Below, piece by piece: positions 1-64,000 of a DNA stretch of 64,000 nucleotides. The stretch spans positions 17,608,001 to 17,672,000 of the forward strand of contig OY740808.1 in NCBI GenBank assembly GCA_963514005.1, in the 5' to 3' direction. The stretch is from Raja brachyura. Taxonomy: Eukaryota. The position numbers and the translations under genes were made by a program. Within the stretch, counting starts at the first letter, position 1. The number at the start of each line of letters is the position of its first letter. A model generated the notes under the pieces. The model was not told the DNA's origin, made no database searches, and saw only the letters and a list, made by a program, of their open reading frames with translations.

Positions 1-851
1 GATAGGTTGGCAAATGCATGGCAGATGCAGTATAATGTGGATAAATGTGAGGTTATCCACTTTGGCGGCAAAAACAGGAGGGTAGATTATTATCTGAATG
101 GTGGCCGATTAGGAGAAGGGTAGATGCAACAAGACCTGGGTGTCATGGTACACCACTCATTGAAAGTAGGCATGCAGGTGCAGCAGGCTGTGAAGAAAGC
201 GAATGGTATGTTGGCATTCATAGCAAAAGGATTTGAGTACAAGAGCAGGGAGGTTCTACTGTAGTTGTACAGGGTCTTGGTGAGGCCACACCTGGAGTAT
301 TGCGTACAGTTTTGGTCTCCTAATCTGAGGAAAGACATTCTTGCCACAGAGGGAGTACAGAGAAGGTTCACCAGACTGATTCCTGTGATGGCAGGACTTC
401 CATATGAAGAAAGACTGGATAGACTCGGCTTGCACTCGCTGTAATTTAGGAGATTGAGGGGGAGATCTTATAGAGACTTACAAAATTCTTAAGGGGTTGG
501 ACAGGCTAGATGCAGGAGGATTGTTCCCAATGTTGGGGAACTCCAGAACAAGGGGTCACAGTTTAAGGATAAGGGGGAAATCTTTTAGGACCGAGATGAG
601 AAGATCTTTTTTCACACAGAGAGTGGTGAGTCTGTGGAATTCTCTGCCACGGAAGGTAGTTGAAGTCAGTTCATTGGCTATATTTAAGAGGGAGTTAGAT
701 GTGACCCTTGTGGCTAAAGGGATCAGGGGGTATGGAGAGAAGGCAGGTACAGGATACTGAGTTGGATGATCAGCCATGATCATATTGAATGGCGGTGCAG
801 GCTCGAAGGGCAGAATGGCCTACTCCTGCACCTATTTTCTATGATTCTATG
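1..851 (+). mobile_element. CR1-clade (HER1-like) LINE 3' part
   Basis: RT C-terminal [29 protein letters not shown]; 3' tail gaatggcctactcctgcacct..ttctatg. Confidence 0.92.
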
Positions 852-956
852 AGAGCATTGAATCGACCGAGCAGCAGAAAGATACGTGACCAAGTTCGCA
901 GCAACCAGCTGATTGCACAAAAGGCTACTTAACCCCCAAAAAACATCTGTTTATTA

Positions 957-1130
957 AACATAGAAACGGAAAATATCGGTGCAGGAGTAGGCCATTCGGC
1001 CCTTCGACCCAGCAACGCCATTCATTATGATCATGGCTGATCATCTAAAATCAGTACCCAATTCCTGTTTTTTTGCCATAACCCTTGATTCCGTTGGCCC
1101 TCAGAGCTATATCTAACTTTCTCTTGAAAA
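957..1130 (-). mobile_element. CR1 3' end fragment
   Basis: Reverse complement of the CR1 3' tail. Confidence 0.8.
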
Positions 1131-1386
1131 CACAACTTGGGTAAGAAATTAAAATCTTCGAGTCACAGCATCGAAAGAGACCCTTCGGCCCAACTCGTCC
1201 ATGCTGACCAAGGTGCCCCACCTAAGCCAGTCCCATTTGCCAGCATTGGCCCATATCCCTCTAACCTTTTCTATCCATGTACCTGTCCATAGACACGAAG
1301 TGCTGGGGTAATTCAGCAGGTCGAGCAGCATCTCTGGAGAAAATAGGTGACATTTTGGGTCGGAACTCTTACAAAAGTACTGTATC

Positions 1387-1620
1387 ATCAAGAGTGTTTT
1401 ATTGTCATATGTCCCAGATAGAACAATGAAATTCTTACTTGCTGCAGCACAACAGAATATGTAAATATAGTACACTGTAAATAATATAATAAACGAGAGA
1501 GAGAAAAAAGTTCAGTGTGTGTATATATATATATACATACACATGCCCGCAAGCACACACATATATATACCGTGTGTGTATACACATGCACACTCAAAGA
1601 ACAAACCATGGTAGTTCAAT
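1387..1620 (-). mobile_element. LINE 3' UTR fragment (Rex1-like) with a CA/TA-rich stretch
   Basis: tttattgtcatatgtccc..gaaattcttacttgctgcagcaca; related ends occur at about 37300-37500, 55470-55700 and 58400-58730 on the + strand. Confidence 0.55.
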
Positions 1621-2910
1621 AATAATAGTAGTACTATTATTATGGTGACAGTCCTCCCTCAGTATCGGTGGGTCAGTCCAGAACTTGGGCACAGCAATAA
1701 TGAAGGATGTTTGCTCTTAAGGTCACTGTGCAACAATAAGGGTGGTGAAAAGGCTTTTTGTTCTCTCTGTAAGTGGTGAACCTTTGGAAGTCTCTCCCTC
1801 CAAGGGCAGCCAGAGCAGAGTCTTCACATTTTAAGGCATGACTTAAGGCACTCGAGGCCTAATGGTGATAGATTACCAGAGGTGGATGGGGGTTTGTAGT
1901 TGTCACAATCAACTCACCAGTAATCTGACTGGCGGACCAAGGCTGAGTGGCCGGTTTACAGGTTCTGTCCACTTGTGAAACAAGGAGAGATGAGTGATAT
2001 TTTGGGCTTGTATTGTGCATCTCTGATAGCATTTTGTAATTCTGTTCTTGCTGGTAACATTTAAAGTTTATGTATTCTATCTTGACGTGACCAGTTTCAC
2101 TGAAAGTCTTCGAGGATCAGAGATAAATTAGCCTGTTGTTCCTGAGTGTAAGGATGTTCTAACCAGAATGGTTTCCCACTGCAAAAACATATTGACTAAG
2201 TACGGAGATGTTTCATAGATAGCCCTGAGCTCTCTGTAACCCTGGTATGAGATGAGATCATTTATGGATGTGAACCAGTATTCTTGGGGGATTTAATGGC
2301 CCTGATTTGAAATTAAAGTTTTTACTTCATTCATTGGTACCTGCAGCCAAAAATGGGCTAATCTGTATTCTGTACACTTCATTGCGTGTTATGAATTGTT
2401 TAATAAAATTCCTTATTTAAATTTTATTCTCAAGATAGTGCCCAGGTATTTGATTCGCAGCTACATAGCATTGGCCAGTGACTGTGTCTGTGAATCTTGG
2501 GTTATGTATATATTTTCCCCCAGCATTTAATAAATTCCTGTGATTCAGCTGCCGGCAAGCTTGCTCATCGCAAGTAGCCTCGCAATAAGCGGGTAATTGG
2601 CTAACAATTGTCAACATCTAGAACAGGCAGGTCGCTGGCACTCTGTGGAGGGTCACAATCCCCACCCGGACTTCAGTCAGGGTTTTGGATTCGCAACCAG
2701 TGGTCTGGTCTGAAACGGACTTTAATCCCAGATTAACTGTGAATTTACAGACGTGCTACTGAGACAATTGGAGTGATGTGATTAGTTTTGGGTTTCAACT
2801 GTTAGGATGATGTTGAGACAGTGCAGTTGGTAATTTAAGATTAGACTGGTGGTTCAAGGGAAGGGAAGAGATGGCCACAGAAGATGACTAGTCCACCTCT
2901 GTTCTGATGT

Positions 2911-3152
2911 TAGACACAAAAAGCTGGAATAACTCAGTGGGACAGGCAACTTCTCTGGAAAGAAGGAATGGGTGACATTTCGGGACGAGACCCTTCTTCA
3001 GACCTCCTTGATTCCTCCTGCCGTCCGACTCTCCGACCACGTTTTAACCCAGATTCATTCCTTCTCTCCGGAGATGCTGCCTGTCCCGCTGAGTTACTCC
3101 AGCTTTTTGTGTGTTTCTTCAGTTTAAACCAGCGTCTGCAGTTCCCACCCAT
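2911..3152. mobile_element. Short palindromic Penelope-derived insert
   Basis: Inverted copies of the pLTR sequence flank a short unique piece; degenerate HHR motif on the minus strand near 2971-3003. Confidence 0.75.
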
Positions 3153-3224
3153 ACATCTCATCTGTGCCGATATTTATTGATTTGTACCTTCCATTTTTTA
3201 ATATTCTTTACCCGTCGTCATCTT

Positions 3225-3480
3225 GGTGCAGCAGAGTGGCGCAGCTGGTAGCGCTGCTGTCTCACGGTTCCAGAAACCCGGGTTCAATCCTGACCTCGCT
3301 TGCTGTCTGTGTGGAGTTTGCACGTTCTCCCTTTACCTTAGTGGATTTCTGTATGCTCTGGTTTTCTCCTCCATCCCAAAGCTTTGCTGGTTGACGGATT
3401 AATTGGTAAATACAGTAACTTCTTGTGTGAGAAAGAGGTGGGAGAATCATGGTAAGATTGATGGGCATGTGAGATAAAAA
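3225..3480 (+). mobile_element. tRNA-derived V-SINE (HE1-like)
   Basis: A box (tggcgcagctgg), B box (ggttcaatcc) and V-domain tgtgtggagtttgcacgttctcc. Confidence 0.8.
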
Positions 3481-4394
3481 TTAGTTATTGAGGGATAAGA
3501 GGGGGAATGGAATTGATGGTATTGCTCTGAGAGACATAAGGTAGGCCTCTGGCTTCTGTGAAGGACAATATTTACACTTTGACTGAGATACCAATTCTAT
3601 CTGGTACACGTGAGTTTGGGCTTCCTGCATGATCACATTGTCAAAGCATCTTCGATTCCCAGGATCCTTAAAGCAAAGCTGAAAGACTTTAGGTATTGAA
3701 AGTCCAGTACAAGGTTAAAGATTGATTGATACTTTACGTATGTATGTGTGCACGCGTGCGAGTATGTGTGTGTATATATATAATATTTAATGTTAGCTTT
3801 AAAAATTGGATGACAGGAATAATTTGACTACATTTTGCTTTCGAATAATGTAGTTTCTGTTGTGCTCAGCTGTACAAGTGGGGCTCCCATTCCATCATGG
3901 GTTGAACAGGTTTAAACTCTGCCCAGGTTGGTTTTCCCTGTTGCGTGTTTAGTGATCTATATTTCTGGGTGCAGGTTACATTTTAGGTAGAAAGTGCAGT
4001 CAGTATCTTGCCGCCACAGGATTGGACACAAACACTAAGTTTCTGCATGTCTGGTGTTATTGTGGTCAGTCAGTAAGCTGCATGTAAATGTAAAAACAAC
4101 TAAAAACACTTCCTGCTGTATATAACCGGTTTGTCCACAGTGTGCAACAACCCACCCATGCAAGGTTATTTTGGTCTTCAAATAGATAAGTGCCTCGTTG
4201 TTTGATCATGATGGCTGTTTTCATGTTTCTGTTTAGTGAGGCAGTGGCTGAAACCTCACTCCATAAATCTCCCTCTCCACAACTCCCAGCACCCCGGTAA
4301 CAGGGACAGGAGAAGCAGCAGGTTGTTCTCTGCCAGGTTGCTGCAACCTTTACCCTAGGCTGCTTGCTGATAATTTTCCTTTTTTGTTCTGTGC

Positions 4395-4625
4395 ACGTGA
4401 CCAGGTGGGTTTTCTCCAAGATATTCGGTTTCATCCCACACATACAGGTACAAGGCGTACAGGTTTGGAGGTGAATTGGCTTGGAATACTTGTAAAATTG
4501 TCCCGTGTGTGTGTGTAGGATAGTGTTAATGTGCGGGGATCAGCGCGGACACGGTGGTCAGCGCGGACACGGTGGGCTGAAGGGCGTGTTTCCGCGCTGT
4601 ATTTCTAAACTAAACTAAACTAAAT
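4395..4625 (+). mobile_element. HE1-like SINE 3' part with (TAAAC)n tail
   Basis: Body matches 16390-16685; internal 18-bp tandem duplication at about 4541-4576. Confidence 0.7.
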
Positions 4626-5263
4626 CGTTTAAAAGTTACTTTGCAAATTGGCAAGCAGGGAAAAAGCTGTCTTGGAAAAGTAACTGTTTCCATGTAACCA
4701 GCCTGCAGTAGTCAGACATAAATGTCTCTGAAGAACAGTCTCGGTTTCACCACAGGAGGCCATTGAAATTGACCAGCAATCACTTTTAGTGAACCTGTGC
4801 AACGTTTCTCTGTTGGACAAAGTAACATATTCTTTCATATTTTTAGTTTCCAGCAACAGAAATAAACATAGTTATTAAAAAAGAACTTTTACTTTTAAAA
4901 ATCCTGTGAGGGAAATAACTTTGTCATTAAACTCTTCAGCTTCTAAACCATCCCCTTTAACCATCGACACAACAATCATTCCTATTGTATAACAAAGGCT
5001 TCTAACAACTGTCGCGTTACAGCAGAACAACCTGTAATTTAATTTTAACAGTGAGACTAGTGGCTTTCAAACATTGTATGTGTTTTAAGCTTACCAGCTT
5101 CTCCCTTCAGAAAAGATAGATAATTCTGAGCAGGAGGGGTAGGAGTTGTCGTTATGTCCAACAGGGAAAGTTTAGATCAAAGTTACTGCAGTTGCTTTAT
5201 AGCTTCCCACACCACTCTAGTCTAAGCCTCCCTGTAAATCAGTAACCAGCCGTGGCCTGCAGC

Positions 5264-5332
5264 ATGTTGGATGCTGAAACCAGGCGCTCGGGACGTGTTA
5301 AGTCTGTGCTTTCTTCTCCCCACCTCCCTCTG
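5264..5332 (+). CDS. Candidate alternative first coding exon of a short KIAA1671 isoform (MLDAETRRSGRVKSVLSSPHLPL)
   Basis: ATG with A at -3, 23 open codons, then CTG|GTAATG phase-0 donor, compatible with the phase-0 acceptor at 13066. No homology support. Confidence 0.4.
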
Positions 5333-8300
5333 GTAATGAATGATCTTTGTAAAATTATTAACAGATTGATTCTCTTGGTTGCACGACAGCTCACAGTTAA
5401 GTAATAGTCAGTAAAACATTTGGCTGAAACCTGGGAGTTACCAGTAGCACAAATTTATTTTAATGCATGTGTTACTAAAGCAAGATATTGTTTGTTTGCA
5501 CAGTGGTAACATAGCCACACCTCTGCCTCAAATATGAATCATTGTTAAAGTTTAGACTTCAAATTTGCTTTGCAAAAGTAATTATCTACATGCATTATGA
5601 CCCTTAGACAGAGAGATGGCCTGGGGGCAAAGTCACATCAAGTCAAGTCAACTTGTTGTTGGGTGCAGATACCAAAATAGGTCAGTGTGTGGACATGCTT
5701 GGCTGAAGTCCTTGTTTCCATGCAGTTCAACTCTGTGACCTCCCCATTCACTCCCCCAGGTATCATTTGAATAGGTTGACTTGGACGGGAAAGGAATGGA
5801 GGGTTATGGTCTGAGTGCGGGTAGATGGGACTAGGTGAGAGTAAATATTCGGCAGGGGCTAGAGGGCCGAGATGGCCTGTTTCCGTGCTGTAATTGTTAT
5901 ATGGTAATCAATCCATGGTCTTGTAATTGATGTAATATTTCCACGCTGCTGCAGTTAGGACAATCCACGTAGTGGCCACACACTACTGAACTTAGGCCAG
6001 TCATGTGATGCCACAATGCTGGAGTTAGGACAAGGGGTAATTTCTACCCGAGGTGGTGTTCTGACATCAGTGTAACATTGAAATAAGAACTTAGGGATAT
6101 CCTTGTATTTCATCTACATGTAAGAAAGTGACAACTTGAAACACAAGTGAAACTGAAATGGAGGTTTAGGTATGGAATGAAAATATGTATCCATGCAATA
6201 ATTTCAACCAGATTCTACAAAATAATAAATCTGAAAAGAAGAATGCAATGGCTGGTGTACGAGGAGAAAACACAGTAAATTCATCGAATGAGGAAAGCCG
6301 TCCATTTCATGAATCTCCCAGTCATTTATCTGGAATTACATTCGAACGGAACCTATCAATAAATATGTGCATTTAGGTTGCGCCTTCAATATGATTTGGG
6401 AAGATTCATGCCCGAGAAGATTTGGGAAGATTCATGCTGTAACTTTGCAGGAAAGTTACAAAAATAGCTCAAAGCTTAGTCAAAGAGATTGGTTTTGAGA
6501 GTGCTTTCAGAGGTGTTGTATTTTGTGTGGGTTTTGAAAATTCTAAGAGGGACATCTGACATTGATGCCAGTGATAACAGAACAATGATCGTGGTGCCCA
6601 AATCAGCTGATTAAAACAATGGAAGACACAAGCATCTGCAGATGCTGGAGTAACTCATAGGGTCAGGCAGCATCTATGGAGGACATAGGTAGGAGATGTT
6701 GTCAGTTGGGACCATTCCTCGCAATGGCAGGGTTGCGTGGTTGAAAAAGTTGGGCCGAGACAATGAAAAGGTTGATGGGGAGGCATGCAGATTTTGCTGG
6801 AGTGTGCTGAGATCAAGGAAACCTGCCCTGAGTGCCTGCCCTGAGTAATGGGGGAGGTGGTGAGACACTTGCCAATGCCTGTGACCTGCTTCCACTTGGA
6901 AACAAGGATATAGCATGCAAGTTTGGAGTGGAGTGATAAACTTGAAATGCTAACACTCTCTAAATATTATTTTAAACAAAAAACAACAAAAGAATGGCAT
7001 CAATAAATCAACCTAATGTGCATGAATATTCCCCATGGCCTGGACTGATCCACAGGGAAAAAAAAAATACGATTTCAACTCCCCCTGATGGGCAAAAGAA
7101 GTATATGGTGTAATCTCCCTGAAATAACAAACTGACTTCCCAATGTGACATTTAGATCACTAGAGTCTGTCCGTGCCCTGACATCAGCCATCAGTTTGCC
7201 AAACTAATTACAAATGTCAAAGTGGGAATGTGTCCCTTGAAATGCTCCCCTGATTAGCTCAGTTGCACAATATGTAGCACAGTGCATGCTATTGCCCAGT
7301 AACCAGTGTGAGAGGGTGTTACTGCCTCTTCTCATTTCACTGGCACTTGCTCTGAATCATTGAACCATGACTTGCTTTCGACCCCTTGCATCATTTACTG
7401 CCAGACGACAACCTGTTATTCTTGGATTTATTATTTCAGCTTTAAAATTAATTCAACATGTTGTCTGCTTCTGTGCAAAGAAATATTTTGTCACTTCCCC
7501 GGCCTCATTTCATTAATCATCTTCAAAGATTTCTGGAATTCTGATTGAGCATGGCCGATGTTTTAAAAAATCCTACCCATTTATAAGATGTTTTTTATCA
7601 CCATACATTAGTTAGTCAATTCTGGAAATCTCAGACTAACCTCTGCCTGCCCAATGAATGAGAATACTTCAGCACATTAACAGCCAAGTCAAGTGTGATG
7701 ATGACCGGCATAGTCGGAATTGGTGCCTTGAATGTTGTAAAATGGTGCCTAAAAACGCAAATGTTCAAAACCAGACACCTCACCAGAATTTGTTACAGTT
7801 AGCAGCATCTGTTGGTCACCCGCTTCTGCAGGTGGGTCAATGTAGCTCTCAAAAAAATTGTGCATGTTAAGCATTAATCATCCTAATTTTTGGCAACATG
7901 GAAACGTGCTTTAGCCATGTCCCTAAACACATTTTCTTCCCAAATAAGATTTTTCCTCTTGAAGGCAGGTTGGAAATGTAGGAAGAGAGGGTGATTTTTT
8001 ATATTAATCTGGAATGGAAATTTAAAAGACGTTTAGACAGGTACATGGATAGGAAAGGTTTAGAGGAATATAGGCCAAACGGGGAGGGGGGGGGGCAGGT
8101 GGGACGAGTGTAGATGGGGCAGTTGGGCCGAAGGGCCTGTTTCCCACTGTATCACTCTGACTAGGATTTGGTGCTTGAATCAAAACACAAGCATTTCAGG
8201 TACCCAGTGACACCAGAAAAAGTGGAGAGGACTCTTTGCTCTTTGCTGCCACCTACAGATTGCCATTTCCATTTTCCACATTGGTCCAATATTTGGGTGG

Positions 8301-9715
8301 CTGCTGAATGCCGACTGCATCAAACATTGGATGGAAAATGTTCTCAATTCTCTTTGTGTACTTTACACTGAGCTTGATTAAAAATCCTAAGTACCTCTTA
8401 TTTATTTATATATATATATTATTACATACATTTAAAATCAGTCTTTGAACAAGGTGCAGATCTAAAGACCAAGCTGTGGTCCCTAGGAAGTTGCTCTCAC
8501 TAAAATTTTCAGTGTTTTTTAAAGGCAGATTGTTTGCAAACTTGGTGAGATGGTTGGTCCAGAGATTTACTTTGGATCATGTATTCTCACCACCAGCTGG
8601 ATCACCAGCTTCTGACTCTGTGAGATCTGCTGATTCTGCCCCACCTGCTCTCAGCCAGACCTTTGGTTCTGTTGGAGGTGGACTACAGTGTTACACTCCT
8701 GGCAGAGTCCCTGGTCCCTGTACTCTTCCATTCCTTTTTCTCCTCAGATTTAATGAAGATGCGATGTTTTGAAAGTACTCACAAGTAGTGGTCATGGCCA
8801 ACGATAGTTTGGCTATTGGCAACATCAAGCACTTGAGTCCAGCAATTGGAAAATATTCATGGTTAAAATGATGGTTGGAGATGCGTTGGGAAGCAGGCAC
8901 CGTGAATGTCATGTTGCCCAAGAAATAGTACAACATATCCATGTCATGAATATTTTATACTTCCAAAGTACTTGGTGTAACCTGAAATATAATGGATATA
9001 AAACTAGGGACTGTTTGTACATTGTGAATCTGTACATCGGATTATGGAGCAAAGTACTGGATGTATTATTTCAGGGCAGTTTGCCAGAAACCATGGACAC
9101 AAGTTTAAATGCCGTTGATCTAACTTTAATGTCCAGCAGAAATCAGAGGTCCACACAGTTGGGTTCATGCCACATGGGAAGCCAAGGAGTCAGCTTCAAA
9201 AACCTGAAGAAGCTGCATTCATGAGTGAAATGCCAGGTGCCGGAGTAGTTTGGTGGGTCAGGCAGCATCTCTGGAGGACATGGATGGGTGACATTTTGAG
9301 TCAGGATCCTTCTTCAGACTGTTTGTAGTAGGAGTGAGAAAGCTCGAAAAAGGTGATGGTGGGACAGAGTTATGTAAGTGATGACAGAGCCTTGTAAGTG
9401 GATACACAGGCATTTGACTGGTGTGTGAATCAGTCAAGACAAAGAGGGTAGAATAAGATTCTATGAGCTTCCTCTGTGTCAGCCTACCTACTGCTGAGCT
9501 TGTAATTGTGGTGTGGAGCATTTGAGAGTCTGACTGCAGTGTGAGGTACATAAAAAATGAGATGTGATAGTAATGGAAGAGAATGTGTATGGGGCATGGA
9601 ACAAAGAATTTACCCTATGTAGAAGGGCATAGACATGAAAAGAAGGGATTATCTTATAACAAATTGACTTTTTTTAACTTAGTAGAAACTAGAATGTTTT
9701 AATACATATGGAGAA

Positions 9716-9990
9716 GGTTGGCGTAGTTGGTAACTCTTGCCTCTGAATCAAAGGTTCTGATTTCATCCCACAACTTGAGAACAATGATTCAGGCTTCATC
9801 AGTCCTGCAGTACTTATGCAATGCTTCTTTGTCAGCCGTGTCTTATATACAATATTAAAGCAGAGTTATCTTGCTTCCTGGGGGGGATGCAAGGCACCTC
9901 GACGCTTTATTTCAAAGTGTGGAGGACTTGCACGTTTTTTCATTCCTGTGATTTTTATATTATCACAGTTATCACATTATGAAAAACGAC
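9716..9990 (+). mobile_element. Degenerate DeuSINE (SacSINE1-like)
   Basis: ctcttgcctctgaatcaaaggtt..cttgagaacaatgattcaggct..tgcagtact resembles the recalled SacSINE1 consensus. Confidence 0.5.
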
Positions 9991-10490
9991 TTGTTTTCTG
10001 TAAACCAGAAAATAACATAATGGTCATGACATTGACATGATATCGAGATCTTTAGAATATAAATGAGAGAGGGAATTGATCAAAGTTCAAAAGGAAACAG
10101 TCACTGTTTGAGAAGAATTACATATTAAAAGAAACTAGGACGCGATGGCATTTGAAAAGGGAATGGCGCCAAGACAGTTTATGTGATTCCTACAATTAAC
10201 GATGATGAAGTTCAGGGAATTTTGAATCATTTTGTATTCATCTTTGTGGCAGGAAAACAATTCCTTAAAAAATGTGTTAAAAAATCCTCTGGAAGGTAGA
10301 AGGCAGTTGATGTAGATTTCAGACGGGAAAATCATTGTTAAATTATTTACAGAATGACCAAAGTAATGCAAAATATGTGGTTTGCTGGAATTTCAGTGTT
10401 TTTCAATTAAGGTTTGTACAGTTTACTCAAGATTCAAGTAAGAACTTACTGAATCCGATAACAAGTGGCAGAATGATACTTGACTGTACC

Positions 10491-10969
10491 CTGATTCCTG
10501 GGATGTCAGGACTTTCATATGAGGAAAGACTGGATGGACTTGGCTTGTACTCGCTAGAATTTAGAAGACTGAGGGGGGATCTTATAGAAACTTACAACAT
10601 TCCTAAGGGGTTGGATAGGCTAGATGCAGGAAGATTGTTCCCGATGTTGGGGAGGTCCAGAACAAGGTGTCACAGTCTAAGGATAAGGGTGAGTTCCTTT
10701 CGGACCGAGATGAGGAGAACATTTTTCACACAGAGAGTGGTGGGTCTCTGGAATTATCTGCCACAAAAGGTCGTTGAAGCCAGTTCATTGGCTATATTTA
10801 AGAGGGAGTTAGATGTGGCCCTTGTGGCTAAAGGGATCAGGGGGTATGGAGATACCTTCTGGCAGGTACAGGATACAGAGTTGGATGATCAGCCATGATC
10901 ATATTGAATGGCGGTGCAGGCTCGAAGGGCCGAATGGCCTACTCCTGCACCTATTTTCTATGTTTCTAT
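10491..10969 (+). mobile_element. CR1 LINE 3' fragment
   Basis: LIPGMSGLSYEERL..RRLRGDLIETY..; CR1 tail. Confidence 0.9.
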
Positions 10970-11129
10970 ATAATAGACAGCAATTTGAATGCAAATCAAC
11001 AGGGAGAGAACAGGTTTAAAGGTCGTACCAAAGATAGGAAACGTTCACTGATTACATCAATGATTCTGACTTTGGAACTGGCAGTGCAAGTTCAAACTTT
11101 ATGAACAACTAAATTACAGGGAGTATGTT

Positions 11130-12480
11130 TCTCCTTGTAACATAGGAGCGATCCTCTTCTCCCCGATAAAACTGAACAACACAATATATAAGAATAACCC
11201 AATTATACATGATACAATAAGAATTTGGAAACAAATAAAATTATCTTTAAAATTAAGAAATCTATCATTGTTAATGCCAATAGTGAATAATCCTTCATTT
11301 AAACCATCTCTTATTGATAAAACATATAATCAATGGGAAAGAATGGGAATTAGAAGGATCGGTGATATGTATGAAATGGGAAATCTGTTATTATTCCAAT
11401 TACAATTAAAATTTAAACTGAAAAATAACCAATATTTTAAATATCTTCAGATCTGCGACTTCATGAAGAAATACATACAAAGATATCAAAACTTTAGTTC
11501 CACTGGAAGAAGCAATGAATATTAAGGCTGACTCACAGAAATTAATATCATATTTATATAATAGTATTTTAAACATAGACTTACCATTGACAGAGGCACT
11601 TAGAGAAGAGTGGGAATGAGAATTAATGATAAAAATTATGAAGGAAACATGGGAAAAGTATTTGATATATATACACAAATGTTCGATTAATGTAAGACAT
11701 AATTTAATTCAATTTAAAATTTTACATAGATTATATTATTCAAAAACTGGATTGAATATATTCTATCCAAATACTTCCCCCATTTGTGATAAATGTCTAT
11801 CCCAAAATGCAACTATAACACACTCTTTTATCTCCTGCATAAAACTTTATAAATTCTGGAGTGATATTTTTGAAATATTTATTAAATTATTCAAGATAAA
11901 AATGGAACCTAGTACTGAAATGATTATATTTGGAGTAATGGAAGATGGGAATAAATTGAACTCGTCTCAAAATTTATTTTTTAATTATGAGTTAATAACG
12001 GCAAAAAACTTATACTTAACTTTTGGAAAAATACATCTTTACCAACGTTTAAAATGTGGATTTCAAACATGTTGGACACCTCACATCTTGAGGAAATGCG
12101 ATTCCTCCTAATAAATAAATCAGACCAATTCTTAACGAGTTCGTCTCCATTTGTCGATTTTTTGGTGCAACAAAATCATAGAAGCTAACTGTTTCAGGAT
12201 TGGGTGAGGGATGGTCAAGAACGTAGATAACGATCTCCTTAATCTCTTACTTTCTACTCTTTCTCTTTCTACTTTCTTCTTTTCAATTTTCTTCTTTCAC
12301 ACTTTTTTCCTTTTCACACACTATATATCACACGTTTCTCTATCTTTTATTATCTATTCTCTCTTTCTGTATTTAAAAAAAATATAAGAAGCTGTACATA
12401 AAATGTAATATGTCAATATATATTAGGCGCATATTCCTGTACTAATAAAAAAAAAATAAAAAAAAATAAATAAAAAGAAA
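11130..12480 (+). mobile_element. 5'-truncated L1/Tx1-clade LINE with poly(A) tail and 15-bp TSD
   Basis: ORF2 C-terminal IQFKILHRLYY..CDKC.....TITHSFISC..L..FW zinc knuckle; AT-rich; A-rich tail at 12444-12480; TSD tacagggagtatgtt at 11115-11129 and 12481-12495. Confidence 0.92.
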
Positions 12481-13065
12481 TACAGGGAGTATGTTATTCT
12501 GAAGAAGGTCTGCGATTTTGTGCTGAAAGATATAAATTAAGTTGTAATTAGCAAATGAACTTCAATACAGGTTATTGTGCGGTATATCATAGTAAGAATG
12601 AGTCGCACACTCAGAATTCACTTGGAAAGGGAGGAAGCTGACAGTTCTAGTGGTATTGATAAAGAACATTAAAATCAGCAACATGAGATATTTGTTCCTT
12701 GCCCTTTTTTATCCATGGTTTTCCCTTCAGCTCTAACACTATTTATCTCCTATTTCCTTTATCTTTTTGCACTGCCTTTTGTCATCCTGTATGGTGTGCT
12801 TTGACAGGATGACACAGAAAACTGTATCTTGGTACATGTAACAATAATAGACTGATACCAAAACTCAGCAGGTCAGGGAGCATGTGTGGAAAGTTTTGGG
12901 TGTGAGACCCTTTAAGAATGGGAAAGAGAGATACAAAAGTTCGTTTCAGTCGGGGAGAGAGTGGGGGAGGGATGTGTGGAGCACAGGGAATGTCTGTGAT
13001 ACGTCAACTTGAATATCTAATGGGGGCAGTTACAGGTGATTCTAATTCTCTCCGTTCCATTTCAG

Positions 13066-13259
13066 GACAGGGTGAAGCACTGCTGCATAACTCCCATCAC
13101 AAAGGAAAAGGACACTGATGCCCTTGTGCAGGAGAGAGACCAGTTTTGCACACCTGAAGACAAAGACCACTATGGCACCTATGAGGACAGAGGCTCCAGC
13201 AATGACGAGCTCGAAGTGGGCAGCAGAAACAATGAGCTGGAGTGCTACAAAGATGCAAT
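13066..13259 (+). CDS. KIAA1671: KIAA1671 internal exon (DRVKHCCITPITKEKDTDALVQE...)
   Basis: Acceptor ttccatttcag; donor AT|GTAAGA; phase 0 to 2; resembles recalled human DQLKQCF..KDTDTLV.E..QYGTW. Confidence 0.85.
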
Positions 13260-13534
13260 GTAAGAGCTTGGAGGTTGTGCAGAGGTAGTGAGATACTTTG
13301 ATGAGATTCATCATCCAGCAGAGGAGAATGAAAAGAGTAGTGTGTAGTGCATGAAAAAGTGGGGTGGGGGTTTGGACTGGGGAGTGGGGGATGGTGCATG
13401 GAAGTTGTGTTCCAAGTCATTTTGCAATTGTTGAAATATTTTTCTATGGAAAAATTACATTGATAGCTCCTGCTCAGATCAGACGGATGAGCCTGAGCAA
13501 CAGGAGGGGTTCTCATTAGATCCCTGAATATGTA

Positions 13535-14351
13535 GTCTCCTCGGTATACAATGCAACAGTGTGAGGTGTTACATTTTGGGAATCTAACATGGGTAGGACC
13601 TGCACAGTGAACAGTAGGTCTCTGGGGAGTGTTGTAGAGCAGAGGAATCTAGGAGTGCAGGTGCATGGTTCCTTGAAGGTGGAATCGCAAGTAGATCGGG
13701 TGGTCAAAAAAGCTTTTGGTACATTGGCCTTCATCAGTCAGAGTATTTAATATAGAAGTTGGGAGGTCATGTTGCAGTTGTATAAGATGTTGGTGAGGCC
13801 ACATTTAGAGTATTGTGTTCCGTTCTGTGCACCATGTTATAGGAAAAACGTCGTCAAGCTGGCAAGGGTACAGAGAAGATTTATGAGGATGTTGCCAGGG
13901 CTAGAGGGTCTGAGCTATAAGGACAGGTTGAGTAGGCTGGGACTCTATTCCTTGGAGCGCAGGAGGATGACAGGTGATCTTATTGAGGTGTTTAAAATCA
14001 TGAGAGGGATAGATCGGGTAGATGCACAGAGTCTCTTGCCCAGAGTAGGTGAATTGAGGACCAGAGGACATGGGTTTAAGGTGAAGGGAAAGGATTTAAT
14101 AGGAATCTGAGGGGTCACTTTTTCACACAAAGAGTGGCGGGTGTATGGAACAAGCTGTCAGCAGAGGTAGTTGAGGTAGGGACTATCCCAACATTTAGTA
14201 AACAGTTAGACATGGCACAAGGATAGGACAGGCTTGGAGGGATATGAACCAAAAGCAGGCAGGTGAGACTAGTGTAGCTGGAACAGGTTGGCCAGTGTGG
14301 GCAAGTTGGGCCGAATGGCCTGTTTCCCTACTGCATCACTATATGACTCTA
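13535..14351 (+). mobile_element. CR1 LINE 3' part (second subfamily)
   Basis: [34 protein letters not shown]; tail ending atgactcta. Confidence 0.88.
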
Positions 14352-14462
14352 AGGGGTTCAATTGCAGCAGGAAACAAAAGGGATAAAAACTCTCTTGATA
14401 ACTGCATGAACTTTTGCTCATTAATCTCCAACTGATGGGTTTGTGCTTTGTTTTGGCTGCAG

Positions 14463-14685
14463 ACTACCGTCACACACCAAGGACCGTACAGGTGATCCAC
14501 AAAGCATGTCGTTGTCCTCGCAGTCGGAGGCGACCCCTGCCAGCGAGCAGATTCGCTCTGTCCTGGAACCAAAGTCCGGCCTTTTGAGCTGCGAACTGGA
14601 GTCAACAGATGACACCGACAGTTCCCAGTCCACCTGCCCACCTGCTCAAGATGATCACACACCACCACGATTCTCATTTCTGGAG
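14463..14685 (+). CDS. KIAA1671: KIAA1671 internal exon (...SLSSQSE...ELESTD...RFSFLE)
   Basis: Acceptor ttttggctgcag; donor GAG|GTAACC; phase 2 to 0. Confidence 0.9.
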
Positions 14686-14761
14686 GTAACCATGGGTGTC
14701 TGTTGCTTCAGAGTCCTTCAGTGCCTCTCTCTGCTCAGTATTCTTGAGCACCAGTAGCAAG

Positions 14762-15437
14762 AAACATCGAAAATAGGTGCAGGAATAGGCTATTCAGCAC
14801 TTCGAGCCAGCACCGCCATTCAATATAATCATGGCTGATCATCCAAAATCAGTACCCCATTCCTGCTGTTTCCCTATATCCCTTGATTCCATTAGCCCGA
14901 AGAGCAATATCTAACCATCTCTTGAAAACATCCAGTGAATTGGCCTCCACTGCCTTCTGTGGCAGAGAATTTCACAGATTCACAACTCTCTGGGTGAAAA
15001 GGTTCTTCCTCATCTCAGTCCTAAATGGCCTAACCCTTATTCTTAAACTGTGAACCCTGGTTCTGGACTCCCACAACATCGGGAACATTTTTCCTGTATC
15101 TAGCCTGTCCAATCCCTTAAGAATATTATATGTTTCTATAATATTCTCTCTCATCCTTCTAAATTCCAGTGAATACAAGCCCAGTCGACCCATTTTTTCA
15201 TCATATGTCAGTCCCGCCATCCCGGGAATGAACCTGATGAATCTATGCTGCACTCTCTCAATAGCAAGAATGTCCTTCCCCAAATTAGGAGACCAAAACT
15301 GCACACAATACTCCAGGTGTGGTCTCACCAGGGCCCTGTACAACTGCAGTAGGACCTCCTTGCTCCTATACTCAAATCCTCTCGCTATGAAGGCAAACAT
15401 GCCATTTGCCGTACCTGCATGCTTACTTTTAGCGACT
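14762..15437 (-). mobile_element. CR1 LINE 3' part
   Basis: ORF 14972..15535 encodes the RT C-terminus; CR1 tail. Confidence 0.9.
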
Positions 15438-15470
15438 GATGTAATAGCACAAGCAGGAAACAAAATGTTG

Positions 15471-15659
15471 GAACAAAGTACTGGAGTATCTTTGCGGGTC
15501 AGGCAGCATCTCTGGAGAAAATGGATAGGTGACATTTCGGGTCGGGACCCTTCTTCAGTCGCCTATCCATGTTCTCCAGAGATACTGTCTTACACGCTGA
15601 ATTACTCTATTACTCTGTGTCTTTTTGTGCGAACCATGCATCCGCAATTCCTTGTTTCG
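15471..15659. mobile_element. Short palindromic Penelope-derived insert with an 11-bp TSD
   Basis: Same family as 61742-61941; TSD acaaaa(t/c)gttg at 15460-15470 and 15660-15670. Confidence 0.75.
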
Positions 15660-16389
15660 ACAAAACGTTGATATTGTGCTAGCTTTCCACAGAACCTGCA
15701 GTTGTGAGATATTGAATGATGCCAAGGAAGATGCTTAGTCTGATGTCTAAAAGTTGGGAAGGCACTTTGTTATGAAACTTAATCAGAAATTTCTTGAATT
15801 TCTGGGACACGCATTGATGGCAACCATTCTTCTGGCCATTATAGTGAAATATTAATTTCACTATATGGCCCAGAAGAATGGTTGCCAACCATGGAGTAAA
15901 TCAAACAGAAATTGCAAATCTGTGTGTTATTACAGATTTATAGAAAGTATCTCAGCGACTAAGATGGTCTGCAGAGGGGGACAAGCAAATCAATAAGGTG
16001 CAAAGATGCTGCCAAAAATGTTAACAGTTTATCTCCAGCGACTGATTTGATGAATTTGCCTTCCATAATACATTTATTTACCAGTAGTATTCAGTGAAAA
16101 AAGTGAAGAATCCACAAGATGCCTCTAATGTGCCTGCCTGCAACCACCTGCTAAAGGTCCTTTCGATGAGTCCCACTAGCTCTGTCCCATTCTCTGTAAA
16201 TAGTTTATCCTCCTAATTTTCCCAAATACTTTTTATAGTTACAATTCGATTTCTTCCACCAACTCCTGGAAACAGTTTCTGGTTCACTCTGTCAAAATTC
16301 ATGATTTATGAGTATCTTTATAAAATATCCTCCCCACCTCTGTATTCTAAGGGAACATGCCCCATTCCCAGTACCAATTTAATGAGTAG

Positions 16390-16685
16390 GGCGGAACGAT
16401 GGGGTTGCTGCCTTAAAGTGGCAGAGACCCAGGTTCGATCCTAACTCCGGATGCAGTTTATATGGAGTTTGTACGTTCTCCCTGTGACACTGTGGGTTTT
16501 CTCCGGGTGCTCAGGTTTCTTCCCACACTCCAAAGACGTACAGATTTGTAGGTTAATTGGTTTTATTTGAAAAAAAAATGTAAATTGTCCCTAGTATGTA
16601 AGATAGTGCTGGTGTACGGGGTGATCACTGGTCTGCGCATACTAGCTGGACCGAACGGCTTGTTTCTGCGCTGTATCTCTAAAGT
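16390..16685 (+). mobile_element. HE1-like V-SINE
   Basis: B box ggttcgatcc, V-domain and CR1-like tail tgtttctgcgctgtatctctaaa. Confidence 0.8.
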
Positions 16686-17150
16686 CTCATCTTTTCTTGA
16701 GAGACCAAACAGAAGGTGTGGTGCCCAGAATTAAGTAAAACATGCCCAGGTTAGTCATTATGAGCATCTTGAAGGTTTCCCAGTACCTCACTGGTTCTGT
16801 TCTCTGTCTTTACATAGTGATCCCATTGCCTTTTAACAGTCTATCTGACCTATCCAAGTTTGTATTTAACAAACTAATTATATTCCATTTCGTATACTAT
16901 TTGTCACAGAATTCCAAAGTGCATAATCGAGCCATATGTCCCAGCAACCTGTGCTAGAATTGATGTTCCTCATGAGCTTCACATTGGGTAGCATTAAATA
17001 ATTATGTTAGGAAAAATGCAACTTAAGGTAGTAAATGCTGGAAGCACTCTGGTTGTGGCAGCATCTCTGGAAAGAGAAAGAGAGTTCATGTTTCAGGGTG
17101 AAAACCATAGAGTTGAGCATTGACTGCTTTCTCCACATCTCTCCACCCAG

Positions 17151-17322
17151 CCGGTGACCACCCTGGACAGTTGTGCCCAGAAGAGCCGCATCCAGCTCAG
17201 CAGGAAGACGATTCGTCGGGCACCAACAAAGCACAGGAAGGGGGGCGTGGGGGACTACTGCGACGGCTCAGACCAATTGCTGGAAACAAGTCTGGAAGCC
17301 AACATGTACAAAGACTCAACGG
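17151..17322 (+). CDS. KIAA1671: KIAA1671 internal exon (PVTTLDSCAQKSRIQLSRKTIRRAP...MYKDST)
   Basis: Acceptor ctctccacccag; donor G|GTAAGG; phase 0 to 1; core tankyrase-binding C-terminal motif. Confidence 0.92.
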
Positions 17323-17728
17323 GTAAGGCTGGGGTCAAGCGGGGAGGAAAGACCTTAGCTAACCGAGAAAAGTCAATGTAAGGAGTAAATATACAGTCTA
17401 TTCCTAAAGATGGCAAATCTTTACACATAAGAGCTCAAGACAAAAGGCAGAGCTGGCCACTCGGCCCTTCATGCTTGCCCTACCACTCAGTGTGATCATG
17501 GCTGATCTACCTAGGGTCCCAACTCCTCCTTTGTGCCCAATCACCAAAACTGTTAGTCCTCTGATCTCTTAAAAATGTATCTATCTCCACTTCAAATTAT
17601 TTTATGAGGGAGGGGTGGAGAATGTCTATGTCAGTTCACTGCAACTGTTTATGAAGACTAAAGGGAAGAAAATGAGCAGAGCCAAAGTACATATCTATCA
17701 TATGCAAAAATTATCCTTTTCTCAACAG

Positions 17729-17850
17729 AACCCAGGCCATTTGACCTTGGAGAATTGACCACACAGGAGATCAAAGCATGTGAGAAACCTCCAGTGTCAC
17801 ACTGTCAAAAAGTTGCAATGTTTCCTGGGATGGATCCTGCGGTACTGAAG
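17729..17850 (+). CDS. KIAA1671: KIAA1671 internal exon (...VAMFPGMDPAVLK)
   Basis: Acceptor ccttttctcaacag; donor AAG|GTAAAG; phase 1 to 0. Confidence 0.92.
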
Positions 17851-18362
17851 GTAAAGTTCTGTGAAGTTCTGACTGCTGTCTTAATATAAATGGGACATTA
17901 ATGTCCCGCCAAAAGGGGATTTCTCACTGTGTTCAGATTCCAGTTTGCAACGTGAGACAGGCCTGGATAAGGAGCTGGTGCCTTCTGTGCCCTAGTACAC
18001 TTCTGTCCCTTGGAAACGTTACATTCCCTGAGTGGGGGACAATTGCCACATGAACAAAACCTGCAGTGTTTGCACCTCAAGTTTCCGTCCACAAACATCA
18101 AGAATGGACTTGATGGGCTAAATGCTTGCCTACTCTGCAGGAACAATTCCATGATCCTTGAAGGTCAAAGCTCCATCTGTCCTCTCAGGCTGTTGTATGA
18201 AATCCAATGCCACAAAGTCAGCTACAGTTTTTGGAAATATTTATATATAACCACTATCTGAAGCATACTATGTAAAGCAAGCTATGGAAACGTTGCCCCG
18301 TGTAAGTATTTTCATTGGGGCCCCCGACATAGTCGAGCTGCAGAGAACCCTGACCCTAGTTG

Positions 18363-20408
18363 ATATACAAAAAAACCTGGAATAACTCAGTGGGACAGGC
18401 AGCATCTCTGGACAGAAGGGATAGGTGATGTTTCGGGTCGAGACCCTTCTTCAGGTTAGGGATAAGGGAAACGAGAGATATTGACGATGATGTGGAGAGA
18501 TAAAGAACAATGAATGAACGGTGCAAAAAAGTAACGATGATAAAGGAAACGGGCCATTGTTAGTTGTTTGTAGGGTGAAAATGAGAAGCTAGTGCGACTT
18601 GGGTGGGGGAGGGATAAAGAGAGAGGGAATGCCGGGGCTACCTGAAGTGAGAAAAATTGATATTCATACCATAGAAACATAGAACATAGGTGCACGAGTA
18701 GGCCATTCGTACCACTGGGCTGTCCAAGAGAAATATGAGATGCTGTTCCTCCAATTTGCGTTTAGGCTCACTCTGACAATGGAGGAGACCTGGGACAGAA
18801 AGGTCTGTGTAGGAATGGGAAGGAGAATTAAATTGTCCAGCAACCGGGAGATCAGGGTGGTTCAGGCGGGCTGAGCGAAGGTGTTCCACGAAACAATCGC
18901 CCAGTCTGCGTTTAGTCTCACCGATATATAAGAGTCCACATCTTGAACAACGGATACAGTAGATGAGGTTGGAGGAGCTGCAAGTGAACCTCTGCCTCAC
19001 CTGAAAGAAAGGTTGGGGTCCAGAGTTGAGGGAGGAGATATAGCGACAGGTGTTGCAGGGGAAGGTGCCTAGCGAGGGGGTGGTTTGGGTGGGAAGGGAT
19101 GACAACCAGGGAGTAACGGAGGGCACGGTCTGTGCAGAAGGTGGAAAGATGGGAAAATGTGGGTAGCGATGGTATCCCTTTGGAGGTGGCGGAAATTTCG
19201 GGGGATTAAGTGTTGTATGCGACAGCTGATGGGGTGGAAGGTAAGGACTAGGGGGGGTCTCTGTTGCGACCAGGGGGAGGGGGAGCAAGGGTGGTGCTGC
19301 GGGGTACCGAGGAGACACGGGTGAGGGCCTCATCTATGATGGGAGAGGGGAACCCCCGTTCCCTAAAGAATGAGAACATCTCGGATGTCCAAGGTATGGA
19401 ACACCTCATCTTGGGCACAGATACGGAGTAGACGGAGGAAGTGGGAGTAGGAGATAGAGTCTTTGCAGGTAGCAGGATGGGAAGAAGTGTAGTCGAGATA
19501 GTTGTGGGAGTCATTGGGTTTGTAATAGACATCATTCAATAGTCTATTTCTTGTGATGGTGACTGTGAGATCAACAAAGTGGAGGGAGGTGTTGGAGCTC
19601 ATTCAAGTAAATTTGAGTGCAGGATGAAAATTGGTGGTCAAGTTGATGAAGTCCATGAGTTCTGCATGGGTGCAGGAGGTAGCACCGATGCAGTCATCAA
19701 TGTAATGGAGATGGAGTTCGAGGATAGGGCCAGTGTAAGCCTGGAACAGGGATTGTTCAAAGTACCCTACAAAGAGGCAGGCAAAGTTAGGGCTCCTGTG
19801 GCTGCCCATACCTACGCCTTGGACTTGGAGGAAGTGGGAAGAGTCAAAGGAGAGGTTGTTGAGGATGAGGAGCAGCTCCGTTGGGTGGAGTAGAGTGTTA
19901 GTTGCTATATTTAAGAGGAAGTTAGATGTGGCCCTTGTGGCTAAGGGGATCAGAGGGTATGGAGAGAAGGCAGGTACGGGATACTGAGTTGGATGATCAG
20001 CCATGATCATATTGAATGGCGGTGCAGGCTCGAAGGGCCGAATGGCCTACTCCTGCACCTAATTTCTATGTTTCTAAGAAATTGGATGGTTCTGCGGTCG
20101 AGGAAGAAACGGAGGACTTTAAGGTCTTCATGGTGGGGGATGGAGGTGTAGAGTGACTGAACGTCCATAGTAAAGATGAGGGAGTGGGGGCTCGGAAAAC
20201 AAGTCATTAAAGAGACAAAGGCATGTGAGGTATCTTGGACATAGGTCGGGTGAGATTAGACCGGGGGGGGTGGGGGGGGAGATAGGGTGGAGTCGAGGTA
20301 CGTGACTCTCAATATTCTCTCCAGAGATGCTGCCGGTCCTGCTGAGTTACTCCAGTGTTTTTGTGTCTATCTATGGTTTAAACCAGCATCTGCAGTTCTT
20401 TCTTGCAT
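18363..20408 (-). mobile_element. Penelope-like retroelement (RT plus GIY-YIG endonuclease), 5'-truncated with an inverted terminal repeat
   Basis: Fragments TMDVQSLYTSIPH, GVGMGS..SPNFACLF, YIDDCIG, VYYKPNDSHNYLDYTSSHP and NLIYCIRCSRCGLLYIGETKRRL..FVEH; inverted terminal copies at about 18365-18455 and 20315-20405; TSD ct(g/a)accctagttg at 18350-18362 and 20409-20421. Confidence 0.92.
19901..20077 (+). mobile_element. CR1 3' end inserted into the Penelope RT
   Basis: The CR1 tail interrupts the Penelope ORF between RRTIQF and NTLL. Confidence 0.85.
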
Positions 20409-21849
20409 CTAACCCTAGTTGCACGGAAACCGGTTTTGTCAAATCCTGTCTCAGCACAAATCATGGGAGCATCTAGTGGTAAATGTTGGAAACGCAAATA
20501 AGTCTCAGAATTTATTTTTGAAAGGCACTTAGTCTTTTTTAAAGTCATAATTTGTATAAAACCCTGATTGCCTGAACCCAAGGGGCAACAGCAGCCCTGT
20601 TACCTGCTCCTGTTTATTAAGGACGTGTGCATGGAAGGAACTAACGTTATTGTTCAGGCCAATTGTTATCATCAGAACTTTTATGATAAAAGATTGTTAA
20701 AAAGTCAATTTGAAATGTGTCTTTATATTATCGCCTCAGCCTGACCCACTTAATATCTCCAGCAATTTCTACTTTTATTATCAAATGTAAAAATGATTGA
20801 CACATGTATAAAATGTTATTTCAAACTGGCACAGTTCATAGCAATGCCACACTACAGGTAATGTGTATTATTTTAGAGTTTTAAAAGGACGTGGTCACAT
20901 TTCGCAGTGCTCGGAGAACATTGAGGGTGGGGGGAGATAAACTGAGACCGAGAAATAAAAATAGTGGAAAATAAAAAAACTGATCTGGGAAATGCTAAAA
21001 CACACATTAATAAAGAAACGGCATGTACGGGTTTACAAACAAAGACAAAGTGCAGGAGTAACTCAGCGGGTCAGGCAGCATTTCTGGAAAAGGGCTTCTC
21101 CAGAGATGCTGCCTGACCCACACATCACTGAATATTGCCACACAGATGAAAATTAAACCAAATGTAGGGTTTATTTCTGCAGGATAGCATTGAAATTGAG
21201 AAGTATGCTGAACTTTGGTTACACTATGCCTGGAACTCCAGTAATAAAAGGAGAGGGTAATCCCTGAATTTTGTGTATTTGCTGCAGGGAAGGATAACAC
21301 ACCTGCCCTGCAGAAGGGCCCCAACATGAATGGTTATCTGTTCATTTCCTCCACTGATGCTGCCTGACCCGCTGAATATCTCTAGCACTTTGTGCTTTGC
21401 TCAAGATCCCAGCATCTGCGGTCTCTTGTGTCTAGATCTTAACAATTTTGAAAACTTTTAAAGACCAGAGTAGACAAGAGGTTTGTGAGGTAGGGCAAAT
21501 ATAAGCTGCAAAAAAAATCAATTGAGGAAGTTAGATGAAAGCTTTTAACCCAGAGTGGTGAGTGTGTGGAACTCACAGCTGGAAGAGTGGTGCAGTGGCA
21601 GTGAGTGGATCAGCTGCCTCCCAGCTTAGACAACCTGAATCATCACAGCCTTTGCTGTTATTAATTTAGAGTTTTCACAGTCTCCTTGCACATTATGGTT
21701 CCTCCCACCCCAAACACATGTGGGATGATATGTTGATTGGGCACTAAAAATTGCCCCTAGTATGTTGGTGAGTGTTTGAATGAGGTGGTGTTGATGGGAA
21801 TGTGGAAAAAATAAAATGGGATTAGTGTAAATAGGAACTTGATGATGTA

Positions 21850-22009
21850 TCTATGAAACCTATGATTGCCCTGACTTCAGTCTGAAGAAAGGTCTTGACC
21901 CGATACGTCACTCATTCCTTTTCTCCAGAGATGCTGCCTGTCCCGCTGAGCTACTTCAGCATTGTGTGTCTATCTTCGATTTAAACCAGCACCTGCAGTA
22001 CCTTCCTAC
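21850..22009 (+). mobile_element. Penelope pLTR fragment with an HHR-like motif
   Basis: agtCTGAAGAaaggtcttgacccGATACGTCactc; flanked by cttgatgat direct repeats. Confidence 0.7.
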
Positions 22010-22959
22010 TCTTGATGATTTGCATGGATTCAGTGGGTCAAAGAGCCTGTTTTTTTGCTGGATACTTCCATGATTTTGAGTGTTTGAGGCCATCAATTTG
22101 TTTGTATTTATGGAGAAGTAAGTTGACCATGTGAAAGAGAAGGACATGCAGCGTTAATGCTGAGGAGAGAGGGGAAGGATTAGATGAGGTCAGTTGCTGC
22201 CCAAACACAGGCCTGTTTCTGCTTGTGTGCGCTGCAGCATGTGTAATAGTTTGCAACTGAATTTATGTTCTGTGGGACCAAAAGACAGAGAGGAGAGTTT
22301 ACCTCATTTTCTTAAATGTTAAGAAGCTTGGACAATGTAATGCGCGCATGTCATTAGCTTGGATGGAGCTAAACCCCAGAAGGGACGAGCATATCATGGA
22401 CAATGTTGAACAAGGTTTGAAATTAGATTGAAATGTTTAAACTTGCAAATGAATCAAATAGATTCCCAGAGAAAGTGATTAATGCAGCATCAACTCATCC
22501 TCTGAAATAGAACTGTTTGAATAACTAGATCAATACAGGAATTATGGTTATGAGGACAATGAGTGTCAGCAATATCCAAAGGTCATTTAGACCAGAATGG
22601 ATTCTGAACTGCCTAAATGCTGCACATCCCAGGTGAAATCTGATTGAGATCACATTGTGTTGAATGAGAGGTCAGACTGATGTTTGAGTTTGATTTATGT
22701 TCTTAGAGGGCAGAAGGATGTCTATAAACCCACTAAGGTGATTAAATGAGTGAGGTGGAGCATATAACAGGTTACCCTATTGACAGTGTTTAGTAGCTTT
22801 ATGTTGAGGTGGAGTTGCACAGTTAAACCTGAACCCACAGCCACACACACTTCACACGCATTACCGTTCCTCAGGTGATTGCTGTCTCCTGGTATTGTTA
22901 TTGAACCCATGGCCATCGTGGCTGCGTCTGGTGACTCGAGTTCTGTTTCCTATGCCTAG

Positions 22960-23081
22960 GCCGGTCTGCGGAAAACTCGACCAGCGGGTGAAGATGTGGA
23001 TGAATCGAATTCCAAATCTTGCAAGCTTACTTCCCAGCAAAGTTTCAGAGTTCTGCCGCCAACAAACGGCAAAGGGGAAGG
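22960..23081 (+). CDS. KIAA1671: KIAA1671 internal exon (AGLRKTRP...SFRVLPPTNGKGE)
   Basis: Acceptor tttcctatgcctag; donor GG|GTAAGC; phase 0 to 2. Confidence 0.88.
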
Positions 23082-23283
23082 GTAAGCAAACATTTTCCAT
23101 CGCAGCCTTTGAGTCTTTTCCCGCCTTTTGCTGGCATTTATTTCCTGAGCTAAGAAGCCATGCGGAGATGTTTCCAGCCTCTCTCAATGTCTCTTTGCCG
23201 GCATCAGTACATGCAATCACCTCGAGGATGCTCCTGCCACCTACTGGTTGCAACATAATCTAGTCGGGCCCCTGCGATCCCAA

Positions 23284-23499
23284 CAATAGACAATAGGTGC
23301 AGGAGTAGGCCATTTGGCCCTTCGAGCCAGCACCACCATTCAATGTGATCATGGCTGATCATCCCCAATCAGTACCCCGTTCCTGATTTCTCCCCATATC
23401 CCCTGACTCCGCTATCTTTAAGAGCACTATCTAGCTCTCTCTTGAAAGCATCCAGAGAACCTGCCTCCACCGCCCTCTGAGGCGGAGAATTCCACAGAC
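23284..23499 (-). mobile_element. CR1 3' end
   Basis: LWNS.PQRAVEAGSLDAFKRELD..GYGEK; tail. Confidence 0.85.
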
Positions 23500-23630
23500 T
23501 GGGATTAGTCTGAATCGGGCTTTGAGTTGATGAAGAAAATCCCACGAGAGTGTTTACCATTTCAGACAGCTTTTACTTTCAAGTTTATGTCATTGTAATG
23601 ACACGTTGGTATTTTCATTTTCCCCATTAG

Positions 23631-23707
23631 ATCCGAAGTAGTGGTTCCTTCATGGTTACAGGAGCTAAAATCAAAGAAAAGATTGAGTCAGCTTCATTCT
23701 CCTTCAG
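23631..23707 (+). CDS. KIAA1671: KIAA1671 penultimate coding exon (SEVVVPSWLQELKSKKRLSQLHSPS)
   Basis: Acceptor ttttccccattag; WLxELKSKKR motif; donor CAG|GTAGGT. Confidence 0.88.
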
Positions 23708-24782
23708 GTAGGTACAACCTGTGACAGTCCATCAATTGGTTCAAGTCGAATTTCCCTGTCTGATACAATTCTGAAGATTGGATTGTTAATCTATAAGATT
23801 ATGAGATGATCGCAGAAATAAATCGACTGATTTATAACATTCAACATTCAATTACATCTCGGCAAAGTCAGAAGAGAGGTAGCAGCACTATCAAAGTCTG
23901 AAGACAGCAGGGCGAACTGAACTGTCATGGTGTTTGTTGGAGAGAGAACACAACTATGTCAATGTTTAACCTGGTGAAGTTGTATGGCCTTTGTTACTCT
24001 GACTTGGCATCAGATTTGCACTTTATTGTTCTGCATTCATTAGAATGAATTTACAGGAATAACTTTCTATTGTACTGCTGCCAATTTCTTCCTATAACAA
24101 ATCACCAGTCATTTTTTACATGGAGTTAAATCAGTTTCAACTATGAGCAGAGAAGAATAGATTATCAATAGAGTGGATTCAGGATTTTTTTAAAATCCAA
24201 CCCCATACATACTTAGAGGGGTGACCTCAATCATCTCCAATTGTTGATCTTCACACTAAGTTGCTGATAACTGATGTCTAACTCAAGTGTCCAGCAAATG
24301 TGCAAATAAGCAGAGTATTCTGCAAATTTGTTGAATTAGCCTCAATTGCTGAAATGTTCTCAAATAAATAATTAATGTGTGAGATGGCAGTACTGAGAGC
24401 CATCTGAGACACAAACAATATTGTTGGGAGAAATATACAAAGATCATATGCCAAGATCATAATTAGGCTCCACTGTGGAGATCTGCTGCTTCCGAATTTA
24501 GATCCTGATCTTAAAGTAGGAATCTTGCATCTAACTGGGGAGTATTTTCTGTCGTACACAAGAGGGGGCACTTGGGCAATAGGTGAATTTGTGTTGGCAG
24601 CCATGAGACTGGAGGCCTGGGTTGTGTGATGAATGGGTGAGTTGTGCCCATTAGCAGCAGTTACAGGAGCAGTAAATGTCAATTTGTGGAAAAATCGTTG
24701 ACAGATTCAGGGAAATTGGAATGTCTCAATTGAGCAAGTTTTCTTTCTAATACCAAAATATCTGGTTTATTTTGTTTTTCAG

Positions 24783-24790
24783 ACCAATGA
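24783..24790 (+). CDS. KIAA1671: KIAA1671 probable terminal exon, coding part (D-Q-stop), followed by 3' UTR
   Basis: Strong acceptor ttttgtttttcag; phase-1 join gives GAC CAA TGA. A repeat-poor AT-rich stretch follows, with AATAAA at 26543 and 26855. Confidence 0.6.
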
Positions 24791-27700
24791 ATGAATCATC
24801 CCAATAGAACAATGAGTCCGATACAAGCCTTAACTGTCCACCAACTTTAAAAGAAACAAACCTTGTGCTGCTCCTGTTGCTTCCTGCCTCGCTGCCTGCA
24901 TGGTGCCTTCCCATAGTACTTTGTGAATAGGCTGCTTAAAGTTCATACATGAATCCGAATAATGCTCTATTTTGTCAGATACTAGGGTTCATTGCCTGGA
25001 ACTCTTCAGAAATGTCACTTTAAAACAAATGATAAATAAAGAACAATCTAATGACTGTGATGAGCTTGGTTGCTCTCCACAGTGCTTCAGTTATGCCAGG
25101 GGTTGTATCTGTGGAGGTCTGAATGGAAGAGGAGGTGATCCAGGACATTCTGTAGCATGTGGTCACTCTCGCCAGTTTGCACAGACAACTGTTCCAGGAA
25201 ATTCTTGAATAGAGCTCTAATGCAAAAAGCAGATGGGCCAAACTTAATGGGATTCACCGCCACCTGACCAGGACTTTCTTACATGGTTTTTGCTGTTTGA
25301 GGACCACTGAAGCTTTGGTGCTAGTGTTAACGAGACAACAAAAAGTTCTAAAAATGAATTCCTTTTTTAAATCATCTTTCTTAATGATGCAATTTCACAA
25401 TAATCTGGTGGGCTACCTTCACCATGTGTTAGTATATCACTCGTGCCCATTGGGTATCCTGTATGTGGCATTACATTTGCGTTTTGGGGAATTAAGTATT
25501 AAACCAACAATCGCCTTCCCCTCCCACCTAGGAATTGATTTTTACAACTTTGGTTTTTATTCACTCCCTCTGAACTCTTGTAACGAAGAACTAGACAGTG
25601 TGTGTGTTTTCTGTTTTTATAACATGTAAACAGATGATGAAAATGTTTACCACCATGACAGGAATGTAAGTGTGACTGACTGGTTACGTCACGGATTGTT
25701 TGGTTAGCTGTAGAACAATTTTTACAAGATTCTTATGTCCTCGGCAAAAATCGATTTTTGACTGATTTAAGCACTCACCAATGTTCATCAATTTCTGAAA
25801 TATCTGCCAACCTGCCAGGTAGGCAAATGCCTTGTTCAAGAATTGAGCTTCTGTTCAATATATAGTGAATTATTACTTATTTTTATTATTCCTTCAGATG
25901 CAGGAAGAAAAGCAATAACCTGTTAAAACAGTAACTGTCTGCAAAACGCAATGTAAATATTTGTTGGTTTTGTGTTGCCTTTGTAAATGAGTAGTAAAAG
26001 TGGGGCAAGAAAATGAATGGCTTGACACTCAGTGTGGCTAATAACCCCTTGCAGTAAACAGCAAATACCTTCAAGGCATTAGGTTAATATCTAGGTACCA
26101 GGGATAGATACCAAGTAATGACTCAAAAATGTCACCAGTCTTCATTGGAAAAATTGTGCTGCAGACCATACAAACTTCAACCTTTGCCTCCCTACTCGTG
26201 GCATATAATTGCATACATTTTTCTCTTCTTTGGAAAGATGAAGAAAATATAAAATTTAAGATTACTGCAAGTAGTGCTAGAATGATCAAAGGTGTTAATT
26301 ATGAGTCTGGGGATACCATTGCAATGCCATCATAGCAAACAGAGGGAGGAGGATGAGAATGTGCCCTGGGTGCAGATGCAAATGCTGTCTTTGTCCACTG
26401 CCTTTTCTTTCCCTGTGGGTTTGCAACATGCCACGGCATTTATTGGATTGTACAGTTAAATACATATTTAACAGGTATGAGGGATTCCCTTTTGTTCATT
26501 TCATAGTTAGACATTTCAAGGAACTTGCCATTGTATGTGAGGAATAAAATCTTTGGCAAGAAGAAAGTTGTTGCTCCAGTGTGGAAGGGGTACCAGACTA
26601 CTGGAATACGCTTCCAGTTGACCAATGCAAACTTTAAGTTAGCTTGCACCATAAGTGGTTCTGATCTCCCATGGGTCTTGTGCCAAGTGTTTACATTCCC
26701 ACTCTTCTCAAAGGACTCTCTGGTTTACTCCTTTATCATGTCTATGATTGAGATCTGGGTTTTGTTTCTCAATGTTCAGAGAATGCACTGAAATGAGACT
26801 GAACTCCTAAGAGGAAGTCTGGATGTTGTATATTTTTAATGGTGAAACATTCAGAATAAAGTTTTACAGACTGTGAATTGCTGTGATTTTAGCATTTAGT
26901 TTCTATAACCTTTTATACACATTCTAGTCCTTTGAAAGGAGCAAACCAGGAGATGAAATCTAACAAATAAGGAAGGCTAACTTGGTACATTTTCTGATCC
27001 TTCGCAATCTGACTAGATATAGAAAATCATGATTTCTATTTTTAGCACCCAATAGAGGCCCTGACATCTTTTGGCTAAAAGGGAACCTTAAAAACAAATG
27101 ATGTCATTGTCACATTGCAGTTATCAGCCCTTATCCAACAAATACCATTGAATTGAAGGAACATTGGTTTAAAATGTTGCCTCATGGTCCCAAGATCTAT
27201 AGTGATAACATGCATGTGTTCCTTCCTGTTTAAATTATTATGCTTTTAATGTTGTTTCTTTACAAAGTGATTTGAATGCAACACAAATTGATTTACCGAG
27301 ACCCTGCAGAGAAACTGTCTATTTATTCTAAGCTGCAAAGATTTTCACATACATAATAATTGGAAGCATTTCCAGTATAGTTTTGATTTCCAAACAATTC
27401 CTTTCTAGATTGACCTTCAGGTAATCACTGCACGACTCCGCAGTCTCTCTAAGCCTTTATTCTGAATGTACGTTCTGAGAATTATAACAAAGTATATGGT
27501 ATTTTGTATTTTGAAAGAATGATCATGGTGAATGCGATATTTGTAATTACTAAAGTTTCTTTTTTATGTATTTTAGTTTTACAATCTGATCAATTCATGG
27601 TGTATAAATGAGTCCTTTGTTATGTTTAAGAAGTGTACAGTTCCTTTACTCACACCAGCAAACGCTCTGTTTCCACACATTCCACACCTCAGTGTTAAGG

Positions 27701-28432
27701 ACAGTATTTGGATTCAAATTGACCCTTTTTCTTCAGTCCTTTAAAGCTTCATATTTAATTTGAACTATTGACGTAAAGATTCTTAGCGGCACATCTGCTT
27801 GGTCTAAAGTAGATGGAAAAGGACTAAGTAATGCACCTCTGCTTGTTTAGCTGCCTGCCTGATGTGTGTTGGCTGAATTATGTTTTAAAAAGTTGTGTTT
27901 ATAACAGTGGAGTTGTTCAGTGCCAGTCCTTTCCAATATTATCTGAGGAGACCGGCTGTGACTGGACTCTCACATACAGTACTGAACCTTTGTCTGGGCC
28001 TCTCCTGACTGAAAGGATGGTCAATGTGCTGCCAGACTTTACCAATGTTGATCTCACACTGGCCTCTTGAAGATGTACATAACTCTGGGTGCATATTTCT
28101 CATCTTCCTGTGGAGAACTTTAATGATTCATTTGGTTGTACTGCTCTGTGGTGCCAACGGAGATCATTATCTTTAATGAAGGAAGTTCTCCATTATAAAT
28201 CAGCAATAGTAAAACGAAGCATTAATAGAACTAAAGTTTCTGAGCAGATCTCCTCGACACACTTTGCCAATGCTAACATTATGTGGCAGCAGCATCAATC
28301 ATTGTTTTAAAATACATTTTAAGGGCTGACGATGAAATGGATATCCAGTGATACCTGCCACAGAAACGCCAAAATTATTTAGTGAGGAGTATTTCCTTCA
28401 CCTGTTTGAGCCAATTGCTTTGAAGGACTGGT

Positions 28433-31156
28433 TTACCATTCATACCGTTTCAGGCCAGTGGGTGGCGGGGGAGGGCAACAGTTCAAAAAGGTGGTGACCG
28501 GGGTGTGTGGAGTCTTTGACGATTTTAGTGGCTCTGCTGAGGTAGCGTGAGGTGGCAATATCCTCCAGAGAGGGCAGTGGGCAGCCGGTGATTCTGCTGT
28601 TTTTACCACTCTCTGGAGCGCTTTCTTATCTGCAGCAGAGCAGCTTGCATACCACACTGACATGCAATATGTCAGTAGACTCTCAATGGTCGCCCGGTAG
28701 AAGGCCACCAGCAGCTTCTTGGTGTTGTGCCTCCTGAGCACTCTCAGGAAGTGGAGTCTCTGTTGTGCTCTCTTGACGGTTGCAGTGGTGTTGGCCGACC
28801 ATGAGAGGTCCTCGGATACGAGGGCTCCTAGGCATATGAAAGTCTGCACCCTTTCCACACATGCCCCATTTATGCAGAGTGGGGCCGGGTCTGCGTCCAG
28901 TTTCCTCCTGAAGTCCAGTATTAGCTCCCTTGTCTTTGTGGTGTTCAGTGTCAGGTTATTTACTGACCACCACTCTGACAGTCGCTGTATCTCGTCCCCC
29001 CGAGATGAGCCCGACGACAGTTGTGTCTTCAGCAAATTTAATAATTGTGTTGGAAGGGTGGGCAGGTGTACAGTCATAGGTGTATAAGGAGTGGACTCAG
29101 CACACAGCCTTGAGGTGCGCCAGTGCTTAGTGTGATGGAGGAGGAGATGTGGGGGCCGGTTTTAACTCTGTGGGCGGTTTGTGAGAAAGTATTTGATCCA
29201 TGTGCAGATGGAGGGGGAGAGGCCTAGGTCAAGCAGTTTGCTGATTAAAGTGTCCGGAATTATAGTATTGAATACTGAGCGATAATCAATGAATAGCATC
29301 CTCACGTAGCTTTCCTGGTGTTCCAAGTGGGTCAGTGCAGTGTGAGGTGCTATGGCGGTTGCATCCTCAGTGGATCTGTTATCTCTGTAGGCAAACTGAT
29401 GTGGGTCGAAGGAGGGAGGTAGGCTGGTTCTGATGTGATGCAGGACTATTTTTTCGAGGCACTTCATAATCACTGGTGTAAGTGCAATCGGTCTATAGTC
29501 ATTCAAGTCCCAATGGACTGGCTTTTTGGGAATAGGAATGACAGTGGCTGACTTTAAGCAGGGTGGAATGATAGCTTGTGACAGGGAGATGTCAAAAATC
29601 TTTGTGAAGACCCCAGCGAGCTGGTCAGCACATGCCTGGAGTACTTTACTCGGTACTCCATCAGGTCCAGCAGCCTTACTTGGATTCACTGACCTCAACA
29701 CACAGGAACTACAGAAATTACAAGAACAGGCCTCGCATCCTGTTCCTGTAATTTGAGTGTGTGGGTGTTAGAGGCGGGTGGAGGCAGTGAGTCTAGCAGG
29801 CCTGTTAGCCTCAAACCGGGCAAAGAAGCGGTTAAGCTACTCAGCGTCAGCATTTAGTGCTGTTGGTACTGCCTTTATAGTTGATTATGTGCTGTAACCC
29901 TTGCCACACTCTCCGTGGGTCCTTGTGTGACAGGAGGCCCTCGAGCCTCCTCTTGTTGGCCACCTTGGCCTCCTTTATGCCTCTCTTCAGGTCGGCTCTC
30001 ACAGTGCTGTACCGGGCTTGGTCACCTAACCTGAAGGCGGTGTTACGGTTTTTGAGGAGTGCTTGTACCTCACTCGTCATCCAGGGTTTCTGGTTGGGAA
30101 ACACCTCGATGCGTTTATTGACTGTGATGTTGTCAATGCAGCTTTTAATGTAAAAAAGCACAGTTTCTGTGTATTCCTCCAGGTCCCCTTGATCGAATAA
30201 ATCCCATTCTGTGTGATCAAAGCAGTCCTGCAGCTGGGATAGAGCCCCCTCGGGGCCATATTGTGATGGTTTTGGTACTTGGCTTTGTTGTTCTTTTGAG
30301 GGGGGTGTATGCGGGGAAACATGAGCCGTGTGAGGTGGTCTGACTGGCCGAGGTGAGGGAGAGTTGCAGTTCTGTAAGCATGTTTGATGTTTGAGTAAAC
30401 ATGGTCTAAAGTATTTTCCCCCCTTGCACAGTTCACATGCTGGTCGAAGTTGGGAAGTATTGTTTTAAAACTTACTTTGTTAAAATCCCCTGCTATGATG
30501 TGTGCACTGTCAGGGTGGGCTCACTGCTGTTTGTTTACAATGGCTAGTTAGTAGCCGAGGGCAATGCTGATATTAGCATCGGGAGGGATGTAAGCAGCAT
30601 TGACGATCATTACACTCAGCTCTCGGGGTAAATAGAAAGGTCGACATAAAATGAGAGGACTTCAAGATCTTGTTGGCACAGCAGTCATTGTGTAGATAGA
30701 CACAGAGCCCCCCCTCCCCTGCTCTTACAGAACTCCTTGCTTCTGTCCTGCCTGTAGCTAGTGCGGCCTGCTAGTTGCACTGCGGCGTCAGGGATTAACG
30801 GGTGTAACCAGCTTTCGGTTATAATCATCACGCAGCAGGTCCGGATGGTGGAGTTAGACGGTGAAGCGATCAGCAGCTCCAATTCATCCGTTTTGTGCGT
30901 GACAGATTGGGCGTTTGTGAGGAGGATACTCTGAAGCGGAGGTTTGTGTGGTTGCTTCCCCAGCCTCGCCAGTAATCCTGACCAGCCGGCATCCTCGTTT
31001 CTGCTTCCTTTCTCTTTGCCGTCCACGTCGCCTGCCGGTCCAACTCACAATCCACGGTGACTCCGGTGGTCTAGCGATGTCATCCTCTATGTTGTAAGCC
31101 TTCTGAAAGACACTTGTCAGTGTCACAATGTCACAAACTTTATGAAGCAAATCTGT
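28433..31156 (-). mobile_element. Near-full-length degenerate Rex1/Babar-clade LINE (APE endonuclease plus RT)
   Basis: Fragments [78 protein letters not shown] and AQQRLHFLRVLR; many frameshifts and stops. Confidence 0.9.
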
Positions 31157-32052
31157 CAGTGTTAGCTGTGAGGAGGATGCTAGGAGGCTGCAAGGTGACT
31201 TGGATAGGTTGGGTGAGTGGGCAAATGCAGATGCAGTATAATGTGGATACATGTGAGGTTATCCACTTTGGTGGCAAAAACAGGAAAGTAGACTATTATC
31301 TGAATGGTGGACGATTAGGAAAAGGGGAGATGCAACGAGATCTGGGTGTCATGGTACACCAGTCATTGAAAGTGGGCATGCAGGTGCAGCAGGCAATGAA
31401 GAAAGCGAATGGTATGTTGGCATTCATAGCAAAAGGATTTGAGTACAAGAGCAGGGAGGTTCTACTGCAGTTGTACAGGGCCTTGGAGAGGCCACACCTG
31501 GAGTATTGCGTACAGTTTTCGTCTCCTAATCTGAGGAAAGACATTCTTGCCATAGAGGGAGTACAGAGAAGGTTCACCAGACTGATTCCTGGGATGGCAG
31601 GACTTCCATATGAAGTAAGACTGGATAAACTCGGCTTGTACTTGCTGGAATTTAGAAGATTGAGGGGGGATCTTATAGAGACTTACAAAATTCTTAAGGG
31701 GTTGGACAGGCTAGATGCAGGAAGATTGTTCCCGATGTTGGGGAAGTCCAGAACAAGGGGTCCCATTTTAAGGATAAGTGGGAAGTATTTTAGGACCAAC
31801 ATGAGAAAATCATTTTTCACACAGTGGTGAATCTGTGGAATTCTCTGCCACAGAAGGTAGCTGAGGCAAGTTCATTGGCTATATTTAAGAGGGAGTTAGA
31901 TGTGGTCCTTGTGGCTAAAGGGATCAGGGGGTATGGAGAGAAGGCAGGTACAGGATACCGAGTTGGATGATCAGCCATGATCATATTGAATGGTGTTGTA
32001 GGCTCAAAGGGCCGAATGGCCTACTCCTGCACCTATTTTCTATGTTTCTATG
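31157..32052 (+). mobile_element. CR1 LINE 3' part (~0.9 kb) inserted in the 5' end of the Rex1 element
   Basis: ORF 31114..31830 encodes the RT C-terminus; tail ttttctatgtttctatg. Confidence 0.92.
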
Positions 32053-32844
32053 TAATTATAAATACTATAGTTCTGTTCAGTAATAGCGAGATGAATAGTG
32101 CAGCTTTTCTGGTGCTGATTGGAGGCGGGTCATTTATGATGTTTTCACTCTATTACCCTTGTTAGAGTCATTAATGGACGTGTGAGCCCAATTTCCCAGA
32201 ATATTTATATTTTCCTGAAGGAATTTTTTCCTCTTGCCGTTTTAATACATTGCTAGTAAAACTAGAGTTATGGTATACATTGGTATCTCATTAATTGGGG
32301 ATGATTTAACCAGATAAAGAGAATTTAAATGGGACATTCAAAATCAAGAATAGGAAATTGCTAATCTTGGACAGTGATAGGCAACCTCTTCCTTTTTTTT
32401 TTAAAATGGTCTCTTAGATTTTTCCAGCACTGCAGCTAATTACCTACATTTCTCATGAAAAAAAAATCCCTTCATTACAACCGCAGCTTGTGAGTTAATT
32501 TTCAATATATTTATCCAAGCATATCATGTCTCTGTAAAATATGAGACTTTGTAGCATTTTGATGTATATGTTCTCGTGCATCTGGGACTAGTAGAAGCAT
32601 TCCGCATCATAGAAGATTTTACAAAAGTATCAAGCGTTTTGTGGAATATCTCTAAATTCAGTTGTATTCTTAAACTTAATGGATTAATTGGTTAAGAGTC
32701 AAATCATTGTATTTGGACAAAATACAAAAGACAATGTAAAACATAAAATCAAATGAGTGAGCAACATAACAAGTCTGATCAAGATCAAACCAATTGATGG
32801 TCTGGGAAGTAATGGTGAGAATTGCTGTTAAGGAGACCTGAAAC

Positions 32845-33147
32845 TTTAGTTTGATTTAGCGATACAGCGCAGAAACAAGCTCTTTGGCGCACAGAGTCTG
32901 CACCGACCAGCGATCCCCACACACTAACACTACCCTACACACACTGGAGCAATTTTTACATTTATACCAAAGCCAATTAACCTACAAACCCTGTACGTCT
33001 TTGGAGTGTGGGAGGAAACTGAAGACCTGGGAGAAACCCCACACAGCTCACAGGGAGAACGTACAAACTCCATACAGACATGCACCGATCGTCAGATTGA
33101 ACCCAGGTCTCTGGCACTGCAAGACAGCAACTCTGCCACTATGCCAG
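32845..33147 (-). mobile_element. HE1-like V-SINE
   Basis: Reverse complement of the SINE body (gggagaacgtacaaactcc..gattgaacccagg). Confidence 0.8.
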
Positions 33148-33245
33148 GTAAATGAGTGCCGTAGTGTGGTTAAAATACATATCGTAGAAGAGTTTGAGAT
33201 CAGTATTTGCATAACTGAGTTAATGCAGGTGGTTGTGTCAATGCA

Positions 33246-33636
33246 ATTAGAAGGATGAGAGGGGATCTTATAAAAACATAAAATAATGGACAGGCTAGAT
33301 GCAGGATTTTTTTTCCCCGTTGTGGGGGGAGTCCAGAATCAGGGGTCACGGTTCAAGAATAAGGGGTAGGCCATTTTGGAATGAGATGAAGAAAAACATT
33401 TTCACCCAGAGAGTTGTGAATCTGTAGAATTCTCTGCCACAGAAGACAGTGGAGGCCAATTCATTGGATGTTTTCAAGTTAGATTTAGCTGTTAGGGCCA
33501 AAGGAAACAAGGGATATGGAGAAAACGCAGGAATGAGGTGCTGATTTTAGATGATCAGCCATGATTATATTTAATGGTGGTGCTGGCTCGAAGGGCCGAA
33601 TGGCCTACTCCTGCACCTATTTTTTTCTATGTTTCT
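33246..33636 (+). mobile_element. CR1 3' fragment
   Basis: Matches the other CR1 3' ends in the window. Confidence 0.85.
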
Positions 33637-34882
33637 AGGTCATTTTTTCCCACCGGGCACTTTTTTCCAGGGTATGAACTGCAGATAAAGTTGATCTTTG
33701 TTATCTCATTACATTGCCTTTACATGCATGAGCATTGATCATCAAAACTGCAGACTTACCTCCTCCTCCCAGCTCCTGGTGCCAGCCACAGACCTCCCCG
33801 TTAGATTCCCTTCATTATTACTGCTGGAAAGGGTCACCGAATACCTATTAGAAATTGGACGGGTTAATCTGCCACTTGATTAGGAGGTTAGGACACATCA
33901 CCAACTCAGCTGCACAGTTAATTACTGAACCATTAGGAAATAGGAGAAATCGCCATTACATGTTTTGACAAGGATAATTTACTAGAGGCTGTTTGAGTGA
34001 AAATACATTGATACAATTTGCATTATATTGTACCTCAAATTGAAAGTTGAACAGTGCAAGTAAAGAATTTAAAGATGTAGTAACTAATACTGAAACAGGT
34101 TTGGGAATGGTTTAATTGGTTTGGCACAAGAGAAAGCACTGCTTTCTAATGTAAGCAAAACAGTTTATCAGTCTGATGAAGTGCAAACTTCCAATTCACA
34201 CAGTGCTTGCTCTACTATGGTTTTTTGAATGCACAGCACATTAATCTTTTTGCTTATTTGTGGAATGAGCGACGAAAGCCATGCAACAGACACCACCCAC
34301 CAATTCATTGGTGGGACAATGGTATCACATTGGATGAAGCGAAAGTTTCAGAGCTTCTCCAGTTCCTGTTGGTGTGATTGATCTAATTCCATTTTAGGTA
34401 TTCCTCAGTGGAGAGATGAGACAAAAATTATAAAATCTCTCCTTTGGTGATACATTTACTGGCTCGATGCACAGGGTGAAATTGATCGGTTTCAACATCT
34501 ACTTAAAAAAACATCTGTCTGCTTCCAACATAAATCAATCCACAGCACAAAACACAATACTGAACAAGAAGAGGGCAAATTAATTTGATTTAAGGTTGAA
34601 TGAAAGGACCAACCTGTGTTTTAGTTCCCGTTCCAGCCATGTTGTACTTGAGAGTTCCTGCTCTCCCCATTCCTGGCAGTAGAATCTGAGCAAGGCACAT
34701 GTGCTTACAACCTTGTGTCAAAGGATGTGGTTTAGAGAATCTCCCTGAAGTTTGTTCCATTCAGCTGCCTCAAGCTCTGTAAGTACAGATTATGGAAAGA
34801 ATAAAATCTGTATTCAATTTTTGTACGATTTAGTAATTAAAAAACTTCAGACTGAGCATCGACTGTTGTATATTTAAGAATA

Positions 34883-34885
<3 letters not shown>

Positions 34886-34928
<43 letters not shown>
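34886..34928. repeat. (AT)n microsatellite
   Basis: About 21 perfect AT units. Confidence 0.95.
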
Positions 34929-34932
<4 letters not shown>

Positions 34933-35169
34933 TAGTGAATGCAAGAGACTTGATTAGGGTGGGGAACAGATATGGAACATGATCCGCTGTCTATGTGATT
35001 TGACCTGGAATTGTGTCATCTCATGATCATGAGATGATTAACCTGACACAAAGAGACACACCCACTTTTAATATGCTCACAAGAATGGCTTTACCTTTCA
35101 GCATCCAATTGTTTCCTAATTACTTCCAGAGATTCCCCACCTCTCATCCTATCGTCGCTTTGCTTGATA

Positions 35170-35715
35170 ATGCCAACTTGTTCTATTTGATCTTATTTGA
35201 TCGTGCACACCGGGTTGATTGCATTATTCGAAATAGGTCGGACCACGTGAAGCTTGCAATCTCCCACCCCCGTAGATTCGTATTCATGAGGGTTTACATC
35301 TTCACTTTTAGCTTTCTGATGCCTCCTTGCCTGCTTCTGCTTTCCCCCGATTTCCAATTTCATCGTGTTCTCTCGGTCTCTCTCCCTATAATCCTCGTCC
35401 AGCCCCTTAACTCTCACAGATCACTGCTCTATTCCAACGCTGACTGTGACCACTCTGCCGCTGTTTCCTCTCCTGATTGGCAGCAGAGCCTTTATTGGCC
35501 ACACTCCAAGCTCTGTAATTCCTACCACGAGAGTTCTAATCTCTTTCAATCGTCTCCTTTAAGATTCCCTTTAAAATTAAATTATTTGACCAAGCTTTGT
35601 CATTCGTTCTAATATTTCCTTCCGTGGCTTGCTATCAATTATGTTTTAATCCTATGAAAAATGCCATGGGAATTAACATTACAAGTGTTATACAAATGCA
35701 AATTTAGTTTGTGTT
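35170..35715 (+). mobile_element. Old L2-like LINE 3' fragment
   Basis: ccaagctctgtaattcc..tttaagattccctttaaaa..tttgaccaagcttt resembles the recalled L2 3' end; it explains the ORF 35013..35612. Confidence 0.5.
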
Positions 35716-36254
35716 TATAATTAAATTAGAGGTGGTGCCAACATTTAATTTCTACCCCTTTTCGATCTACATGTCGACATAACTTTTCCAGAAAGTACCG
35801 GTTATTTTTACCTGCAAGCCAATATTTTGAAGTGCCCATTCTCGCACAATGGCGTTTCCCAGAGCTGGTCAGGGTGCCTCTCAACCACCTGGCCACGTTT
35901 CTCATCTCCCTGGGGTTGTCTCTGAACTACAGCCCGGGGGGGAATATCTGCTGCAGTCTCCGGCTGTGAACAGACACCTCTCCTGCACCTTCAAGTGGGT
36001 CCGGTGCCCAGCTCCCTGACATATACACGCATGGCCAATCGCCAACAACAGCCTCCCCGCTCTCGGCTCGCGTTTATCCCCTTTGCATTGTTACCAGTTG
36101 GATTCTCTCTGATATTTTGAATCGATTATCCCCTCATTAAGTCTGTCACGGAGCATTAATGAAAGCGGCCGCTGCGTCCAAATGAAAGTGTCGATGGCAG
36201 CAGTCTGGGGCACTGTTGGCTTCTGGCGCGTACACACACACACACGGTGGTGCT

Positions 36255-36499
36255 GGTTTAAAACTGCTGATGAGCGTCTGCGTTTTTAATCTGTGCAAAT
36301 CACCAGGCGGGTTGGAGATCGGCGGGGCCGGAGTTTGTGGTCTTCCTCTGTGCGCGGAACAATCAGATCCGATGATGTTGGCTGGATTCCGCTGCGGGGA
36401 ATTGGAAACCGCTGTCGCTCCGGGTGCATAAATAGGCGGCGGGCGAGGAGCAGCGAGCAATCCCTCGGCGGAGGAGACGGTCCCAGCTCGGTCCCCACG
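36255..36499 (+). promoter_or_regulatory. CRYBB3: CRYBB3 promoter and probable non-coding exon 1
   Basis: CpG-rich block with an AT-flanked Maf half-site (tttaaaacTGCTGA, 36265), a Sox-type AACAAT near 36358, TATA-like CATAAATA at 36427 and donor ACG|GTACGG at 36499/36500. Confidence 0.55.
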
Positions 36500-37185
36500 G
36501 TACGGGCAGCCGCTCTCCGCCTCGCCCGCGGTCTGCCACCCCGCTTCACCATTCACACCCTCGCTGAGCAAAATTACATTTTATACTGAAATAGAAAGGA
36601 AATGCAGACGCTGGTTTATATCAAAGATTGTCGCAAAGTGCTGTAGTAACTCAGCGGGTCAGGCAGCATCTCTGGAGACAATGGAAAGGTGTTGGTTAAA
36701 TTGGCTTGCAGCTGTATTTGGCTACTTCAGAATTTAATTGTTTCCATTTTCATTATTACAGCGATTTTTTGGTGAAGTTCCAGTTGAAGATTTTTAGATA
36801 GGACCAGATGAATAATCCAAAACGCAGCCCATTCGACCCTTCATCTCAGTAGCTGTCACCTGCTCGCTCCCAGTAATTCGAGGTGCCATAATTCGCATCT
36901 TATTTTGATAAATTTCTCCCCGAGTGTTGCAAATTAAATGCCCACTCCTGCCGCTATCCCTGAGGCAGTGATGTGCCCATTTTGCTAGATGGGGTGGGGG
37001 CAACAGAAAGGCCCTGCTCTCTCAGTCTGGGTATGGGGTGACGGGCCGAAGCGAAGCAACATCTCCTGATGCTTGTGTCAGACCAAGAGCTAGCCAACCC
37101 CAGCGGGAGCTGTGATCCGCTGCCTCGTATAACGGCGGGGAGCTGCCCACCTGTAACTGGTGTCATTGCATTTTAAGGTGATCAG

Positions 37186-37260
37186 ATGGCGGAGCTGCAG
37201 AGCGAACCCGAGCAGCAAGCGACCGGGAAAAGCAAGGGCATACCCGAAGCTAATTACAAG
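37186..37260 (+). CDS. CRYBB3: CRYBB3 first coding exon (MAELQSEPEQQATGKSKGIPEANYK)
   Basis: Acceptor ttttaag at 37177; ATG at 37186; donor AAG|GTACCC; resembles recalled human MAEQHGAPEQAAAGKSHG..GSYK. Confidence 0.9.
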
Positions 37261-38792
37261 GTACCCAACATTGATCCTAGAGCGGGTTAAACCCCCTTGT
37301 TTTATTCCTAGTGCAGCTTTTGCGCTATTGTCCTGCTTTTATTTTGTTGCATTGTCTTCTTTCTGTTTAGAAATGTTACGTGTAGTTTATGTACTTCTGT
37401 GTATTGTCTGAGTCTATGGGTCTGCGACGTTGCTGCAAACAAGGTTTTCATTGTACCTGTACCTCACCGTCCTCCTGCACATGAGAATAAAACCAACACT
37501 ATTTCACTGTTTGGCAGTAAAAATGCCAACTCAGGTGCTAAGTTTCACTGCTTGAAATTAGAACTGATTTTTAAAATGTCAAATGTAAAGGTAAATTTTA
37601 AAACATTTCTCAATCTCTTAGCCCAGTCTTTCAATGCCAATGTTCTCTTTTGGTGATTGATCTGACGTCAAATGAACGCATTCGGAGGTACATTTCTACT
37701 AATTGCATTGCCTCCAATTTGATTGGTTGACCAACAGTGGGTGATCCTGTACACTGACCTTAACTGTACAGATAGTCTCATTGTCATGTTTACAGATTGC
37801 AATTTTAGAAAGCTTACAGACTAGTTAGTGTATAGTTCTTATTATCACATGTACTGAGATAGTGACAAACTTTTGTTTGCATGCTATCCAGTCAAATCAT
37901 ATCATACACCAAGGTCGTGCAAGAGAGTAGAAGAAACAGATGCAGTATATAGTGAACATATTTATATATAGGTACAGATGCTGTATATAGGAACAGAAAG
38001 CACAGCTAAAAAAATGCAAGGTCTGTAAAATTAGATAGATTGGGAAAACATCCTTAGTATATGAGAGGGCCATTCAAGTCTGGTGGTATGTACTGTCATG
38101 CTTTTATTGTCCTGACATAATTATGTCCAAAATCACAGGATGAGGAGGTGGCCAAGTACCAATGTAAATAAATGGCTGTGAATCATTTGATGCCTTGCTT
38201 CATCTCTGCGTTCAGTAAGATCGTATCTGCAGTCTCACCCAATCCCCTTGGTTCCGAATTTATACAAAAACCTACTTGTATTTCTTTGGTAATCTCAACC
38301 ACCAAGCTTCCACAATCTGGAGAATAAGGAATTTTGGTTTCCATCTCATCAATTCCATGGTTTCCTCAAGCTCTTTAACATTAAAAAAAACACTATCTCT
38401 TGTCCCTTAACAGCTTTGGTTAACTAATATCTGTGAGTCTCCATTACAATTAACATTGACTTTATGTTTACTTACAGAGGATATCTGGCAATATCCCTTT
38501 GCAATGTAATGCTTTCATCTAAACTGCTTATAATGTCACATCTCTGTGTTATCAGAAAACTTAAGTTATATATTTCTGTCGTTATAAATATGATGAATAT
38601 TTGCAGCCCCAAACCAGATCATTAGAGACACTGTCAAAACCAGCCGAATTGAAAACCTGGTCATTATCCCAATCATGTGCCTCTACATGCTCAACTAAAT
38701 GACCATGTGAATGGTCCCTTCAAAATGCTGAATTAGAATGGGAGGAGAAGATGTGTTTGATGGTCAAACGGAGACAAGGAAACACTTTATCT

Positions 38793-39021
38793 CACAGAGA
38801 GTGGTGAGTGTGGAATTCTCTGCCTCAGAGGGCGGTGGAGGCAGGTTCTCTGGATGTTTTCAAGAGAGAGCTAGATAGGGCTCTTAAAAATAGCGGAGTC
38901 AGGGGATATGGGGAGAAGGCAGGAACGGGGTACTGATTGGGGATGATCAGCCATGATCACATTGAACGGCGGTGCTGGCTCGAAGGGCCAAGTGGCCTCC
39001 TCCTGCACCTATTGTCTATTG
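38793..39021 (+). mobile_element. CR1 3' end
   Basis: CR1 tail ending attgtctattgtc. Confidence 0.85.
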
Positions 39022-39039
39022 TCAAGACATTGAGGAAAT

Positions 39040-39530
39040 TGTAAAGGAGAATCCATTGAATGAGGAGGCTGGTAGGGTAGAAGGCAAGGGCTTCTACCCT
39101 ATCTTTGCACTGGCTAGAACAAGAGGGGGCGCGAACAGAGGGGAGGGAAGTATGAGATAGTTGAGGGCTGTGTCAATTGTAATAAGAGGGGATGCCAAGG
39201 CTAAAGCAAAACAAAGACAACTTTGGCACCTGTGTGGAAAGTATTATTGTCAGATGGAGGAACTGGGAGAGATGAGAAAGCAGTAGGAGCCTGTGGACTT
39301 GTAATGAATGTTGGTCACCAACCTGTCACCCAAGAGCAAGAAATCCAGATAGGGAAGGCAAGAGTCAGAGATGGACTGTGTGAATTGAGAGCAGGATGGA
39401 TGGAAAATATCAGCAACAGTATTAAATATTTGTGGTTTCTGCATGAGTGAGGGAAGTGGCACCAATGCAGTAATTAATGTCGCGGAAAACGTGGGTGCTG
39501 AGTAAAGCTGAAACAAAGACTATTCTTCAC
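39040..39530 (-). mobile_element. Degenerate Penelope RT fragment in a CRYBB3 intron
   Basis: Minus ORF ...FTQSISDSCLPYLDF...GDRLVTNIHYKST is homologous to the element at 18363-20408. Confidence 0.65.
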
Positions 39531-39686
39531 ATCCATCATTCAATGCGTCAGTCAATTCCTTATTTTCATTTACAATCACCCTTGATACCCCAGCTAAAAC
39601 TATGTAAGACTTACAGGCTAGATAAGACAATCCAGGTTATTACCCAATAAGTTTCATTAATCTATTTTGCATTAATATTTCTCAAG

Positions 39687-39805
39687 CTCACAATTTATGA
39701 GCTTGAAAATTTCCAGGGACGCAAGTCTGAGCTTACAGGAGAATGTATGAACTTGGCAGATAAAGGATTTGAAAAAGTTGGATCAATTCATGTGGAAAGT
39801 GGTCC
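39687..39805 (+). CDS. CRYBB3: CRYBB3 exon, Greek key 1 ([16 protein letters not shown]...GSIHVESGP)
   Basis: 119 nt; AG acceptor and GTAAGT donor; YELENFQG motif. Confidence 0.95.
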
Positions 39806-40561
39806 GTAAGTAAAACCATTTATATAGATGTGCAAAGAATAGAGAGGTTGAAGGTATGTAAGAAGCAGCTCATGGCTATGAAGGTTAAAAATATTTTTTT
39901 GTCAAGCATTCTTCATGTCATGATTTCAGCTTTTAGATTTTTCTTAATTCGTTCAATTTGAAGCAGTTATTAATCTTGTAACTAAATTAACAAGGTTTAC
40001 TTTCTGAACCTAGCAAGGATGGAATAGCTCTCTGCCAAATTCTTAAACTAAAATGGGTTGGAGAGTGCACAATGGCCATGCAGTAGGCAGATCACGGGGG
40101 GTTGCAATGATGTAATGGTGCTTCAGGGAGTCAGATTCTGCAACTGAGTTAATTAGGAAAGTCCCATGCTCAAAGTTAACCACATTTTTTTATTGTTGAT
40201 TTGTGTTGTAAGGTATATTTCTTCTAATTGTCGAATGTATACTGCTTGATTATAGTATCTTCCTTAATGACCTTGGTCAATGAATTTGCTTGGTTCAAAA
40301 GACTGGCTGGGTTTGTCAATGACCCTCTGGCAAAGCTTAGCAGTTGCCAGACATGAGCAATACGTCCTGCAAAGTTAGTTATGGTTATTAAATACACAAC
40401 TTCTGTTTGATAAAGGTGTTATAGCTTGGTTGCTGAAACAACAGATGGAGGTTTACCTATAAGACCTTCTCAATAAAACTGAATCTACTCTGGTTAATGT
40501 GTGAATGAGTATCTTGAGCTATGTTGTGTTGTGATTAGCCATTATTGTTTTTTGTTCTCAG

Positions 40562-40694
40562 ATGGGTAGGTTTTGAACGACAGAAGTTCGGTGGCGAGCA
40601 GTTTGTTTTGGAGAAGGGCGAATATCCACGATGGGATACGTGGTCCAACAGCCACAGTAGTGACAGGTTGCTGTCACTTCGACCACTCCACGTC
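40562..40694 (+). CDS. CRYBB3: CRYBB3 exon, Greek key 2 ([28 protein letters not shown]...LSLRPLHV)
   Basis: 133 nt; acceptor ttgttctcag; donor GTAAGT. Confidence 0.96.
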
Positions 40695-41940
40695 GTAAGT
40701 ACCTTATTTATTTCTCATGTATCCACTTCTCAGAGAGAAGTAGTTAACCAGACAAAGGAAGAGAAAATTGTTGAGCAAGAACAAACCACATAATGGGGAA
40801 CACAAGTCATAGAAGTGCAAACTGGAGCTCAGTCGGTGAGAAATGCAGTCACAGAACATTGTGAGAAACGGACACAGTGAGTAAGCAAATACAGTCAGAG
40901 AAAGAGAGAACTAATAATATGGCACATAGGCACCAACATTTTAGAAAGCTGAAGGATTCTGTTTGGATAGTGAAATAAAGATCATGATGGGGAGAGACGT
41001 GTAATGTAAATAAAAATATGTTCAGACAGTGCGAGACTGGTCACACATGATTTTAAAAAAGCTCAAGTGAATGCTCTATAAGCCACACATTTAAATTATT
41101 TCTCTCTTACACACACACACGACAATGCAATAACGCCTCGCTCACGGAGTATCCTGTTGCATCAGTGCATGACTAATAGAAAATAGACAGCAATTTGTAA
41201 CGCATTCCGAATCACAGGGCAAAATCTAAATGTACTGTGGATGATGGAGTGAATGTGCACAAACTAGGGTACAATTTAAAAAATGGCCAGTGCATACCAA
41301 CAGATGCCCTGGTTCATGAACAAATAGCTCATTTTCCCTGATGATCCCCTTTTTATGCAGAGGGAAGCTGCCCAAATAATCCATTGCTCTTGTCCTCATC
41401 AGATTCTAATTGGGAGAAGGAACACCAGTATGGTGTATTTAAGCACCTCTATCCCACCCATAAATCTCTTTACAACGTAAACGAGCCTATTTCTGCATAG
41501 AGCCAGAGCCACGGAAACAGGCTGTTTGGTCCACCTTGTCCATGCTGACCAAATTGGCATACTGAGCTAATCTCATCAGCATGCAATTGGCCCAAAGCCC
41601 TCTAAACCTTTCCTATCCATATCTCTGCCTAAACACCTTTTAAAGGTCATAATGGTAACCGCTTCTAAAGCTTCCACATACAGCCAACCATATATTTTGT
41701 TGTACTTGGGACCATGCTGAAGAATTGTAATGGAATCTTTCTTACCAGACTGCTCAACTCTGGCCCAGCTAATGATTGTAACTTGTTTCAGGAGCGGGCC
41801 TTGCACCATCCAAGCATGATTGGCTCCTGCAGTCAAGCACCATGCAGTTTGAAACAGCATGTTAGAAAATTGAGAGCAACATCAATAACGTATTACAAGC
41901 CAGTTGACAACATTATGCTCTTTGTTTTACTTTCCTTTAG

Positions 41941-42083
41941 GATGGTGATGGGCACAAGATCAGTCTCTTTGAAAATGCTGGCTATCATGGAAGGAAAATG
42001 GAGATTGTAGAAGATGATGTTCCCAGTCTGTGGGCTCATGGATTCCAGAACAGGGTAGCCAGCATCAAAGCTGCCAATGGAAC
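41941..42083 (+). CDS. CRYBB3: CRYBB3 exon, Greek key 3 ([12 protein letters not shown]...[23 protein letters not shown])
   Basis: 143 nt; acceptor tttcctttag; donor GTAAGA; [10 protein letters not shown] is typical of betaB3. Confidence 0.96.
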
Positions 42084-42769
42084 GTAAGAAGGCCTTGGTC
42101 CATTTAGACATTTCCTTCCACATTCTCATTTATCTTATTGATACAGCACAGAGGTCAATTTGACAGTTTCTTGCTGCATATCTCAAAAGAATGGTGTGTA
42201 GCCCACTGGTCTAAAACTACTCCTAACATTCCCACATCTGTATGCACAATGAGAAACATGCTCTAGAAATATAAATTATAACAGACAGCTAGAAATATGG
42301 AAAGGATGGTAACTTTGGAAAAAATAATATCCTGGATCAAACTAAACAACTATGGAAGAAGTGTTTAAAACAAAAAGTGAGGCATCCTTGGGTAATAAAT
42401 GCGTCAGTGCCTCTCCCAATATTGCTCACTGTCCTGGATGAGACAATGAAATAGACAGGATCATTGACAGTGTAGATCACAGAAAGTGTTGTTAGGAGGA
42501 TGGATGGAAATCAATCAGTCAGGGTGGCTGAACTAGAGAGAAATTTGTTCCCCAGAATTTATTTTTTCAGTTGGTCCATTAACAGATAGTGTACAGTAGG
42601 CTTGCTAAATATGCAAAATTATGTTCTGTGCCCACTGTTGCAATTATTGAGAAATAAAATAGATGTCCATCCCACTTTGTGTTCCTAAAGATAAATTTAG
42701 AGAAGAACGAATATTCCTGCCGTCCTCTAGTGATTGTTTTCCTGCAATACCCACCCATCTCCCAAGTCA

Positions 42770-43065
42770 TAGTCTTACAGTGTGGAAACAGGCCCTTCGC
42801 CCCAACATGCCCATCTACAATAGTCCTGTCTGCATTTGGCCCATATCCCTCTAAACCTGTTCTACCCATGTACCTATTCAAATGTTCCTTAAATGTTGCA
42901 ATAGTACCTGCCTCAACTACCTCCTCCGGCAGCTCGTTTCCATACACCTACCACCCTTTGCGTGACAAAGTTGCCCCTCAGGTTCCTATTAAATCTTTCT
43001 CCCCTCACCTTATGTCCTCTGGTCCTCTAGTCCCATACTCTGGGAAAGAGACCCGATCTATTCTT
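42770..43065 (-). mobile_element. CR1 3' end (second subfamily)
   Basis: NELPEEVVEAGTIATFKEHLNRYM. Confidence 0.8.
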
Positions 43066-43813
43066 CTCCACGAATCACGCCTCTACCTCTGCACAGTGCT
43101 GTGAGCGGGCCAAGAGCATTTGCACAACTTTTTATTGGTTGCAGAATTATTTGTGTTGGAAAAATAACTGCAAAACTATCCATTGGAAACTCACTTCCAC
43201 TGGCCCTTTATTGTGGCTTGATTATGTACAGATCTGCCCCCACATGTGCTCTTGAACAATCTTAATTTGCAGATTGCACATTTGACATTCACAGCTCACT
43301 AAATAAAACATTAACAAAAAAAAACCCATATTAATTTGCACTTTCTAAATACCACACTAGGTGGCTGTCCATGCAATACCCAATCTGCAATTGTCTGCCA
43401 CACAGTCAGCAGAGGAAATGAAAAGCTGCTTGAGAAAATGACACATGGATGGTAGATATAGATTTTTTCAAAAATCTTAATAATGTTTCTAACTGCTTCC
43501 AACCAGAAAAGGAGGATGGGTGCCGACAGGGGTCTTGAATGAGATATCGCAGGATATCATGTCGTAATTATAATGGGTAAGAAGTTATAAACTGCAAGCT
43601 AAATTGCCAGACCTGTAGAGAGAAGTTAGTATTTAATTATTGGCATGGTACCTGATTTGATGGGATAGATAGATGGGAATTCTACAGAAAGGAGGCATGC
43701 CATTAGCAAAGGTGTTTCTTCAACACGGTTCACCCAAGGTTGTGAAATTGATGAATATTATCCCAAATATTCAAAAAAGGGCAGAATAAATATTGTGTTC
43801 TGTGATCCTACAG

Positions 43814-43991
43814 GTGGGTTGGGTACCAGTACCCAGGTTACAGAGGGCGGCAGTACATCTTTGAAAAGGCAGACTACAAGCATTGGAATGAATGGGATTC
43901 TAACCAGCCGCTGATTCAATCCATTCGTCGCATCAGAGATATGCAGTGGCACAAACGGGGCTGCTTCCAGGTCACACCCCCAAGCAGCTGA
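43814..43991 (+). CDS. CRYBB3: CRYBB3 last exon, Greek key 4 ([14 protein letters not shown]...[15 protein letters not shown])
   Basis: Acceptor atcctacag; stop TGA at 43989-43991. Confidence 0.95.
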
Positions 43992-44979
43992 AGGAGACAT
44001 GAACAGGAACTGAGGCAGGAGGTCAAGGCAAGGATTCATGCAAAGAGGAGGAGGATGAAATAGAATAGGGTCCTACCTGCAGGCATGCTGCCTTTCAATC
44101 CTGGAAAAATAAAACGACTGAAAATAAAATGGCGACTGACAGGAATCGTTTCATGCATATTTCTTTTCCTCTTTAATAAAAACAGTAAAAGTTCACTAAC
44201 CATTGACTAGAATGGCGAAAATATGAGCCAAAGTTCCTGCTCTGATCACTATCCTTTGAACCTGACTATGAAGTCTATGTATGTGGTCAGGCTGGTAATA
44301 ATTCTCTTTTAAAATGGGGCACAGATCAAGACCTCTATTATTGGATTCTGGGTATTATTGCCTGTTGTTAGTCCTCGGGAAGCTAGCAGTGAGCTGCCAT
44401 CTTGAACACTGCAATTCATTTGAGCATTAAAGCAAGTGACACACTTCACAGGGCATTGAGTCAATCAAAAGGAGCCACATCAGAGGTGATCGCGTGGACA
44501 AGACATTCGAGGGCAGCCGAAGGGCAATAAACTGGACCTCTTTTCATTGAGCTTTCAGTAGAGCAGATGCATAACTTGAATTCTATATTTTAATTGTCAT
44601 GAAAAGATTCCATTGGCACATTTTATGAACTGTAAGACTAGCCTTATAACCACAATAGAATGTCAAATGAAGGTGCAAATTATTCCTAAACACCACAAAC
44701 ACCTGGCTGTAAAGCAAGTGCCAAAGTCTTGAAAATCCTTTATTTCAAAAGACATTTGATAGCATGCAAATAGATGAACAGAGTTTCACACTGATAAATG
44801 TGAGATAAACATATCTCATAATAGGGGGAAACAAATCCTCCTTTGACTGTGAACAATAAAATGTTTCAAAGAAAATACCTGACCTTGAACCCACAAAGTC
44901 CATAGTGCCGGAAGTGATCTGAATGAAATGAAAAGCCAACACAATGGTTTTGGTCATTTAACAATCTACATTTTATAAC

Positions 44980-45340
44980 CACCAGCTGGTTGGACAAGGG
45001 CCAGAGATGAACAGACAGGTGTGAGACAAAATAATTGAAAAGTTACAAATTGTGAAGCTGGAGGATGGAATGTAGATGGAAGGGGAAGGAGAGAAATAGG
45101 TGGGAGTCCAGATGGCCCATGGTGAGAAGAAAAATGGGGGATAGGAAAAGAAGGGGGAGGGTGGGGTGTTTTGAGGTTATCTAAAATTGGAGCATTCAAT
45201 GTTCATTGGATTGTATGTTACCAAAGTGGAATATGAGGTATTGTTCCACCAGTTTTTTTTTGTGGCAATAGAGGCGGCACAGGACAGAGAGGTCAGCACG
45301 GGAATGGGAAGAATTCAAATGGTTAGCAACCGGGAGATTG
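44980..45340 (-). mobile_element. Degenerate Penelope 3' fragment
   Basis: Similar to 18480-18850 (aatatgaggtattgttcc..., gggaatgggaagaatt..agcaaccgggag). Confidence 0.6.
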
Positions 45341-45503
45341 ACCTATGAAAGCAAGCAGACCATTCTTGCCTTCTTTCCCATTCTATCTACTTGTATGCTA
45401 CTTTAAGTGAGTTATGGATTTGGATCCCAAGATCCCTCAGTACATCAATGCTCATAAGCGACATGCCATTAATTGGGGTTTTTTCCCCCTTACATTCGAC
45501 CTC

Positions 45504-46033
45504 TGTTACAAGGGAACAGGTTCAAGGATCTGACTAGTAGAACAGGAAAAAAAGGCACTCTCGTCCATTTAGTTGCAAATCAGTTTTATTGACAAGAGAA
45601 GTCAAAAACAATACTTGTCTCGGTATGCGCGGGGTCCAGTTTTATAGCAGCACACCTCTCTCTCTCTGCCACCGTCCACAGAGCTGATCGCGACTCAGCC
45701 CGTCAGCGAACCCTCTCGTACATGAACACATCAGATTTATTGGCAAAAGAGAGAACAAAAATAATACTCATCTTGGCATGAGCGGGGTCCGTTTTATAGC
45801 AGCACATGTCTCTATTTAGCTCTCTTTAGCAGGTAGTATAGCACTACTGGTTTGGCGCACAAAGGTTTAAACACACCGGCTTAACATGTGGAAATTTAAA
45901 CAAAGAGCTGTCGGCTGCAGCGCTAAGGGTTCTAAATATAGCGCTACCGGCTACAGCGCTATGGGCTTTAAACAAAGTGCTATGGCCACAGCACTATGGG
46001 TCACAGACAGTTCGGGAAAATTCTCGTATAACA
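45504..46033 (-). mobile_element. 3' LTR of an endogenous retrovirus-like element (530 bp)
   Basis: Inverted termini TGTTA...TAACA; on the minus strand it is immediately preceded by a polypurine tract GAGGGGTGGAA (46034-46044); TATAAAA and AATAAA on the minus strand. Confidence 0.8.
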
Positions 46034-46099
46034 TTCCACCCCTCGAACAGTCTGGTTACCGTCACATCCGGCCCACAGGCTTTATCTCATTAAATCCGG

Positions 46100-46340
46100 C
46101 CCACAGGCTGTAGTAAGGTTCACACATTCATGATGCCAACCCACACATACAACGCAGTAATATGGCCAACAAGATTGTCCCAATGGTCAGTCCCCAGTGC
46201 ACCACTGTTGTCCCCAACCTCCAAACATCCCGAAAGGCCACCACCCTCCTGGGGGATTGTAGTCGTGGTACTGTTCTCCGACCTGTCAAATCTTCCTCAT
46301 GGCTTCCTGGATGTTGTCAGCAAGGTCAATGATGTTCTTT
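46100..46340 (-). pseudogene. env: Degenerate retroviral env TM C-terminal remnant
   Basis: Minus-strand translation KNIIDLADNIQEAMRKI*QVGEQYHDYNPPGGWWPFGMFGGWG, then after a frameshift VVHWGLTIGTILLAILL: heptad, Trp-rich membrane-proximal region and TM helix, directly upstream of the PPT and LTR. Confidence 0.65.
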
Positions 46341-46346
46341 TACCCC

Positions 46347-46595
46347 ACTCAGGATCAAACCACTCACCGAGTCTGTATGACCACGCATGGTATAAATTAA
46401 CTTGTATTGTCAGAGGACTCAACCTTAATGTCGTCAGTAATACCACCAGAGATAATCTTATCGCTTGTGCCATTAAACGTTGCTGTCAATACTTGGTACG
46501 TGTTTTACGATTACAGCCTTCTTCTGAATGTTCCATAGTTTCACCGTTTCATCATTGCTTCCTGTACAGACCAACTGTGGTCCCTGTCGGGCTGG
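46347..46595 (-). pseudogene. SNRNP40: Intronless fragment of SNRNP40 (U5 snRNP 40 kDa WD40 protein)
   Basis: Translation with two frameshifts: PARQGPQLVCTGSNDETVKLWNIQKKAVI / NTYQVLTATFNGTSDKIISGGITDDIKV / L*QYKLIYTMRGHTDSVSGLILS. Recalled human sequence: PARRGPQLVCTGSDDGTVKLWDIRKKAAIQTFQNTYQVLAVTFNDTSDQIISGGIDNDIKVWDLRQNKLTYTMRGHADSVTGLSLS. Confidence 0.88.
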
Positions 46596-46863
46596 TGCTA
46601 TAAGGCAGGAAGTTCCAGGATTTTGATTCAGTTACGAAAACAGTGACAGTTATACCAGTCTCTAATTCTGATTGAAAGGACATTTTCAGATTTGGCAACC
46701 TTGGCTCTGACTTCCCTTTTCTTTCTATTTGGGAAAGGTCACAAGTTTGAGGAAGTCCTGTCAAGGAAGCCTTGACAAATTGCTGCAGTGCAACACGACT
46801 AGTGGAGGAAGTAAATATGATGGATGAAGGCAGCAGGGGAAGGACAGTGAGCCTGTGGGTCGA

Positions 46864-47305
46864 TAGACAATAGGTGCAGGAATAGGCCATTCGGAACCTT
46901 CAAGCCAGCACCGCCATTCAGTGTGATTATGGTTGATCATCCAGTACCCCGTTCCTGCCTTCTCCCCATATCACCTGACTCCGCTTTCTTTAAGAGCTCT
47001 ATTTAACTCTTTCTTGGAAGCATCCAGAGAATTGGCCTTCACTGCCTTCAGAGGCAGGGAATTCCACAGATTCACAACCCTCTGTTTGAAAACGTTTTTT
47101 CTCATCTCCGTTCTAAATGGCTTACCCCTTATTCTTAAACTGTGGCCCCTGGTTCTGGACTCCCCCAACATCGGGAACATGTTTCCTGCCTCTAGCATGT
47201 CCAAACCCTTATTAATCTTACATGTTTCAATAAGATCTAAATTCCAGAGTATACAAGCCCTGTCGCTCCATTCTTTCAACATATGACAGTCCCGCCATCC
47301 CGGGA
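46864..47305 (-). mobile_element. CR1 3' fragment
   Basis: ORF 46971..47282 RTRGHSLRIRGKPFRTEMRK. Confidence 0.88.
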
Positions 47306-47320
47306 CTCAGCGGTCAAGGT

Positions 47321-47345
47321 GGGGGGGGGGGGGGGGGGGGGGGGG
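47321..47345. repeat. Poly-G run (~25 nt)
   Basis: Seen directly in the sequence. Confidence 0.9.
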
Positions 47346-47929
47346 CGGCAGGAAAATCATAAAAACACTGAAAAATAAGAAATATTGTTGTGTAGAGGGA
47401 TGAGATCTGATGACATTTGAGGTATGGTATGTTAGAATGCAGGTGCAGCAGTGGCAAAGGAAATGGCATGTTAACATTTATTGCAAGGGATAAAGAAGGC
47501 AAAAGCAAGTGGGCCTGGCAGAGATTCAAGGCTCCAATGCAGTGTTAGTCTTCTCACCTAATGGAGGATATATTTGCCTTGGGAGGCAATGCATCATAAA
47601 TTTAATAGACTGTCTTGGATTGGCTGAAGAGGAGATACTCAGTCAGATTGACCTACACTGTCTGGAGGCATGCATGAAAGGTATTCTCTGATGTGTGCAT
47701 GATTCTGGCGAGGCCTGACATAGTAGGTGTAGGAGCTGGTGTCCTCAAATGGGTAGGATAATCCTAGAATTGGGGAGAAGAGGCGAAATTTCTTTCAGTG
47801 GAGTTTGGATGCTCAGTCACCAAGGATATTCAAGATAGAGACTGATGGATTTTTGGACAACCAGGGAACCATAGGATTTAGGAGTTGGTGGCGAATTGGA
47901 TTTGAAATACAGGATCAACTGTTAGCATG

Positions 47930-49020
47930 TGTAAGAAGGAACTGCCAATGCTGCCAAGACACAAAAAGCTAGAGTAACTCAGCGGACAGACTTAGTCTGA
48001 AGAAGGGTCACGACCCAAAACGTCTCCCATTCCTTCTCTCCAGAGATGCTGCCTGTCACGCTGAGTTACTCCAGCTTGTTACAGAAACATAGAAACATAG
48101 AAATTAGGTGCAGGAGTAGGCCATTCGGCTCTTCGAGCCTGCACCTCCATTAAATATGATCATGGCTGATCATCCAACTCAGTATCCCGTACCTGCCTTC
48201 TCTCCATACCCTCTGATCCCCTTAGCCACAAGGGCCACATCTACCTCCCTCTTAAATATAGCCAGTGAACTGGCCTCAACTACCCTCTGTGGCAGAGAGT
48301 TCCAGAGACCCACCACTCTCTGTGTGAAAAATGTCCTTCTCATCTCGGTCCTAAAGGATTTCCCCCTTATCCTTAAGCTGTGACCCCTTGTCCTGGACCT
48401 CCCCAACATCGGGAACAATCTTCCTGCATCTAGCCTGTCCAACCCCTTAAGAATTTTGTAAGTTTCTATAAGATCCCCTCTCAATCTCCTAAATTCTAAA
48501 GAGTATAAACCAAGTTTATCCAGTCTTTCTTCATAAGACAGTCCTGACATCCCAGGAATCAATCTGGTGAACCTTCTCTGCACTCCCTCTATGGCAATAA
48601 TGGCCTTCCTCAGATTTGGAGACCAGAACTGTACGCAATACTCCAGGTGTGGTCTCACCAAGACCCTATACAACTGAAGTAGAACCTCCCTGCTCCTATA
48701 CTCAAATCCTTTTGCTATGAAAGCTAACATACCATTCCCTTTCTTCACTGCCTGCTGCACCTGCATGCCTACTTTCAATGACTGGTGTACCATGACACCC
48801 AGGTCGCGCTGCATCTCCCCTTTTCCTAATTGGCCACCATTTAGATAATAGTCTGCTTTCCTGTTTTTGCCACCAAAGTGGGTAACGTCACATTTATCCA
48901 CATAATACTGCATCTGCCAAACATTTGCCCACTCACCCAGCCTATCCAAGTCACCTTGCAGTCTCCTAGCATCCTCCTCACAGCTAATGTCTTATGTCTT
49001 ATGTCTATCAGCTTATGTCT
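47930..49020. mobile_element. Penelope-derived short insert with a 16-bp TSD, interrupted by a CR1
   Basis: atcaactgttagcatg at 47914-47929 and 49021-49036; pLTR with HHR-like motif at about 47993-48030. Confidence 0.75.
48082..48987 (-). mobile_element. Young CR1 LINE 3' part (~0.9 kb; 256-aa open RT C-terminus)
   Basis: ORF 48179..48949 is uninterrupted; (TTTCTATG)n tail. Confidence 0.93.
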
Positions 49021-49689
49021 ATCAACTGTTAGCATGCTTGATAATGGCGTACTCATGATTCTATTTTTTGTGTTCTTAAATATCATTCTCAACAAAGGAG
49101 AAAGAAATTGAAAGAAAAAAAATTGCCACTGCTATTATTATATATTATTTCTGGGAAATGTGTATTTCACATTAATATTGAATTGAACAGATGCACGGAG
49201 AGGAAACATTTAGAGGAATATGGGTCAGGTTCAGGCAAATGAGACCAGCCTAGATGGGGTATATTGGTCAGCATGGGTGATTTGGGCAGAAGAGTCCATT
49301 TTTGTGCTGTATGATTCTATGACTCCAATTACAGCAACAGACTAATTTTTATCGGTAACATTGCTCACCTAGGAGTATTTAAGTTCAAAATCACCATGCC
49401 ATACCATTATCATGCCACAACATTTAGCATATTTCTCTCAATCTATTAACTTGATTCCATTTTTTTCCAGAACTGCACTGGAGTTCTAGTTCCGATGGGG
49501 GAACAGGAGTCTGGCTCAAAAATCACTGGAGTAGGGCTGATGTGCGCTTTGTCTGTAAGGTCATGCTCATAGTTGTTGGCACAAATAGAGTTGATGCAAG
49601 CACTCTTCAAATCTCTCTGCTCTGAACCCAAACAATGAGGGCATCCAGTGAATCTGAAAGCTAATGAAATAATTCTCCACTCCTTGTAT

Positions 49690-49869
49690 TCTGCAAAACA
49701 ATGCACCCTGCACGTCATTAAAAGTTTTGCTTTATTTAGCATTAATCCCAATCCATCTATTCACAAGTCCACTCTGACTATTTAACAAATATTTTTGGCA
49801 TGGTTCTATTTGAGTTCAGTATAAATTAGCAGGCAGACTGCTATTCGGCACAGACACGACTGGGTACTG
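49690..49869 (+). promoter_or_regulatory. CRYBB2: CRYBB2 promoter and probable very short non-coding exon 1
   Basis: Sox-type AACAAT at 49697, MARE-like TGC-N8-GCA at 49728-49741, TATAAA at 49820 and donor CTG|GTAAGA at 49869/49870. Mammalian betaB2 is recalled to have a tiny non-coding first exon. Confidence 0.55.
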
Positions 49870-51585
49870 GTAAGAGCGTTTACATCCCCAGACAATTCTA
49901 AACGTTTATAAAATAGCTGGAATCAAAATATTGTATTCAGGCAACTGGTGCTTCTTTCTTTTTCTACATCTGTCGATTTATATTATTTTCTGCTGAAGGC
50001 TACGCAAGGGAAATTGCTATTTAGTAGAATGTGGTAAACTGTAATGGGCAGTTTTGGAAATGTGCATGGGAATAGTGTGAGATGCTTTGAATATGAAATT
50101 GTGGTTTGTTGTTAACTAGTTAATATTCTGTAACCAATCATGAATACAAAAAAATTGTTTTTTCCCCCCTAACGTTATACATTTTCAGGATCAGGGGATT
50201 TATTGCCCACTGCTGAATGCCCTTGAGAATGTGATGAGGCTTCTCAAGCGTATGCACCTTCCTCAGCGTATGCAGTCCTGCAGGGCCACTGTTCCGCGGG
50301 GCAGGGTGTTGTAGGATTTACACCCAGCAACAACAAAGGGATGGAATTTCAGAGTGCTTTGTGATTCGGAGTGCAACCTAAGGTGCTGATGTTCCCAGGT
50401 GTCTGAAGATCTGTCCTTGGAGGTGGAGGTTGCAGATTTGTGAAGTGCTTTACACATAGTACATACACGTAGCTGCAATGCCTTTTGTAAATTGTACACA
50501 CCACAGCCACTGTACGTCAAGTTTTAAGGGTATGAATGTTTTAATTGGTAATAGTCTACCCAATTAAGTCTGGTGTTGCGTCCTGAATGGTATTACGTTT
50601 CTTGAGTGTTGTTGAGACTGCATCCATCCAGCCAATTGAAAAATATTCAATTGCACTACTGAGTTGTGTCGGAAATGGATCATTTATGGAGGGATCGACA
50701 ACCTCTGTCCTGCTCCTGTAGCCACAGTATCTGCACAATTTATTTGCCCATTCCAGTTAAAGTTCTATACTACGTAATGGAACTGGATTAATTGAGGATT
50801 GGGGAACAAAGCATTATCTTAATGGATAATGTAAATTATGAGATTTACTCTTTATCTACAAAGTTCAAAACAGCCATAGTGTTGTTAGACCAAACTCACA
50901 AAATGTTAAAAAAAAAATCTACATTTATAAAATTACCAGAAACTAATGGATACTACAAGAGTAACACATGGACTGTTTCAGCAAAGAGCAGATACAAAAT
51001 AGTAAATTATAGCCCGGAATCCATTGAGGTTCACATAAAGAATGATAGAGATTCATGTGATTTAAAGAAAAACAGAGAATGATAGAACATTGCAGAAATC
51101 TGCCCAACATATGTTAAGAGAAATTGTGAAATTGTTAAAGAGAGACAGAGTGAGATAGAGAGAGAAATGTGTGATATTTATACGTGATTCTGTTGGAACT
51201 TCAGATTGTTTCAGGGAGCTTATAATTTTGGTGAGTGGCACACCCATCGAGTAAAAAACTGCAGATGTCACAGTTAAAAAAAAATGCCAGTAGATGTTAG
51301 CCCATTATACTTTTTCTTGGAATATTGTGAAATCGGCAAGATAGTTGCATACTATTGTCTAAATATATGCAAAAGCAAATTTTGATGGGAGAATTGGTGA
51401 GACCTCTCAACAAGTTCTTGTTCTCACAGTTAGAGTGTTATTTCAGTAATGGAAACTCAGAATCTCGGGTATGTGCTATATGGCAGATTATATTATTTCT
51501 TGGCAATGGACACATTAATTTCAGGTTGTATTACGTTACATATAGTTTTTGTGACAAACGAAGGTAGAAATAAATGAATAGTATG

Positions 51586-51795
51586 GTTTAATTCTGAGAA
51601 CAAGTCTTATTCAACTGTTTTGTGGGCATAGCTGGCAAATGAATAACTAAATATCAGTGATTTGCAGCATAAAGTAGTTAAATTCTGAGAGGACAGAATT
51701 TAACCATTTCATGCTGCAAATCACTGATATGTAGTTATTCATTTGCCAGCTATGCCCACAAAACAGTTGAATTGGACTTGTTCTCAGGATTAAAC
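51586..51795. repeat. 210-bp inverted repeat (102-bp arms, 6-nt loop); MITE-like hairpin
   Basis: Arm 51586-51687 is the reverse complement of 51694-51795, with about 7 mismatches counted by eye; loop AGAGGA. Confidence 0.92.
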
Positions 51796-51852
51796 AGACA
51801 TTTTACAGAAATCCTCTGTTATCTGTCCTCTGTTAGGGTTTTCTCTGCAACA

Positions 51853-51912
51853 ATGGCATCTGAACAGAACCCAACGCCCAAGCAGCACCCCACATCGACC
51901 GCTGCCCATAAG
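51853..51912 (+). CDS. CRYBB2: CRYBB2 first coding exon (MASEQNPTPKQHPTSTAAHK)
   Basis: Acceptor ctctgttag at 51836; acaATGG Kozak context; donor AAG|GTTAGT. Confidence 0.92.
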
Positions 51913-52096
51913 GTTAGTTCTTGCTGTCTTCATTCAGAACTATCGATCAATAAAGTTTGAATTCTGATTCAATTAAAACAAGGGAATGATACTTCCTAAA
52001 CCACTGGACTATCAATTCAAAATTCATTGTTTTCTCGATTTCTTATTTGTAATAATGGCTACGTCAGCAGAATCTCATTTTATGACACCGTTTCAG

Positions 52097-52215
52097 ATTG
52101 TCCTGTTTGAGCAAGAAAACTTCCAGGGTCGTTTTCATGAGTTGAATGGTCCCTGCCCCAATTTGAAAGAAGCCGGATTGGGAAAAGTTGGTTCCCTTGT
52201 GGTGCACTGTGGACC
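52097..52215 (+). CDS. CRYBB2: CRYBB2 exon, Greek key 1 ([27 protein letters not shown]...)
   Basis: 119 nt; acceptor tttcag; donor GTAAGT; [12 protein letters not shown] is diagnostic of betaB2. Confidence 0.97.
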
Positions 52216-52429
52216 GTAAGTATTACATGGAATTCTGCAGAATCTGCAACTAACCACTTTGAGCACTTTATGCTCCTATTTTCAGGATTAATGTTTACTG
52301 CAGTCTATTGAAATTTAAAACAAACTGCAGATTCTGGGATCCCGGAATAAAAATAAGAATGCCTTTCTACAGATGCCTCCTCACCTGTGTAGTGTTCATG
52401 TCTTTCGTAGTGTCATAGAGCAAGGCACT

Positions 52430-53110
52430 CAGCCTAATCCATCCAAGCTGACCAGGTATACCCTGTTGCTCTTACTATGCCTGTAAAATCTGTAAAACAA
52501 ATTTCCTTTACCTTGACCGCCAGATCTACCTCATGTCCTCTATTTGTCCTCCTGATTTCCCAATCAAGTATACACCCACTTGTGTATACGTTTCTTGTAT
52601 TCCTCGAGGGATTCGCTTGATCCCAGCTGCCAATACCTGACATTTGCCGAACTGTTAACCCTTATACGGTTCCCTACTCCTGCCAGCCTTGCCCTTCACT
52701 CTAATGAAGCATGCTGCCCCTGGACTCTCCTAATCTCATCTTTAAATGCCTCCCATTTGCCAAACATCCCTTTACCTGTAAACAGCATCCCCCCAATCAA
52801 CCTCTGCAGGTTCCTGTCTAATACGTTCAACAATGGCCTTGCTCCAATTTAGGATTTTCACTTGTGGACCAGTCCTATCTTTTACACGACTATTTTTAAA
52901 CTAATGCAATTATGGTCACTTGTCCTAAAGTGTTTCCCTAACAAAGCTTCAAACACTTGCCTTGCCTCATTCCACAATAGGAGATCCACTATTTTGCCCT
53001 CACTGGGAGGGCCTTCTATATATTGTTGATGAAAACATTCCTGGGCATACTCAGGAAATGTCACCCATTTGCGCAATGTGTTTCCCAATCAATACGAGGC
53101 AAGTTAAAAA
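52430..53110 (-). mobile_element. Degenerate CR1 endonuclease-region fragment in a CRYBB2 intron
   Basis: QQYIEGP....VDLLLWNE..HFRTSDHNCISLKIV APE-like motif. Confidence 0.6.
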
Positions 53111-53347
53111 TCACCTCCTATCTTGAGCATTATTATCATGATTGAGTCAGCCATAGGCCAAATGTCCTTACTGAGGAAATAGATATACGAGTTATCGTGC
53201 TTGGAGATTCATTTGAACCAAAAAAAAATCTGGTCTCTGCAACTGGTAATGAGCAACATTAGATCACTCCAACTAATAAATATTTTTGTTATGAGAGGGT
53301 AACAGTTATTACTGTCCAAAACCAAACATTGTTTATTTTATTTTCAG

Positions 53348-53480
53348 ATGGATTGGCTATGAACAGACTGGCTGCAAGGGTGAACAGTTTGTGTTTGAGA
53401 AAGGAGAATATCCTCGCTGGGACACATGGACAAACAGTCGCCGAAGTGACAACATTGGTTCCTTCAAGCCTGTGAAACTG
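53348..53480 (+). CDS. CRYBB2: CRYBB2 exon, Greek key 2 ([34 protein letters not shown]...)
   Basis: 133 nt; acceptor ttttcag; donor GTACGT. Confidence 0.97.
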
Positions 53481-53671
53481 GTACGTTGGTATTTATCACA
53501 CAGCTAACTAACCAACCATCATCAGAGCAGCAGAAATGCAGGACTTTTTAAATGTCCAAATGGTTTACTCAAGTCTTATCAATAGGGAAAGTTGCAGGAC
53601 CGGCTGTCCATGCTGAGTTCGCTGATCTCAACCAAGACAGCAGGGGAGCTGATAGAATTGTTCTTGGTACT

Positions 53672-53848
53672 TAGAAACATAGAAAATAGGTGCAGGAGGA
53701 GGCCATTCGGCCCTTCGAGCCAGCACCGCCATTCATTGTGATCATGGCTGATCGTCCGCTATCAATAACCCGTGCTTGCCTTCTCCCCATATCCCTTGAC
53801 TCCACTAGCCCCTAGAGCTCTATCCAATTCTCTCTCAAATCCTCTTAA
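53672..53848 (-). mobile_element. CR1 3' end
   Basis: Reverse complement of the CR1 tail. Confidence 0.85.
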
Positions 53849-55919
53849 AACTTGTTCAACCTACTTGTCAGGTAGGGACCTAACAAATTGTTTAGGAAAG
53901 AGACTGGATTCCAATCAGTAATCAACAATTCCGTAACAAAACGTCCAAAACAGTAACAACAGATAGAAGATGCTTGTGTGCTGAGAATATGGAAAATATT
54001 AAATTGAAATTTTGAAATTCAGAATGTCTGTTGATCATTTGATGGTAATTTCCAGATTTTTATTTTCAATTTCCTCTCTCTTTTTCTATGCCCTCCACAT
54101 AAATATATTTCCTGTTGGTGGAGAAAATTTCACAGTTGACAACTCTTATTTCGTGTTTCACCCAAATATTGTAACTGCTCCTCCTGTGTGAGCCAAAGAG
54201 CTATTAGACTTTTGGGGCATTAAAGTCAAACTTACCCTATCCTCAATGAGTATCCATGCCAATTTTCCAACCTGAGTCATTAGGCTGATGTGAAGACTGA
54301 TAATCCTAATTTATTCCTTCAACAGAGAGAGAAAAAATGGATCAAGTTCTCAAACTTGATTAATGTCTGGATAAGATCACAACCTGGAGCAGGATATCTT
54401 TCGATACGTAGTTCTTAACAATATGAAGAGAAAGATTTGCTAATTTGGCCATCAGGCTTTCTTAATCACTATCCAGAGTGACAATGTTTTGTACTATCTT
54501 TTACTATTTGTTCTAAGACAAAGTTTCTATAACCAAGGCAGGTCATACGCACAGGCATGGCGAGCTACAAGTACGATGAAAATCTTGCTTGCAGAATGGG
54601 CACATAGTCTCAGACAAACATGCCAAAACAAAATTACACATCACTTCTTCAAGACTGTAAAAAACAAGAAAGGAACGTGCAAAAGGAAGACATAAGTACA
54701 AAACACAATTAGGAACAAAAAAACAAGTCAACAGCAGTGCATAAAATTAAGTTGTGATAGTCTTGAAACGGAGGCTGGACCACTCCAACACATATAAAAC
54801 AAGTTACATATGATAGTATCAGTAAGCCCGAAACTTCTGTAAATTATTAGTGAGTAGAACTTTAACCATCAGTCCACTTTAAAAAAAATGAAGATTCATA
54901 CCATTATGTAACAAAGCAGTTATTCTCAAAACACCTTGTATAGGAACAATTAGAGGCATTTTTTTAGTGGAATTAATAACTCTCATCATTATATTCTTCA
55001 GATTCTGTTAATTTAGAACTGAGTTCGCTTTAGCTATGTAAATACTTCAGACATTCTGTCTATGATTGAGAGACAACACTTACTTCCTAATTGTAATATT
55101 TTGCATCAGGACTGACCTGTTTGCTATGTTACCAATTATGGTTGCTCCCAAGGCCAGATTTTACAAAGTTTGGTGTTTCTGATTTGAGGATGGTCAATGA
55201 GCAAAGCAAAGCTGGATAGTCTTTCTTTGAAGATTCCCCTCCAAAAATAATCTATTTCTCAAGCTATCACTCATCTTCAATTTTCCTTTGTATTCCAAAG
55301 TCCCTAGCCATGGTGCTGCCTTTGAATTACACAGCCATCTTTCCCAGAAACCTTGAATGAGATTTCTAACCCTGCCACTTTAAGAGAACCCTTACGCAAG
55401 TTACAGCTGGCATTCGAAATGACTGGGGCTTTAATAAGCCATCCGTATGACTATGTGTAACCTATGATATAGTTGATTACATCATTGCATTTTTTTTTCA
55501 TCTGCACCTTCTCCGGTGCTGTGACGCTATAAAGCTGTAGCTCTACATTCTGCCCCCTGGGTATTTTTCTCTTTATCCTATCTGTATGCTTGTACGTGGC
55601 TTGATTGTACTCGTGTGTGGTGTCTTTAGCTGGACAACATGCAAAACAAAGCTTTTCACTATATCTCAGCCCACATGACAACAATAAACCAATACCAACC
55701 ACCTCAGTTGTGTGTGATGGCGCTTACCTGTTGTCCATCCAGTCAATTGTAGTCGATCACCTACAATGGCTTTCCTTCTTTCTCCAGCAGTTACCCTGGG
55801 ATCCACCCTTGGCCCAATCCCATTTCTCATTTACATGCTTCATCTCGGCAACATAAATGTAACATCAAGTTCTACTTGAGAGGAGGAGGACTTATCTTTT
55901 TATGTCATTGCATTTACAG

Positions 55920-56062
55920 GATGGGCATGAGCACAAGATCATTCTTTATGAAAACCCCACCTTCACTGGAAAGAAAATTGAAATCATTGATGATGATGTA
56001 CCAAGTTTCCATGCTCATGGATACCAGGAAAAAGTGTCATCCATTCGTGTTCTAAATGGAAC
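55920..56062 (+). CDS. CRYBB2: CRYBB2 exon, Greek key 3 ([41 protein letters not shown]...)
   Basis: 143 nt; acceptor catttacag; donor GTGAGT. Confidence 0.97.
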
Positions 56063-57227
56063 GTGAGTACTGAGAGAAGTCTATTAGAAAAAAAAGCTTT
56101 CTATTTACATCTTCTGACTCTGACACATGCTAAAAATCCTCCCATTAGACAAGCTTATTTTCTTAATGTGGGGAACTAGTGATGGGTGCTGCAGCTGCTT
56201 TTTGACCTCCTTCCATCAATAGACCCGGTGAAGACTTTTGCCAGACTTCTACAACTACAAGCTCATTGTGGAGCGCAGACCATCATTGACCTATCCATGC
56301 AAGTGTTTACTGCAGCTTGTAGATTTTCTAAAATCCTTGACTCCTCCAATAATGAAAAAGAGAAATATAAAATTAGATTTCTATTCCTACCTTAAAAGGA
56401 TTGGGTTTGCATTTTTAATTTATCAAATTCTCACTTGAAATGTATGCTATCCATTTCAAAACTGGATAGGTGGCAACGAAAGACAAAATGTAAGTCCTTT
56501 TCAAGGGATCACATTGGTGCTGTGAGTGAAAAGTATGGCTTCAATATTTTTGAACAAATTGTTGAAAATGTTAGAGGAACAAGTCTAGACCTGTTGTCTT
56601 CAAGCTATGAATATGACAGTCCTAAACCTAATCTGTCACTTAAAGATTTATCCACAAAATTATTCCAAAATACAACATTTGGCTTGATAGGAAGGCTTAG
56701 AGGAATTTACATTACAATAAGTCAACAGAGGCCGAGCCAAACCTCAGTGCTCCATAATCAATCAAAACAACAGGTTGAGATTGTACCCTCATCACAAGGC
56801 CATAATAGTATTCATCTTTCATGAGACATTTTTACTGTTTTTGTCTCCACAAAAAAAAGCGAATTAAAAGTTAGCATTTATATCGCTACTTTCATAATGT
56901 CCCAAAGTATGTTTCAATTACAGTTTGGGATCCACCACCCGAGACAATGGACATGACTCAGTATGTTTCTTGATCTGAAACTCTTGCCTCGAAAGGTTTA
57001 AATCCCTTTATGGAATGGAAGGGTCATTCAATTATATTTAATATTTCCACTTCCTTTCTGGGCAGTGTTGCCACCCAACTAGTTGTTTTCCGTCTCTAGT
57101 TAGCTCAGCTGAAATCAGTTAGTTCAGTATTGGACTTGGGGGTTGGAAGTCTGTCTGTTGGACCTCTTTTCAATTGTGAAGTTGAGAGTTTGTGGCATTC
57201 CTCTTCCATGTTTCATTTTATTTTCAG

Positions 57228-57396
57228 ATGGGTTGGTTACCAGTACCCAGGCTACAGAGGCTACCAATATTTGCTGGAGAAGAAGGAATACAAGGACAAT
57301 AGTGAATTTGGAGCCCAACAGCCTCAGATCCAGTCTGTCAGACGTATTAGGGATATGCAGTGGCATCAGAGGGGTGTCTTTCATCCCACCAATTGA
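57228..57396 (+). CDS. CRYBB2: CRYBB2 last exon ([18 protein letters not shown]...[16 protein letters not shown])
   Basis: Acceptor ttttattttcag; C-terminus QWHQRG.FHP.N matches betaB2. Confidence 0.97.
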
Positions 57397-58399
57397 ACAG
57401 CACCTCTGCTCCAGTCGTCAGTTTCTCACCGAATTGCTGCTAAATTCCTAACTACAGGTTAAACAACTGCTTTCCCACAATATTCTGTATGAATATGTCA
57501 GCTGAACCAACCCAATAAAATCCTGCATTTCAAACTCATCTCCTCTATCATGTGTTTTCTTTTTAAATATGAACTGGCTTAACAGCAAGGGAGGTGGAGG
57601 GAAGAAACACTGGATTTGCCACAAAATTGATCCTATTGAACGGCATTTACAGAGATGTTCTGTGGGAATAATTCCTCCAATGGTTTGGCTGTAAAACAAT
57701 ATTAGATAGGGAGTGGATGACAATGTGGTTGGTTACATATTTTCCGAAACAGGTATCAAAAACGCAGCTTAAGTATCACTCTTCATCACTATCCAATTGT
57801 ATGTATTGGAAAGTGTCTGGGTCAACTGTGACGTTGACTGCTCAGGAATGTCTTACATGGGTGCTGGACAGTGATCAGCATTCTACAAACAAAAACTTTC
57901 TCAGATTCCCCAACAACTACTTTTGTTAAGGAATCTGGAAAATTGCAGCTATCTACCAATTTATGTTTATGTATTTAGTTTACGAATTTATGTAACCAGC
58001 AGGACACAATGAGGAGACGATAGGAAACTTAAACTTACTGGCAAACCTTGAAAAGAGTAAGGGGATACCACTGCATCATGTAACACTATGGCCAGTACTA
58101 CATAACTAACATTTTTTTAAGTGAAGAAACAAACTCTTCAGGTCAGTGAGCATCTGTGGAGGGAATGCATGGTCAACATTTGGGGTCATTTGACAGTCCA
58201 GATGAAGGATCTCATCCCAAAATGTCGACTACCTATTTCTATCCTCAGATGCTGCTTGGCCTGTTGAGCACCTCCAACATCTAAAGTCTCTTGTGCCTAA
58301 CTTTTTTTTTGTTTAATATTTGACCATTTGATACATTTTGGAATACTGAACTGTTAAATGAGGTGAGCAGGTTTTCACACAGTTCTCTCCTGGTAGCAT

Positions 58400-58730
58400 T
58401 GATCCTTGAGCAGAATTGAACGTTGTTGCACATTGCACATCCAAGCTAAGGTACAGCTTCATCACCAGAGCTATAGCTGCTCTGAACCGGCCCTGCTGAG
58501 TGCCCCCCACCCCCATGAACTGTCTCCCTCGGATGGTCACGTCGCACAGACACATTTGCACTTTAGACTGTTTTGACTGTTTTACTGTTCTTTTTATAAA
58601 CCATGTTCTTGGGGTATCTAAACCTAAATGTTATTAGTTGTTTAAGTTATGACATCGGATGGAAGCTGCAAACCAAATCTCGTTGCACATGTGTGCAATG
58701 ACAATAAAATATATTATTATTATTATTATA
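58400..58730 (+). mobile_element. Rex1-like LINE 3' end with (ATT)n tail
   Basis: SFITRAIAALN-like end of ORF, hairpin ttgcacatgtgtgcaa, then gacaataaa and (att)n. Confidence 0.65.
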
Positions 58731-59641
58731 AGAGGTGTAAACTACAAATACAGATCTTGTTAGTCTTGTGTCATACAACAATGTGACCACTGAATGGCAG
58801 TGCAGGCTTGTGACAATAGACAATGGTCAGAACATTTGCAACAATCCAGGGTAAAGAATGAAGTGGTTCATATCAGCGACACCGAACAATGATGATGTGC
58901 ACAATGTACCCCACCTTTGGTTGCATATCAAATAACTTTCAACTTCAACTCTCATGGGATTAATCATCCAATTATTTTACTTTGAGGCCCATTTAACAAA
59001 ATACAAATTGGTGGTCCACATTTTTTGTGCGAAAAAGAGAAAACCTCTGGTCTCAGCAGCAAACCACATCGCACAGAACTGCCAAAATACCCAGTATGGT
59101 TAGTGTGTGATATTTCAGCTCTGAACTACTGAAAACATTAAACAATAATCTCATATTTTCGTCCAATTCATTGTAAAACCATAGCTCTGACATTTAGTCA
59201 TATTACTGTCAATTTCAGTAAAAACTAAACAGCAATAGTTTTACTATCTGGATCTGATACTCGAAATTTGACAAGAAGACACTGACTGTGCAACCTCATA
59301 GCACGGTGCCTTTCATGAATGCCATCACTGTAATGCTAGAAACCTTCCAGGTTTGACCCCGACAGTCGAACGCTGTTAGCTGGTCACTGAGCTTCAATGA
59401 GCCTGGCAGTTCTATTTGGAACCTGCTGAATACAGTGACAGCTCTGGAACATTTTGCATCTGGCTTTTCAAATAATGTACCCCTTGAAAAAAGTTGCTAA
59501 GTTTCAGTACTAACATAACTTCATTTGCAGCTGCAGCAGCTATATTTCCTTTTCCCTCTAAACTCACCAGCTTTGCAAAAGGTTAAAAAAAAAGAAATAA
59601 AAGTGTGTGTGTTAACAGTGGGAATAGCTCAACGCGATTGG

Positions 59642-59787
59642 TTACTTGTCCCACTCAATGTCGTCACGCTGCAGGATGCTGTTAAACATGAACTCTGGCC
59701 TGGAAAACGGGAAGTCCACGCCACAGAGATTGTTAGATCTTTGTTGGCACTTCACAGTCATTGGTGAATGTGTGTTAACCTTATAAT
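59642..59787 (-). CDS. Predicted last coding exon of an unidentified minus-strand gene (..YKVNTHSPMTVKCQQRSNNLCGVDFPFSRPEFMFNSILQRDDIEWDK*)
   Basis: Acceptor catttgcctag; phase-1 start matches the upstream exon; TAA at 59642-59644. Confidence 0.6.
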
Positions 59788-59954
59788 CTAGGCAAATGTT
59801 GCAAGCAAATAGGCAACATGAGATCCCTGTTTTTGCCTGTACTGATTTTATCTGATTTAGGTGGTGCAATAATAATTTCACTGCTACCAGAAAGATAACT
59901 TAATCAAAGATCCTCTAATGATTGGTAGCAGGAGTATGTATATACTCAGTATAG

Positions 59955-60257
59955 TACATAGTACATAGGACATAGTACAGCACAGGATCAGGCTCTTCAG
60001 ACACATGGTCTGTGACGAACATGATGCCTGCACTTGATACCCCTCCATATCCATATGCCCATTTGAAAGCCACTTAATTGCCACTGTTTTACATGCCTCT
60101 ATCACCACCCCTGGCAGAATGTTCCAGACACCCATCACCGGCTGTGTAAAGACAACATGCCCCGGTCGTCTCCTTTAAACTTTTCCCCTCTTCTCTTAAA
60201 GCTACGGTCTCTACTCTTTGACATTTCCACCCTGGGAAAAGGGTTCCGACTGTCTAT
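59955..60257 (-). mobile_element. Degenerate CR1 3' fragment
   Basis: FPRVEMSKSR..FK.RGEKFKGD.RG and GVWNILPGVVIEA. Confidence 0.75.
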
Positions 60258-61183
60258 ACCATCATGAATATATCTATCATATATATATGTATAAGACTGA
60301 AGAACGGTTGTGTTACTCCAGAAATTCTCTCTACTTCTTCCAACTGTAGCCCTCATGATTCTAAATAGTTCTTATCAGATCTTCTTGTTCCCTCTGTTCC
60401 AAGGAGAGTAATCCCATCTTCTCCAGTCCATCCATAAACCTAAAGTACCTCATGCATTGAATTATTTTGGTAAACCTATTCTTGACCCTCTACAAAGTCT
60501 TCGCAACATTCGTCAAGTGTTGGTGCTTGGAACTGGGCATAATACAGGCCATTCGGGTAACAGAAATTCACAAATCACTACTGTAAAGTTGGAGAATCGG
60601 AATGAAATCCACTCTCACAACATTTACTTGGAAAAAAAATCAAATAAATAAAAACAAAATGGTTTTTGTTTTGCGTTTCTTGATGCATGCGTGGATAACT
60701 GGGCGAGGCATTCTGGAAGATCGTGTGCAGAATGTCTACCCAGAACTGAGAACAGGGTATGTAGTGGACACGTACAGTCCAGCTGTGGGCTGAACCACTG
60801 CATTTTAAAGGCTCTATGTGACTTCCTTGCTCTTGGACAATTTGATTCCAATAAATTGCCAAATACAATTCCTCTTTTATAAGACCACCGTAACTCTGCT
60901 TAATTATAGGATTTTTATTTTTAATGTCCCACTACTACCTCCATAACCATGGATTGCAGCACTTTCCTGATAATACATGCAAGGATATCTGACAATTTTT
61001 CTGCTATCCTCCGATGTCTTTATAAATAATGCTTTTGTATTAATTTGTAAAAACATCTCGAGGCCCTTTCATACATGCTGAAACTTCATGTCATCAAAAA
61101 ACTGCACACCATTCCCATGCAAAATATCCAATCCATTGCAGTAGGCTTTGTTTACACTGCTGAAGTGGTTGTCCTATTCATAC

Positions 61184-61221
61184 TTGCAGCTGTTGGGAAT
61201 AATTCTACCAGTATTAACAAT
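61184..61221 (-). CDS. Predicted 38-nt exon of the unidentified gene (R-LLILVELFPTAA)
   Basis: Acceptor ttttgtggtttaccag; donor CAA|GTATGA; phase 2 to 1, bridging the flanking exons exactly. Confidence 0.55.
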
Positions 61222-61382
61222 CTGGTAAACCACAAAATATAATAGAAAATAATCTGCAAAAACATTCTGAACAAAGCCATGTTCTTATTAACTTGCGGGT
61301 ACAAGTATTTTTGACGTGCATAGGCAGAAATCGTCACACGTTTGCATGCAAACGCAATGTAACCCTTTCCCTGTTTACATAC

Positions 61383-61441
61383 CTGTGAGGTAAATTCAGG
61401 TTAGTGGTCTGATTATCCGCCAATCTGGTACTCCAGATGAC
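61383..61441 (-). CDS. Predicted 59-nt exon of the unidentified gene (VIWSTRLADNQTTNLNLPH)
   Basis: Acceptor ttttgcattcccctag; strong donor CAG|GTATGT; only frame 0 is open. Confidence 0.65.
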
Positions 61442-61741
61442 CTAGGGGAATGCAAAACCAGCAGTGTTAGAGACGAGTTAAAGCAATTCAAAGAAAGCAA
61501 AAATATCTACATTTTTATCAATGCTTGTCTATTACATTTCAACAAGTAAAGGTAATAACCTAATTCTCCTTTAAAATTATTCAACCTTTAAAAAGCAAGT
61601 TTTGTTTTTTCTGTATTTGCTAAATGCTGTAAGAAACTTTAGGCCAAATTTAAAATTATGTACAGACATTTCAGAAGATATCAGGTCCCTTCCAAAGTTG
61701 CAAGGCTGTTCCTCTGATGGGCAGAGACACTGCCTTGTTAA

Positions 61742-61941
61742 ACACAAAAAGCTGGAGTAACTCAGCGGAACAGGCAACATCTCTGGAGAGAAGGAATGGG
61801 TGACGTTTCGGGTCGAGACCCTTCTTCAGACAGGTACATGACTCTCTAGATTCTCTCCAGAGATGCTACCTGTCCCGCCGAGTTACTCCAGCTTTTTGTG
61901 TCTATCTTTGGTTTAAACCAGCATCTGCAGTTCCTTCTTAC
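61742..61941. mobile_element. Short palindromic Penelope-derived insert with a 15-bp TSD
   Basis: Head-to-head copies of gctggagtaactcagcgg..gcatctctggaga; TSD acactgc(c/t)ttgttaa at 61727-61741 and 61942-61956. Confidence 0.85.
61798..61833 (-). ncRNA. Minimal hammerhead-ribozyme-like motif in a Penelope-derived terminal repeat
   Basis: Minus strand reads CTGAAGA-A-GGGTC-TC-GACCC-GAAAC-GTC-ACC: CUGANGA core, stem II, GAAA and a GUC triplet. Minimal HHRs are established in Penelope pLTRs; activity is untested here. Confidence 0.6.
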
Positions 61942-62527
61942 ACACTGCTTTGTTAAGCCCAACTCTGCTGGTGCATTTCCTGATTTGTATTTAACTATTC
62001 TCGGGTGACATCAGCAATGGAGCATTACCATAACCATAAAAGGTCCAAAGAGAAGACATTTTCAGCTAGGATTCCTGCTTAGAATCACTGGCTGGCTAAT
62101 TGTTTTTCCTAGAGGCTAGTGGTGGGGCAAAAAAGAAAACCTGTGTTAGCTATGCTAGCTTCAATATAAAATAGACGGTTTTAATATAGGCAACTGCGTT
62201 CTTCTGCGTTTTTCTGCGTTCAACAAATTCTGCCAGTTTGTCTGTTTTACTCAAATGTAAAACCCATCTTCATGGCTGGGAATTATTAAGTATGGAGCAT
62301 GAACTTCTAATGTGTTCCCTGTTGATCAGAAAATGCTGTCCGATGGACAGTGTAGAGAACTAAGATAAAAACCTGAAGATTTCACTAGCTGACAACCTTG
62401 GATTAGAAGGCAAGGTTCAAGCAATTGGCTTCAAAGTACTCTCTCTAAACGGGTTACCACCACTACCAATAAAACGCAGTGGTAGAAAACAGTAAAACAA
62501 CCATGTACCTCAGGCCTCAGCTGTTAC

Positions 62528-62602
62528 CTTTCGCTGCATACAAATGGTAACGTTTTGGCAGCTTTCCTGAATTTCCTGATAATCTCTATTATCTCCCACT
62601 AC
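62528..62602 (-). CDS. Predicted 75-nt exon of the unidentified gene (VVGDNRDYQEIQESCQNVTICMQRK)
   Basis: Acceptor ttattttctttgtaacag; donor AAG|GTAACA; phase 0 to 0. Confidence 0.65.
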
Positions 62603-62639
62603 CTGTTACAAAGAAAATAACTCCTGCATGATGACATTG

Positions 62640-63414
62640 TGAGGGGGGAAAGATTTAATAGGAACCTGAAGAATTACTTTTTTACACAAAGGGTAGTGGG
62701 TGCATGGAACGAGCTGCTGGAGGAGGAAGTTGTGGCAGGTACTGTTTCAACATTTAAATAACATTTCGACACATAATGGATAAAATAGGTTTAGAGGGAT
62801 ACAAACCAAACACAGGCTGGTGGGACTAGTGTAGATGGAGCATGTTGGGCCGAAGGGCCTGTTTCCACACTGTATGACTCCATGAGTCTTAAGTTGTTTA
62901 GGCAGTTTTGATCACCCTGCTATAGGAAGGATGTCTTTAAGATGGAAAGAGTGCAGAGAAGATTTATGAGGATGCCACTAGAACTTGAGGGCCTAAGCTA
63001 TATGGAGAGATTGGGCAAGCAAGGACTTTATTCTTCAGAACGCAGGAGGCTGAGGGGTGAACTTAACATCATGGTGGGGATAGACAGGATGAATGCACAC
63101 AGTCATTTACCCAGAGTAGGAGAATCTAGAACCAGAGGACATAAGTTTAAGGTGAGATGCAAAGATTTAAAAGGAACCTGAGGGGCAACTTTTTCACAAA
63201 GATTGGTGGGAATATGGGATGACCTGCCAAAGGAGTTAGTTGAGGCAGGCACTGTACTGTAACAACCTTTAAAAAAAAACAATGGAGAGGTACATGGATG
63301 GTAAGGGTTTATATGGTCCAAATGCGGGCTGGTGAGACTAGCGTGGATGGGGGAGCTTGGTCGGCATGGGTAAGTTGGGCCGAAGTCTGTTTCCTTGCTG
63401 TATATGACTCTATA
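62640..63414 (+). mobile_element. Two tandem CR1 3' fragments (second subfamily)
   Basis: 62640-62885 and 62900-63414, each ending atgactc; ERVQRRFMRM..LEGLSY. Confidence 0.85.
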
Positions 63415-63841
63415 ACTCCTTAAATAGATATGCCAAAATATCTCAATTGTCTGAGGGAAGACATTTTCCCTCATAAATTGCTGCGCCTTTATCCTGCAGC
63501 AATAACTTTCTCCAGCTAAGCAAAGCAGCCTTTGTCAGCATTTACAGAAACAAACATTGACCAAACCAAGGGTGGACCAGCAAGGACCTTTATGACCATG
63601 ATGTGTGCATTAATCAAGAATTGGAACAGGAATTGCTGTATGAATTGAAAATAATTTTCCTTACATGTATTAAATAAAATGAAGATTAATGGAAATATTT
63701 TATACAGTATGCTCAGGACTTTAAAGCTGCCAAATCTCTCACTTTTCCCTTCCTCAGTGAATCTATAGGTTTCTGTCACTGAATCAATTGATTAATATTC
63801 TCAGCTGCTCCTTACAAAGAGTGTGCTACCAAATACCATAC

Positions 63842-63956
63842 ATCCTTGTCTTTCGCAAACTTTTCAATTGAATAACAGCAAAGATGGAAACTGTAGGAGT
63901 CCACCACAGAGGCAAAGTGGTGGTGACTGGGCAGGCTTTCATTATGATGTACAAAC
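63842..63956 (-). CDS. Possible upstream exon of the unidentified gene (..FVHHNESLPSHHHFASVVDSYSFHLCCYSIEKFAKDKD); 5' boundary uncertain
   Basis: Open frame ending at a phase-0 donor GAT|GTATGG. The acceptor is not clearly identifiable; an in-frame stop lies at 63998-64000. Confidence 0.35.
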
Positions 63957-64000
63957 CTCAAAATAACTGCCTCATATCTCTGAACAGTCTCCTCAGATCA

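What the first reader, a model, noticed from the sequence alone, without database searches (positions are those of the whole stretch)
45504..46595. Endogenous retrovirus remnant carrying a spliced fragment of the host SNRNP40 mRNA fused to env (candidate retroviral gene capture)
Seen on the minus strand, in one orientation and directly adjacent: about 250 bp translating to two WD40 repeats that closely match SNRNP40 (46595-46347); an env TM stub with heptad, WW-rich region and TM helix (46340-46100); a PPT (GAGGGGTGGAA); and a TGTTA..TAACA LTR. The host fragment has no poly(A) tail and no introns, although by my recollection the human gene has junctions near ..TVK|LWD.. and ..DIK|VWD... It sits where the rest of env should be. 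Established: acutely transforming retroviruses capture spliced host mRNA by template switching and lose viral coding sequence. Inference: this is a fossil of such a capture in a cartilaginous-fish ERV, involving a core spliceosome gene. It is now decayed (frameshifts, stops) and the 5' half of the provirus is missing.
Basis: partly seen in the sequence, partly recalled or inferred. Interest (0 to 1): 0.85.

Follow-up and report, generated by a model that had tools for sequence, protein, structure and literature searches.

The report
Fish retrovirus fossil beside host mRNA
Between two eye-lens genes of a cartilaginous fish lies the decayed tail end of a retrovirus joined directly to a scrap of a splicing-machinery gene, most likely picked up by accident while the virus copied itself: a known kind of event with no sign of function here.

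Summary
On the minus strand, 46595-46344 is a decayed copy of SNRNP40 codons 150-236 (66 of 83 aligned codons identical to thorny-skate SNRNP40). Within 4 nt it joins the C-terminal stub of a retroviral env whose best relative is a sawfish ERV env, then a polypurine tract and a 530-bp TG..CA LTR. It lies antisense between two beta-B crystallin genes, so not at the SNRNP40 locus. The two coding pieces are out of frame, so there is no protein fusion. The 5' neighbour is an old host repeat, not virus; no 5' LTR or gag/pol was found, and the LINE next to the LTR lacks both its halves. So the locus was rearranged, and the SNRNP40-env junction could be a deletion scar. Best reading (0.62): host-mRNA capture by template switching, later truncated or copied here. 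Rivals: LINE retrocopy plus deletion (0.20), cDNA repair patch (0.12). Exon junction positions are recalled, not tool-checked; copy number could not be tested. Such capture is documented in zebrafish, chicken, frogs and birds; my searches found no cartilaginous-fish case. Interest 0.35.

The parts
46596..46790 (-). Old host repeat remnant forming the 5' flank; broken at the SNRNP40 junction; not retroviral
   Evidence: Global alignment to a second copy at 50290-50480: 1 of 2000 random window segments scored as high (boundaries chosen after looking). No env profile hit, no Pfam hit in three minus frames of 46601-52602. Its reading as the 3' end of an L2/CR1-like LINE is recalled.
46344..46595 (-). 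Decayed internal piece of SNRNP40 coding sequence (skate residues 150-236, human 159-245), contiguous, truncated at both ends
   Evidence: Two frameshifts, one stop. 17 minimal nonsynonymous changes over ~188 sites in 81 codons, pN 0.09 (the 6 codons at the frameshifts left out).
46340..46343 (-). SNRNP40-env junction: at most 4 unassigned bases; the two reading frames differ
   Evidence: SNRNP40 alignment ends 46344, env alignment starts 46339.
46128..46339 (-). C-terminal stub of a gamma-type-like ERV env: second heptad, Trp-rich membrane-proximal region, TM helix; begins 8 residues after the CX6CC motif of its relative; one in-frame stop (46288-46286) and a frameshift between 46213 and 46199
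   Evidence: CX6CC of P0005 ends at residue 337 and the match starts at 345.
46045..46127 (-). Env-to-PPT spacer with a perfect 16-nt direct repeat (46109-46094, 46081-46066)
   Evidence: Read directly from the sequence.
46034..46044 (-). Polypurine tract, marking the LTR as a 3' LTR
   Evidence: unique purine-run + TGTTA site in the window.
45504..46033 (-). 530-bp 3' LTR, TG...CA, 5-bp terminal inverted repeat; ~36-nt tandem units in U3 (45897-46004); duplicated TATA/poly(A)-signal unit (45813-45727 and 45661-45576, 82% identical; TATAAA 45798 and 45646, AATAAA 45741 and 45590)
   Evidence: No second copy in the window.
45339..45503 (-). 165-bp internal piece of a CR1-type LINE starting at the LTR edge (the integration target); neither its upstream nor its downstream remainder is found nearby
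   Evidence: Aligns to LINE copies at 13580-13740 and 48715-48817, 0 of 300 shuffles each; start at 45503 against the copy at 49-226; remainders not detected (best weak hit 47 bp, 2 of 300). The CR1 label is recalled.
45217..45338 (-). Piece of another repeat abutting the LINE piece (Penelope-like by recall)
   Evidence: Matches 18852-18719, 0 of 300 shuffles.
43815..43979 (+). Context: last coding exon of the upstream beta-B crystallin gene
   Evidence: B2, B1 and B3 score alike; CRYBB3 only by recalled tandem synteny.
51877..57396 (+). Context: CRYBB2 gene (start codon near 51877; exons near 52094, 53349, 55932, 57229-57396)
   Evidence: (last exon vs beta-crystallin B2, E 2e-32).

Best explanation
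A relic of host-mRNA capture by an endogenous retrovirus. Inferred steps: a spliced SNRNP40 mRNA, an abundant housekeeping transcript, was co-packaged with viral RNA. During minus-strand synthesis reverse transcriptase left the viral template just downstream of env's CX6CC region and copied the host mRNA from about codon 236 towards its 5' end, so most of env was replaced. The chimeric cDNA integrated normally at its LTR end, into a CR1-type LINE. Later the 5' part (rest of the insert, any gag/pol, 5' LTR, upstream half of the LINE) was lost by deletion; or the 1.26-kb block 46595-45339 was copied here from a donor locus, which would explain in one event why both of its ends are truncated. It has since decayed neutrally and encodes nothing. 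Shown: identity, order, orientation and boundaries of the parts, the missing flanks, the lack of frame and of poly(A). Inferred: that the junction arose in a virion, the order of events, and that the piece is spliced (recalled intron positions).
For: Junction flush within 4 nt and inside env, same strand as the provirus. Host piece internal and cut at the 3' end with no poly(A), as in LTR-mediated retrocopies, which are partial, 3'-truncated and replace part of an internal ORF (PMC5131818 section 5). PPT plus intact TG..CA end shows integrase-type insertion. Similar damage in both pieces (1 stop + 2 frameshifts in 252 nt; 1 stop + 1 frameshift in ~195 nt). CpG observed/expected of the SNRNP40 piece (0.75) and LTR (0.78) both stand above the flanking repeats (0.17, 0.30) and the window (0.36), compatible with similar, younger age (weak). 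Priors: LTR elements made 5 of 7 young retrocopies in zebrafish and 4 of 10 in chicken; CR1 elements appear not to mobilise mRNAs in trans (PMC5470649 passage). My rough inference: the main rival needs a deletion whose far end falls in same-strand ERV coding sequence (about 0.5% of this window, halved for strand), a cost of some hundred-fold that capture does not pay.
Against: The 5' flank is not viral, so the two-sided signature is absent. A rearrangement certainly occurred and could have produced the junction. Capture is rare per ERV: 254 of more than 470,000 bird ERVs carried host domains (PMC12287698); on that figure the odds against the retrocopy-plus-deletion rival shrink to about even. 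A zf-RVT-bearing LINE remnant is present at 11620-12108, so a poly(A)-recognising LINE may exist in this genome (family reading recalled). The env+spacer CpG ratio (0.39) does not match the other two. No WD40-env chimeric protein among 16 candidates (weak test). Nucleotide microsimilarity at the junction could not be tested.
Confidence: 0.62

Rival explanations
1. Two independent insertions joined by a deletion: a LINE-made, 5'-truncated SNRNP40 processed pseudogene inserted in the old repeat, and an ERV inserted in a CR1 copy a few kb away on the same strand. One deletion then removed the retrocopy's 3' end and poly(A), the spacer, and the 5' provirus, creating the SNRNP40-env junction.
For: Needs only one deletion, like the best model. 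The 5' end of the host piece abuts host repeat DNA, as a 5'-truncated retrocopy would. The LINE's upstream half is missing. Retrocopies occur in all vertebrate lineages (PMC13320880 passages). A possible L1-type LINE remnant is in the window.
Against: Needs a retrocopy and an env-bearing ERV in the same ~8-kb intergenic interval, same strand, with both breakpoints inside them. The 3' remainder of the old repeat should then be gone too, and no TSD was found (longest shared word 8 nt, far from the junction). Non-mammalian lineages have fewer retrocopies. Similar decay of the two parts would be a coincidence.
Confidence: 0.2
2. A repair patch: a double-strand break or deletion spanning the 5' provirus was sealed by end-joining with a 252-nt cDNA fragment of SNRNP40 mRNA (class 2 templated sequence insertion), making both junctions in one event.
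For: Explains both junctions at once; class 2 insertions lack TSD and poly(A), show microhomology or a few untemplated bases, and can derive from spliced cDNA (PMC5110952 sections 8-9). The junctions here are blunt to 1 nt (5') and up to 4 unassigned nt (3').
Against: Such patches are described with microdeletions, whereas several kb must have been lost here; spliced cDNA is one donor class among several; sense orientation would be a coin toss; the described cases are human and L1-dependent.
Confidence: 0.12
3. Assembly chimera, or a DNA-level (unspliced) duplication of one SNRNP40 exon next to an ERV remnant.
For: Read support could not be examined; exon positions were not confirmed by any tool (searches gave none).
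Against: The piece carries chondrichthyan residues and ~9% nonsynonymous decay with stops and frameshifts, so it is an old genomic copy, not contamination or the live gene. No intron-like flank at either end. 87 codons in one internal exon would be unusually long (general knowledge), and recalled junctions fall after K168 and K209 inside it.
Confidence: 0.06

Closest known systems
LTR-mediated retroposition (Tan et al. 2016, PMC5131818; abstract and sections 5, 6, 10, 21 read)
   Same: Partial mRNA copy cut at both ends, no poly(A)/TSD, replacing part of an internal ORF of an LTR element, sense orientation.
   Different: Their cases have the LTR element on both sides and demonstrable microsimilarity; here only the 3' side is viral and microsimilarity is untested. 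[quoted passage not shown]
OGFr capture by frog ERVs with gamma-type Env (bioRxiv 10.1101/2021.11.23.469661; abstract, sections 7 and 10 read)
   Same: Anamniote ERV with gamma-type env carrying exon-only host sequence.
   Different: OGFr lies in pol, is kept in a large share of copies of several lineages, and is partly expressed; here one decayed, out-of-frame piece in env.
Host domains in bird ERVs (PMC12287698; passages and section 11 read)
   Same: Fossil ERVs carrying cellular gene pieces at varied positions.
   Different: Those were found within recognisable ERVs; a search of its one held supplement for WD40, SNRNP40 and 'WD repeat' gave 0 occurrences.
Acutely transforming retroviruses (v-src, v-sis; PMC13297096 passages; mechanism otherwise recalled)
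   Same: Intronless host sequence replacing viral coding sequence, 3' env/PPT/LTR kept.
   Different: They express a growth-promoting protein under selection; here no in-frame product, a two-blade WD40 scrap that could not fold as the propeller (inference), and neutral-looking decay.
Chondrichthyan ERV env proteins annotated 'PABLB member 1 Env-like' / syncytin-like (Pristis pectinata P0005 and shark relatives)
   Same: The stub is homologous to the HR2/membrane-proximal/TM end of P0005.
   Different: Only the last ~65-70 codons remain, broken; SU, fusion peptide, ISD and CX6CC are absent.
Class 2 templated sequence insertions (PMC5110952; abstract, sections 8 and 9 read)
   Same: No TSD, no poly(A), end-joining-like junctions, cDNA donors possible.
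   Different: Described in humans with microdeletions; no link to ERVs.

Membership tests
LTR/ERV-mediated retrocopy (Tan 2016) | Partial copy of a host mRNA, contiguous across exon junctions | tested here: inconclusive
   Contiguity over 87 codons shown. Junctions after human K177 and K218 (c.531, c.654) are recalled; they fit the PDB numbering, but no call gave the exon structure.
LTR/ERV-mediated retrocopy (Tan 2016) | Part of an internal viral ORF replaced by the host piece | tested here: met
   Env homology starts 8 residues after CX6CC, within 4 nt of the host piece; no upstream env found.
LTR/ERV-mediated retrocopy (Tan 2016) | Same LTR element on both sides; 5' and 3' LTR present | tested here: not met
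   5' flank is a host repeat; no second LTR; no Pfam hit in 6 kb upstream on the minus strand. It therefore works like such a retrocopy but is not filed as a confirmed member.
LTR/ERV-mediated retrocopy (Tan 2016) | Microsimilarity between mRNA and element at the switch point | not testable with these tools
   No nucleotide sequence of the parent gene or of a sister provirus was available.
LTR/ERV-mediated retrocopy (Tan 2016) | No LINE hallmarks (poly(A), TSD) | tested here: met
LTR/ERV-mediated retrocopy (Tan 2016) | Secondary copies sharing the switch point (seen in some cases) | not testable with these tools
   None in the 64-kb window; no eukaryotic genome collection on hand.
ERV 3' end (env-PPT-LTR) | Env-homologous sequence, then PPT, then TG..CA LTR with TATA box and poly(A) signal | tested here: met
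ERV 3' end (env-PPT-LTR) | Target-site duplication around the provirus | not testable with these tools
   The 5' junction of the provirus is not present.
Gamma-type Env (Chen et al.) | ISD and CX6CC motif | tested here: not met
   Absent from the remnant, which starts after them; present in its relative P0005. Filed only as a remnant homologous to such an env.
Gamma-type Env (Chen et al.) | Heptad repeat and transmembrane region | tested here: met
   Alignment to P0005 345-407; hydrophobic stretch.
Acutely transforming (transducing) retrovirus | Captured gene expressed in frame, alone or fused to a viral ORF | tested here: not met
   Frames differ and a stop precedes the env stub; piece broken three times.
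Acutely transforming (transducing) retrovirus | Captured gene is a proto-oncogene conferring transformation | tested here: not met
   It is a fragment of the U5 snRNP 40-kDa protein; transformation itself not testable.
LINE-mediated processed pseudogene | mRNA 3' end, poly(A) tail and TSD | tested here: not met
   Piece ends at codon 236 of 348; no A-run or TSD; no other SNRNP40 piece in the window. Tenable only with a later deletion.
Class 2 templated sequence insertion | No TSD/poly(A); microhomology, microdeletion or untemplated bases at both junctions | tested here: inconclusive
   First half met; junction detail needs the pre-insertion allele.

The most novel reading that the evidence does not exclude
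The block is one surviving copy of a non-autonomous, helper-dependent ERV lineage of rays or skates that replaced most of env with a SNRNP40 mRNA segment and was amplified as a unit, with more complete copies elsewhere in the genome. That would be a fossil transducing retrovirus lineage in cartilaginous fish, for which my searches found no published case. The double truncation of the 46595-45339 block is compatible with a donor locus elsewhere.
Probability: 0.15. Interest if true: 0.6.

Novelty: new member of a known kind. Interest (0 to 1): 0.35.

Why it matters
If the capture reading holds, it extends host-mRNA capture by env-bearing ERVs to cartilaginous fish and shows that such viruses can be a source of retrocopies in genomes dominated by CR1-type LINEs, which seem not to mobilise mRNAs (PMC5470649). 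It gives a 60-100 nt junction probe that settles the question in one genome-wide search. It does not suggest a new mechanism or function: the piece is out of frame, decayed, and from an abundant housekeeping mRNA, the expected accidental passenger. No report of SNRNP40 in a retrovirus, or of gene capture by a cartilaginous-fish ERV, appeared in searches (listings read; open-access library only).

Tried and rejected
Second LTR, other env or other SNRNP40 pieces in the window: none. Gag/pol upstream: Pfam on three minus frames of 46601-52602 gave 0 families; beyond that lies CRYBB2; 47 of the 82 ORFs were scanned and gave only LINE and crystallin domains. tRNA/PBS-linked genes and Rfam families: 0. 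Phage collection: no match, as expected. Idea that the old 5' repeat was split by the block and continues at 44340-44442: that piece aligns to the reference copy's 3' part (6 of 2000), but 44443-44545 also aligns weakly to the part already held at 46.6k (31 of 2000) and the local test was not significant (136 of 2000); left open, probably a separate copy. Idea that the host piece mutated during viral passage: 8 G>A vs 3 C>T changes, p = 0.23, and 4 of 17 changes are CpG-type, as in ordinary genomic decay; not supported. A 5-nt word just upstream of the junction compatible with env's conserved Pro-Asp codons (chance about 0.02 within +-3 nt) was noticed after the fact and is 2 nt off register; not counted as evidence. 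Dating the LTR from its internal repeats: too few CpG sites. Exon structure of SNRNP40 from papers: three searches and supplement searches of six papers (PMC8894380, PMC9089920, PMC12159957, PMC8649777, PMC8698468, PMC9834665) gave no coordinates; two files there were unreadable. Cluster membership and atlas look-alikes for the env stub stayed unchecked. Supplementary Table 13 of PMC13320880 (retrocopy counts per lineage) and the supplements of the bioRxiv env paper were not seen and may bear on the priors and on novelty.

Full report
Observation. Three frame segments of 46598-46329, searched separately, hit human U5-40K (SNRNP40) colinearly at residues 159-187, 192-219 and 224-245. A protein search returned Amblyraja radiata SNRNP40 (P0004; 2 hits among 16 candidates, the other an unnamed WD40-repeat protein that I did not use). 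A frameshift-aware alignment places skate residues 150-236 at 46595-46344, with 66 of 83 aligned codons identical and a score of 294 against at most 38.5 in 15 shuffles. The piece has two frameshifts and one stop. It follows the skate protein at several positions where the human protein differs (human residues partly shown, partly recalled), so it is an old fish copy. No other part of SNRNP40 is in the window.

The env stub. 46339-46190, read with X at its stop, found 1 protein at E<=0.001 among 1.84 billion representatives (P0005). That protein carries TLV_coat, is closest to syncytin-1 among solved structures, and is a Pristis pectinata ERV env with many shark relatives. The stub matches its residues 345-407, starting 8 residues after CX6CC. 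The support is real but rests on that one relative: Pfam and the word-indexed search gave nothing, 0 of 12 other named env proteins hit the stub, and their joint profile ranked it first in the window only at iE 0.079. The gap between the two homologies is 46343-46340. The frames differ and the env frame has a stop just before the stub, so there is no fusion protein.

PPT and LTR. GAGGGGTGGAA at 46044-46034 is the only purine run of at least 10 in 11 followed by TGTTA on either strand of the window, and TAACA closes a 530-bp unit at 45504. The LTR has ~36-nt tandem units in U3 and a duplicated TATA/poly(A)-signal unit. No second copy exists in the window.

Surroundings. The element lies antisense between the last exon of a beta-B crystallin gene (43815-43979) and CRYBB2 (start near 51877, last exon 57229-57396), so this is not the SNRNP40 locus. 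Right after the LTR comes 165 bp from the middle of a CR1-type LINE, the likely integration target; neither its upstream nor its downstream remainder is detectable in the interval. Right before the SNRNP40 piece is an old host repeat that has a second copy at 50.2-50.5 kb and is cut at the junction; no viral coding sequence was found in the 6 kb upstream. So the 5' provirus and the host DNA that flanked it are both gone. At least one of the two junctions of the host piece is a rearrangement breakpoint, or the whole 46595-45339 block was copied here from elsewhere.

Age and selection. In 81 codons (6 at the frameshifts left out) 17 minimal nonsynonymous changes fall on about 188 sites (pN 0.09), 4 of them CpG-type: neutral decay of an otherwise highly conserved protein. 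The env stub is broken at a similar density. CpG observed/expected is 0.75 for the host piece and 0.78 for the LTR, against 0.17 and 0.30 for the flanking repeats and 0.36 for the window, but 0.39 for env plus spacer; this is weakly compatible with co-insertion. A strand bias that might point to mutation during viral passage was not significant (8 vs 3, p = 0.23).

Splicing. The piece is contiguous over 87 codons.

Mechanism. The best model (0.62) is template switching from viral RNA onto a co-packaged SNRNP40 mRNA, normal integration, then loss or ectopic copying of part of the locus. It explains the flush junction inside env, the orientation, the 3' truncation without poly(A), and the similar decay. 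Tan et al. describe exactly such partial, ORF-replacing copies and credit LTR elements with 5 of 7 young retrocopies in zebrafish and 4 of 10 in chicken; CR1 elements appear unable to mobilise mRNAs. The main rival (0.20), a LINE retrocopy and an ERV joined by one deletion, needs both in the same ~8-kb interval and strand; by my rough reckoning it pays a hundred-fold or more for that, offset by an unknown excess of LINE-made retrocopies in this lineage. On the bird figure of 254 host-domain ERVs among more than 470,000 the two models come out about even, so the odds span roughly 1:1 to 100:1. A cDNA repair patch (0.12) makes both junctions at once but is described with small deletions. Misassembly or a single-exon duplication gets 0.06.

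Comparison and novelty. It works like an LTR-mediated retrocopy, but one defining feature, the element on both sides, was tested and not met, so I do not file it as a confirmed member. It is not an acutely transforming virus: no in-frame product, no growth gene. Host-gene capture is published for frog ERVs with gamma-type env and bird ERVs. Searches showed no SNRNP40 capture and no cartilaginous-fish case, within an open-access library; WD40/SNRNP40 did not occur in the bird paper's one held supplement. Under every reading the parts are of known kinds, hence 'new member of a known kind'. What I saw of each paper: PMC5131818 abstract and sections 5, 6, 10, 21; bioRxiv 2021.11.23.469661 abstract and sections 7, 10; PMC12287698 passages, section 11 and a supplement search; PMC5110952 abstract and sections 8, 9; PMC13320880, PMC5470649 and PMC13297096 passages; six further papers supplement searches only. 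Repeat family names (CR1, L2, Penelope, L1) and CRYBB3 synteny are recalled.

Verdict. Real and well spotted; capture is likely but unproven from this locus; no function implied. Interest 0.35, rising to 0.6 if the junction proves to be amplified (probability 0.15). A genome-wide search with the junction would decide it.

Noticed in passing
window 40563-43979 and 51877-57396 (+): Two tandem beta-B crystallin genes; the downstream one is CRYBB2, the upstream one probably CRYBB3 (not resolved). The ERV remnant is antisense between them, about 1.5 kb past the upstream gene's stop codon.
   Followed up: partly
window 45813-45727 and 45661-45576 (-): The LTR carries two copies (82% identical, 151-153 nt apart) of a unit with TATA box and AATAAA, i.e. 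a duplicated U3/R boundary; unusual in a 530-bp LTR and a useful family marker.
   Followed up: partly
window 46595-45339 (-): The block SNRNP40-env-LTR-LINE piece is truncated at both ends (host piece mid-codon sequence at one end, LINE piece mid-element at the other), which could mean it is a 1.26-kb ectopic copy of a donor locus.
   Followed up: partly
window 46426-46416 (-): At the recalled second exon junction the sequence looks like a splice donor and carries three differences from the reference in nine bases; the downstream codons resume at once, so it is read as local decay, not a retained intron.
   Followed up: partly
window 46109-46066 (-): Perfect 16-nt direct repeat between the env stop and the PPT.
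   Followed up: no
window 44340-44442 (-): Very old piece of the same repeat family as the 5' flank, covering the part just after the point where the 46.6-kb copy breaks; split element versus separate copy unresolved.
   Followed up: partly
window 11070-12111 (+): LINE remnant with a zf-RVT domain, unlike the CR1-type copies; possibly L1/Tx1-like (recalled), relevant to whether mRNAs can be retroposed in this genome.
   Followed up: no
window 28433-31044 (-): Fragmented LINE with RVT_1 and ALKBH8_N-type C-terminal domain, about 2.6 kb.
   Followed up: no
window ~51600-51960: Similar peptide strings appear on opposite strands just upstream of the CRYBB2 start, suggesting a local inverted duplication of about 150 nt.
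   Followed up: no
window 50003-56002 (+), frame of 50002: A weak DUF3100 Pfam hit (E 7e-4, below its cut-off) near 50617-50790 in a stop-ridden frame; probably chance.
   Followed up: no
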